The notes under the pieces were generated by a model. The model saw only the letters and a list, made by a program, of their open reading frames with translations. It had not been told where the DNA came from and did no database searches. A stretch of 64,000 nt of DNA. Origin: Dicyema japonicum. Its lineage: Eukaryota; Animalia; Dicyemida. The first letter of the stretch is position 1. Every line of letters begins with the position of its first letter. A program made the translations under genes and the position numbers. The stretch covers positions 1 to 64,000 of the forward strand of contig RDEW01000084.1 in assembly GCA_011109175.1 (NCBI GenBank), read 5' to 3'. Shown in pieces: positions 1 to 64,000 of this stretch.

Positions 1-480
1 CTGTTCGGCATACAAGGAATTGATGCAAGACTCCCTAATCCAATTTCCAAATTCATTAAACGATGTCAATCAAGAGCCTATGGGACATAGAGGAAGTCAA
101 ATACATGATTATGAACCGAAGATATGCTTTGCCAATGGATATCAAAATGGTGAATTCGAGAATCGGTTTTTGTATTCAGGATGTCGTAAAGATTGTGAAG
201 AATAGACATAGAATCCTTGAATGTAGGAAGGAATGCAGAAAATATAGCTGGTGTTTTGAACTCAAACTAAGATTTTTTATCTTTATTTAAACGAGGAGCA
301 ACGGAATCCATAATTTTTGTTCAAGAAAGCTTGTATCTTATATTTTGGGAGAATATTCGGAAAAAAACAGGCGAGCAATGAAAAACATTTTTATGAACAA
401 ACGAGTTACTGGGGCAGAGGACACATTACGAATTCAGCAAAGAAAGCATCCTTGATGTAATTAATCAGCTCCCGAACTGA
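1..480 (+). mobile_element. Degenerate R4/Dong-like non-LTR retrotransposon fragment (pre-RT region)
   Basis: Collinear nucleotide similarity to 21400-21720 (ggatatgctttgccaatg, tggtgttttgaactcaa, aacgaggagca, ttttggga), which runs on into an RT with MDD and KCRKSATN motifs. Clade label is by recognition only. Confidence 0.55.
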
Positions 481-1454
481 GAGCTAGTGAATGTGATGGG
501 GTAAGCAACTTCTTTTTCAAAAAATTCACGACCACCTCTGTGAAGAGGTCTCCAAGTTATCTATTGGATTTAATATTCATTTAAAGTTTTTGTAATATTA
601 TTTTTGTATATTATTCAAGGAGACGTTTGAGTGTTTATTGGAGGGGTTTTGTATTGAGTCAACAATATTGTCGTTGAAGTAGATGTTGGGGGAATAAGTG
701 TTGTCGGAATTGCTTTTGGAATAGTCCACGTTGTCCACGTTGTACATAAGCACAGATATTTATTTCCACCATCAATTGTCCAAAGACCATGTGGAATTTG
801 GTAATGACTCTTATCTTACCAGAAGCTCATATTTGCTTTGTAGTATTTTGTGTAGTCGTCAATCTTGTCTCTTTCCTATTATAACTAAGATCGTGTAAGA
901 TCTGGGAATCTCAAGCTTTAGACAGTTTTTAGTTAGTCAACCACACCTCACTAACATTTAAAAGGCCGGTCGTCATTAAGCGTCCAAAGCGATTCTTCTA
1001 GAATGTCTATTAGGGGTAGGTTCTGAATCGTCTATTTACAGGAGATGGCTGTTTAACAGGGCGTTTCTTTTTAAGCAAAAAATGTCACTTGTTGAAAAAA
1101 ATCATGGATCGTCTTCTTCATGGAGGACTTTTGAGATGGTGAGGAATCTTCTTTAGCATCTGACTGCTCTCCATGACTGTAGAAACAATATGTCTTCGAT
1201 TTCTTTTAAGTTAGGTCATTATTGAGATGCGCAGGATTTGTTAAGTCATCTAGGAATTGTAGGTTTCACATGCAAAGGAGATCTTCCTTTGAACGAAGAA
1301 AGTCTTCAAATGTAAGTAGTAAAAATGTATCATTACTCTGAACTACGCTAGTTATAATTCGTCTAGCTGTTTTTCCCACTCAAATCTACAAAAACTTAAA
1401 AAATTCAAAATATCGGCTTGCGATCAACCGATAATACTTCGTTGAAGGAACTTC

Positions 1455-2640
1455 CCCAGGTCCCAGCGTTGTACAGTAGGATCGGTTTCACAAGGGTGTT
1501 TGTAGAGCCTACATCTGATGTCAATTCCAAGTCCTTTGGCTCTTAACCATCCTTTCCTCAGTTTAGCCATTATCGCATTTGCCAGTGTTTTCCTCCTTAG
1601 TACATCTTCAGCGTCTCCTATTAGAGAGCCGAGCTTATTAGTACATCTCTATCTTTCATGGATAATTTCGTCTTCTCTTTTGATTTCCGTAATTTCAGTT
1701 TTGTTTACATTTGCTCAAGCTCCGCAGGTGCATTTTCTAGTAGGTGTTGGAGTGAGGTCACGTCCCGTGATACGAAATCCACATCATCCGCATAAGATGT
1801 CTTTTCTATGTCTCCTATATAGCATTTACGAAAATCGGAGAGTGCAGATTCAAGGAATATGGTGAATAGTAAGGGGAGAGGGAATCACCCTGGGGTGTCC
1901 CAATCGTTGTTTTGAAACTGCGGGAAGTTGCTCCTTCTGTCCTCAAAGATAGTCTTGTGTTCGCAAGTAGTACTCTGATTATCCTAATCGACGATTCATC
2001 CAATATTTGCTCAAGCACATTCATCAGTTTCTGTCTGTTTAGTGAGTCGAAAGCTCTTGAGATAACTATTCCCAACACGGTTGTTTCGCTCTTGAATCTT
2101 TGGTGCGTTGCACAGCGCCATCTATGGCTCCATACAATGTCCGCCGTAGACCTCCCTTCTCGGAACCCACTTTGACTTGCTGGTAGGTATAGATCCGCCA
2201 CACTCTTTATCCGGCTTAGTGCAATGTTTGCCAACACGTTGCGCTTCGAGTTCAGAAGTATGATCGGGCGGAGATATTCTACAGGTCCTTTTGCTTTGTT
2301 CAGTTTTTGTATGGGTATTAATAATCCATTTCCAAGTCCTAGATCGGTATTAGTTTCAAAGATGTCATTTAGGGTTTTTGCAATTGTTTTCGCTATGTTT
2401 TTTTGTCTTAAAAGCTCAGGGCTAATGTTGTCTGGCCCTACACTCTTGTTGTTCTTCAATTTAATTAGAGCTGATTCCACTTCTTCCACTGTGATTGGAA
2501 TTCTTTAGTGTCCTCGGTTCTCCCTGGAAAGGGGGAGAGTCCTCATTTTCTGCATTCAACAATATTTCAAAGTTTTTTCTTTGTCCGTGCTATGTCGTCT
2601 TGTGGCGAGCTGAGTGCGTGAAAATCCTGTTGCACATCTC
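1455..2640 (-). mobile_element. RTE-like LINE reverse transcriptase, degenerate
   Basis: ORF 1815-2489 has KSVGPDNISPE, LRPIILL, QSGFREGRSTAD, AFDSL and GTPQGDSLSP. It continues after a frameshift into YADD (~1790) and KPILLYNAGTWG (~1460). Confidence 0.9.
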
Positions 2641-4141
2641 GATTGTATAATAAGTGTTTTTTAGACATTTTTCTCAACTGTTATCTAATTAAGAAACGAG
2701 GCACGTCACCACCTTAGCTAGTTACTTAAGTAACCCCAGATTTTCAATGTGGTTCACCTTCACGTGGAGAAAATTGGATACCAGCATCAATCTGGCAACT
2801 AAAAGAACCACAATTATTCCCCTGTAAACCTTTTCAACGACCTCTGGTAAATCTGACTGGATGATGGCGGCTATCGAGCGGGCGCGTAGCTTTCGCTCCC
2901 AAGATCGGCACCCAACCACCTGATCTTGGGGTAAAAAAAAAGATCGGCACCTAACCACCTCACCAAAAATATTTAATTATTTAAATATTTACAAGAAAAT
3001 TTTAATAAAAATAAATTTAATTTATTAATGTCATATTTAAAATTTTAATTTTAACGACAGAGAATAACATAAATAAAATAATATTATAATTAGCCATAAA
3101 TGAGTTCTCTATTTGTTGTTCCCCTTTAAGTAAACAGCTTTCAGTTTTCTACCCAATTTTGATTTCTCCAGGAAAAGCTTCACAGTTTTTACTACCTGTC
3201 CTTCACTTAAAAAAAGCTACGCCTGCTTGGTGACACAAGGGCTGAATTTTTAGACGGGATCATGCAGTCACTGTCCTTTGTGACTTTACTTCGGTCATCA
3301 ACGAAATCGACGCATTCCGACCTCATCCTCAAAAGACCTCATTTATTGATGACTTATGTGCTTATTATGGAAAATTAAAAAAATACCACCCGAGAAAGTC
3401 TCAAAAAAATCAAACTTATATGATCATTAGACAAGGAGGTCAGATCACGGAATTGAAGATCGAAATCAATAATTCGACTAACAAAATTGAATCCCTCAAG
3501 GCTGACTTGATCGAAAAAAAAACTATTGAAGTCCAAAATGTGCTTCTTTTCAGCTTTTAGAAGAATCAAGGCAAACCAAATAGAAATTGAAAGCTTAGAA
3601 GCTGAGATCACCAAACTTTTAGTTTCTTCTCAAAATAAGGAGATCAAAATAAGGAGTCAAGAAATCATCAATGAGATTCAAGCTAGACATACCACAAAAG
3701 GTTTATATGAACAAAAAAACGAAAATGTTAACTTCCAACTTAACATCGAGCTCTGTGAGGAGACCAATCTGAGTCTTAAAAGGGAAAGTTGCTCGACTGT
3801 CCACATTTGAAGAATTATTTCGTGACTCAGCCCCTACGATCAGAATTAATTAAGGGAGAAATATGAAAGCTTATTAAACTTGCATGGAAGAAAGAAAAGG
3901 CATGAATGATAACACTTTGCTAAAGTGAGATTGGATTGATAATACCAAGAAGACGAGTTGCTCTAATAAATTGAGGACTAATTTACCTATTTCAAAGAGT
4001 AAAGTAGTATTTCTGAACCCTGTCCAGTCAGCAATAGTATAGTCATAAAAAATGACGTGATTTGACAGCGTCATTGGTGTACAATTGATCTTCATCAGAT
4101 TGGGATTATAGTAAGTCATAGTTTACAAAGAATGCTTGACA

Positions 4142-4345
4142 TTATTTAACCGGTAAATTTAGGAGTATTGGATATCCAGAAAGCTTGGTCTCTTGTCGAA
4201 GGCAGATATCAATTTTATTCCTCTCCAAATATAAACTCAGTTCGGATGCCTTGCCTCTAACTCCGTTAATGTTAAGGCTAAGTATCTTTAATGTCTTTTG
4301 TCCCGGATTCATTTCAATATCTTTTGCCATGACGAGTCTCCACTT
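4142..4345 (-). mobile_element. N-terminus of a LINE APE endonuclease preceded by a 2A-like motif
   Basis: Translation WRLVMAKDIEMNPGQKTLKILSLNINGVRGK...IDICLRQETKL. SLNING and QETK are APE motifs I and II. Confidence 0.8.
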
Positions 4346-4835
4346 TAAAGATTAATTTAATATTTATTTATTTTTAAAAATTTTTTTACACTATGGCGAC
4401 CCATTTATACATTAATAGACTATTTGACATGCATTGTCACTTTGTTGTGGTTGTATATTTAGGTCTACGTTTTATTGTTTTTTCTCGGTATTGTAATATA
4501 TTTTCTTCAAAATTATATATATTATTGGATTATCAATTAGTGTCGAAGGCTGTTGTTGTCAAAATGTCTAAATATATATATTTTGGTAACCTATAATATG
4601 GATTATTCCCCACTATTTGAATTTTCCTTGAAAATTGGTATCAGTCTTTTTGATTTTTAGCTTATTTTCTAAAAAAAATATATTTTTATTTGATATTTTT
4701 TTACCTCGATACAACGATGTGTCATCGTATAGTGCTATTTTCCGATGGATTTATATCTACCTTTATGCTTCAGTTTTCAAATAAAGTGTATCAAAGGTCC
4801 TGGATCTGAGATTGGTTTTTTCTCTCTATTATTCG

Positions 4836-5350
4836 NNNNNNNNNNNNNNNNNNNNNNNNNNNNNNNNNNNNNNNNNNNNNNNNNNNNNNNNNNNNNNNNN
4901 NNNNNNNNNNNNNNNNNNNNNNNNNNNNNNNNNNNNNNNNNNNNNNNNNNNNNNNNNNNNNNNNNNNNNNNNNNNNNNNNNNNNNNNNNNNNNNNNNNNN
5001 NNNNNNNNNNNNNNNNNNNNNNNNNNNNNNNNNNNNNNNNNNNNNNNNNNNNNNNNNNNNNNNNNNNNNNNNNNNNNNNNNNNNNNNNNNNNNNNNNNNN
5101 NNNNNNNNNNNNNNNNNNNNNNNNNNNNNNNNNNNNNNNNNNNNNNNNNNNNNNNNNNNNNNNNNNNNNNNNNNNNNNNNNNNNNNNNNNNNNNNNNNNN
5201 NNNNNNNNNNNNNNNNNNNNNNNNNNNNNNNNNNNNNNNNNNNNNNNNNNNNNNNNNNNNNNNNNNNNNNNNNNNNNNNNNNNNNNNNNNNNNNNNNNNN
5301 NNNNNNNNNNNNNNNNNNNNNNNNNNNNNNNNNNNNNNNNNNNNNNNNNN
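4836..5350. other. Assembly gap (N run)
   Basis: Continuous N. Confidence 1.
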
Positions 5351-5723
5351 TTGTACCATGCCCCCACGACGTCTTTTCCACTGAAGAATGTGCTGATGAT
5401 TGAGCCCACTGAGTCTGAATCGTTGGGTGAACTGGACAAATTCTGTGACGCTATGATCTGTATTGGGGATATTTACAGGTAAGCCATCCGTGGAGAGATC
5501 GCTGATATTGAAAATGGGCGAATGGACCTAAAAGTCCCCACATACAGTCCGGGTGGTCTGCTCCACTCATTGAGACCGTCCGTACTCCCGAGAGACGGCA
5601 GCCTTTCCATCGGTTGCTACTCCTCAGTAATTTTTAGAAACTGATTAGTCCATCTGGCCTGCTGTTGAACGTGTCAATGAGGTTCATGGAGACCGGAATT
5701 TGATTTGCAAAATTACCAATTGA
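5351..5723 (+). pseudogene. GLDC: Glycine decarboxylase (glycine cleavage P protein) C-terminal fragment with short introns, disrupted
   Basis: [35 protein letters not shown] / SIRGEIADIENGRMD / KSPHTV...STH*DRPYSRETAAFP / WPAVERVNEVHGDRNLIC matches the GLDC C-terminus. Probable 24-nt intron gtattggggatatttacaggtaag. Lesions: a frameshifting deletion before KSPH, a TGA at the conserved W, and a further frameshift or an alternative 36-nt intron before WPAV. Confidence 0.85.
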
Positions 5724-5785
5724 TACTAATAATTACCTGATCTCGATATTCTTATAAAATAAATAAAATTGCACTTTTTGTTACA

Positions 5786-5856
5786 GCCATATTGCCTATA
5801 GCGCCGCACAGGCAGGACACACACTTTAAGTAAAGTTATGATAACTAATCGTAGAA
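5786..5856 (-). mobile_element. SINE-A 3' fragment
   Basis: Reverse complement ttctacgattagtt...aaagtgtgtgtcctgcctgtgcggcgctata matches the SINE-A 3' region. Confidence 0.75.
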
Positions 5857-5949
5857 ATGGGGACCCGGAAATGCTCTTCATATTTATTTTTTTTTGTTGT
5901 GTGTGAATCCTTTATAGATAATCAGGTTCGCAGTTATTACATTAGTTTA

Positions 5950-6900
5950 ATGTTCGTTTTTAGTAAGATTTTCTCTGTCGTTGTTGATAGTGAAGGATTC
6001 CAGAGAAAGATGTGGATTTTTCAAGTAAGGGTGATTTTATCTTAGTAAATCGGTATATTGATTATAGATTTAAATAAGTTACCGTTTTCAGTTTTACTAT
6101 TTTCTTTTGTTTAGAACCTAGGGTTTCTAAGGTCTCTTGAGTTTATCTCCTCGTATATGGTCACAAGAAGATATAAGACATTGGTTACTATCCTCATGAA
6201 ACAAAGTAGACATTTGGTGGGTAGATGTTCGCCACCTAAACCTTCAGGTCAATAAGCTACTTGGCTAACTGGCTTGTTTCACCTTTTCAAAGGGGTCAAC
6301 AAAAGCATCCAAGTTCAAAGGGGTCTTCCGGACAAGCGCGCGTACAACATTCAACTTCAGCAGGTTGTTTTAATAATGATAATGAGAGCGATGCGTGGTT
6401 CGGAGTCCTTAATTAGGATGCATAATTTTTAGAAAACTGTGGCGATTAAAGAATTTTCTAAGGGATTTTCGTATGCTGTGATATTTTATGGGGGATTCGA
6501 GAATTTAGTACTAGATTGATAACTAGTTTATGGTCAGTAGTAATCGATGAAAAATTTATGGAATGAAAGGTTTGCGTATAAGTTTGTTTAACTCAAGAGA
6601 GTCAATATATTCAGTTATTAAAACTTAGAAGCTATGGGCTACATTGTCTCTGAGTGGAATGGAAATCTTTCGAATAGCCAGAGCTTCTGGAGGAGGAGAT
6701 AAGATTTCCAAGTTTTTTTTAAAAAAAAGCGTGAGACAATTGTCTGAGAGTTATTGATGTTTCCACGGAAAAAGGAATAAAAGTCAAATCACCAGAGAGG
6801 TCAGCATACTTCCGATAGTTAGATGGAACGATCGAAGAAAAAGCAGTCGAGTAAAGTGCGGATCCCACTAAAACATAGCAATAGAGAGATGGTGCCATAT
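5950..6900 (+). pseudogene. Possible degenerate host gene with tiny introns, unidentified
   Basis: Short GT-AG segments (e.g. gtaagggtgattttatcttag) and a SAM/Pointed-like motif SPRIWSQEDIRHWLL near 6145-6195. I could not build a stop-free spliced model. Confidence 0.25.
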
Positions 6901-7119
6901 CAACATCAGACTAACCACTTGGCTAGCGTGTATTAATAGAAAAAAATTGCCGCTCAATTTTCGATAGCTTAATTTTTAATAAAAAATTATGTTATTAGAA
7001 TGTTTAGGAATTTTAATTAAACTAAATAATTAATAAAAATAAAATTTCAAATTATATTTAAAATGTTGTTCATCGTGGTTGATTTTTTGTAAATTATAAA
7101 ACTTGTTATTTTCAAATAT

Positions 7120-7740
7120 ATGACCGAAACAGTAGATAGAGAACTTTGACTACTCTTAACTACAGATGAATACAACTATGTTCCTCATTCTATTAGACAC
7201 AAGCCATATAATCTAGTGGATTCTAAACTACAAGATACCGGAGAATTTAGGAGGAAGTTCATTAAGAAATTCATTGAAAAAGGTAAATTCAACTCAACAT
7301 GAAAGACCAAAATTCTTTGGTGAGGATTCCATTACACGTGAGCAGAGATATTCGAGTACTTGGAAAGTTAGAAATTTAAGCTAATTTTCAGAGGAGGCAG
7401 AGGAAATCCGCAAACACGAAAAACTGACCTCAGATAAGTACTAGCTGCTATGAAAACTGGAAAAAGTGAGGGAATATCTTCAAAGGTAGTAATTTTACTT
7501 ATAAAGTACAAATTGAACGGTACGAGACAGAGAAGACAAACCTTAGAAGTCAAGTTGAATATCTGGAGACTGAATTGCATAAAATGAAGAGTGAGGTGTT
7601 GTCCTCTAAGCAGTAATACGTAGTTTTTTATAACTGTAGAATGTCGATACCATGAATGTGAGGATTGAACTGGACGAACAGAAAACCAGGTAGTCTTTAG
7701 TTTTTGCTTTATAATTTGGTTAGCATTGCGAGAGTCATGT
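7120..7740 (+). pseudogene. Possible degenerate host gene with tiny introns, coiled-coil-like
   Basis: Open stretches DEYNYVPHSIRHK...KKFIEK and QIERYETEKTNLRSQVEYLETELHKMKSE are separated by 23-25 nt GT-AG segments. In-frame stops remain in every model tried. Confidence 0.3.
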
Positions 7741-9799
7741 CTGTAAGAGTTTGGGCTATTTTGATTTTATTGATGTTTGGTATTTTTGCGGTTATTTTCA
7801 ATCATTTATATTTTACACTTTAACTGTGATTTGTTTTATTTATTTATTAACTGTTGATTGTTGGATCTTAGAATTTTATTTTTAGTAATTTTTATTTTAT
7901 TGTGTTTAATTTAATTTAAATATGTTAAATCATTTACTTAGCACCATTTTATGCTTATTTGACTCATTAAATTTTTGGCGCCAAATTTAGCCTTTTGTAG
8001 TTTTTTTCGAATTATTTAGGTTTTTGAATATTTCCAGTTTTATGTTTATATTTTATTGTAATTTAAATTTTTAAATGAAATTAACAAATCTTACATGTTG
8101 AATTTTTTTATTTATGTACATCTGACTGAGGTGAGTTTACCTATAACTCTAGATTTATGATCAATATTCTAGTATTAGTGAAGCCTTAATGAGAGAAGAA
8201 GGGAAAATATTCGCCTGATAAAGTCTATGTCGATACTATTACAGGTTTGTACTTTGATTCCCTAACATTACATGAGCTGTTAATTTATTCTTTAATTATG
8301 TTATTGATATTTACAAACAATCAAACTAACTTGTAAGGCGTCAGACGCTTTTCCCTCTTGATCTGTAGGGAAATGCCTCAATGTGGAAGCTCCTCTCTCG
8401 CTCATCCCTTACCTTTTATAGCTTTAATTTTTACTTTTTTCTGTCACCTTGATATTAATTTTATATCTCATATTACTGAATTGCACTTTGTATCTCTAAT
8501 TAAACTTATTTTGCTTTTCTAAATTTCCTTAGTTTTATAAACATAAATCATTTGATAGTTTTACTAATTTCTCACATTAAAATGTTTAGTCCCCATTAAC
8601 TAATTTTTCAGCGATTTTTATATTAACTTTCTCTTAGTTACTCTAGCTTTATGTGGGTTCATTGCTATTGGTATTCTTTTCCTTTCAAAGTTAATTTGTA
8701 GGAAGCTGAGGACAGGGAATGCAGTACTGCAATCCATGAATGAGACTCACGCAATATGGAGATTACCTCCAAGTTTATTCTTCTATAATTCTAGCAATTG
8801 CAGCGATAAAGGCTCGTTAATGACATGATGGACTCGGAACCCGTCAGAGATAATCTGTGAAACAAATTATAGCCGGAAATTTTGTCAAATTCGGCTTTGA
8901 ATGATTTCTTAATGCCAGAACGATAGAGAATTACAAACCCGAAATCTGCAGTTGCTGTCCATTGTGAGGTATATGAGTGAGGTAATGTGAAACCGAGAAA
9001 TATGAGAAATGCTAAACGAGAGCAGACTAAGGATAGAGTTGACAAATCAATGAATGTTGTCCTCACTGAGAGTTCAGGGCTCTGACGTGATTTACTAAGC
9101 TGGGATGATCTCCAAACAACGTGATATCTACCACACAATTCTTTCCAAAATCTGAAATTGTTTAAATATGGATTTTAGCGTTCATTCAGTGAACGAGAAT
9201 GTTAAAAACATGCGCCTTTCAATTCATTCGATTGAAGTATTATAATCAATGAAGAATCATTAGTTGACGCAGGAAGACAGAGATGAAACTACGAGTCATC
9301 AAAGAGAATAATATGACCAAGAGATTTTAGCAATATAAAGAGAATTAGTCAGAAAAATCAAAAGTACACAGCACAATCACATTTTAGAATACTACAAGAG
9401 GAAATTGACAGATTGCGATTATAAACATGGATCTTAAGCAAGACAATGTAGAGCTGGTTTGCTACTATAGAACACCAGGTGGATATTGACTTACTAAGGA
9501 GACTATATGAGGACAAAGCACAAAGACTGCTACTTGAAGAGAAATCGGGAAATTGAACCAGTTTGTGCTTTATTACTATTGAAGGACATTAGTGATGCAA
9601 GAAAGCAGTTTGATGAGAGAAAATTGGCAGCAATTCACGTAAATAACGAAAAAGGCGTTTTTATCAGTGAAAATAATATAATTTTGTCGCAAAACTTTGC
9701 CCTCAGATCGCAGTAGGGCAAATTATAATTGTTTATCTCCTTATATATTTTGAATTTCCTGCACAATTATGTAATTTTATTATTTTCTTGTCTGCGTAA

Positions 9800-10990
9800 A
9801 TTTTTTCATTTTAATGGTGACATCTCTGCTTTACGTAGCGCGGTCTCAAGCAAGTCCATATTAATGGATATAAATGTTGTAGTTACATATCGCCGAATGG
9901 CTACGGAGACTCTAAATAATAACATCAAAAAAGAAAGTGCAACAATGATACCCTGCTGAAGCGCTCTTGTGAAGTTGACACTACCAAAGAAGCAACTATT
10001 ACACTTGGTACGGTTTTTAACGAGCTAATATCGAGGAAAGTTCCGGAAGAGACCCTTGCTATATGACCCTACAATCAGACAGTTATCTGAAGACAAAAGA
10101 AAGGTCGTTTAAAGCTAGCTAGGACTCAAAAATGGGTCATTCTAAAAAAACAGAATAAAACTCTCCACTAAAAAAACGGAGCACAGGAGTTAATGAATTA
10201 ATATTGGATGACAAAGCACACGAAATAATTAACACAAAATATGGGAGTCGAATGTTTGTTGCAGTCAAACTACTAACGAGGGCATCACAAAGGTCATCTG
10301 TCAAAGTGTGTGACTTATACTGAACCAAGAAGACAAAGCAAATCACATTGGCAGCTATTTCAGGACATCATTCCAAGTTGGCAATGCAATGATCTGTCAT
10401 TCATTGGAACACCGAAAACCACTGTCTACCAGTATTACAAATGAAGTGATCAGTGCATTTAATCGACTGAAAAATAACCGTTTGGGCAGCTACGACGGCG
10501 TTCCTGGTGAGCTGTGAAAATAATCCCCAGAATGCGTTGGAATAACTATGGCGGAAATTTTAAACAAATTGAATGGCACAGCCCCCTTCCCATAGGACAC
10601 GGAGTACAATTACCACTACATTGGCCTGAAAAAAGAAGGATCATTAGAAAATCTCAGACCTATTATCTTATTGGCTACTGTTAGAAAAACATTAGCCAAT
10701 CATCGTCCTAAATCGTATACAAAATACAGTAGAAGAATACCTGTCGCACAGTCAGTGTGGCTTCAGGCGAGGACGGTCAACCTCTAATGTTGTATGGAGT
10801 CATTGTTGGTATGAAGCTGCATGCCAAAAATATGTGAAGACTACAACAACAAATCTAACTGTTGAAGTTGGAATGAAGCACTACGAAAAGTTATTTACTG
10901 ACATTGGTACTCCACAAGGGGATTCTCTGACCCCAGTTATCATCAAATCACCGAACATATATAGGCGGATGATGTGAACTATGTATAATA
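9800..10990 (+). mobile_element. RTE-like LINE, degenerate with internal deletions
   Basis: Frameshifted peptides LENLRPIILLA, EYLSHSQCGFRRGRSTSNVVWSH and IGTPQGDSLTP; same family as 1455-2640. Confidence 0.8.
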
Positions 10991-12039
10991 ATAAGTACTG
11001 TGTTACTTTTAAAATTAATTTTATATATTTTAAAAAATTATAAAGTTAAAACAATTTTTTGAAAAAATAAGTAAAGTTTTTAGTTAAAAGGCTATGATTG
11101 CGTAGGCGTTTTCTGATCACCGCTATCTAGTCTCTGTATCAGCCGAAGTCAAAACAATTATTTTAAAAAATATACCGTTGTTGTGGCGATATTGTGTTTG
11201 AGTATTTACGTCATCGAAGGACTCTTTATGCAGTTGTGGTGACAGACTGAAAGAAAATATGAATCCGAATAAAATTACACCATAAAGTCATCGAGCAAAT
11301 GTTCCCTATGTTCCTCGATTAATATGGATGTATGGGATCTCCCGTTCATTTTGTGGTGGTTCTTGTTCGGAGTCCACGGACTTGAAACATGGCACTGCCA
11401 TTCATGCCCTCATTTCACGAACATCGATCTATCTCCTGAATATTTTGCCACTGTGGACCCAGAATCTATTCTATGTCTAATTTCCGAACGCCGTTCCTCT
11501 TGGACTATTCCAGTGAAGAACCTAGAGGCCCCACTCCTCTTATTTGCCGAGGTGCTTTCCAATACAATTGAAGGTACCCTCCTGTCTAACTTGATACATG
11601 ACTTGGTACAGCTGTTTAGTATTGCACGTTCACACTTGGGCCTCCTTGTGAATGTATTGGAAAAGTGTCTTTAAGGAGGAACTTCTGGTGGACAAACATT
11701 CACTACCTCATCACGATCACTCACATCGTCTAAGATGTTATTTTTCTCAATACTGAATCTTCTCTCAGTAGCAAATGGCGGTTTTAACGGAATAAGGACT
11801 GGTCATCTGAAGTTTGGTGGTCCACCATGTCCTGTTCTCGACAAGCATGATTGGCTTTAATAAGTAGGGAGGTGGAAATTCGGCTGATCGAGGTAGGGTT
11901 TTGACTTCAAGAAATTAGCTGCGAAAATTACCGTTAGATGTGTTACTCTCATATTCTTCGACCCTCTTTCTAGCCACGTGGGCACTGTAAGATTTAAATT
12001 TACAATGTAAATTCATTTAAATGTAGAATAAACACAAAA

Positions 12040-12166
12040 TAAATTCATCCGAAATTTTTGATAAATGTCTCTCGGATTATGAATTTCCGGTTGAAAAAGC
12101 CTGTTTTTATCGAAACTTCAAAAAAATTCGGATTATCGAAGTTTGAATTGATAGGGGTTTACTGTA
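12040..12166. mobile_element. pogo/Tigger-like terminal remnant
   Basis: Ends in ataggggtttactg-ta (reverse complement TA-CAGTAAACCCCT, a pogo-type terminus). A similar end agttttactg-ta lies near 17160. No partner TIR was located. Confidence 0.35.
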
Positions 12167-13812
12167 TTATAAATTATGTTGTATCATCAGAATCAAGCAC
12201 TCCTTCCAGCACTATTAGTAATAGAATATTATTTTATTATTAGTAATAGAATATGACCCATCTAATAGTTTTATAATAAATAATAACCATCTGGAATTAA
12301 AAAAGACATCACTTTTTTACCAAAGGATTATTGTCCCCTTCTCTATATAAACATAGCCAGTGATAATAAAATACTACTAATACTATTAAACTAAAAAATA
12401 CTCCACTTAATACTGTTGTTGGTTGTTTGAATAAGGTAATATAATCAAACATCCTATCTCATTGAATGACTCACAAAAAATGCGCAGTAGATTTTACACC
12501 AATCAAATTCACCAACGATTTCAGCCTCTGATCGAACGCATGCTATAATCAAAATAATAGACAACCTTCTGTCGTTTCCTCTCCCAAATCATTATTAAAT
12601 TGGGGATACTCATTCTTTTGGTCTTTTTTTTCAAAGTTGGAATTTTATGATTAACACCAATGATAATAAGAGGATAGACTTGAAAATGGTGGCTGTGACA
12701 TTCCCACAATCTCCAATCCACCGATATATTAATTGATAACAAATTTCCTCTATTCTCATACTCTATCTTTTCTCCATTAGCCGTATCTAATCCTACTACC
12801 TTACTCTTGTAGATCTTTACATCAAGAGATCCTCTCTGGAATTCATACCATATTTATGACATGTTAACCCATCCTCCCTCGAATTCCCGATAAAACAATA
12901 CCTAGGATATGTAACAAAGACAACCTCATTTATTCCACGAAATCTCTTTACCATTTTCATCACTAGGGTTGGTTAACTTAATAAATTTTCTTATTCTTCT
13001 ATTAATTTATAAATATTGATCTTAATAGACTAAACAATTTTTTTCAATGCGATTTTTAAAAAAATTTTTTATTTAAACTTTTTATTTAAATATAATTAAA
13101 ATATTTGGATGAATAAGCGGGAACTTTAATATTATCGTCGTATGTACGCACAAACTTTTCGTATACCTAATTCAAGTGTGGAAAAATAATATATATTACA
13201 TTTTTATTTCTAGGCGAGTTATCTCTCACCGCCCAACCAGATCTTTAGTTGTCCCACACTAGGATATTCTCGGAGGGAATAAATCCTGCTTTAAACTATN
13301 CTCAGACCTTACATCTACCATTTGAGGAGTTCTCCAGATTGGTGGGTTGCAGTTAAGCAATTTATATCATTCAAAATGTTTAACGATAAGGTTCGATCAT
13401 CTGATATTCCAAAACACCCTCATTGTTAAGTTTGAAGAAATAGACTTGGAGCATAAGACATTTGTTGAAATGCTCATAGATCCCCATGTGATCATAATTA
13501 CACAGTTATTATAGATAACATATCCTAGATTCGACCAGATAAATCATTTCAAGCTTCCAAACTGTTCACAAAAGAAGATCATAAACAAGTAATTGTTAGA
13601 TGACTACCAAGAAATGAAAATTGAATGTCTAAAAATTCACTTACAAATCTATTATGGAACCGTAAGTAAGAGAAAACTTCGATAACATACTCTATTTTTA
13701 AATATTTCAAATTCTACTACTGACGAGCTTATTTTTGTTAATATATATTTTGTTAACGTTATAAGCATGTTCTCCACTATTTGATTTTTATATTGTTAAT
13801 ATCTTTTGTTTA

Positions 13813-14140
13813 GCCGGGTGGCATAGTGGTAGTGTTATGTCGGTCTAAAGTGACTTAGGTTATGGGTTCGATTCTCGCTGCTATTCACCTGGTTGAAGGT
13901 TCCAGGCATCTACTATGCTAAAAAGGCTTGACGAGTGACGCCGTCATCAGTGGACTCTCACTGAGGAACTGGATTGTCTAGAAAGTACCCACACACAAGA
14001 AAAAGAAAAAAGAAGTGAAGATCATTCCTTGGTTCTACGATTAGTTAAAATTAACTGTTCTTTACTTAAATAAAGTGTATGTGTCCTGTCTATGCGGAGC
14101 TAATACCGTGGCTCCGTGAAAAAGGCTGTTATTATATTAT
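13813..14140 (+). mobile_element. SINE-A full-length copy (tRNA-derived)
   Basis: Head GCCGGGTGGCATAGTGG (A box) and GGTTCGATTCTC (B box), a body shared with 7 other loci, and a (TAT)n-like tail. Confidence 0.9.
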
Positions 14141-14432
14141 CTTCTATTATTTTTTGTTAAGAATAAATGTCCTATTTTGCTGCATATGTCAGAGCTTAAG
14201 CCATAATTTCAACAACCCTCGCTGTCATCAGTTTCATAGACCTTTGTTTCTTCAAGATTGCTTGTTACAAAGTCTGATCAATAAAGAAAAATTTTCCCTC
14301 TTCTTGTCTGACTTACTCGAGGTATTAATAAACACGTTTGTTCCACTTTAATTTGATCCTTTGCTTCAACGTGGAAACAAGAAAATCATATCTGAGACAT
14401 CTCTCACATATATTACTAAGGTCATGTTCATA

Positions 14433-15430
14433 CAGGGTTTTCCTATTTATTTAATAACTTTGTCATAAAAATTTAATAACTTTGTCAAAATGTTTAATAA
14501 TTCGTCAAAATAACCGAAAACTTATAAATAAATATGAAGCAGGGTTGGCTTATTCAAAAATAAGCGAAGACATCTGTATTAACTATCAGACAGTTGTTTC
14601 TATCCTCAAAAAATACAAAAATACAGGAAGTTTTGCTTCAACAAAAAAATAATTGTGGACGTAAGAAAAAAACTTAATTCATCGGACATCTTATTTTTGA
14701 CTAAAAAATTGAAGAAGATGCTTCATTTACTCTGAAGAATTTAAAAAATTCTTTATTTGATGTGCAAAGAAAAAATGTCTCTTTATCGACAATAAATAGG
14801 ACGCTAGATACATTTGGATATATTTTTAAAAAGATTCAATTTGTACCTATGGCAAGAAATTCTACAATAAATATAGAAGAAATATATAGATTTGCCAGAA
14901 AAATAATTGAAATTGATAATCAACGGTTTATTTTTATAGACGCAATGGGAGTCAATTGTTCTATGAGATCCAAATTTGGAAAGATCCTCAACTCAATCCA
15001 ATTGAATAGTTTTTTTCTGTTTGGAAAAATAACATTAAAAAGAAAAATTGTAGGTACTCTGAGGAATTAATAAAACGCAATCCAAAACATCGGAGAAATT
15101 CCATCAGATGTGTGCAATAATTTGTATAGCCACATGCGGAGCTATTTAGTTAAAGCATTGGCTTATGAAGAATTTTAATTTATAGTTGTTTTTTTCAATT
15201 AATTATAAAATTGGTTTCTTTTAATTTGACCCTTGACAAAGTTATTAGACATTTTGACAGTTATTAAACATTTTGACAAAGTTATTAAGTATTTTGACGG
15301 ATTATTAAACATTTTGACAAAGTTATTAAATTTTATGACAAAGTTATTAAATTTTATGACAAAGTTATTAAATTTTTGACAAAGTTATTAAATTTTATGA
15401 CAAAGTTATTAAATAAATAGGAAAACCCTG
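14433..15430 (+). mobile_element. Tc1/mariner/IS630-superfamily DNA transposon, internally deleted
   Basis: Perfect long TIRs beginning CAGGGTTTTCCTATTTATTTAATAACTTTGTCA, flanked by TA on both sides. Frameshifted transposase with HTH (YQTVVSILKKYKNTG, VSLSTINRTL) and first catalytic motif FIFID. Confidence 0.9.
15225..15417. repeat. Tandem array of ~21-bp units (ttttatgacaaagttattaaa) in the right end of the Tc1-like element
   Basis: About 9 abutting units without spacers; about 3 inverted units lie in the left end. Confidence 0.9.
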
Positions 15431-15699
15431 TAACCGACGTTGTTGTACATTCCCAAATTTAAATTAATTTACTTGTAATATATTTAATTTTTTTAAACTT
15501 TGAGTTTTGTGGTTACTTTATGTCTGATTGTTTGTAAACAAATCCTAAGGGGCGTCTCATTAACGATCCCCTCGTGTAATCTGGGGATAGACAGTAGTTG
15601 ATGTTTTTCTTTTGCCGCATATGTTCTTGGGGGCCATAAGCGCTAGATCAACCTGACAAATCAATCTCTTCCCTATTAAAAGTTCAATCTGCAGATTGC

Positions 15700-15850
15700 C
15701 TATAACCATGTGATTTCGGATATACCTATCCCTTCCCAGACTCAGTCCATGTCGGATACCGGAATCAGGTCTCAGGGAATGATTTGGCTTAAATCTTTTT
15801 TGTAAAATGAGGGCCGTCTTCCGACTTCTTACCTCTAATGGAAACAGTAT
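15700..15850 (-). mobile_element. RTE-like 3' remnant
   Basis: Similar to the RTE-like C-terminal segments at 26940-27060 and 34050-34160. Confidence 0.45.
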
Positions 15851-16199
15851 GAAGTTAACTTAGATGTCTTATTTATAACCCCGGATACACTGAGAAGGAA
15901 GTTAAAGTAAACAACTAATTAAGTGTATCCAATCTCCACTTCTACAAAAACAGACTCCATCCGGAATCAACATAAAGGGTAAAGACGTCCATAGTTGCAG
16001 TTATGGAAAACCCTCCAGTGGAGTGGGGGAGAAACTTAAATGTCTTCAATCACCTTGATGATGTTAGTAGAAACAACCAAACAAATATTAAAACGAGAAT
16101 AACTGATTATTTTAAAGTAAATTCATGTTTTTATTTTTTAATTAGTCTGCTGGTTACTTGAGCGAATCTCGCTCGCCATTCAAATAGGGAATAACCACG

Positions 16200-17000
16200 C
16201 AGTCAAGGCAGCCTCTATATGACCATTTGGGCAGGGCTTCGGCTCATATCTCCTGTTCGTCTGGAGATATGAGATGAAAATTTGATGGTCGATGATTTTG
16301 AAACAAAGACAAAGCCTCACTTGCATAGAGCAACGTCGGCTGGACAAACTGTTTGTAGATCATCTGATGGGATCCAGCGTCACTTCTGAGAGCCTTTGTA
16401 ACGACTTTTAATATCATCATTCTCTTCAGTGCGGCCGTTACCCGGTTATCCACATGCTTTGCGAAGAAGAGTCCCTGATCGAGTGTTACTCCAAATATAT
16501 TTGGTGTGTAATTGATGGGGAAGCTTCAAGACGGAGTTTTTTGAGCCGAGAAGTTAAATTGTTAAGCGTGCTCTTGGCCATCGTGGTAGCAGTTTGGTAC
16601 TTTTTGTCCTTTGCAGCGATAATGATATCGTCCGCGTATGATGGTAGAAGACAAAATGTCATTAATGTACAGATTGAAAAGGGTTAGCGATAGTGGAAAT
16701 CCTTTAGGACTCCATTTGGTAGGAGACGGAATTTTGACTTAATGTTATTGCAAATCACTTGTCCACGTCTCCCACTTAAGAAGTTGGCAATATACAGTTT
16801 TATATTTGGGTGGATGCACGTATCGTAAATTTTCTCAGTAAGGAGTTTTCTTAAGACTGTGTCGAAAGCCTTTGTTATATCAACAGAGACCAAGACTGTT
16901 CGTTGGTACGGTTTAGTGGAATTGAATCCCTCCGCAATAAACTGGCACAGGGACGTAATTTTGCTGTGGAGTGTTTAGCCCGGAATCCATGTTGGAAAGG
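16200..17000 (-). mobile_element. Jockey/I-group-like LINE RT fragment
   Basis: MVSVDITKAFDTV...NFLSGRRGQV...LPNGV, then YADD and IYKQFVQPTLLYAS. Confidence 0.85.
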
Positions 17001-18131
17001 GGAGAGCAGATGTAGTCTCTTCTTTACCAAATAATAATATTTAAATTAGTCTTTAAAATTAAAAAAAAGCATTTTATTAATTTATAAAAAATTCAAATTT
17101 GCCAATCGAATCCGCCGTAATTTCCCAGGTCCCAAATTTGGCAGATTCGAGAAGTTTTACTGTACGTTGGAATTGTTTTGTATAAATGTAGTTAGTTTTC
17201 TTTACATTCATGTGTTAGTGGAAGACCAAGATTAACTCTTCCAGATGTATGACCTTAACTCTGAAAGGGAGTTGAAACCACGGAAGACTTTATGATATCG
17301 CTGGCTGACGATCGAGGAGTATGGAAGAGACTATTATTTAATATTCTATTTTGGATTGCACATACTCCACGTGAATTGTGGGATTAGTGAATTATAAAAA
17401 TGAAACAAAATTGTTAAACAAACATAAAGCAATCCTTCACAACCCATAGGAAAAGACAAGAATTATGCAGACAATAACGTTTTTGAGGACTTTTGTCCTG
17501 ATCGCACCATTACATAATTCAGCGTATCTCAACCTCTTTTTCGCATCATCCCAATGAAAAAAAATTTTGCCTCTCCATAATAACTATAGTAATGTTATAA
17601 TTAGTAAATTTTATTAAGAGGCCCTTGACTTATGAAGGCTTACCAGATGCTCTATATTTTGGATTCTATTTAGTAGGCCTACTCTGATGTCTCCTTTTTG
17701 CAGATACTCAAATATTACACTACTTCCGCTTCATGTGGATATGTTCTCTTTGTTCAACACAATATTAATTGAAGCGACAATCTCATTTGCTATAGAACCG
17801 TTGAAACTTTTAGGGATGCTTGTGAGAGAGACAAGATTGAGATGACAAGTCAAATACCTGACGTGGTTATACAATAAAGGTTACATATCATCTTTCATAT
17901 TATTTAATTCAAGATATCACAAAAACATAAGAATCAAATTAATCTGAAAGAATGGAGTGGCTATTTCCATTGACAACTGCCTATAGATTTATGTGTACCT
18001 CATCCGTTCCCCATTTTCAGTTTAAAGTACATATGTGTCATCTTTAATTTCAATTACCCGCATAATTGCGTCCCAATAGAAGAAGCTGTAAGCACATTAA
18101 TGAATTTTTCTTTGAATCTGTATTATATTAA

Positions 18132-18346
18132 AATTATTCCAAAGACCAAGGATAACCAAACTAACTAAATTCTTGATCCAGACTCGTTCCAGCGTTCCAG
18201 AACAGTCTCCATGTAACGACATTATCCCTGGGGAAAAAATAGTGATCCTCTTGATGCAGGCCAGGCATTGGGCGTCTCCTCAGTAAAGGTTGATCCAATG
18301 ACGCCATCGAAGGGAGACATATATACATACCAGCCACATAGCACCA
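18132..18346 (-). mobile_element. Family C element (leader + HDV-like motif + LINE-type tail), copy 1
   Basis: Collinear with 26191-26450, 31650-31912 and 31942-32147. Ends in ttagttagtttgg...ggtctttggaataa. Confidence 0.8.
18242..18308 (-). ncRNA. Candidate HDV-like ribozyme fold, copy 1
   Basis: GGCGUC AUU GGAUCA ACC UUUACUGA GGA GACGCC CA AUGC CUGGCCU GCAU CAAGA GGAUCA follows the order P1-P2-P3-L3-P3'-P1'-P4-J4/2-P2'. Confidence 0.5.
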
Positions 18347-18939
18347 TATATATACATACTAGTCACAAAGTCCATTTATTACAAGATTATTGTTTTTTAA
18401 TTATTTTTGGACATAAATTAATTATTTCAATTATTTTTTATAATTTAATAAATTGTCAATTTTTATTAATATCTGTTTAAAACCACTCACACATACATTG
18501 GGAATCGTCTTTACTTTTTATGCTGGTTCTGAATAAACTTGTAAGACATGGAAGGTGTCTATTGCAATGAGAATACACTTAATTGACTGTCAACTTCTTT
18601 CTCGGTGTATCTGGGGTTAATAATATTCATCTTACAGAGCAGGACTATAGCAGTCTTATTAATGACAACATCTCTAATTGTTAGAACTATAACATTCGGA
18701 TTTACTGAATTTATAGCTGATTTCACAATGTATTGTCCCGACAATTACATTTAATATTATTTTACAGTTAATGTTACTTTTATCAATAATTGAATAGAAT
18801 TTTTTAATGCAGTTCAATAATATATTCGTTCCTTATTTTTGCCTCTATGGTTTTGAAAATTGAGAAAAAAACAAACCTGTCATCAAATGAAGACTACTAA
18901 TGCCAAACAAAACGATGCTGGTCTAGGTCTAGTTCAGTT

Positions 18940-19590
18940 TGAGCATAAAAGCTTGTCCAAGTCTCGTTGTTTATTAGCGTTCTTCAGAAATCCACACTTA
19001 ATCACGTCCAGACATTTGGAGCCATGCATGCCACTGGTTCAGCGTCCGACCCGCTAATGTAGCGTAGGATCTGGCGTGTGAGACCACTAGAAGCATATGT
19101 CGAAGATAGAAAAGCTGGAAGGGGGAGTTCTACTGGTGAGCTTATTCCGATTCCTCCGTAGAGAAGCGGTAGGTTGTATTGGATCCAGTAATTTTTATCA
19201 AAAAAAATGTTGAGTGTTTCTTCAATGGTAGTTCTCAGCTTCTCGTCGATGGCTCTTAAGAAGTTCATGTCCGTGAAACATGAGGCTGTCCGTAGAAGAA
19301 AAAAGAGTAAGGTGAAAATTCCTGAGGAAAAATAAAGACGTGGAGTCCAGAGTTTTTAATGCATTTTTCTCTTCCAGAAGAGTCGACATATTACTGGCAT
19401 CTAGAGGAGATTCGAGAAAAATCGGGTTTTCGAGTCTGGTGACTGAGACGTCCTGGAGATAGGATGAAATCGTAGTCAATGCATGGTTAAAGTCGTCTTC
19501 TCCGAAAGAAACGTTATGATTCATATTTTGACGGATTCGGTTCCAACCCAAGTTCTTCAAGAGGAGAGATGGCGGACTCAACCTCTGCCA
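18940..19590 (-). mobile_element. CRE-like non-LTR retrotransposon remnant
   Basis: LRAIDEKLRTTIEETLNI...LPLLYGGIGISSPVELPLPAFLSS is homologous to the 23705-26165 copy. Confidence 0.8.
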
Positions 19591-20297
19591 CCATAATTTC
19601 CTAATTCCCCCCGATGGTCATTTTCCTAAACCATAAGTTCATTGGGGTTCTGATCACTAAAGTTGTATAATCGATGCCCAAGGCAAAAAGTAGGAGGAGA
19701 ATGTGGTCGTCTTGTTGATTCCAGTCTTAAATTCGATTATATGTTGTCTTAAGATCAGCGTGAATGGGGTACCATATGAGAGTTTCACCATCCTGATAAT
19801 TTCCGAGATCCTGGAGATGCTAGGTTCTATCGTTAACAGTACAATAGTTGGTTCAAACGGAGTAGGCATTCATCAGTGTTAGATAAGTCAAGATAGGTCC
19901 AGAGGAAGCTCCTGTGATTCCCAAGGCATGGGGGAATGACCAAATTTTCTTTTTAGCTTATAGCACCAAGGGTGTCCAAAATTTGACGGTAGCATTGGAT
20001 TCCGAGTTTCCTCTTGTTTGCTTTGCTGCAGATTAAACAGGGAAGAACTTACGGGAAGTATGGTTTATTATGTCCACTTTCGGTTCACTGTCGTTCGTTC
20101 TGTTAGTAAAATCTACCATTTTTATTCCGAAACTCAAAAGCGGCCCACTAGACCAACTCAACACATTCTTTTGTGTATATATTAAATTCAAATTATTTAA
20201 ATTTATAATATCACGATTCTCATAGATAGTAGCTAACATAAGCAAACATTTCGGAGAAGATAGGTAGATTTTTCCCAAACGTCTCTGGCTCACAGAT

Positions 20298-20622
20298 TAA
20301 TAATAATAATAAAGCCTTTTCACGAGAGCCATAGTATTTATAGCTCCGCATAGGCAGGAGACACACTTTATTTAAGTAAAGAGCAGTTAATTTTAACTAA
20401 TCATAGAACCAAAGAATGATCTTCACTTCTTTTTTTCTTTTTCTTGTGTGAGTGTCCTTTCTAGACAATCCAGTTCCGCAGTGAGTATCCACTGATGACG
20501 GCGTCACTCGTCAAACTCTTTCTGCATCGTAGATGCGTGGAACCTTCCACCAGGTGAACAGCAGCGAGATTCGAACCCGTAGCCTAAGCCACTTAAGCCC
20601 GACACCTAACCACTATGCCCCC
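20298..20622 (-). mobile_element. SINE-A full-length copy
   Basis: Reverse-strand match to the 13813 and 55890 copies, (TAT)n tail, imperfect 10-bp TSD cacagattaa/cactgattaa. Confidence 0.9.
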
Positions 20623-21249
20623 ACTGATTAAATATAATTTTTTTAATTTTTGAGCGTTCATGTGATTTTTAAACAAGCCATACGAGCTAAAATTAATTCT
20701 CATTTGTGATCTCGCAATTCAATGAATTTCAAATATTCATTGCGTTTGATTTAAAAGAGCCAGTACTTTCGGGAAGTAATGTTTGATATATTTATATCAA
20801 TGGTCGTTTTAATATCAAATAACCGCCGAATTAGTAACAAAGAAGAAAGATTACGAAGTAAGTTTATTTATATTTTTAATTAGAAAAAAGATGCGAAATA
20901 ATAGTTCATACACTAGAAAACGAAAATTCAACATGGGAAGATGTATACAAATATTTGCTAACAGAGTAAATCAACTCCACTCACAATTAGTCAATTTGTG
21001 TCTTAATGAATATAATAATGTAACTTATTATGCAACATTGGTGCCACATGTCGAACATAATCGAGCAAATCTAAATTCTTACTGCGAAGTTACATCACTT
21101 CGTTTAATCAATACATTACTTATAAAAAACCTTAACGTAACGACTAATAAGTTTAAGAAGTACGTGGACTGTGTTTTAGGTTACTAACAAACTAATTGTA
21201 CTGTTCTGATTAACGTCGTTATCAATAAATTTTGTGTCTGTCTGTTATC

Positions 21250-22770
21250 AATATATAACCAGATATTTTTCTCACTGAATTCAAAAATGGAGTATAGAAG
21301 AAAAAACTCATAGACCACGGAAACACTAAATTAACTAAAATTTAATTGATCCATTTTATAGAAGGATCCACAAAACTGAAGAAATAGTTTGCAAAATAAC
21401 AGAGCTTACCAGAATGAGAGAAAACCAAAGATATGATGATGAAACGAAGGATATGCTTTGCCAATGTGGATATCCAAAATCAGAGAAGATTGAATTCGGG
21501 AGAATCGGTGCTTGTATTCATGATAACATAAGATTGAGAAGAAACGACTTCTAACCAATGAATCTAGGAAGGAATTCAGAAATCATTATTGGTGTTTTGA
21601 ACTCAATCGAAGATATTTTATCGTGAATTCAACGAGGAGCAAAATACTCTGAATTTTTGTTTAACGAAAGCTAGTGTCTTTTATTTTGGGAAAAATATCC
21701 GAAAAAAAAGAGGGGTTACTACCGAGTGGCTCTGTCACCGCAAATCTTTGACTTGTAATGGACCTTCTTAGCAGGATACTAAATGCGAGATATCCCAAAT
21801 TGTTATTGACAACCATGATTTAAGATCCCCTAGTTATGCAACAAACCACCTGTGTTTATGGACGACAAAAAAATGTTCTCTCAAAAAGAAAACGCAACGA
21901 TTATGATGAAGGAGGTTAATTCTTTCTTTGAAGCACTAGAGTTAAAGAAATGTCGAAAATCTGCTACTAATGTGCTCACACTGGAACCTAAGCTAATTTG
22001 CATGACAGAATGGATGGATATAGATACTTTGATGTGTTGGAGGATAGAAAAGGCAACGTGTTGAAGCCAATATTTGACGGGGTTAAAAAGAAGATTGACA
22101 GTCTGGAAAATACAAGACTGAACTTGGGTAGCATGTTAAAAGCCATAAACAAACATGCCTTATCCTTATAAAATTACAATATTGGACTCACAGATTTGGA
22201 ACCTTCAGAATTTGAGCTGATCTACCAAAACATAAGGAACAAGAAAAGACTCTATCTGCCAAGAGATAAGCTTGCAAGAAGATTGGTATCCATTATTCAT
22301 AAGATAAACGGATGCTTTTACAATTCTTCCAAGACTTGGAGAAGTCAAATTATTGTTTGAAGAAAGCAGGGATTCTAATGCGTCATAAAATCAAGGAAAA
22401 CAACATTTAGCCACAATTGGTAGAAATTCCTCAATCTAAGATATAAAGAACCCCGCTGTTTTGCATCTGACTTATCAAAGCTCCAGGAGATATTGTTAAT
22501 CGAAGCACAGACGATGTATTGATATGTGGGACAGGAAAATCTTGAAATACAGAATTGATGTGATCCAAACAATGCTACAAGAAGCTTGGAAAGTTAACGC
22601 CGAAAAAAATTGAAGAGTGCAGCTTCTAAGGTTAACTGGAAAAACCCTTGTTTCTGGATAACGTACAGGAGGCTAACGAATGGGAGTTTAAAAGCGAAAA
22701 CATTGAGCTAGCCGATCAAAATGGAAGGAAAATCCCATTGGAAAAGTTCCTTCGGTATTCCGAAATCAAC
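21250..22770 (+). mobile_element. R4/Dong-like non-LTR retrotransposon, degenerate
   Basis: FMDDKKMF...LELKKCRKSATN and downstream YKITILDSQIWK-like segments; many stops and frameshifts. Confidence 0.65.
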
Positions 22771-22849
22771 TAGAGAATATACAGGGTGTTGATCCTATTA
22801 GTGTTATAAATGAAAATTTTTAGAGGAGTTGCCTAATTTCATGGATTAC

Positions 22850-23560
22850 TCTCTGGAAGATCTGGGTAGTTTGACAGAAAAGTCTCAATGGCAGAAGTTA
22901 GAACAGCAATTCGTGAATGCAAAAACAAGGCCCCAGGATTTGATGGCATTCCTATGATTATGTTCAAAGAAAGTTTTGATGAACTATTGCCTGTTCTAAG
23001 AGAGATGTATGACTCTAGTTTCAGGCTCGGACACGTGCCTCCTTTATGGAAACGATCTATTGTTAAGATGATCCTCAAGCCAGGAAAAGCAAGGAAGGAT
23101 CCCCTCAGTTATAGGCCGATAAGTCTTATATGTTCTACATCAAAGATTATGGAACGTATTGTATTTAAAAGACTGAATCCGTATATAGAAGGGAGCAACT
23201 TTCTGCGACCTAATCAATTTGAAGGACATCGAAGGGCGAAGGAAAAAGGCTTTGCAAACACTGAACTGTACTAAGAGACTGAAGCTAGACGTTGATTCCA
23301 TGCTCTTCATCTACCGGAATGTGATTCTTCCCAGACTGATCTACGGAAGCGAGGGATGGTTCCACACCCCCTCGAGAGAAAGGATTCTCGCCCGACTGGA
23401 GAAAACACGGCGGGCGGCGATAAAACTAACCCTCGGTAAGAAATTACATGAAGTTCTGACGGAGGAAGAGAAGAAACTTGTCAGGCCGATCAAGGAAGAC
23501 ATCCGAATCAGGACGTCAAAGTAAAAAAGACATAGAATGGATTATCAGAAAAAAGGGTAC
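22850..23560 (+). mobile_element. Jockey/I-group-like LINE RT (second family) with the RT core deleted
   Basis: KAPGFDGIP...WKRSIVKMILKPGK...SYRPISLICSTSKIMERIV...NQF is joined directly to the thumb region IYRNVILPRLIYGSEGW. Confidence 0.85.
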
Positions 23561-23704
23561 CGTGATGAAGAGTCTAGGCCTAACAGGCAGACTTATTAGT
23601 ACCTAATTCGTAACATGTTGTTTTTGATTTGATTTAACGTTCATGTGAATATTAAACAAGTCATACGCGCTAAAATTAATTCGCACAAGAGATCTCGCAA
23701 TTAG

Positions 23705-26165
23705 ATGAAAAAGAATCCACAACAGTTCAGTCCCATACGAGCGATTTTCCTCAGTGAACGGGTAGATAGTTAACCCATCCGGTCTTTTCCCGTCTCCGCG
23801 GTCCAATCCCACGGGCTCCAATACTGCCGGGAAGCCTGCAACTTTAAGAGGACACATGACAATGTTGTTCATAGCAGCATGGCGGAGTGCTCTGCCCGAC
23901 TCCTTTTTCACGAAAGCAGATGCAGCCCTTTGGTATCGACGATCCTCCACAGACATTGGTGTTCGACACAAACATCAACTCCCAGCCGCCAATCCGAATA
24001 CAGTCATCGTCCAAAGGGTTCCCAGGGAGAATACTGGAGTGCATCTAGCCGCGCTTCCCTTTCATAGTTGGCGGTGGACACGAGGCATGCAAGACGATGC
24101 TGGTTGGCCTCAGACTTTAGCATGTCGAAGATATTCTTGGAGTAGATATCATCCCAGTCTCGTTGCCTCGAAGGATCGTTCGGCATATCCAAACCAGTTT
24201 CACACCATTCGCGACGAGCTTCATCGAAGACTCTTTCCCAAGAAAGTCCGGTTGTAAAACGTAGGATATCTTGGACCAAAAGGCTTCCACTTGAGAGCGA
24301 TGACACATATGCTGGAAAGGCGATCTCCAGCGCCGACCTGAGACCCGTTCCTCCGAGGCGTGTAGGAAGCTTGCATTGGTTCCAACTCGGCACATCAAAG
24401 TGGATGTTTAGAAGCAATTCAGCTGATTTTCTCAATGTCCTATCCAGTGACAGGAGGATGTCACGATGTTTGAAGCAGGGAGAACATCGGAGAGCATATA
24501 GGAGTTTGGGCAAGCCGATGCTATTCTTCAAAAGGAAGAACGCTGTATGACCATCGAGTAAGGAAAGTTTATCCGTGACTCTGGAGAGTTCATCCTCTTT
24601 TGTTTGTAGATGGCTCCGCAGTTCCTTTTCGTCAAGTGGGCACCCAAGAAAGTATGTCCGCTCCCTGGGTACGACAGTAATTCCAGGTAATACCGAGTTG
24701 AAAGACTCGACCACGTTGATGAAATCACTCTCCGAGTATGTGATATTTATTAGCTCCGATTTCTTTATGTTTATCTCAAGTCCGAGGTTTCGTAGTGCTG
24801 GCACGGCATGTGACAGAACGTCGTGTACTTTTCTCCACGGCCCTCCAATTGTGGCGTCATCAAGATACCAAAGGTTAAGTTGTGTGTTTATAGAGCGGAC
24901 AATTTCATCGATGGCCAGAGCGAAGAGTAGTGGACCAAGTGGGTCCCTTGTTGAACTCCGGTCTCCGAACAGATAATCTTGTCCCCGAAAACCAGTGAAG
25001 AATTGTTCCGTAAGCGAGGAAGACAAGTGGAATAAGTTCCGGGGCTCGTTTTGCTTGTAGTTTCGAAAATTTGATCCCTCCTCAATGAATTGAAGGCATT
25101 GCAGATGTCCAGCTTGACCCCAATGTGTGGGTTTTGTTCGTCATTCTGTCCAAAAAAACCTCGCAGCATGCACTGCCGCCTCGCATCCGTTCCTTACACC
25201 AACCCCAGTTGGAGGGGGGAAAATTCTTCAGATATTCTCGGACAGACAATGCTGCATGCATTTTCGCTGTCAGTCTTCTGAAATAGTTGCCGACTGCGAT
25301 GGGGCGGACCCTTCAGGTTTTTTGAAGGCCAATAGATGTGCACTGAAAAGAAGCTCCCTTGCGTGGGGAGGAATAACTCCGTTCAAAATACGCATAACCA
25401 GTTTTGTAATTGATTTAACAAGGTTGCAGCCAGCTTCTGCAGTAGCCTCCGCCGTAAGATCCTTGATGTGACCCGGCCGCGAGCCATCGATGCCTCCACT
25501 GCTACTCGCCGCAAAGACGAAATGCCGCGTCGCACTTCGCCTTCGGTGACGGTCATCCTTGACAAATTTCCCGGAAGCACGAATGGGCGGTAATCTGCCG
25601 GAGCATGGATGTTTTGTCTAGGTAATTCAAGCACCTCAGGCGTCGCAACCATGACAGTATCGTCGCTGGCAACGACGCGCAACGCCGCTCGGAATAGTTT
25701 ACGATTTACTCTCTCCAAGTTTTCCGGGCCATTCAAAAAAAACCGAAGGATTGAAAACAGGATGATTTCTGACTTCTGTCTGGTGAAGAATGCGCATAGA
25801 AAACCTGGATGTTCTTCTTCATTTTTGAGGAAAAAAAGTTCCAAGTGTCGTAGTTTTTCCTCCTGTGTTCCGTTGATCTCCTTTTGAGTCGATAAAAGGA
25901 ATTCCAAGGCCATCGGGCAAAACTGAGGAGTTTTAGCCAGGTCTCCTGGTCGTCGGACGTGAGAGCATCGTCAATTGCAGAGGCCAGGCATGTAGCCGCG
26001 GGGATCCGGACGGGTCTTGGGATCCTGATTGGGATCTTCCTAGCTTTTCTTAGATCCGACAAGAAGAGGAATTGGTTGTCCATATCATTGAAGTCTAGAG
26101 GCTCATTCGGTTCGACGTTTTCTTTCTTGGTTAAATTTTCTTTATTCAGTAAATTTGCTACTTTC
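23705..26165 (-). mobile_element. CRE-like non-LTR retrotransposon (RT + REL endonuclease), truncated at both ends, few lesions
   Basis: GSRPGHIKDL, QFGVGVRxGCEAAVHA, KLDICNAF, GVQQGxPLGP, WYLDDAT, a C-x-H zinc finger region, and LEPVGLDRGDGKRPDG (REL). Confidence 0.9.
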
Positions 26166-26190
26166 CTGCAACAAAATCAACATGAAATAA

Positions 26191-26450
26191 AATTATTCCA
26201 CGGATAAATCCAAACTAATTAATTCCTGACGTGTTCCAGCATAACCCCTACCCAAGAACAGTGATACAGAGGGCGTTGTCCGATTCCAGAACTTGTCGCC
26301 AGGGAATTAAATTGTCTCCCGTGGGAAGAATAGTTGGATACTTTTGAATGCCGGCCAGGCATTAGGCATCTCTTGAGTGAGGTGGATCCAATGGCGCTAT
26401 CAGCGGAAAGTTGAAGAAATTCTCAACCAATTAACCACATGGCGCCACAT
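26191..26450 (-). mobile_element. Family C element, copy 2
   Basis: Leader gtggcgccatgtggtta, core uuggaucc acc ucacuca aga gaugcc ua augcc uggcc ggcau ucaaaa guauccaa, and a LINE-type tail. Confidence 0.8.
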
Positions 26451-26574
26451 CGCACGCCTTAAATATACTTAATTTATGGTATTATTTTTAGTTTAAAAGT
26501 AAATACAAAATTAACAATTTCGTAAAATTGATTTATTTTTTATTTATCAATTTTTTGAAATTTTATCTAAAATA

Positions 26575-27110
26575 TTCCATGCGGCATTACACAGGCTGAA
26601 AAACCTATGGCTAAAACGGAAAGGGAATAACATAAAACAAAGGATATTGTTATACGACACCTTTATCAAACCAATCCTCCTATACAACTCTGGGACCTGA
26701 GGCACCTCAAAAGAGGATTAGGAGAGGCTAGACTCGTTTCACAGGAATCATCTAAGAAACATAACTGGAATGTCCTCGCCATCCAAGATCTCGCGGAAAG
26801 ACTGTACAATATGTGACTGCACGCCAATAAGTCTCGAGATCATTAACTCTGGTTGGAGACTTTTTGGACACGTGCTGAGGTTAGACTTACACCCCCCAGA
26901 ATATAACCATGGAAGACTCCTCCCATGTAAAACGCTCTCGTGGAGGACCGAGAACAACCCTCCCTGTCGTTTTACAAAACGATCTGAAAGCCGTAAAGAA
27001 AACATTTGCATTCTGGCGACGACCTGGACACACTGAGGGATCTGGCTAGGAACAGAAAAGCCTGGAATAAGTTAACTCTTAAAGATATAAGTACTCAAAT
27101 GAAACGGAGA
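26575..27110 (+). mobile_element. RTE-like LINE 3' part
   Basis: LYDTFIKPILLYNSGT*G...RLDSFHRNHLR...WRLFGHVLRL...RTTLPVVLQNDL. Confidence 0.85.
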
Positions 27111-27298
27111 GTACAGAAAAGGCCTCATATTTTTGCTTAGAAACGATAATTTAATTCTGATTTTATTTAGACTTTTCTTGAAAGGAAAGACAAAAAAGTT
27201 GAAATCTGGGTTGAAGTGGAACTAACTACACTAGTTGGTTAGAGGTGCGAAGGTGGGAGTCGTTAAGCTCCTGTGCGGCATAGATACTGTGGCTATTT

Positions 27299-27775
27299 TT
27301 GTCAAAGGAAGAGTTATTAAACGCGGGAGAATCCCACTTGTTACTAGGATTCAGGAAAGAGGACGACGCTTCAGCTTTCGAAGCTGAGGTCAATACAAAG
27401 GTACCTTTTGGGCCCGGGGCACATAACCTGTCACGGGTGATTCCTAAGGCTTCGGATTCAATAGTGCTAGTCTTCGGAGTCCCTCTGGACTTTGTAGATG
27501 ATAATGTAGTCGAAGACATCAAGAAGGACTCCAAAAGCTGGGGGAGGACTCCGGACCATGAAAGTCTTGCTTCGCTCTGGAGCAAAGGCAGAGAGGATCT
27601 GAATTGGGGAGGGGGGTCCAATTTGCGGAAAGCCTGCCAATCAAAAGTCTGGTCTCTCAAGTGCTTGAACTGTGGCGAGGAAACACAGGGCGAGTCATTT
27701 AAGATGCCCTGTATCAAAAGGCTACGGAGAAGGTACTACAGGGAGAAAACAGGCACCATCATCTGGAATGGCTAG
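27299..27775 (+). mobile_element. LINE ORF1 (gag-like) fragment
   Basis: VFGVPLDFVDDNVVEDI and a degenerate zinc knuckle KCLNCG; GC-rich island among LINE debris. Confidence 0.5.
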
Positions 27776-28204
27776 TGATGTAAGCGCTATCCATCGTATG
27801 GTAAGTGGATACCCAAACGCGCTTAGGGAAATTGCGTTGTGCTACAGAAAGGAAAATGCGCCGAAGGTATTTTTCAAATTTATGTCTAGGTTGAATTTTT
27901 TGATGGAAGATCGGTCTAATGTCAAGACTTAAAAAATAATTGTTTTTTATTATTTTAAATAAATTATTTGTTAAATCTAGCAATTGTATCTTGTTACCAT
28001 GAAAACACGTAAAAAACAGGTTGCCCATACGCATCAAGCCATTCATGTGACATAACAATAATAAATATTCCATGTTGTGATACCGCTCATGCAGAAACAA
28101 CTTAATCTCTTTAATCTACTATAAAATAATGAAGAATCTATTAATTTTTTACAAAAAGGGGGTTTTCCCGGTAAAAAAATATCGTAATCGTAATTTGTTT
28201 AATT

Positions 28205-28400
28205 ACCGATGGGTGGTGATGGAATATCGTAGAAATAGACGAATGTATATATTCCAAACGAAATAATAATTGTGAACGATTATTCACCCAACAATGGTTT
28301 TTTGCGGAAATTAAAGAATGTTTCTTCATGGAAATTCAAGATCACACTTTGAAAACACTTACAAAAGCGATAGTCTAGAATGTTACTGTTGGCTTAACAC
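28205..28400 (+). mobile_element. Merlin (IS1595/ISXO2-like) transposase fragment
   Basis: Frameshifted GGDGI.VEIDECIYSKRNNNCERLFTQQWFFAEIKECFFMEIQDHTLKTL resembles the Merlin VEIDES..KRKYNRGR...QWVFG...KECF motif. Confidence 0.7.
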
Positions 28401-28678
28401 TTGTATCTATTGGCGATAATTTGACCAACTATTGATCCGAGTACTGGCCCATACACAGCATAAAGAAAGTTTCTAACATCATTAAACTTTTGCAGATTGA
28501 GAGGTACTGCTAATTGCGAAACTATAAGGAGATGGGAACCACATGACACATTCTAAACAGCCATTTTTACCCTAACTCAACCTGTAAACCGAATCATGAA
28601 TTCAGCGCAATATTAATGGGAATACGGAATCTTTGGTCCATTTTCCTTCTAACCATATGGGAATTTACATACGAGGAC

Positions 28679-29293
28679 TTATCCCGTAAGCAAGCCTTTG
28701 AGCAAAATTTCGCGTTTTCTCAAATTTATGAGGATAGAGTCTATCTTTTTCGAATCGTACCATCCTTCTAAACTGCATAACATTGCAGGTAGTATCGCAG
28801 TGTTGAAGATATAAACAAAAGTCTCCGGCTCGAGCTTTAATTTTCTAACGCAGTAAAGAGCGTTAGTAGCTTTTTTCTTTCGTATTTTAGCATGTTCCAT
28901 AAAATTACCTCCCTCGTCAATTAGGAGGCCAAGGTATTTCATAGTTTTTTTCCGAGGTATGTCTTTTAACAAGCTTTTTAAGTTAGCCATTCTCTTGCTT
29001 CCAGTTATCCTCAGCATACCAGACATCTCACGTGGTGCCGAAAGGAAGTTTTCATTGCACCACTTTTGAATCTGATCCATGTATGTTTTCAAACGTTTCT
29101 CAGATACCAAAGGGTTTAAAGAAACATCATAAATTATGACGTCATCAGCGTATATCAAAATTTCTGTACGTGGGTTTTCTGGAGAAGGCAATTCACTCAA
29201 TTCAATGTTATAAATGACGGGAGGCCAAACAATTTCCAGGTTAGGATTTTCCTTAAGACAGAGTCGAAGGCCATTTGTAAATTGATCGAGCAA
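28679..29293 (-). mobile_element. Jockey/I-group-like LINE RT 3' half (same family as 22850)
   Basis: ILIYADDVII, MKYLGLLID, IFNTAILPAMLCSLEGW. Confidence 0.85.
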
Positions 29294-29887
29294 ACGACTG
29301 TTTTGAGATGGAGAGGATTGTGATCACTCATTAGTTCTGTGGATCACTCGGATGAATTGATCAGAAAAGTAATCCATACAATTTGGTTAAATTGGATTAT
29401 AAAAGTTCTTATTCCGTATGTGCTTTTTACTATACAGCAATATAATCTGGTTTGTGAAAAAACAAGTTATAAAGTTTAATTAATACTATAATTTTCAGAA
29501 TTTATGTTTTTTAAGAAAAAATTAAGTTCGTTAAGAAAAGGAATGATCCAAGTTGCTAAGAAAAAAATGAAGAAAATTGTAAAAGAGAATGCTCTTAATT
29601 CTCCCTGAATAATCCGAAACTTTTTTCAAAAATGTGTTGTTCCGATAAAAAAAAAGATAATTCACAAATCTCGTATGGTGCTTTAATCCCTAAAAAAGTG
29701 CCAGAATCGTTAAGAAAGACCCTTGCTTTGATTTAAGAGATGAATCCATGATCCTTTATTCCACACAAAATTCAAAAATGAGTTTATTGATAGCAAGTTA
29801 GTTTGTCTGGAGAAAGGCCTTTATCTGAAACCTTTTCTCTTGATGAATTAAATCTATCAATTGGAGGATGTGGCCATTTTGAATTGA

Positions 29888-30108
29888 GCAGGGTGGCATA
29901 GTGGTTAGGTGTCGGGCTTAAGTGACTAAGGTTACGGGTTCGATTCTCGCTGCTGTTTACCTGGTGGAAAGTTCCACGCATCTACGATGCTAAAAGGTTT
30001 GACGAGTGACGCATCATCAGTGGATACTCACTGCCGAACTTGATTGTCTAGAAGGGACCCACACACAAAAAAAAGAAAAAAAGAAGTCAAGATCATTCCT
30101 TGGTTCTA
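29888..30108 (+). mobile_element. SINE-A copy lacking the 3' tail
   Basis: Matches the consensus from the head to gatcattccttggttcta, then diverges. Confidence 0.9.
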
Positions 30109-31254
30109 GATCATGAAAAAAGCAGTCTTTAATCTAATTACCAAAAAAAATTATGGAAGGTTAAGGCTGATGGCCCAAAGTTTGACTGTACCCACGTGTG
30201 CACAATACTTGGGTTTACCCTCATTCTAGTTGTTTTCTTGACTGTAATTAAGAACTCAGACCTTACATCCTCCTATTTGACGAGTTTACCAGATTGGAGT
30301 GTTGCAGTTAAGCATTTTAATATCATTAAAAATGTTTATCGATAATATTCGATCATCTGATATCCCTAAACACCCTCTTCCATATTCACGATTAACTTTT
30401 CAATACGTTCACCTGGTGGCATTTAACAGAATTTTTTTACTTGTGGTGTCAAGCAGAAATGCAATTCAAGTAGCACACCAAAGATCCTTTTATATTTGTT
30501 AAAAATGATGTCGATCTAGTTTAGCTTCAATGTGACTGTCTTCCTTCCCGATTTTTTTTTACGTAAAAAATGGACGTGGACGACCTTCTGCATTCACCAT
30601 GAGCCGGTTTTCCATAATCCATGATCCGGTGCAGGTTAATTTGTATTGTTTCTTTGATTATAAAAAATAAGAATGACTATGTTAATACGGGTCAATCAAG
30701 ATAGATGCAATAACTAAAGAAAAGACATATCGAATCTCACATCGATTGACCCTTTAGTCATACTTCAAACTTAAAACTGGTTTCATTGCTTTTGATTTTC
30801 TCTCTACTTTAATTAGTGAGTTTGATGGTTAATAAATATTGATGGTTCATCAATGGTGTTGCTATATGTTGAAATGTTAGTTTTTGTTAACAATATATCG
30901 CTGTCAGTGGATATCGCATGTCCTCAAATTCATAGTTTAATGTCACGTCATTTCGGTTACAATAAAAGTTACATTCTTGATCTCATTTTTTAAATTTATT
31001 GAGCCAATTGCGGACATTTACTCCAAGAGAGATGGAAGACCGTGATACCGGCAGAGCGCTTTCCAAGCCTACTAGTTCCAGAGCCTACGGTAATCTAGCC
31101 CCCTTAAAAGAGCGCTTCATGACCTAGTAATTGATGGCATTCCTAGAAAACCAGCAGCTGTTGTGTCAGGAGGTGAAGCCCTTTGCGGTCAACAACAGAT
31201 CCACATCGGTAGAGGTGAAACTGACACTATTAAAATAATATTAACTCTCCCCTT

Positions 31255-31490
31255 CCGCTAAGAGTAGTAATGTTTCCATTACTCATCTCAGCTTAGGCAG
31301 AACTCACACTTTATTTAAAAAATAAAGAACAGCTACCCTAATTAATCCAATCCATTTATCAAAGACATCGAAGTTGTTTTTTTCTTTTTTTAGCGTTTGT
31401 GTCCCTGAGACAATCCGGTTCCACATTAATGAATCACTGATGAAAGAATCAGTCTTCACTCTCAGAAGCATCGTAAATGTTGACTCCATT
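31255..31490 (-). mobile_element. Divergent SINE-A subfamily (A2) copy with a different 3' tail
   Basis: Body motifs acgatgc, catcagtg, ggaaccggattgtc, A-tract, ctgttcttta and aataaagtgtg.g.tctgccta are collinear. The tail is replaced by an AGTAATG-GAAA-CATTACT hairpin. Confidence 0.65.
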
Positions 31491-31649
31491 ATATTGTGCT
31501 ATCCATAAAAATATAAAAAATACGACAACCACTCCACCAGATTCAATGTTCAGCCCGTTGTCGTATAGCGAGTCTTAGTGAGCAAGACGGTCTTTTTTCC
31601 AAGATCGCTTGGTTCCATAATATCGAAAGTGATTAATGAGCGTCGGGGA

Positions 31650-31912
31650 ACCGAATGTCTGTTCCAAAGGATTACTCTGGTAGTCTCTCTTCACACAAGA
31701 TCAGTCATCCAAATGACTCGTCTGGAGAGATGGGTCGATTCCTGAACTAATCGCCAGGAACGAAATTTCTCCCATTAGAATAAATAATTGGATCTTTTTG
31801 AATTCCAGTTAGGCATTGCCCGTCTCCTGAGTAAGGTAGACCTAATGACGCCATCAGAGGTATGGAGGAGAAATTTTAAAACAATTAGCCACATATAAGC
31901 AAATGGCGCCAC
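31650..31912 (-). mobile_element. Family C element, copy 3
   Basis: Core 31788-31855 reads GGCGUC A UUAGGUCU ACC UUACUCA GGA GACGGG CA AUGCC UAACU GGAAU UCAAAA AGAUCCAA. The left boundary is approximate. Confidence 0.7.
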
Positions 31913-31941
31913 TTGGTTTGCAATAATAAAAATTAGATTTA

Positions 31942-32147
31942 AATTATTCCAAAGACCAAGGGTAGTTAAACTACTAAATATTTCATCATGACTCGTTTTA
32001 GCATTCCAGAACTTGTCTCCAGGGGAAGAATAGTTGGATCCTCTTGATGCTGGCAATGCATTTGGCGTCTCCTCAGTGAGGTGGATTAATGACGCCATCG
32101 GAAGAAAGGAAAATAATTTATGATCAAATAGCCACATAGCACCACAT
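31942..32147 (-). mobile_element. Family C element, copy 4
   Basis: Core 32034-32099 reads GGCGUC AUUA AUCC ACC UCACUGA GGA GACGCC AA AUGC AUUGCCA GCAU CAAGA GGAUCCAA; tail ggtctttggaataa. Confidence 0.8.
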
Positions 32148-32199
32148 TTATTTTATTTATTTTTTTATAATAAAATAACTTTTTAACAAAGAAACAAAT

Positions 32200-32420
32200 G
32201 TCAGTTGAGGAAACCGGCTGCGTGGATTGCGAACGAGTTTTTTCGGAGTGTGGCCATTCCAATCTTTTGTCTCAGCCATAACTCTTCTCGTTGATCCCTA
32301 TTCTTTCTGGCAAGCATTCCTCAGAGTTCTCGCAAGAACTCAGCCGTCATTGGACCAACAGCTCCCGATGATTCGGCCGCAACAGGAGTAAATCATAGCG
32401 GTTTCCGAGGCAAGAATATT
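32200..32420 (-). mobile_element. CRE-like 3' end fragment
   Basis: Homologous to 49160-49380. Confidence 0.8.
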
Positions 32421-32434
32421 TCTTGATTTTTAGG

Positions 32435-32790
32435 TTTATTTATCTAACCCCAAGACCACCAGGAAAAATAGGTCAAAACTAACTAATTAGGTGATTCCAA
32501 CCTCCTGAAACATTTGAACTCTCTTCATTTAGTCTTCTGATGATCCAACCGCACTCGGAAGCGTCTTCTCTTCCTTCTGCAAAGGAATTCAATCGGCGTG
32601 CACTTTTTTATTACAGACCGAAATTCCTCTGCATGGGCCACCTTTTCCTTGAATGGGTTTCCCCGCAGAAGGGACAGTCCAACATCCCCGGACCTGTCCC
32701 TCTGCTCTCCTTCTATGGCTGGATGTATTTTATGGAATTTTCGTTATGGTTTCTCAAGCGACCATATTCGCCATTGTGCTGAGACTTAAA
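32435..32790 (-). mobile_element. Jockey/I-like LINE-B 3' end with tail
   Basis: Reverse complement matches 48880-49150, including cctaattagttagttttg...cctggtggtcttggggtt. Confidence 0.85.
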
Positions 32791-32799
32791 AGGCCTATT

Positions 32800-33340
32800 T
32801 GTTCGCAGTGTTGTTCTACAAAATTCAAAAATTAGTTGAAAGCCGACTGGCAAGGTTTAAGGACGTATGTGGACAATAGTCTCCTTGACCTTACTATGGT
32901 TAATTGCACAGTAGAGGAGGCGGCCAAGATTCTGTTCGCTATCATTCTGAAAGCTGATAAACTATTTACATCTGTCGTCTCTTACAAGAAGTTCAATCCA
33001 AGATTATCATCACAAATTGCGTCACTCATCAAGAAACGAGATTCGCTGAAGAAGAATAGAACAAAGACCAATAACTCCTTCTACTCCATACGTTCACCAA
33101 TATGGGTACAAGCAATGGGTTCTCACTCATCCCGACAGCAGGACCATCTTCTTTGACGAGGACAAGCGGCCCAGAAAATGCAAAGCCGACTTTTCTAATG
33201 TCCTCTCTGGGATGAAAAATACTGGAGACCTGTGTGTTCTTCTCCACCACACAATTTCAAATATGAGGTCCCCACAGCTGAACTTTATAACGAGCGACAA
33301 TAGTTCCCTCATTAATTATACTACCGCTATCAGTGACTAC
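32800..33340 (+). mobile_element. LINE ORF2 linker (EN-RT) fragment
   Basis: KADWQGLRTYVDNSL...SSQIASLIKKRDSLKK is similar to 61310-61420. Confidence 0.6.
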
Positions 33341-33599
33341 TTTATAGTTGCTGGATCCGTTATGGAAGAATTCCTATGATTTTGACAAGTCGGAGATCTC
33401 GGAGAATATTTTTTATTTCAGTGGGGTTGACTCGGCCTACGACGCTGTGCGTAACACGCAAAACGACAGTATTTTAGTATTGAAGACTATCTGAATTTTA
33501 AATACGGCTCTTGGGTGTCTGTGACGTCACCTATTTTGGGAAAGTATTGAATAGGTATCAACTGCACGTCCCCAGCTGGTATAAGTTAATCTCACTTTA

Positions 33600-34190
33600 G
33601 GGTCAAATGATGAGAATCATTCATGGGGGAAGTGTCCCTGGTTATTGGTTTTACATGGGAGTTATATATCTGATACCAAAATTTGAATACTCGTAATCGC
33701 CTAAGGAATTACGCCCAATATCCTCCCCCCATAACATAAAACAAAGAATAATGTTATACGACACCTTTATCTAACCAATCCTCCTATACAACTCTGGGAA
33801 CTGGGCCACCTAAAAAGAGGAATTCGAGAGGCTAGACTCGTTTCACAGGAATCATCTAAGAAACATAACTGGAATATCCTGGCCATCCAAGATCTCGCTG
33901 AGTGGACTGTACAATAAGTATGACTTTACACCATTAAGTCACGAGATCATTCGTTGGAGACTTTTCGGACACGTCCTGAGGTTGGACCCGATATCCCTTC
34001 CCCTCCTAATATCTCAATGGAGGATTACTACTCCTCCAATATAAAACGCTTTCGTGGAAGACCGAGAACTACCCTCCCGGTCGTTTTACAAAACGATCTG
34101 AAAATCGTGAAGAAAACAGGTGACGATCTGGACTCACTGAGGGATTTAGCTAAGAACAGAAGAGCTTGGAGCAACCTAACTAATTTTCTT
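33600..34190 (+). mobile_element. RTE-like LINE 3' part
   Basis: High nucleotide similarity to 26630-27070; RFRGRPRTTLPVVLQNDL. Confidence 0.85.
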
Positions 34191-34754
34191 ATATTTTTTG
34201 TTTCACATGCTATAAATATTTTGGCTCTCGTGAAAATGCTAATCATAATAATAACCTCCCCCGTTGTAAAAGCTAATGACGAAGTGTATAAATAGAATCT
34301 TAGAGAATATGTTGACGTTTTGGCCTTTTCTCTGAAAACCAAATGGGAACAAAGAGAATGTGTCAATGGGCGGAGAAACAAAGTGGGACTTCAATGAGGC
34401 AATAACTACATTTGCATTGAGCTAAGTGACAAACTAAACAATTCGGTTAGAAATCTATTGCTTAGAGGCCTATTATAATACTTTTTGAAATTACAGAGAA
34501 AACGGCGAATATCAGTTAGTTCTTAAAATAAACAAAGAAATGAAGAACGGTAAAGATATTGTACAAATACTTGAATTTGAAAGAGATGTTGTACTTTTCC
34601 CTAGTGGATTTAGAAAAAAATCAAAAAATGACATTTCTAAATCTATCATCACCATAAAATATAGCACCTTCGCTTCAACGGTCATTAAATTTTCGAGGTC
34701 TATCAAATTCATTTCAGTTAATATAAAGATTCAAAATTGAATTTAAAAAATATA

Positions 34755-36040
34755 CAAAAACATTTTTCTTTGTCGTTGAAAACATTAAATTTGATTCCAA
34801 AGCAACTCTTAATACATTACTCATAAGACATTATTTACAAATTTTACAGTTTTGAATCAAAAATAACATTCGTTGTACCTCAAATCAAAACAACTTACAT
34901 TCTAACGGATATGAGAAAGTTAATATTTCTCCAATTTATCGAATTCTGATATGAAACTCAACAAAATCATTTTGATTAAAACTGTAAATTCACTGTAAAA
35001 CATAAATTCAGTTAGCAACATATTTTTATTGTTCGAAATAATTATTGTCCTGTTTGATGCAATTTCGACGATTCCATTTTATCGTAAATTCAGACTAGAA
35101 TCATCATTTATGTATTAATTTTATTTTGCTATTGAACTTCCACAAGTCATCACTATTAATGGTTCTTATAATTCATGGACATTAAAGGAGCTACCAAATT
35201 CGACAAAAAATGGAAGACAAGTTTTTGTTCCCTATGACAAAATCATACATGCCCGATTGCATATTAAAATTCTCAATTATCGACAGCAACATGAAATTTG
35301 ATAATTTACGTGTCTTGACGTGCCAATATTATTTTCTAACACCCATCAGCTTCACCTTAAAATTTTCCAGTGTTTTTCATTTCCGTTAATATATAAAAAT
35401 CAAAATAAATGTAAAATATATATGTTGCAGTCAATTTGTGTAATCTGTCAATTCACGAAATGCTTAGAAAATAATTCAGTCATTTCGAGAATTGTCTTGA
35501 CAGTAACATACACGAAAACAATTTTCTTTGTCATTGAAAACATTAATTTTTAATTCCCTCGAAAGCACCTCTCAATAATTACATTACTCCTAAAACATTA
35601 TTGACATGTACTACAGTTTTGAATCAAAAATAACATTTGATGTGCATCAAATCAAAACAACACATTCTAACGGATGTGAGAAAGTTAACATTTTTTCCAT
35701 TTATCGAATATTGAAATGAAGCTCAGCAAAATCATTTTGATTATAAAATATAAATTCTCTGTTGTTCTACATCCTTATTGTCTTGTTTAATGCAAATACG
35801 ATTTCGAAGAATCATTTGTTATCCTAAATTCATAGAATCCTCAACTGAAGTATTAATTGTATTCCATTATTTCAATTTCCACAAGTAATCACTATTAAGT
35901 GTTCTTATGGAATCATAAAGATTATGTGGGATACCAAGTTCGACATAAAATTGGAATGCATATTTTTTTCATTGATACAATCATACATGCCCACTATTAC
36001 TTTATTAATGTGATTTGATAATTTCATTTCTTCACGTGCC
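34755..36040. repeat. Diverged tandem duplication (units ~34755-35323 and ~35515-36040)
   Basis: Collinear blocks such as tacagttttgaatcaaaaataacatt, cattctaacggat.tgagaaagttaa, ttccacaagt.atcactattaa and tcatacatgccc. Confidence 0.85.
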
Positions 36041-37049
36041 GGGGCTAAACGACTTGGGAGATCTTAATTTCATGACTCACCCTCTCAGTCAAATATCTTC
36101 TTTATCCACAATGGGTAGCCTTTAAATTTTACTTTTTTTGAATATTAAAGCTGACATTTTAGCCACCGGTTTTCTTGACATGTTAGCCATCCAGTCAAAT
36201 CAATTTTCAAGATTTACAGAAATGCCATAAATGTTCAAACTTTGAGTAAAAGTCTATAAAACTCATGCTCACTCGAAAAGAAGTGAATTACCTAGAACAT
36301 CAGTGAGTTCCTGAGCTTTCAAAGGCGATTTTATTTTCGCTGTAACGTCTGCGGCTGGTAAAAAATGGTGCAACTGCTGTGGCTCGCGACATCCAGTAAG
36401 TTCCTTAGCTTTCGAAGATGATTGCTATTTTTGTTGAACACAAAATTTTGGATATAAAGCATGTCTACGCGATCAAATCAAATTTGATATCCTTTAAGGA
36501 AATCTGTCTCATAACGAGACTAAAGAACCAAATGTATGGACATGGTCGTATTTAGTCTCAGATTCAACATTTCGAAACTATGAATGAACACATTCCTTGC
36601 ATAACTTTAAACCAAAAATCTATTAAATCTCGTACTCATTGATGAAGGATATACTGTTCTGTTAATGTTTCAATGTCAATCAGCTTCAACATAAAATTTC
36701 CTCATAGTACTAATTTTTCGTATTACTACTTCACAGGCGACATTTAATTTGAAATGTAAATTTGTATTTTATTTATAATTAAAAATTTAATTATAAATTA
36801 TTTTGGGTGGTTAGACAATTTTAATAAATATTTATCTTGTTTTGTTTTTTATTGTGATTGCTCATTACCTAAGAAATACGAATATCAACTTCTTTATAAA
36901 ATCTTCTAATTTTAGGGAGTTGTGAAGAAGATGTAGAACTCGAGTTATGTATTTACCCTCGGTACCTTCAAGTGATAGAAACCGGTTCCTAAAGAGAATG
37001 TAACTGCCATATACTGACGTTCCTAAAATCCAAAAGGTTGATACCGCGC

Positions 37050-37300
37050 GGAGAAACCAAAGGCAGGACAGGACACAAGAAAAGTTATTTGTCCTGTGGT
37101 CTTAAAGTGAACAGGAATAGAAAAGTGACGACTTTGTATGCCCAGTCTTATATAAGGTAGTGTGATACCCACGTGGTGACCGCAGCGGTAGGCGCCATGT
37201 TTACCTGAACTTCACGAGGTAAGGAAAATTCAATAGCATATATGCTCGGTAAAGGACGACCCAGAAACCCTACATCCAACCAGAAGACCCTCGGATTGAT
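37050..37300 (-). mobile_element. LINE ORF2 C-terminal remnant
   Basis: EFSLPREVQVN is shared with 62580-62800 (EFSLPREIRVN). Confidence 0.6.
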
Positions 37301-37419
37301 TAACTCTAAATTTATTTAGATGTTATTTTTAACTAAAAAACTACATTTTTGGAAATTTTTAGCAATTTTAAGAACATATAAATATTGACATTATTGACAA
37401 AAATCGCCTTAATGTTTAT

Positions 37420-37535
37420 CATGTGTGGGGTCGAGGGAGGAGCATCGGGCCAAGTTGAGGTCTCTGCTAGAGCGTGCTTGGATCACGAGATTAGTTAGTT
37501 AGTGTTCCCGTGGTCTTTGGTATTATTATTATTTA
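37420..37535 (+). mobile_element. LINE-B/family C type 3' tail, heavily 5'-truncated
   Basis: ggatcacgagattagttagttag...gtggtctttgg followed by (TAT)n. Confidence 0.55.
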
Positions 37536-37574
37536 TTAAGACAATGGGACAAATTTATGAGCCAGGAAAGCAGT

Positions 37575-37760
37575 AAACTTTTTGAAGAATTAATATTCGA
37601 CAAATACATGAAAGACCAAATACTCCTCGTATACAGGGGAGTATTGAACGTTTTAATAAAACTTAGCGCGAAAATTATCTAAAATTGTCGATAAGGGTGA
37701 GTAAAAAGGCTTGATATATTGGAGAATGTTGTGTACAGTTATAACATTTTTGCCACTCAT
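37575..37760 (+). mobile_element. Ty3/Gypsy integrase remnant
   Basis: DNGTN and GSIERFNKT, the second D and the E of the integrase DDE triad. Confidence 0.55.
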
Positions 37761-39864
37761 TTTCTAATCCGAGCTTTTTTAAAAGATATTTTATTTATTT
37801 AACACCCAAGACCACGGTAAAACCAAAACTTCCGCCAAAATCCTCATTCTTTCCCGGTGCTTCTCCCTCTTACCCACACAAGCTCGTACTGGGCGGCTGA
37901 CTGTATTTGCAGGGCCACTTCCCGCATTCCGGAGTTTTGTTTAATGAGGGCCTCCAGAGTAGTCGGTTCTGTGAAAGATAATGTAGAATAGTTAGAATAA
38001 ATTCAGTAATTTGTAGTTATAAATATTAAATAAGTCTTTAGATAATTCAAGTAATGCTTGTTTCACTCCAGAGAAAATAAAAATTCAAAAAATTTTTCGA
38101 GTCGGCAGCATTCAAAGAATTGTTCGAAATTAATAGATAAAATGTTCCAAAAGGAAATAGTCTGTGGGAATGGCAAACCTTAAAAAATAGTTAATTTAAT
38201 AAAAAAATGTTCTTTGAACTTGATAATTAATTGGTAGATCAAAATCACAAAAATTTAACAAGTTACGCATGCGTAGGTGGTGATGTAACATAACGCAAAG
38301 TAAGAATTTGTAATAAGTTGGTATTTTTAGGTGAGGTGCAGTTTTTTATGTTTTTAAAAGTGGGTGAAAATACATTAGCATCAAAACTATTCTACTATTC
38401 AAATCAGACTGACCTTACTTCAATCAGCTCGGAAGAGATTTTTAGATTTTTCAACCAAAACAGTGTTTCAATTCAAAATTCGACGTAATGCTTCATTTAC
38501 GTTTAAAAGTCAATGTTCCTTTTCCAGAATTGAAAACGTTCAGAAAATAACTCTGGTTGTGTTCACTGCCGTGACAACAAAATAAAATGTTAGAATACCC
38601 CATATATAGAAGTCTTGTATTCTGCAAGGAATAGTCAGAATGAAGATCGCCTGCAAGNAAAAAAAAAATTATATAGTTTAAATTTATATTTTAATATGGT
38701 TAACCAAAACTAAATAAGTTTATGATACACGTTCTTATTACCTTTCTTGTGGTGCTGTGTTTTGTTTATTGCATTTTTCTAGTATATATTAATATTTCTT
38801 CATTGTAAGTGGAAGATTTATCAAACTTTTATCAAATAAATCTTTGATTTATCATTTCATCCTGCTACTTATAACTATGAAGAAATTGTTTTTTTATTTG
38901 ATTGAAGAAACACAGAGTCACAAGGGTCATATTGTATCCGCAATGCTATTCCATCTTAGGATGGTTAGCGAGACTCATTGAAGAAATTATGATAACGTAA
39001 ATTTTATATTTTATTCGTTTTGGATTTTTGTATTATTATTGATTATATTATTATGAATTCGTATATTTATATACACTTTACCTACGTCGTCCATCTTTGT
39101 ACGATTACGAACGGTTTGTGAATTTCCTTAATTATATTCTCATATAAACGAGTTGGTAATTTAATTCTATATATTCACCAATTTGGAGATTTATACTGCA
39201 TTGACTCTTTTAATCGATTCACTTTTTGGACAAAATATTCGTTAATTTTTTGAGAAATTGTATCATTCGAGAGGAATATCTGAGTATTTACTTTGTATTA
39301 TAAAAAGCATTGTGTCAAGAATGAGACGCTTGATTATTATTAATTCATTCTCAATATTTGATGTTAAAAGACATAATATAATCTGATTATTAATTATATA
39401 ACGAAAGTACATCTCTGTGACATTGTTAGCTTCATTCTCCAATTCGCATTATTATCAATTTCAATATTTGGCTAATCCAGTGGAGGTCAACATCAAAAAT
39501 GAGCGTAAGAAATGTTCAGCAAAATCGATTGCGATGTATTTGATGAAACTACATTGTACAAAATCTCTTAATTTAAAAATTTGTTAACTGGTTGGTGGGA
39601 AAGTTTGGTTGTTTATACTATCATCATTCTAACAACGACTTTGAACAATAATATTTAATACAATTCCAATACATTCCCATGACTGAAAAATATATATCAC
39701 AGTAGTTGAAGAGACTATGTTCGCCTTTTCAATAACATTCAATACTGATTGTCCATGTTGGTCGTGAATAACAATATTCCCTGGTCGTTTCTTTTTGCTA
39801 ATAATCCGAATGTCTTTGAACATTTTGGATCCGTTCTTATATTTCTTGATTTCATCGACCTGTT

Positions 39865-40760
39865 CCTCCACTTCCTTTCTTGCGTTTAGCTTTAAACCAA
39901 GCGTATCCAATTGGGTTTGTAATCTCTGTAGACAGTCATATACATTGTTAGGATGACCTCCCAGGGTGCAATCATCCAAATACCACACGTTCAGCGGAGT
40001 AGTAAGGCATCTCATGACACGGTCGACACCGAGGCAGAACAATGCCGGTCCTAGTGGGTCTCCTTGTTGAACCCCACACGACGAGGGAATGAATTATTTC
40101 CCATGTACAAGACTGGACGGTTTTCCATATGAACAATGAACATAATTATATATAGACGGGTAATGGGTAAGACAATCTTCCAAAATTACATCGCGCCGTA
40201 TGGTATTGAAGGCGTTTTTTATGTCAATCTTGAGGACCACACAAGGCATGTTCGTTCTGTTTCCAGTAAACATCCGAACGGCATGAACCGCCGCCTCACA
40301 TCCACCAGGAGTACCGACCCCTACTTGGGTTGGTCGCAGTTGTTTGACAAGCATCGGAAGGATTGCTCTGCTAGCAAGTTTAGAAGCCAGTCGACGAAAA
40401 ACAAACCCAACAGCAATAGGACGAATTCCTCCTCCACACTTATCAAAGGCAATTTACTTGGCGGAAAACATAATATGACGGATTGCTTCTGGTAATCTTC
40501 CGGAAAGCATTCTGTTGATTAACCTCGTTATAGCCGATAATAGCCGAACACCAGAGTTCCCCGTATTCTGATCAATTAAGTCTTTTAGGTGTCCTGGACG
40601 GAGTCCGTCGAGTCCGCCACTGCTGCTTGGAACGAATGAGAGGATCGCATCTTTCACGTCCCCCTCAGAAATAATCAGACTAGGTAATTCTCCAGAGCAA
40701 GTAGGGATCTGCTCGTCCACTGGCGGACCAGGATGTCGTTCAACCAGTGCATCGTAGGAG
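39865..40760 (-). mobile_element. CRE-like RT fragment
   Basis: SSGGLDGLRPGHLKDL, LRPTQVGVGTPGGCEAAVHA, KIDIKNAFN, GVQQGDPLGP, WYLDDCT. Confidence 0.9.
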
Positions 40761-40843
40761 TGTTCAGTTGGTAGCCTAAATTATATACGATTTTATAATA
40801 CTTCAGTAACTTTCAGCTTTAAAGTAATTTAGGCTCCTCAGTA

Positions 40844-41651
40844 TTATTGAATATTAAAATATATTAATTTATCTCACCTTAGTATATGAGGGTTTCACTC
40901 GATCTACAAGCTCACAAGTCTTCTGGTGTAAGTTATTCAGATCAACTCACTCCAATCACAACCAGCTCTTTATGGTAGATCAGCGTATAATTAATGCCCA
41001 TAGATAATAGATTGGGTCTTTTACAGGTCTCTTCAGTTTTAGTACTTACAAAATTGCTGGATCCACGTGGATTTTAATTTTGCTAAATCACAGAAACTAC
41101 ACATTCGTGACCGGCCTATTGTGGGTTTTTTAGTTTAATTATTTCGCCACAATAACGGTTTGAAATGAAGGGTTGTCTCTTACTACTAAAACAGAATTCG
41201 AAAACAGCGTCATTCGTAACCTCCTCGTGTCCTATCAAGACGTCCATACTACAGACACTCCAAGTTTTGAACTTGGCGGCAATCATCCGAATATTTCGCC
41301 TTCATAATTGCCATTATGATGGGACCTGTTCAGCCACGGTCTTCTAAAGATCACTGGAAGATGTCCAATCTTAATATTTTTGCTGCCATACAGTGGTCAT
41401 ATTGCCTAGGTCATTATTGAATCCCCTGCCTCACTAACCAGTAGGGGACCAGCAGATTTTAAACTTGGATGAGGGCACTTGCAAAATTCAATTTCTGTAG
41501 TCCTTTAGTGAAGACCTGTATGGCATGGTAGGTGAAATTAAGCAGCCTGTCGTATGTCACTCCCAGCATTGAGAGGTTCCTTGTGACAGGTATCCGAGTA
41601 TGTCCGATAAAGATTTCTTGTTCTTCTTTGGACCGCCGGTCAGAGGTGAAT
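40844..41651 (-). mobile_element. 5'-truncated LINE flanked by a 29-bp direct repeat
   Basis: RT-thumb peptide RIPVTRNLSMLGVTYDRLLNF. Identical agctttaaagtaatttaggctcctcagta at 40815-40843 and 41652-41680. Confidence 0.65.
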
Positions 41652-41734
41652 AGCTTTAAAGTAATTTAGGCTCCTCAGTACTACTCCAATTTACTTCGGA
41701 ATCATTCTGTTAATAGTCTGTTTTACGGGGATTT

Positions 41735-42230
41735 CATGGTTCCATCGTCCTCAGGTGTTCATCAGGGCGACCCCCTCGGACTACTGCTGTTCTCCTCAGA
41801 ATTGAAGATGATTACGAAGCTCTCTCGATGCCCGCTAACATCTGGTACCTCGATGACGCTGTTCTTAGACGGTCTTCCAGGAGTTAGAAGTACTCATCCC
41901 CGCGTTGTCCAAGATGGTTCTTGTGTTGAACACAACGAAATGTGAAATAACAAACTGTGGTCTTGCTGACGATGACTTCTATTCAATTGTTCCAAAATTT
42001 TACTCCTTGTTTCTTGGTGAGATTTCGACCCCTGAAAACGAATTGATTTTTCTTGGATCCCCATTACTAGGAATGCGATGAAGCATGTCTTCCTTCAGTG
42101 ATTGAATATAATCGAGCTCATCTCTGAAAGAACTCGAAACACTTTCTTGGATTACAGAAACATTACTGGAAAAATTTTGAGCAATAGGCGGACATAAACT
42201 TTGCAGATTTCGATGCTGTCTTTCACTCAA
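41735..42230 (+). mobile_element. CRE-like RT fragment
   Basis: GVHQGDPLGLLLF, WYLDDA, LIFLGSP. Confidence 0.8.
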
Positions 42231-42821
42231 TAGTGCAGTTTCCTATGTTAACAGAAAGATTCAGTACATTCAATTCACTCAGAGCAATGAAGGTATTTAC
42301 AACAGAAAGATAAATCAAATCATACATAAATGTTTGACAACAAAACGAGAATAAAAGAAACGTAATAGTCTAAAAACATCCAAAGGTCATCCCCAAAAAT
42401 TAGAGACCAAATCCGAATGCAGTATAGCGAAATATGAACTTTAAAATTAAAAAAGTGGACGAATGGAGAAAAATCAACTACGCGTTTAATAAACCAAGGT
42501 CCCTCTCTTGGAGCAAAAACCTTTAGAAGATAAACAGTAGTGATTTCAGCAAAAAAGGAACTCGATTGAATAAAGCTCTAAACTCAAAACAGCACTTACA
42601 TCATAAAAGTATGAAGGTCGACCNATATTTTCTGAAAACCTCTGGTCTATACTAATTAAAATTCAGAAAAAGTAAGTGAACCAGATATGAAGAATTTGAG
42701 TTATGAAAAGTTCGATCAATATCATCCTGTCATGTGGCGTGAGAAAGGTGATAATGGGAGACAGCCCATATTCAACTTTAATCATTTCTATGTATAAATA
42801 CGAGATCCCAGAGATCCCGGA

Positions 42822-42905
42822 GATGGGGGACAATATGAGACAGCCATCCACTTGTCTAGGTGACGCCTAGTGCCAGGCCGGCACGAACAAATATCATTTG
42901 CTTTT
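42822..42905 (+). mobile_element. Diverged family C-like core
   Basis: ccatcc act tgtcta ggt gacgcc ta gtgcc aggcc ggcac gaa aligns to P2-P3-P1'-P4 of family C. The P1 5' strand is degenerate. Confidence 0.45.
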
Positions 42906-43023
42906 TCCCACTTTACTGAAGGGGTTTCCACAACTGCATGTAATAGACGTTTTACCTTTTATGTTGATTCCGGATGGACTCTGTTTCTGTAGAAGTGGAA
43001 ACTGGATACTCTTAATTAGTTGT

Positions 43024-43430
43024 TTACTTTAACTTCTTTCTCGGAGTATCCGGTGTTAATAAATTAATATAATAATTATATAGAAAAGTCGCATGCTCAT
43101 TAATTGGTTTAAAGAAGTTAACACTATTCAGTTTAGTCTTCGTAAGATTCACGATCCAATTCTCCATTTCTGCATAAATAGACTTCATATTAGTCTTCAT
43201 GACGTTACTATATTTGTCTTCTAATCCGCCAAGATATCGATAACCTCCCAGACCGTCAAGTAACATATCTTTTTTCAACCAAACATTCAAAATTTGTCGT
43301 TTTTCAACCAAACATTCAACATTTGTCGTTTTCAACCAAACATTCAACAGCATGATCAGTTGCTTTCATAAAATTATCTCATCATTGAGACAAACTTTAA
43401 TTGATTCTATGTAATTCATCCAAGTTTCAG
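43024..43430 (-). mobile_element. R4/Dong-like RT 3' fragment containing a ~29-bp tandem repeat (43270-43349)
   Basis: GYRYLGGLED...KTKLNSVNFFKPINEHA is the same family as 21850-22200. ttttcaaccaaacattcaa(c/a)atttgtcg occurs about 2.7 times. Confidence 0.7.
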
Positions 43431-43455
43431 TATCAATTGATGAATATCTGAGTTT

Positions 43456-44108
43456 CGAAAAACAGTACTAGGACATTTTTTCGACAGATATTTGGCCGAT
43501 AGGAGACTAGGCCGACAGACGTTTAGTATACATGTTACATTGTGTAAAACATGTTCGGTTTCATTAGTGTACGCTATTGCTCAAAAAAATCTCAATAAAT
43601 GTATGAACAAATATTTTAAACACTGAAAGAGAAATTAACTCCACCATTATTTACCATAGATTATGAGCGAGCAGCGATAAATGCTATCAACAGAATTTTG
43701 CAAATGTGTGTGGCTGCTACCTTCACTTTGGGCAGTGTTTATGGCGAAAAATACAAAATCTAGGACTGCAGACATAATCCCAGCAAATGCAAACTTAATT
43801 AAAAGTATTCAAGCACTGGCATTTGTTCCTGTACGTCATTGAAAGTTTCCGAGCGCTTCTTGAAACTATAAATGACAAGACTGGTGACGTTTCTGGAGAT
43901 TTTCTTACTTATTTTGAGACATCGGTGCCTTGCAAGGAAAAGAAGGCCATTGTTTAGTTTAGAAATGTAGAATGTACATGACAGACAGGCAGAAGGCCTC
44001 CCAAGAACTATAAATTCACTTGAAGGATTGCACAGATCTTTTTAACAAAGAGTATCTGTCGGCCAAATGTCCTGTCGGCCTAATATCTATCGGCCAAATG
44101 TGGTTTCG
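43456..44108 (+). mobile_element. MULE/Mutator-like DNA transposon, internally deleted
   Basis: TIDYERAAINAI...GCYLHFGQCLWRKIQNLGL and LPRTINSLEGLHRSF. Both ends are made of inverted atttggccga(t/c)ag repeats. Confidence 0.8.
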
Positions 44109-44192
44109 TTTGGTTATTTCGATAACTATTGACAGAGAAAACACAATTTACATTCAAGCTTCCAAACTTTTAATATCTAAATGGTAATTCTT

Positions 44193-44518
44193 TTTTCTTT
44201 TTTTTAAAGCCTTTTCACGAGAGCCATAATATTTATAGCTCCGCATAGGCAGGACACTCACTTTATTTAAGTAAAAGACAGTTAATTTTAACTAATCGTA
44301 GAACCAAGGATTGATCTTCACTTTTTTTTCTTTTTTTTGTGTGAGTGTCCTTTCTAGACAATCCAGTTCCGCAGTGAGTATCCACTGATGACGGCGTCAC
44401 TCGTCAAACCCTTTCTGCATCGTAGAAGCGTGGAACCTTCCACCAGGTAAACATCAGCGAGATTCGAACCCGTAGCCTAAGCCACTTATGCCGACACCTA
44501 ACCACTATGGCACCCGGC
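44193..44518 (-). mobile_element. SINE-A full-length copy with A-rich tail
   Basis: 11-bp TSD tggtaattctt at 44182-44192 and 44519-44529. Confidence 0.95.
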
Positions 44519-46449
44519 TGGTAATTCTTATTAATAATAAATTAATTTACTTGAATAAAATACATTCATATTAGCACGTTTATGTTAATCAGAAAATATC
44601 AAGTCGACGATGGTTGTTCAATTTAGTCAGAGACCCCTAACAACTCTTCAAACAATAAATGAATAATGTCCTTATCGGTATCGTGTAGGATCCCACAATA
44701 ATAACTTAAATGAATAAAAAAGTTTATATAATTATATTAATAACTATTAATATTTTAATATGGTCAACCATAATCAATAACCTTATTATAATAAACCTCA
44801 ACATTGACTCTTGTTGTCTTTCATCTTATTTGCTTTATATCTTTATTTTATTTTAAAACAAAGTAATATTTGCTTATAATATAATTTCTTCATTATTGAA
44901 AGTGCAAAATTAGTCAAACTTTTATCAAATAAATCTTTGATTCGTCACTTCATTCATCATGCTGCTTTTAATTATGAAGAAATCATGTGATGTACATTTT
45001 ATTTTGGTTCATGTTGAATTTTTTTATAATCGAATATATTATATTTTTGAAAACCAATTTTTGTATCAAAAATATAAATTTTTACATTTCTATATCGCTT
45101 TGATAAGCGTTTCCATTGTTGCAATCAGGAATATCTTGATGAAACATTCGTTAAATCTCTGAAACTTGTTGATGATTTGTTTAGTATTTTCTTCTTTTTT
45201 TGTCAAATTCACTTCTAAATCATAATTTTTATAGTGAGTATTTCTTGCCGGATAAAATATATTCATTTCATTGTTTATATACATCTCGATAAATATATGA
45301 ATGTTTTTTCGAGATCTACCTTTGTTCCTTAACACTTTCCATTTTGTCATTACTACACCAAACCGCTTTTATTGGCGTAAACATGTCTGAAAAGTGGGTA
45401 GTCAAAAAGTTAACAAGTACATTCTATTCCCTGAAATACATTTAATCATTTTCGGATTTCACAAAGTGTGTTCTTTATTATCTTAGTTATGTGGTTAATT
45501 TCCAAGTCTACATACCAGTGGTTTTCATTTCTTTTGTATCTCTAAAACACTTTTTTTTGCATTGAGCCTCTCATTATATATAATAATCCCTTCTATAGTT
45601 GGGATGTAACTTTGCCACAAAACTCTTCACAGCTATCTCTATATGTAGTGATGTGCCAAACTCTGTGAGGTATTCTTGATTTTTGGTCTTGCTGACAAGA
45701 AGGGGCATTTATCCCTCAGTGCTCGATATATTGGCCTTAATAACCTACAAGGTATTACTTTAAACTCTCCATTTTGGAATATTTCCCATTAAGTGTGTTA
45801 GTAATGGGGGCAAGATTGTAATCAGCAGAATGAATTATCTATTGTTCCTTTCTTGCTTATCATCTTTTTGCCAAGCAGATGTGCTAATAGATACTTCTCC
45901 TGTTCCTCTATTATTGGATCCTTTGGTGGTTATCGATTGTTTCATCTTTATTTTTCCAAGTGCTTCATTGCAATGACACCACATTTTTGTAGAAGATTTT
46001 TATGTTGAAATTTGCCTGAGTAACAAAAATTTGATTTATGAATAATTGAAATACAAAATTTAGTTGTTTTTTTTAATTACTATTTACCATTGAACTATCA
46101 CACCCTGTGTGAAAACTAGGTGGACCAGACGAAGTTAGCAAATAGTAACGGATTTTCCGATAGGTCCTCCAGACGCTGAGGGTATAGATAACAGAAGACC
46201 CCATGCAGTGGAGATTCCTGCTATGTCGACATTGCAGAATCAACTCGTATATGACGACGAAAACAAATAAAAAAGCATTATCTTAACATGTTTCCATTGA
46301 TGATATCACGTATTTGCTCAAAAAAACATTTTTTAGGTTAACCGCAAAAAATAAAAAATAGCATTTTTAATCCAAACTATTTTAGGAAGATATGAAGAGT
46401 AGTATTTTTATTAATTTAATTTTTGATTTAATATTAGAAGTGGTGTGGT

Positions 46450-47049
46450 GTGATCAACAAAAATCTCATGGAAATTAAAGAACGAAAAGAAGACAAAGTA
46501 CGAGGAACAAATCCAGTACGGACAAATCAGGTATGTTTTTTATGTGGACAATCGAACATCAGGAAATATTGGATTAACTGCACACAATGTGAATCATTCG
46601 CCCATCTGGGCTGCATAAAAATGAGTAAAGCTTGCGCCGAGACGCTGTCGAGTTGGCTGTTCCCCTCTTGTATTGGAATGGAGGCCCCCAGGCGGGGAAA
46701 AACAACTCAGTCAAACTTTACACTGCCACATACAGACCATACTCTCTTGAAGATCTCGAACCTCACGATAGCCATGAAGATTCCAGTAAAAATCCCTAAA
46801 GGAGTACGAATTGCCGCAGCTACGTGTCTTTCAGATGCCATTGCTTACGCACTATCCTCTAACAGTTGGGAATCCTGGCTAAAACTTATATGCTTTGCAC
46901 CTGTCGCACTCGGAATACCTACAAAGGAATCTGATGACAATAATAAAGAAACAAACTCCCGACTCAACTTATCCGGGAAACTGAAACGAAACATAATGAA
47001 TTTTAGCTGTCATAACATACACGCAATACTTGAACATCCACTTAATGTC
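46450..47049 (+). mobile_element. CRE-like element N-terminus with a PHD-like finger
   Basis: CFLC...WINCTQCESFAHLGC...W(L)FPSC (C4HC3 spacing, one Cys lost), then KIPKGVRIAAATCLSDAI...WLKL, homologous to 25900-26050. Runs into the gap. Confidence 0.75.
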
Positions 47050-47356
47050 NNNNNNNNNNNNNNNNNNNNNNNNNNNNNNNNNNNNNNNNNNNNNNNNNNN
47101 NNNNNNNNNNNNNNNNNNNNNNNNNNNNNNNNNNNNNNNNNNNNNNNNNNNNNNNNNNNNNNNNNNNNNNNNNNNNNNNNNNNNNNNNNNNNNNNNNNNN
47201 NNNNNNNNNNNNNNNNNNNNNNNNNNNNNNNNNNNNNNNNNNNNNNNNNNNNNNNNNNNNNNNNNNNNNNNNNNNNNNNNNNNNNNNNNNNNNNNNNNNN
47301 NNNNNNNNNNNNNNNNNNNNNNNNNNNNNNNNNNNNNNNNNNNNNNNNNNNNNNNN
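47050..47356. other. Assembly gap (N run)
   Basis: Continuous N. Confidence 1.
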
Positions 47357-47379
47357 CTCCTACTCCATACGTTCACTGA

Positions 47380-49150
47380 ATACAAATGATCTGAGCTTAT
47401 CCGAACTAACAACAGACTCAATGGAGCCGCCTAGTTGGACGACTATGTCACAAAAATTCTTGTGCCACATTTTGGAAAACGCTAAGAAGGATTAATAGCC
47501 TCATCAATGAGGAGGACCGCGGAACTGAGGCCGTTACCCGCAACGCTTCGGAACCCGCACGCAAACTCGCAAACAAGATTATGAAGTACTACGTATCGAT
47601 CAGCCATAAATTTTTTCTCGTTCTACACTTGTTGAACGGCGCCGACCACAACAAGAACCATATTCCACATTCTTCACCCCCGATGATGTTGACAAGGCTA
47701 TTAAATTGCTACATCCCACTCGTGCTTGTGGTCCCGACGGGATTTGCACTGTTCACCTCAAACACTTTGGACTCAGGCACGGACCATACTATCAAGACTG
47801 TACAACGACTCTATCAACTACCATACGTTACCTAATATATGGAAAAGTCCCTGATTACGCAAATCCTAAAGCCCAGAAAACCAAAAGACTCTTCTTACCG
47901 CCCCGTCTCAATAACTTGTATTCTATCAAAACTACTGGAAAAGCTTGTATTAATGCGCATTTCTTCTGTTCTACATCTACCAGAGTTTCAACATGGTTTC
48001 AATGTAGACTGTTCTACAACGACTCATTTGGGTTCTATCTCCCAGTTTATTACTGACGGCTTCAACATGAGAACACACCTACAGACGGCCTTAGTATCCA
48101 TCGACAAACAGAAGGCCTCTGATTCTGTTCCGAGGAAACTCCTAACGCAAAAGATTTTTAATTCATGCATACACCCAAACATCAAGCTATGGCTGGAAAC
48201 GACACGGAAGGGTCCGGATTGACAAAACCACTTCAAAATCAAGATTACTCCCCAATGGAGTCCCGCAAGGCTCCCCTTTATCTCCTCTCCTTTTCAACCT
48301 ATTTCTACATGACCTACCTACTACCAATGACCAGGACACTATGTTTTTATCCTATGCGGACGTCCTAATTATCGCTGCAAGAAATAAATCTCCTTCCATG
48401 CTGTAGCAACTGTTCAGACATACCTAAACCGAATTTGGACTGGCTATCTGCAAATACGTTATGCGTATCAGCATCCAAGTCTCAGTTCACATTATTCACT
48501 ACGGACAGAAGGTTTAAAGGTGGGCTTGAGATATCCATCGGAAACACTCCCATCCCTTCTACGCGGACCAGAAGATCCTTGGTGTAGCTTTCGACTCTCT
48601 GTTGACGTTCTCGAGTCACGTGGAGGAGATGCTCGCCAAAGGTCTTCGGAAATGGAACATTATGAATGCGATGATAAAGAAGAGCCCTTTCTTCCCGGCC
48701 GACTGCATCAGCAAGGTCTATCAACAAGTAATCATACCGATAATTGAATATGCCTGCTCCGCCTAGAGGTTTGCGATTCCCCTTTCGAGAGTGGACCGTT
48801 TGAACTCCCTCAGGCGGAGAATTATGCACCGCACGGACATCCCCATTGGCGACCTCGTTTTTGATGAGGCAACGTTGAAAAATGGCCAGGGTTTCCTACG
48901 TTTCTGCAAGGAACTGGGAAACCCATTCAAGGAAAAGGTGGCCCATGCAGAGGAATTTCGGTTTGTTAATAGAAAGTGCACGCCGATCTAATTCCTTTGC
49001 AGAAGTAAGAGAAGATGCTTCAGAAGACCAAGAAGCGGTTAGATCATCAGAAGACCAATTGAAGAGAGTTCGGATGTTGCTGGAAGCTGGGATCACCTAA
49101 TTAGTTAGTTTTGGCCTATCTTTCCTGGTGGTCTTGGGGTTAAATAAATA
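47380..49150 (+). mobile_element. Jockey/I-group-like LINE-B, RT through 3' tail, frameshifted
   Basis: ACGPDGI, SYRPVSITCILSKLLEKL, FQHGF, GVPQGSPLSP, YADV, ILGVAFDSLLTF; ends LEAGIT* followed by the tail cctggtggtcttggggtttaaataaataaa. Confidence 0.9.
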
Positions 49151-49154
49151 AAGA

Positions 49155-49850
49155 AGTTGAAGAAGCCGGCTGTGTGGATCGCGAACGAGTTTCCTTGAAG
49201 TATGGCCATTCCAATTTTTTGTCTCAGCCAGAACCCCTATCGTTGATCCCTTTTCTTTCTGGTAAGCATTCCTCCGAGTTCACAAAGAACTCAGTTGTTA
49301 TTGGACCAACGGCTCATGATGACTCTACCGCAACAAGAGTAAATCGGTACCGGTCCCCGAGGCAAAAATACTTTTTGATGTTCAGGTTTTCCGCGGTCGA
49401 AGCAGCTGCTCCAGGTGTATGAACCGAATTGAAAAGATTCGTGCTTGAAAAAGTGTCATTACAAGCTGCGTACCAGACCAAAGATCTTCCAGATGTATAG
49501 GGGAAAAGGGTCATCCCGTCAGGTCTCTTTCCATCTCCTCGATCGAGACCCACTGGTTCAAGCTGAGATAGGAAGCCTGTAGCCTTCAGAACTCTGACGA
49601 TCACATCGTTTAAAGCAGCATGACGTGGTCCCTTTCCGGCGCTTCTTCTGCAGGACAGCGGGTGCAATCCCTTCGCATCGACTGTTTTCTCGCATCGGCA
49701 TCTGTGCTCCTGGCAAACGTCTAGTCTAGCCTTTGTCAGATTCCAATCCTCAAAGAATCGTCGTCCAAAAAGGTCCCGAGGGTTGGACAAGGTATTGCAC
49801 CAAGCAATGCTCCACTCCCTCCACTTGAAGCTGACACTAAACAAGCCAGA
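49155..49850 (-). mobile_element. CRE-like C-terminal zinc finger + REL endonuclease
   Basis: CRCEKTVDAKGLHPLSCRRSAGKGPRHAALNDVI...LEPVGLDRGDGKRPDGMTLFP...KKY...FTLVAVESS. Confidence 0.9.
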
Positions 49851-50271
49851 CGATGTTGAGTTGGGTCTTTTTTGAGGTCTTCCAAAATTTTAGAGCAGAC
49901 AATGTTATCCCAATTACATTGCTTATTTGTGTCTTCGGGGATTTTGAGTCCGGACCCGTCTAATGTAGTTTCCTCATAATAATGTCAGCTCCACAACTTT
50001 GTTTCAAGAAAATGATAACTTCATCTTCAGGAACCTTCCCTGAGTATGTTCGATGATCACAACTTCGAAAGTTTTTTAAGCAGTAATGACTGGGTGTATA
50101 TCCTCATTGTCCTTTATGGATAATTTATTATTCTCTAAAAAATTTGAAATATTTCCCGCCCAAAATAATTGGAATATTTTGGATTAGATGACACAATTTT
50201 ATATTTCAAATTGAATTAGATATCTCATCTTTACTTATTGATTATGAAAGTGGAATACTAACACTACACAG

Positions 50272-50500
50272 CTAACAAAACCCTACAGAAGATTTTTGAG
50301 TCAGTGGCAAGACCACCATCCTTGGTCTTCCACGAAAGCGATTTACATGGAAAAAGTAATATTCGGAGGGGATGTCGGATCCAACCTCAGGTAGCTTCCA
50401 ATTCGCCCAAGTCACTTTATTCCCAATCTGTGTTGTTTGAGTAATTCTGTAGAGCTCGTCGTTTGTCATGAGGTTGTAATATCTCATTGGATTTATTGAT
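50272..50500 (-). mobile_element. RTE-like 3' remnant
   Basis: MTNDELYRITQT...EYYFFHVNRFRGRPR. Confidence 0.65.
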
Positions 50501-52374
50501 TTGTTATTCATTTTAACGACATATATTAAATAACTCTTATCATACCTTGCATCATTTCAATATCCCCTTTAAAGAAATAGACTGATATTTTCAAAATCTG
50601 CATAACTCTATTTGATTAAATACAGGAGTTTTGCAATTTTTCCAAATTAGATTTAAGCCATTGATATTTGTTAATTTCCGATTTCATGAAACAAATTTTC
50701 ATTTATGTTTTTCTCCAGAGGCAGGTGTGAAAAATCGAATGATGTTTCAACTGAGTTTTCTCATTTCCCACCTCCTCTTTGATAAATTAAATAATTGTGT
50801 AACTTGTCCATAATTCATCATTATCATCAAACCATTTGAAATATGTATGATAGAGCATCTGAACAAACTCAAAATTTTTTAATAATAATTTAACCTTTTT
50901 TAAGCCTACCTATTATCTTTTGTTGTTATAATAACTTTTGTAAATCAATTTTTAAATTTAAAAGCAATAAGGAATAGAATTAATATATTAGTCAAAATAC
51001 GTAATAAAATTGAATAAGTAAATTAAATTGAATAAATTAACTAAATCTTATTTCTAACCAAAATCCTTATATTCCATAGTCATGTTATCATTAATTAATT
51101 ACGCTTCCCACACATGCCAAACACGTTGTTTGGCTTTCCTATGGCATTGCAGACTGAAATAATATTTATTATTACTCAATAGATTTGTTGATTCGAAGAA
51201 TGTACTAAATATATTAATATCATACGAATACATTCTAGCATTTCTTAGATATGATGAACCTTCAGGGTCAGGTTTATATCTAAACTAATTATAATTATAT
51301 ACGCTTGTGGGTTGTTAAATGGATCAGTACACAATGCAAGAATACTAATTTAATATTAAAAATACCCTGTTAATCGAACACCCTTTGAATGAGCTAGCGT
51401 AAAAGATTGTATAATAGAATCAGTAGGAAAATAACTATAAATTAATAATATAACTTACACATTTTTGAGATTTATCAGGGTTACGGCGAAATCAATATGC
51501 ATAAATATAAGTCCGTAACAAGTTTTGAAATCTCTATCAAATTAAAATATATAAAACAATCCTATAATTGTTATAGGAAAAACATTTGAATGAATAGTTG
51601 TAATATTACGATCTTTGTCGCATATACTATAAATGATTTATATTATAATACAAATCAAAAGATTCATTTTCTCAAATGATAGAATATCTCCGCTAAGTAG
51701 AGTAATGTTTCCTGCATAAAGTTTTATTTCTGAATCGTAGATAAGTTCAGAATAATTGCCAAATTGACAGTTAATCCAATATCTGTGATAATAATGATTT
51801 TAAATATTACAATCTGTTACCAACGAGTCTTTGATCGTTACATTTCTTTATCATAGTCGTGTAATAAAACAATGCTGTAAAGATAACAGAATTGTACATT
51901 AGAATTATTACATCAATTTACGGATTTGATTTATAAACCTATTAATTAATTCATATTTTACCGTCCATAGCGTCGACAATGCGCTGACACGACAACGCCT
52001 GACACATAAATTAAAAATATTTTTCCAATATAACTTTCCCAACAGCTTATCAGTTTTCCTAATATCTTGTAATGTCTCATCTATAATCTCAAAGCATGTT
52101 TTGTGTAATTTTACATTTTCCTGGATTCAAATGAAATCGATGAATCTTATTAATGAGTTTGACGAGACTACTAGGACATTTATATAAAAAAATTTCTTAG
52201 AAATCATGTGTGACCAACAATTTAAATTAACCCAATTTCACTTCAATATTGTTATGGTAAATCGATGATCTTTCTGTTACAAATTAATTTTTAGTGGTGT
52301 TTATGATTTGATATTTGGGATATTTATATATCTTGGAAATTGACTCTTTTCCTTATCGTAATATTTGATCCTAT

Positions 52375-53260
52375 ATTGATTCTCGTTGATCCCTTTTCTT
52401 TCTGACAAGCATTCCTCCGAGTTCGCGCAAGGACTACAAAATTCTAAGTAACTATCCGATAATAAAGTAGTCAAATTCAGTTCCCTCCAAGACCTCAAAG
52501 ACCCTCGTGAGCGGAGATGGAATTGCCATGGTCTGCAGCAATTCTCAGTGTCTCTTAGTAGGTGTCCCTGAGTTGTTATTATTTAATAAATTTACCACTA
52601 AGTTCAGAAAATATTTTAACAGTTTTCCGTTTATTCCAGAAAGTAGAAGTGCTCCTTCTTAAGAGAACTTTCGACACTTTAAGGAGAGATAATATTCTGC
52701 GTTTATGGATATGATCACCTAATATTTTCGAAATTGTGAATCAATCCTATAGTCTACCTTCATCTTTACTTTTCGGGGACTACCTAATCTCTTCGTCTAC
52801 CGGAATGCAACTAGGAGATCCCCTTGGACCCCCTGTTGTTCTGTCTTACAATCGAGAGCATTATTCATCCTAAAGAATAGTCTCAACGTCAGAGGTTTGT
52901 GTATGTCGTAAGGACTCTCCCTCATATGCATGTATGAACCTTCCATATCTTTGACAAATATGAGAAAGATTGAAGAAATGAAGGAGGGCATTCAAAGTTA
53001 TGGAGCAGTGGATTTGTGGTGAATATCGATCCAACCCAATTCATCTGGAAGCTTTTATGTGAATGGACTCCGAGATGCGAGAATGGGCACATTTAATAAG
53101 GTTAGCTGTTCAGTGCTGTCATATGTGAGCATGAGAAGTTAACGATCTCATGAATGAGACTGGTTTGGACCCAAGACTTTGATCATTTTGACGACAACGG
53201 GAAATTTGCTAGAGAGGCTGTAGTATTCTCTTTTCTTAAAATTTTCAAATCGAACTTTAT
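52375..53260 (-). mobile_element. CRE-like remnants
   Basis: 52385-52430 matches the CRE 3' segment at 49243-49290; QGVQGD-like RT motif near 52815. Confidence 0.55.
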
Positions 53261-53602
53261 GCAAAGAACTCTGAGAAATGTCACGATTGAGTTATCCTTT
53301 TACTAATACTGATATCCAGCCTTATCTTAGCAGCAAATGAGAATGGTTCGTGGTCCATCTTCTTATAATCACTTAAGACACTCATAGACAATATCACAGA
53401 TAAGTTTCTGTCCTCGGCTCGTGTTCATCGTATTCATAATGCAGAAGATTTTATGCCCTCTTCTGCCAAACGAATAAGCTTGAGAGAAAAGTCGATAAAA
53501 AACTTATAGCTGGAGGCCTCGAGACTGCTGGATAATTCTTATGAAAATAAGCAATTGTTTCACCATAACCTGATTTAATAGACTTCATATTGAAAATTAA
53601 CT

Positions 53603-53680
53603 TATTCCAAAAACCAACGGTAAAACCAAACTAACTAATTCCTTGATCCTGACGCCTTCCAGCAGAACCCTCACCCAAGT
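53603..53680 (-). mobile_element. Family C-type 3' tail only
   Basis: Reverse complement cttgggtgagggttctgctggaaggcgtcaggatcaaggaattagttagtttgg...ggtttttggaataa matches the tail of 26191-26260. Confidence 0.7.
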
Positions 53681-53803
53681 GATCTACAATTGTTTGTCAT
53701 AATTTATCTTACAAATCGAATTTAGTTATAAATAAATTAATATTTTTACATATTCGTTAATAAAAAATTTAAAAATTAATAAAATAATTTATACTTTAGG
53801 TGG

Positions 53804-54557
53804 ATGCACAATTTTCACATTGATGAGTCTATTATGATAAAAGGTATAATTTACTAAACTCATTATAAAGTTGTCTTAATTGGTGATTCTAATGTTGGGA
53901 AAAGTCAACTTTTGAACCGATACGTCCGCAACAAATTCAACCACGAGTCCAAATCCACAATCGGAGTTGAATTCTCTACAAAGTACGTGTGTCTTTATAC
54001 CAAAGGAGCATCCTAATTTCTGAAAAGTCACTTAGAGTTCAATTGTGGGACACAGCTGGGCAGGAACGATTCAAATCTGTCACTTCCTCGTAATTCATTC
54101 TCATCTCAGTTATTATCGAGGAGCCCACGGAGTCGTCCTAGTCTTTGATATCACTTCTGAGTCTTCTTTTGAGTCCTTGAGCACGTGGTTGAATGAAGTG
54201 AAGACTTACGTTGATTTTGATTCAGTGTCATCCCTATTAATAGGAAACAAGAATGATTTGGAGGAGGGGAGGGTAATCAGTTTGAAAAGGGGGAAAGAAT
54301 TTGCTGGTAATGTAAATTTGTGATTGTAGTTGATAATAATATGCGTTTTATGGAGACTTCTGCACTTTCTGGGAATAATGTTGATTTGGCCTTTTATGAC
54401 TTTTTTAGTGGTAGTTGATATGGTGAATTAAGATATTTATGGGGCTGTGGGACACACTTTGGAGGAGAAGGTGACAAGTAACCTCCCTCACTCTCATAAA
54501 CTAGAGGGAATAAAATCATCAAATAAAGAAACCCTTAAGTGTTGTAAACTAAATTGA
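53804..54557 (+). CDS. RAB11: Rab11-like small GTPase, 6 exons (53804-53843, 53871-53982, 54006-54089, 54110-54306, 54330-54410, 54433-54557), 212 aa
   Basis: The spliced ORF is open: [25 protein letters not shown] (Rab11 signature), [25 protein letters not shown] and C-terminal prenylation motif CCKLN*. Introns are 27, 23, 20, 23 and 22 nt, all GT-AG. Confidence 0.92.
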
Positions 54558-55254
54558 ATTTGTTATCCTTAGGTATTACTTTTGTGGTTTATAATATTGA
54601 TTTTAAGATAAACTTGACTTATTTTATATAAGATTTAATAAAAACAAAGAACCACTAACATAGACTCAATCACCCCTCCATCTTGGATGGACAACATACA
54701 ACGTTTCATTAAATTTTCAATAAGGATGGCAAGACATTTGTATGGCGTCAGAGGAGAGTGAAAGAGATTTGAAGTATAATATGGGGTACACATTATATGA
54801 TACTGAAGTATATTTTAGTGGACATAATGACCAGAGAACTGAGGTCATGATTTATTTTCTTATGAAGAAACTTGTTTTTTGGGATAACTTTTTTTGTAAT
54901 CATTGGAAAAAATTGGCGGACCACATCGCACAAGAATACTTGACAGTGATTACACGAAAAAGCATAATGGTAAATATTGCTTTTTCTACGGAGCGAAGCA
55001 TTGTCATTTGTAGATAGGAATTTGTTTTCCACACAGACTTATGCAACCAAAACTGTCGATCGTGGTAATATCTCCGAAGACATAATCAAGTGGTAAAGTG
55101 TATCTATCTTTGTCAAGTTTATGGAATCGAAAGAAGCAGGAAATTGAAAGGACATTCGTTTCAGGCAATTTTCACGACTCAAAATGTCGAAATCAGTTGA
55201 CACGTCGATTATGACAAAAGTCCAATTCACTAAACCTGATATTTTTGTTTATGA

Positions 55255-55862
55255 CAAAATTCTGAGAGCCATTGACGAGAAGCTTAGGACTGCCGTTGAA
55301 GAAACGCTCAACATTTGTTTGATAAAACTGGCTGGTCCCAATGCAAACTACCTCTCGCGAAAGGTCTTGACGCTTTTCCTGCCGGAGGAGTGCTGGAAGG
55401 AGTCCTAGATGGAGTCATTGCTTGGGAAGTTGAGACTGCCGGATTTCCTGTCCATTTGGAGCCGCTTGGATTTGATCAAGCCCACCGAAGACCGGACGGA
55501 ACCACTCTCTTCCCATGGGAGAGTGGTAAATACTTTGTCTGGGACGCCACCTGTCGATAGCCTTTTTCCCTCAGTCTTCAACGACAGCAACTGACACAGG
55601 CTCTGCTGTGGAGAAGGCTAGACCTAAAGATAAAAAAATACGCATGTCTTGGAGGACAATTCATATTCGAACCAGTGGCAGTCGTAACGACAGGAATAAT
55701 TGGAAGCAGGTCACTGACCCTGCTAAACAGGATCGGCTCGTTCACCGCGAAGAAGAAAAACGATAGGAGAGAAAGAAGCTGGCCCATTGAGTGCATTTCC
55801 TTGCAAATCGTCAGGAGAAATGTGTTTTCAATTATAAAGCAGCCAGCAGTTGCTAACTGTTA
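55255..55862 (+). mobile_element. CRE-like 3' part with internal deletion
   Basis: ILRAIDEKLRTAVEETLN is joined to AGFPVHLEPLGFDQAHRRPDGTTLFPWESGKYFVWDATC. Confidence 0.85.
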
Positions 55863-55889
55863 GTTTTTGCGTTTAAATAAAGGAGATAA

Positions 55890-56202
55890 GCCGGGTGGCT
55901 TAGTGGTTAGGTGTTGGGCTTAAGTGACTTAGGTTACGAGTTCGATTCTCGCTGCTGTTCACCTGGTGGAAGGTTCCACGCATCTCCGATGCAAAAAGGG
56001 TTTGACGAGTGACGCCGTCATCAGTGGACTCTCACTGCGGAACTGGATTGTCTAAAAAGGACCCACACACAAGAAAAATAGAAGTGAAGATCATTCCTTG
56101 GTTCTACGATTAGTTAAAATTAACTGTTCTTTACTTAAATAAAGTGTGTGTCCTGCCTATGTGAGCTAATACCACGGCTCCGTGAAAAAGGCTATTATTA
56201 TT
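55890..56202 (+). mobile_element. SINE-A full-length copy
   Basis: 13-bp TSD ataaaggagataa at 55877-55889 and 56203-56215; (TAT)n tail. Confidence 0.95.
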
Positions 56203-56699
56203 ATAAAGGAGATAACCTGACAATATCGACTAAAGCAAGTTGAGAAACTTCACAAATATGACTTGCTTGCAAATGAACTTTGGCTATCTATGAATGCCAA
56301 ATGAAGGCTGCCAAATGAAGATTATTCCAGTGGTTTTAATATTGGATAGAGTTGTCTCAAGATGCTTCAAGAATGATATGGATAAATTAGCTATTGAAGA
56401 ATAAGACTTACATCCAATCGGTTGTGCTTAAGAGATCACTCAAAAGTATGCTCATTGAACATAAGGATAGGATGAAGATATATGATTAAGAGTACGTCTC
56501 TGCCGGAGACCAACTTGTGGAACTGGCAGGTCGTGGAGACATTCGACTGAACGAAGATATAATGACAGACATTATATGGAGACGAAGAAGAAAAGGAAAT
56601 TAGCATATAATCGATTATAATTTCCACAATCTTGTAGACAGATGAAGCCAATGAGTTTGTCATAGTTGATGGGGTCTGGTATAACGAGACACCATATGT

Positions 56700-57002
56700 C
56701 TCCTCTTGGAATTATTGACCCCTTGCACCAAAAAAGATTTATTTTTTCAAGTCGTGCAATATTTTTTTAATAGATCTTGCACGTTTCTCATAACTAGGCG
56801 GTAATTCGGATTTTAAATCCAGTCCATATGCCAGTTTAATAGCATATCTCCTCGATCTATCGAGAAGCTCTACAAGAATACTTCTCTCATCACTTTCAAA
56901 CCATCCTTGGAAGCCATAAATCAAGAATAGGTCAATAAAAGCTGTATAAACATAGATAATAGTTTCCGGACTCAATTGAAAACTTAGAAGCAATTTCAAC
57001 AT
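56700..57002 (-). mobile_element. LINE RT thumb remnant (family of 22850 and 28679)
   Basis: LSPETIIYVYTAFI...LIYGFQGW...LDRSRRYAIKLAYG. Confidence 0.7.
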
Positions 57003-57084
57003 CGCTGTAGCTTTTTTTCTTGATGTAATTTATAAAGGAACCCTTCGAGTTCACACAAACACAAGATATTGCAACTGAAAGTCT

Positions 57085-57243
57085 AGAAAGGAAGATCACT
57101 CACACAAGAAAAAAAAAGAAGTAAGATCATTCCTTGGTTCTACGATTAGTTAAAATTAACTGTTCTTTACTTAAATAAAGTGTGTGTCCTGCCTATGCGG
57201 AGCTATAAATACTATGGCTCTCGTGAAAAGGCTTTATTATTAT
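57085..57243 (+). mobile_element. SINE-A 5'-truncated copy
   Basis: Matches the consensus from the A-tract to the (TAT)n tail. Confidence 0.9.
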
Positions 57244-59029
57244 AAAAGCAAAACTCCCCTACTACGGGAAATTCAGATGTGATCATAATAAGGCTATACA
57301 GCACTATATGAGTATAATCCGACAATTGGTTTCGTCACTGTGACTATCCTTCCATCTAGTAGATCTCAACTTGGGTCACCTCTTTTTTGTTCTCATTCTC
57401 TTTCAATTTTTTCCCCACATAGAGTGATTTCTTTTGGCTGTTACTTTTATTAACCAATTGTAACCACTTGAATGAATCTATATTAACGAAAGAGATAAAG
57501 TAAGGTAAAGGACAGTAAAAACACCACAAATCCTACTTGGTCCATCATCTACTTTTTTATTCATAGTTAGCTCTATAAATGATGACAGGTCACTGGTATT
57601 CTTGCAGAAGGACATAATCCATATCCATATTTTCCCTACCGTTTACAGTAGCGTCTCTGAATCCACACTCAGTACCATATCGGTCTTAATTGGAATGCGA
57701 ATTTAATTCACAATCTTTCTAAAAGCAGGATGATTTTTTTATTTAAAGAAAAAAAGCACGCTTTACATCAATAACAAGTGACAGTAGAAAGATTACCAGA
57801 AAATTAAAAGAAAGTGTTTTCACAAATTTAAGCATCCGGTGGCATAACCTGGAAGGCTTATATCCTCACTAAAATCTCACCTTCTCCTAAACTGGACCTC
57901 AAGTAACGGAGTTGTTAATTGTTATAACAAATATGATAATTAAATACTCTCCGAAAATTTTGCCCGCTTCAGCCTCGGACCCAGGCCGTAATTCTAAGAA
58001 AGCCGGCGATCATTTGTTTGTGTTGAAAATGAAAATTTTTACTCTTAAAAAATTTGTTTTTTACCCTGAAAATTATTAGTGACGCTATTGGTCGGAAGAG
58101 TTACGTTAATGGTTGGGAAACCCTATAAATATGATAATTTAAAAACAATTAAAATTTTTAAAGGTAATAATACTCATGGTCATTCAAAAACATTTCACTA
58201 TCATTCATCGAATTCGAGTCATAATCAAGATCTGTTAAAATAAATATTCTATCACAACCATCATCCGAATTATCAAGAAGTTCAGCCCCAAATACATATT
58301 TATTGAGCTCCTCCGTGTTAGGGACAACTTTATCAAGTCTATCCATTGCCAATGGATCATCCACCATTTCAAGCCACTGAGAATTNGTGTCTAGGAGGGG
58401 ATCATTTTTTATATGAATAGTACCAGGTTCATAGAAATATTGTGGCCAGAAATCATTAAATTGGAGTCACGTGGAAACTGCTTTCTTTTATTATCAAGGA
58501 AGGAGTTGGAAGAAAATAAATATTACATTTTTGATCTAAAAAGCTCCACAGAAGCGAAATATCTGTTAAAATATAGCACAGAATGCCACTGTTTTTTTCA
58601 GGTTTGTTTTCCCATAAGAAAGACTCGGTTTCTATCCAAGCAGCACTATAGCATCCTCCAAACTAAAACGCTTTGTTCCTATTGAGAATGACTCTCAAGG
58701 TGCTAACAAAGTTAGAAATTAGTCTACATTTGTAGAAATCCATAGACAATGAAGCTTCTAATACTAGAAACTCTGTGAGTCTATTCTGAAAGTTATAAAC
58801 TTTTTTCAATTCTGTTTTTCTATCGAATTATCTACTATCGTTGATTCTGTAGCCAATTAGTTTTACTTTTTTTATTTGTGATTAAGCAGTATTTAAAGTT
58901 GTTACTCAATGAATGTCGAGTAAGTAAACGATTCGGTTAATAAACCTCTTTTCCTGACACCCCCTACGCGATGATTCAGAATCAAACCCTCGATGGAGAT
59001 TTCAGAAGAATTATTATTAGCACTTATTG

Positions 59030-59330
59030 CTATGTCATAGGACTTTACAAAGCATGTGCAACACGAGTTTAGCAAATCACTGGTTTTTCGTCCACTTCCT
59101 CCTATTCAAAGCCGCAGTGCGTAACCAGTCAAGATCCGTCCCATTATTTGAGGTCCTGTCGAGAACGACTGGCAGTGTCATCCTTGGGCGACCACGGAAA
59201 CGGGGGGCTTCCAACATGAAGTATTCTCCATGGCTACGTTTCGCGGGGGTATCTAGGTACAGTCGCAGAATGTGGCCGAAAAGCCTCCTCGTACAACTGT
59301 ATGTACAATTGTTTTTCATTCATATCTGAA
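59030..59330 (-). mobile_element. RTE-like 3' remnant
   Basis: RRLFGHILRL...PRFRGRPRMTLPVVL. Confidence 0.8.
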
Positions 59331-59496
59331 GGATGAAGAAACCAAATGTTGCAAGCGTGGCGAGGATTATAGAATAATCTTGACTGCTGATCAGAAAAAT
59401 TTAATACGGCAGGGTTGATGAAGATGCAACAATGACTTTGAAGGCGTTGGAAAATAAAACTGTGCAAGGAGATGGAGATATTTGTAAGGACAAGTA

Positions 59497-60720
59497 CAGT
59501 GCGACCTCGAATTGGGGAAACCCAAATAGCGGAAAACCCTCTTTTTTTTAGGAAAACCTTGCTTTTGGGGAAATATTTCTCAATCCCTAAAAATAAGATG
59601 ATTTTTTAAAGAAATAAACCCCCTACTGGGGAAAATTTTATATTATCATAAACGATTCATTAAAAAATATTTCTATAATTTTTGATTTGTTATTATTTTA
59701 TTTATTCTAACTTGTTTTACCAAATTTAATCATCAATAATTTTAAAATTTATTTAACCTGGCAAGTTACCTACTTAACCAATTAACCTGGTAAGGAATTG
59801 TAATTATCAATTTTTAAAGTTATTCTATAAATTTTAGAAAGCGAATACCTAGAAACTATATCAAAGTGAAAAGATCAGAATTTGCAAGAATATACAGTCA
59901 GGTCTCTATAAGGATAAATTGATTTGTGAAAGATTTAACATCTCTAAAGAAATGCTATACCGACAAAAAAAGGAAGGAATCTTAGCTCAAGGCTTCTCAA
60001 CATCCGAAGGGACAACTGGATACGAATTGAATGCCCAAGTTTACGAGATTTTTCGTAATCTCAGGTCGAAAGGTTTTTCAATCAATGGGCCAACCTTAAG
60101 CTAATTGCACGTAAAATTGCATGTAGAAATTCAAAATCAAGATTTCACTGTTTTCAATGGATAGCTTTACAGATTTAAAAAGCAATTCGAAATAAAATTC
60201 AAAATATTACATGGCGAATCACAATCAGCTGATAAAGGAGGTCCGGAAACTTCCGATCGACTTTCAATGATTTTGAGAAATAAAAAACATTTTCAATTGT
60301 GATGAAACTGCATTATTTTATAAAACCGTTTTTAAAAAAAGTTTTATTAAAAGAAATGAGTCACAAAGCGGATATAAAATAAGAAAAGAACGTATCTTTT
60401 TCTTCTGTGAGTGTCCTTTTTAGACAATCAGTTTCGCAGTGAGTATCCACTGATGACGGCGTCACTCGTCAAACCCTTTCTGCATCGTAGATGTGTGGAA
60501 CCTTCCACAGGTGAGATTCGAACCCGTAGCCAAAGCCACTTATGCCCGACACCTAACCAATATGCCACCTGCCTATGCGGAGCTATAAATACTATTATAT
60601 TATAAAAGAACGTATGACACTTTTTTGTGTTGCAGTTACACAGGAGAAAAATATAAACCGCTTATAATTGGACGTGCGAAGTCAGTTTCGCCCCAATAGC
60701 ACAAGGAATTCCATTTACCG
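59497..60720 (+). mobile_element. pogo/Tigger-like transposon (CENP-B HTH + DDE), degenerate, interrupted by SINE-A
   Basis: TA-CAGTGCGACCTC terminus. Peptides RSKGFSINGP, RFKKQF.I....HGESQSAD and FNCDETALFYK; KER/MT is rejoined when the SINE is removed. Confidence 0.85.
60396..60603. mobile_element. SINE-A copy with inverted 5' part
   Basis: Reverse-strand body+head is fused to a forward 3' piece tgcctatgcggagctataaatacta. 12-bp TSD aaaagaacgtat at 60384-60395 and 60604-60615. Confidence 0.9.
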
Positions 60721-60759
60721 ACTCAAAAGGAGATCAACGGCACACAGGAGAAAGTACGA

Positions 60760-60990
60760 GACTTGGTAACTCCCTTTCCTCAAAAATGAAGAAGAAGAAC
60801 ATTCAGGTTTTCTATGTGCATTCTTTCACCAAGACAAAAGTCATGAAACCAAAACATCCTGATTCCAATCCTCGTTTTCTTTGAATGGCCCGGACAAATT
60901 TGGAGAGATAGTAAATTGTAAACTATTTGAAGAGCGGCGTTGCGCGTCGTTGCCAGCGACGATACTGTCATGGCTGCGACGCCTGAGGCA
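60760..60990 (-). mobile_element. CRE-like fragment
   Basis: Nucleotide match to 25640-25850 (gcgttgcgcgtcgttgccagcgacgatactgtcatgg). Confidence 0.85.
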
Positions 60991-61139
60991 TGTGCCCTGT
61001 GATATTGTTTCCCTAATCTAAATTTTACAACTTTTTAATCAACAGGATCACTTAGTTAGTTTTTTCGGTTTAACAGTGGTTTTTGGAATTAATTTTTAAT
61101 TTAATAATTCTGGCATTCTATTAAAGATATTGTAGGAAC

Positions 61140-62300
61140 AACAACTTCCATTTGAGAAAACGGGGGAATTGGTAGGCCACCATTCTGAAGGTCATAGAAG
61201 GTTAGAGAATGTTCTCTTCCACGCAGAACTTTCACTGAGCGCCATCACAATAACAGGTGAACCACATGACACCACGTTGTTTCTCTCAGCTCAGATATTA
61301 ATCCTGTAAGCCGACAGAATGTTACCCCGATCGTATAACAAAACATTCAATCCGAAACTATCTTGAAGAATCCTGGCACTTAACAAGAAAAGGGATGCCT
61401 TGAAAAAAAACCGGAATGCAATCAGATGACTCTATATTCTTTATACGTTCTTTCAATTACAGAATTTTCCAACTAATTCGCGCTAAACTCAGACACAAGT
61501 GGAACCGCCTTGTTGGTCAACTATGCCACAAAAACTCGTGTGGCACCTTCTGGAAGATACTGAAAAGTATCAAAAGTCTTATAAACGAAGATGGCGGCGG
61601 AGTGGAAACCGTTACCCCTATTTGCCTCAGAACATGAACGGAAACATGCAAATAATCTTATGAAATATCATGTGTCGATCAGTCATAAGAATTTCTCTTG
61701 CTCTTTGTATGTCAAGCGATGAGGTCCATATAAGACAACTTATATTGCCTTCTTCACTCCCTATGATGTGCCTTCTTCAATCCTTATCTCCATAACTAGC
61801 CCCTTTTTCAAAAGTGTTGGATAAGTTTGCATTAATGCTAATTTCCCCTGTTCTACAATTGCCCAATTTTCAATATGGCTTCAGAGCAGGCCGTTCTACA
61901 ACGACTCATTTGGAATTTGTCTCCTAGATCATCACAGACAGGTTTAACATGAAGACGCATTTACAGACGGCTCTGGTGTTTATCCATATACCTTCGACTC
62001 TGTTTAGAGGACACTCCATAAGGCATATGCAATCGGAATTCATATCCATCCCCAGTTTTCTTTCAGAAAGGGCGACGTTGAGAAATGGCATTTTACGTAT
62101 CTGCAAGGAAACCCATTCAGAGATGCGAGGAATGCGGAGGAATTCAGATCGAAAATAAAAAAGTGCATTCCGATAGAACACTCCCGGAGTGCAGTTGGAT
62201 CGCGGGTGGAGTATTCGATAAGAATTTGAGAGATGTTGGAAGCTGGGATCATCTAATTAGTGATTTTCTTTCTTGGTGGTCTTGGGGTTTTAAAAATAAA
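61140..62300 (+). mobile_element. LINE-B copy with large internal deletions and 3' tail
   Basis: QYGFRAGRSTTTHL, DRFNMKTHLQTALV; 3' end matches 48850-49150. Confidence 0.8.
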
Positions 62301-62579
62301 AAATAAAACTTCCATTTGAGTGGGGATTTATAAAATGGACTAATAATGATTATTTTCATACCATTTTACAACACATTTGCAAAGGATCAATTCTTGTGTT
62401 TTCAGATTCCTGAACGAGATATTTGCGTTTCCTTTGAGTTCATAATTTAATGCGCAAACTGTCTGTTTTTCGTTATAGACTACTCACCAGAAGTCGAATC
62501 CACCTTTAAAAATGAAGAAATTTATTGTGTTAGAACTATGACATAGTACACCATAATTACGTCACCACCTCAACATTCA

Positions 62580-62800
62580 GATCAGTCAGTCTTCAAAGGT
62601 GAACACGAAGGGCAAGGTGACGACTGCCTGCCAGGCCTTGTATAAGTACTGAGACCCATTTGTGACCACAGGTTTACCCGAATTTCACGAGGTAAGGAAA
62701 ATTCGCGACCAAGTAACCTTTGAATCCAAGGCTTCTGATCACGTTCGTTGATACCTTGTCGTGGATATTTTGATGCAGTATTGAGTATCCTCAATTTAGA
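62580..62800 (-). mobile_element. LINE ORF2 C-terminal remnant with Cys motif
   Basis: EFSLPREIRVNL...SSPCPSCSP. Confidence 0.6.
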
Positions 62801-62959
62801 TCTATTATAAAGTAATGAAGAAATTATAGCTCTAAAATGATGTCAGATAGGATTACTTTATTTTAAAATGTCTTAATAGAATCCTATCAGTTCTATTATA
62901 ATCTCTAAAATCACATACTAAGGATCCAAGGACAATAAACAAATATTCCGTTAGTTATC

Positions 62960-64000
62960 GGTGCTGTTATGTGCGGACATCCAACGATATTGAATATATG
63001 TATGCTGTCTCCAGGAAACTAAAGTCCCAATGGCCTGGATGTAAAAATGAACGGGTATTGACTGCTCTTTTGCCATCAGACTGCTGATATTATGAGATGG
63101 GTACGCTATATGCGTGGACGCAGCTGTTGTGGCTCATAGAGCATGGAGTATCAACGACAGGATTGCCATCCTCCAATTATGCCTTGGAAACAACCGTAAT
63201 ACTACTCTATCGATTATCAATGTATATGCACCACCACAGTGAGGGTATCCGCCAACGCAGAGGAACTTGACAATTTCTACTCGTCCTTATCATCGGCTTA
63301 CTCATCCCTGTCAAGCTCCACATGCTTTATAACGGGAGACTGGAATTCAAAAGTGGGGAAAAAGCAGGACGAATCAAATTGTTCGGGCAGCCACGCTCGA
63401 GGGATCAGAAATCTGTCTGGGGAAGCACTCATACACTTCTGTGAGTCATTCGGTCTGTTTCTCTGTAACACGGCATTCCGACATGCACTCGACATATTAC
63501 GACGTGGACGAGGCAGAGGAGAGATTCCTGTAGAAATCGAGTCCATATATTTAACCAAATCGACTACATACTATGCAGGCAAACACAGAGGGGCTACTCG
63601 AACGTACAGTGGCATGATGACTTCGAGTGATCACAGACTAATAGCAGCACTTCTCATTCTAAAGCGATGCTTTGGAATCTCTGGAGCACTGGCAGTACGC
63701 GGAGCAGGACCTTGCCGTGAGGCTCTATGTGCTTACGACAATACCCGTAAAAGTACGGCGTGAAAATATCGAAACTGTTGGAAAATGTCGACAAGAATGT
63801 CACCGGGCAGCTATAAATATTTCTATCATAATCAGGCAGGCTGCTGTGATGGTAGTGGGAAATAGCCTAAGGAGGTTCAAGTGAACTCTTGACAAAGAAA
63901 TATAAGAACTGTCAAAATTCCAAAGGAAACTCTTAATCGAATCGTCAGCTTGACAAGCCAAACTGACTATCTTGAAATAGAACTTAACAGAATCAAATAC
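62960..64000 (+). mobile_element. RTE-like LINE APE endonuclease region, runs off the window
   Basis: IINVYAP...FITGDWNSKVG...GIRNLSGEALIHFCESFGLFLCNTAFRH...NQIDYILC...SDHRL. Confidence 0.9.

Follow-up and report, generated by a model that had tools for sequence, protein, structure and literature searches.

A putative HDV-type pseudoknot module within two abundant SINE families of Dicyema japonicum

The window analysed here, the whole 64-kb stretch of Dicyema japonicum DNA, carries four minus-strand copies of a repeat that we refer to as family C, which align with each other over ~210–290 bp with a mean column identity of 67%. A covariance model trained on other genomic copies recovered exactly four strong modules in the window, all on the minus strand and scoring 64.6–80.4 bits, as compared with 12.8 bits for the next-best score. 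Alignment and model thus agree with the preliminary description of this DNA, which had placed four minus-strand copies at these positions. Marginal model matches at 32343–32395, 42859–42900 and 45911–45980 were rejected, the first and last of them proving on reading to be unrelated to the module. The features are as follows.

18132–18353, minus strand: family C copy 1, with its module at 18238–18305 (80.1 bits)
26191–26450, minus strand: family C copy 2, with its module at 26331–26398 (70.0 bits)
31650–31925, minus strand: family C copy 3, with its module at 31785–31852 (64.6 bits)
31942–32147, minus strand: family C copy 4, better preserved than the other three, with its module at 32031–32096 (80.4 bits)
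32097–32147, minus strand: head of copy 4
32031–32096, minus strand: module of copy 4, arranged as P1, P2, P3, L3, P3′, P1′, P4, J4/2, P2′, with the predicted cut between 32097 and 32096
31942–32030, minus strand: body and A/T-rich tail of copy 4
53602–53651, minus strand: 5′-truncated fragment of a SINE of a related family, comprising body and tail without the module

Copies 3 and 4 lie head-to-tail, copy 3 following ~20 nt behind copy 4. None of the four parses in the HDV helix order free of mismatches. Copy 4 comes closest, with a single helix mismatch; a G is missing from the 5′ strand of its P2 (UU-AAUCC). Copy 1 requires two mismatches, and has an extra U in L3 and a damaged 3′ strand of P2 (GGAUCAC). 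Copy 2 has an A at the G1 position and needs three, one each in P1, P2 and P3; it belongs to the same subfamily as copy 3 (J4/2 UCAAAA), with a longer body. Copy 3 itself also needs three mismatches, two of them from pairs broken by the P1 3′ strand GACGGG and one in P4. No activity is expected of the four copies in the window, which are decayed insertions.

Genome-wide, a 25-nt core of family C gave 507 matches at three or fewer mismatches and none when the pattern was reversed, and we take the copy number as at least 507. The consensus is ~250 bp long and consists of a head of 65–80 nt, the module of 62–65 nt, a body of ~110 nt and a fixed A/T-rich end (..TTTGGAATAATTTTAATTTAA). Target-site duplications are 13–16 bp long in clear cases, with one of 33 bp, and duplications of at least 11 bp flank 22% of the copies as compared with 7% of mismatched controls. 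Of 80 copies, 25 run to the final base of the consensus and 54 stop within its last 5 nt, and 5′ truncations are scattered over consensus positions 13–72. The duplications, the truncations and the fixed 3′ end all confirm the earlier view of a dispersed, non-autonomous retroelement family. Family C is short, high in copy number and constant at its 3′ end and lacks coding capacity, as do SINEs and other non-autonomous non-LTR retroposons; it is a SINE-like non-LTR retroposon, old and abundant.

In the head, GC-rich ..CGTGG.. repeats precede a linker rich in pyrimidines. Neither ARAGORN nor Rfam found a tRNA or other Rfam match in the heads, so that a pol III head of the tRNA, 5S or 7SL type was not recognised, and an initial assignment of A and B boxes was given up. 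A run of four T separates the head from the module, which would make pol III read-through doubtful. An apparent E-box (CCACGTGG) was likewise discarded, as it represents CpG decay of CCGCGTGG. As for a partner LINE, a reverse transcriptase search of the genome listed 150 places; the one full LINE that was compared (L141) has neither the module (best score 8.6 bits) nor similarity to the SINE tail, and the LINE fragments in the window have no tail in common with the SINE. LINE fragments beside SINEs in the window and at other loci were dismissed as partners, the adjacency being due to insertion only. A reading frame of 31 aa that follows a sister module matches only its own duplicate and was likewise dismissed.

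The consensus module of family C parses perfectly in the HDV order with 22 bp (P1 of 6, P2 of 8, P3 of 3 and P4 of 5 bp). Among 3000 dinucleotide shuffles, 2996 give no parse and only 4 can be parsed in this order, and the reverse complement of the consensus gives no parse either. The order P1, P2, P3, L3, P3′, P1′, P4, J4/2, P2′ proposed in the preliminary description, after HDV and CPEB3, is therefore upheld for the consensus. P3 of family C consists of CC/GG plus an A.A opposition, or alternatively of CCU/AGG with a 5-nt loop; its CC/GG is kept in three of the four window copies, as had been stated, with C opposite A in copy 2.

An alternative is that this parse is incidental. The core would then be conserved at the level of sequence, for instance as an internal promoter or as a DNA or RNA motif that is bound by protein in a SINE "central domain", and would not require the double-pseudoknot fold. 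Several observations are consistent with this. The nested minimum-energy fold of the module is no better than that of shuffles (z = −0.04), a measure that is uninformative for a pseudoknot; GGAUCC is palindromic, and two copies of it will pair automatically; and a block upstream of the module (..TTGGTCAAAA.. and the pyrimidine tract) is common to sister elements just as the module is. Moreover, there is no covariation within family C, where 90.1% of cells are paired as compared with 90.5% in shuffles. The letters reported for P2 of copy 3 (UUAGGUCU/AGAUCCAA) are correct, but their interpretation as a compensatory change falls within noise, with one such cell against a mean of 2.0 in column shuffles. 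Apparent covariation of P1 pair 3-33 (C3-G33 to U3-A33) was not counted, because single and double changes occur, in the listed copies, at about the proportions of independent CpG decay, to which we attribute this variation.

Comparison with family D argues the other way. This second SINE family is larger (at least 830 copies; 832–920 pattern matches) and has the same module and helix order. The family D consensus parses in the HDV order as that of family C does, and its P2 reads GUGAUCC/GGAUCAU as compared with UUGGAUCC/GGAUCCAA in family C. Two adjacent P2 pairs thereby differ on both sides and still pair, 10-64 being G-C in family C and U-A in family D, and 9-65 being U-A and G.U. In P3, the outer A.A of family C is replaced by A-U, giving ACC/GGU in family D; the closing pair of P4 is A-U, G.U or G-C, and P1 pair 5-31 is U-A or U.G, so that changes in P3 and P4 keep or improve pairing. 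In addition, a competing 6-bp helix of family C (CAUUGG/CCAAUG) is broken in family D, indicating that P2, rather than its competitor, is the conserved helix. This covariation amounts to few independent events, essentially one comparison of family C with family D. Considering it together with the rarity of the parse among shuffles, we regard an incidental parse as quite improbable, and the fold of the module looks real.

The signature of the catalytic core is incomplete. The C at the start of J4/2, equivalent to the catalytic C75, is found in all four window copies, as first reported, and in 29/29 and 71/76 other copies of family C. Also in line with the first report, position 1 of L3 is U throughout the four window copies, whereas the G equivalent to G25 is confined to copies 1 and 4. 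In this respect these two match the main subfamily of family C, in which L3 is UUACUGA with the U and G of the U20.G25 type, and which combines a 7-nt L3 with U1 and G6, J4/2 C-A-A-G-A and a possible U-A P1.1. Without the G are copies 2 (UCACUCA) and 3 (UUACUCA) as well as family D (UGUCUA, UGUCUCA), and position 6 of L3 varies between G, C, A and U from one subfamily to another. J4/2 varies too: subfamily D-a has U and then G at the site of the C, with GAAAAA following GGCAU, and subfamily D-b has C at the J4/2 start only if the closing pair of P4 is open, in which case it reads C-G-A-A as in HDV. The G in L3 is required in R2 ribozymes (PMC3774820), and a C75U mutant is inactive (PMC13635239).

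In HDV-like ribozymes, P1.1 comprises two pairs between L3 and J1/4. In family C, one U-A pair is possible there, together with A opposite C; this had been listed as a deviation, and is not disqualifying, since a fast HDV ribozyme of C. briggsae has U:A plus C:U (PMC13635239). Scoring against the Rfam HDV-like and CPEB3 models, as had been proposed, yielded no HDV, CPEB3 or drz match in the window at the gathering score, no match of the HDV-like models at E up to 10 in copies 3 and 4 or in three near-consensus copies, and no match of RF00094 genome-wide. However, these models are sequence-specific and blind to pseudoknots, and therefore the absence of matches carries little weight. A G.U wobble at the cleavage site (G1.U37) is a hallmark of HDV-like ribozymes. 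By contrast, G1 faces C in both families C and D (GGCGUC/GACGCC or GGCGCC), making the first pair of P1 G-C instead of G.U.

The starting points of the copies provide indirect evidence on cleavage within the SINE. The module lies 65–80 nt inside the family C element, not at its 5′ end, and none of 80 copies starts at consensus position 66, the predicted cut, while 49 of them start within positions 2–12, and copies with target-site duplications reach 6–16 nt further upstream. The 65-nt head upstream of the predicted cut is kept in most of these 80 copies and in every full-length one. Application of the rule of three would put the share of cut RNAs among inserted templates below ~4%. This evidence, indirect as it is, speaks against cleavage within the SINE. 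Four contig sets from one 2019 sample, none of them recorded as RNA, were set aside; they are short and repeat-deep, with skips of 49–181 nt and no pile-ups of beginnings or ends, and were taken as genomic DNA.

It is conceivable, but in our view rather unlikely, that SINE RNA, or at any rate that of the family C master copies, contains the module as an active HDV-like ribozyme that cleaves itself. Such activity would remove upstream sequence from read-through transcripts or free the head, as in L1Tc/NARTc, in the R2 SIDEs or at the second signature of SIDER2. The full HDV helix order, far beyond chance, the J4/2 C and the U1 and G6 of L3 in the main subfamily are consistent with an active ribozyme, the weak P1.1 is compatible with fast cleavage as seen in C. 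briggsae, and HDV-like ribozymes are known in non-autonomous retroposons, including the internal second signature of SIDER2 (PMC4035085). Judging by the core of the main family C subfamily, which is fairly good, and by the C-G-A-A of D-b, the consensus could cleave in vitro, perhaps slowly. However, the absence of copies beginning at the predicted site, the C facing G1, the A.A within P3 and the lack of matches to the Rfam models count against an active ribozyme. The G in L3 and the C in J4/2 have, moreover, been lost in large and successful sister families and subfamilies, and the head, which all families conserve, would be lost on cutting.

Taken together, we lean toward the hypothesis that the module in these SINEs is a ribozyme-derived structural domain and not a self-cleaver that forms the 5′ end, its fold being selected in the source genes of families C and D. 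In this model, selection would act in these source genes to preserve a nested double pseudoknot with HDV-type helix order, in two large SINE families or more. The RNA that is reverse-transcribed is evidently uncut, and from family to family the helices are maintained whereas the incomplete catalytic-core signature drifts. The fold would probably be kept because the retrotransposition machinery or the stability of the RNA needs the shape of the module, protein binding being pure conjecture here. As a precedent, the 5′ RNA of R2, which is bound by the R2 protein, is a protein-binding module as well. A further-reaching and more tentative possibility, which we consider doubtful, is that an HDV-type fold has turned from a 5′-end cutter into a non-cleaving internal "central domain" needed for the copying of thousands of dicyemid SINEs, where it might serve, for example, as a handle recognised by the protein of the partner LINE.

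At the extreme 5′ end of LINEs and of short elements derived from them, HDV-like ribozymes are known to release the element from read-through transcripts. Family C shares with HDV, CPEB3 (RF00094, RF00622) and drz the helix order, the C starting J4/2 and, in its main subfamily, the 7-nt L3 with U..G, and differs in its P1 of 6 bp beginning with G-C rather than G.U, the A.A in P3 and a P1.1 with at most one Watson-Crick pair. The R2 5′ HDV-like ribozyme and the SIDEs illustrate how such a fold can be passed to short, internally deleted LINE parasites (PMC3414825, PMC3774820). These ribozymes determine where the element starts, have been shown to cleave and retain both the G of L3 and the catalytic C, whereas in family C the first pair is G-C and the module is internal. 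The module also recalls the L1Tc/ingi-clade Pr77 and its short derivatives NARTc, RIME and SIDER1/2, in which LINEs and abundant short non-autonomous retroposons have an HDV-type double pseudoknot in common. Many degenerate copies of the trypanosomatid Pr77 derivatives are inactive, and SIDER2 has a second, internal signature (PMC4035085, PMC3185411). The trypanosomatid Pr77 ribozyme lies at +1, is also an internal promoter, and copies begin at the cleavage site; by contrast, the putative module of family C lies 65–80 nt inside, behind a conserved head, and no copy begins at the site.

The central domains of the SINE superfamilies CORE, V, Deu, Ceph, Nin-DC and Meta are ~60-nt mid-element blocks, the conservation of which is enigmatic. 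By description, the module of families C and D is similar to these, being a ~60-nt block common to otherwise different SINEs, and to our knowledge, no HDV-type pseudoknot has been described for any of these central domains. If the central-domain interpretation is true, it would offer a structural explanation for at least one such enigmatic conserved SINE core domain.

Dicyema japonicum is a parasite with a 67-Mb genome, half of which is repeats, and the dominant ones were reportedly left unclassified in the genome paper. Our analysis points to an HDV-type knot in the middle of the element in two or more SINE families, whose combined copy number is well above 1,000. If the consensus cleaves, an HDV-like ribozyme would occupy an internal position in a SINE; otherwise, a ribozyme fold would have been retained for its shape. 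Either outcome would constitute the first description of the dominant Dicyema repeats.

All four family C elements are located where the preliminary description had placed them, on the minus strand, and each holds the module, a 62–66-nt core with HDV helix order (P1, P2, P3, L3, P3', P1', P4, J4/2, P2'). The modules were scored with R1, a covariance model built from 44 modules, of which four are those of the window and 40 come from elsewhere in the genome.

Module matches to R1 in the window
32031-32096, minus strand, module of copy 4 (SINE at 31942-32147), 80.4 bits
18238-18305, minus strand, module of copy 1 (SINE at 18132-18353), 80.1 bits
26331-26398, minus strand, module of copy 2 (SINE at 26191-26450), 70.0 bits
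31785-31852, minus strand, module of copy 3 (SINE at 31650-31925), 64.6 bits

Beyond these four strong modules, no R1 match above 12.8 bits was found anywhere in the window. Mean column identity in the alignment of the four copies is 67%. As described previously, J4/2 opens with C in all of them, the CC/GG of P3 is undamaged in three of the four, and the G25-like G of L3 is found only in copies 1 and 4, being absent in copies 2 and 3. None of the four yields a mismatch-free parse in HDV order: copy 4 needs one helix mismatch, copy 1 two, and copies 2 and 3 three each. The four window insertions are relics, whatever their source genes did.

Copies 3 and 4 (31650-32147, minus strand) are arranged head-to-tail with about 20 nt between them. 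Near-tandem or tandem pairs also occur at genomic locus L003 (1319-1701), where a 3'-truncated copy is joined directly to the head (the conserved stretch upstream of the module) of the following copy, and on contigs C224, C328, and C157 same-strand pattern matches are spaced at 107-343 bp. Such tandem pairs suggest that the element inserts into its own A/T-rich tail, or else point to template switching. A 5'-truncated SINE tail fragment (53602-53651, minus strand) lies about 150 bp from a putative Rab11-like gene at 53804-54557.

With up to three mismatches allowed, the 25-nt core GGATCCACCTTACTGAGGAGACGCC occurs 507 times in the assembly (67,542,437 bases in 377 pieces) and its reversed control not at all; a BLAST search of the same assembly with copy 4 as query returned 41 scored matches (75–84% identity) among 629 candidates. 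A 249-bp consensus was derived from 80 of the 507 matched copies, taken with their flanks, and these copies are mostly 85–94% identical to it, therefore family C is old. Their 5' starts fall at consensus positions 2–12 in 49/80 copies, with the truncation points of the remainder scattered over positions 13–72, and their 3' ends reach the last consensus base in 25/80 and lie within the last five in 54/80. Several copies are flanked by clear target-site duplications of 13–16 bp (33 bp in one case), and flanking repeats of at least 11 bp accompany 22% of copies compared with 7% of mismatched flank pairs; duplication-bearing copies reach 6–16 nt further upstream than the consensus start. Taken together, copy number, target-site duplications, 5' truncations, and the 3' end bear out the earlier proposal of a dispersed SINE-like family: family C is a SINE-sized non-LTR retroposon.

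No tRNA or other Rfam match was obtained for the head of family C, and a T4 run separates this head from the module, so that read-through by pol III would be doubtful. At four loci (L036, L042, L081, and L090), family C copies lack exactly the 5' strand of P1 (..GATGGC(G).. deleted) with the module otherwise intact; L036 and L042 are a segmental duplicate, the downstream flank being common to both. The published D. japonicum genome comprises 67.5 Mb in 377 scaffolds, with 49% repeats and very short introns, and repeats of the family C/D type were left unclassified there (PMC6736024). Elsewhere in the window, summed contig depth in sequencing runs at 26580-27179 and 29780-30179 exceeds that of adjacent bins by a factor of hundreds (four contig sets from one 2019 sample, taken for genomic DNA); because the depth is so high, these intervals belong to repeats of extreme abundance that are distinct from family C.

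The family C consensus reads GAU, cut, GGCGUC A UUGGAUCC A CC(U) UACUG (A)GG A GACGCC CA AUGCC UGGCC GGCAU CAAGA GGAUCCAA. The HDV helix order proposed for it holds: a brute-force search (P1 of 6–7, P2 of 5–8, P3 of 2–3, and P4 of 4–6 bp, with bounded loops) yields a perfect 22-bp solution, whereas 2996 of 3000 dinucleotide-preserving shuffles give none, only one attains 21 bp, and the reverse complement has no solution in the same search. The nested minimum-energy fold does not stand out (z = −0.04); a pseudoknot would not be expected to. Covariation was not found within family C, where 90.1% of cells are paired compared with 90.5% after column shuffling, as neutral decay of dead copies predicts. 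Therefore, the P2 change in copy 3 (UUAGGUCU/AGAUCCAA), which is present as reported, carries no weight as a compensatory change (one double change vs. 2.0 expected from column shuffling). A perfect 6-bp alternative helix, CAUUGG/CCAAUG, at family C module positions 6–11 and 34–39 (in copy 4, e.g., 32086-32091 and about 32058-32063, minus strand), competes with P1, P2, and P4 in family C and is broken in family D; it could trap family C RNA in a misfold.

Other elements proved to carry related modules, first seen as low-scoring R1 matches in the sequence flanking the genomic copies analysed. Family D, which is larger than family C (920, 832, and 508 matches for three partly overlapping patterns), has the same head, and its consensus, GGCGUC AU GUGAUCC ACC UGUCU(C)A GGU G(A/G)CGCC CA GUGCC AGGCC GGCA(U/C) GAAAAA GGAUCAU, parses in the same HDV helix order.

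Paired positions compared between families C and D (C-b, D-a, and D-b are subfamilies)
P2 pair 10-64: G-C in family C, U-A in family D
P2 pair 9-65: U-A in family C, G.U in family D
P3 outer position: A.A in family C, A-U in family D
P4 closing pair: A-U in family C, G.U in D-a, G-C in D-b
P1 pair 5-31: U-A in family C (U.G in C-b), U-A in D-a, U.G in D-b

At P2 pairs 10-64 and 9-65, both sides differ between the families with pairing kept. The predicted double pseudoknot is supported by this comparative evidence, which comes from few independent events. A change in P1 from C3-G33 to U3-A33 was not counted as covariation, since the two positions are CpG sites and single and double changes occur in approximately the proportions of independent decay. 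Further, the same module is found with different bodies (the body is the part downstream of it) in low-copy or decayed sister elements.

Sister elements with the module
L021:2783-2840, plus strand
L026:434-492, minus strand
L129:2417-2474, minus strand
L138:3005-3062, plus strand

In all of these a pyrimidine-rich tract directly precedes the module, accompanied by UAG at L021/L026 and L138, and a common ..CTTGGTC.AAAGAAT..-like block lies farther upstream. Because the tract and the block are common to the sisters, the block conserved between families reaches past the would-be cleavage site.

That the module is an HDV-like self-cleaving ribozyme, as the preliminary description had suggested, is not established. 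The main family C subfamily has a 7-nt L3 with U at position 1 and G at position 6 and can form a U-A P1.1 pair, and a C. briggsae ribozyme that cleaves very fast has a P1.1 of U:A plus C:U (PMC13635239). J4/2 of family C begins with C in 29/29 and 71/76 copies, and D-b reads C-G-A-A after P4, like HDV, provided that its C is unpaired. However, D-a has no C where J4/2 starts, and L3 position 6 varies by subfamily among G, C, A, and U and is never G in family D; in R2 ribozymes, loss of the L3 G abolished cleavage (PMC3774820). G1 faces C rather than U in all families, so that the G.U wobble, a defining feature, is missing. Neither the window nor near-consensus copies match any Rfam HDV-like model, whether the cut-off is the gathering score or E up to 10, and RF00094 has no match across the whole assembly. 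The most telling point against cleavage is the position of the module behind a conserved head of 65–80 nt. Copies made from cut RNAs would begin at the predicted cut, G66 (consensus position 66), and 0/80 do; cut RNAs were therefore not a common template, amounting to less than about 4% of inserted templates (rule of three). The helices persist here and the catalytic signature drifts, as one would expect if the fold is retained for its shape.

The known systems that most resemble the module are the Pr77 HDV-like ribozymes of L1Tc/ingi, together with the derived short elements NARTc, RIME, and SIDER, as well as the R2 ribozyme and R2-derived SIDEs. The L1Tc/ingi and R2 ribozymes are 5'-terminal with proven cleavage, whereas the Dicyema module is internal and its cleavage hypothetical. 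It may likewise derive from a LINE. The one full LINE compared has neither the module nor the SINE tail, and neither the window nor some 300 kb of genomic loci yielded a LINE 5' end with the module. LINE RT fragments in the window were identified by similarity to the ORF of a LINE from contig C157 (23–55% identity).

LINE RT fragments in the window
1872-2498, minus strand
16708-16893, minus strand
22852-23497, plus strand
28715-29221, minus strand
29518-29871, plus strand
47410-48400, plus strand
56763-57026, minus strand

These seven stem from several different LINEs, and none contains the module or the SINE tail.

The HDV-type fold looks genuine and probably forms the conserved central domain of a SINE superfamily, although it is not established that the module belongs to the ribozyme family. 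Such a fold may act as a handle for the machinery of a partner LINE, as the R2 5' RNA does for the R2 protein. Dicyemids parasitise octopus, and this parasitism raises the question of SINE transfer between dicyemid and octopus host.
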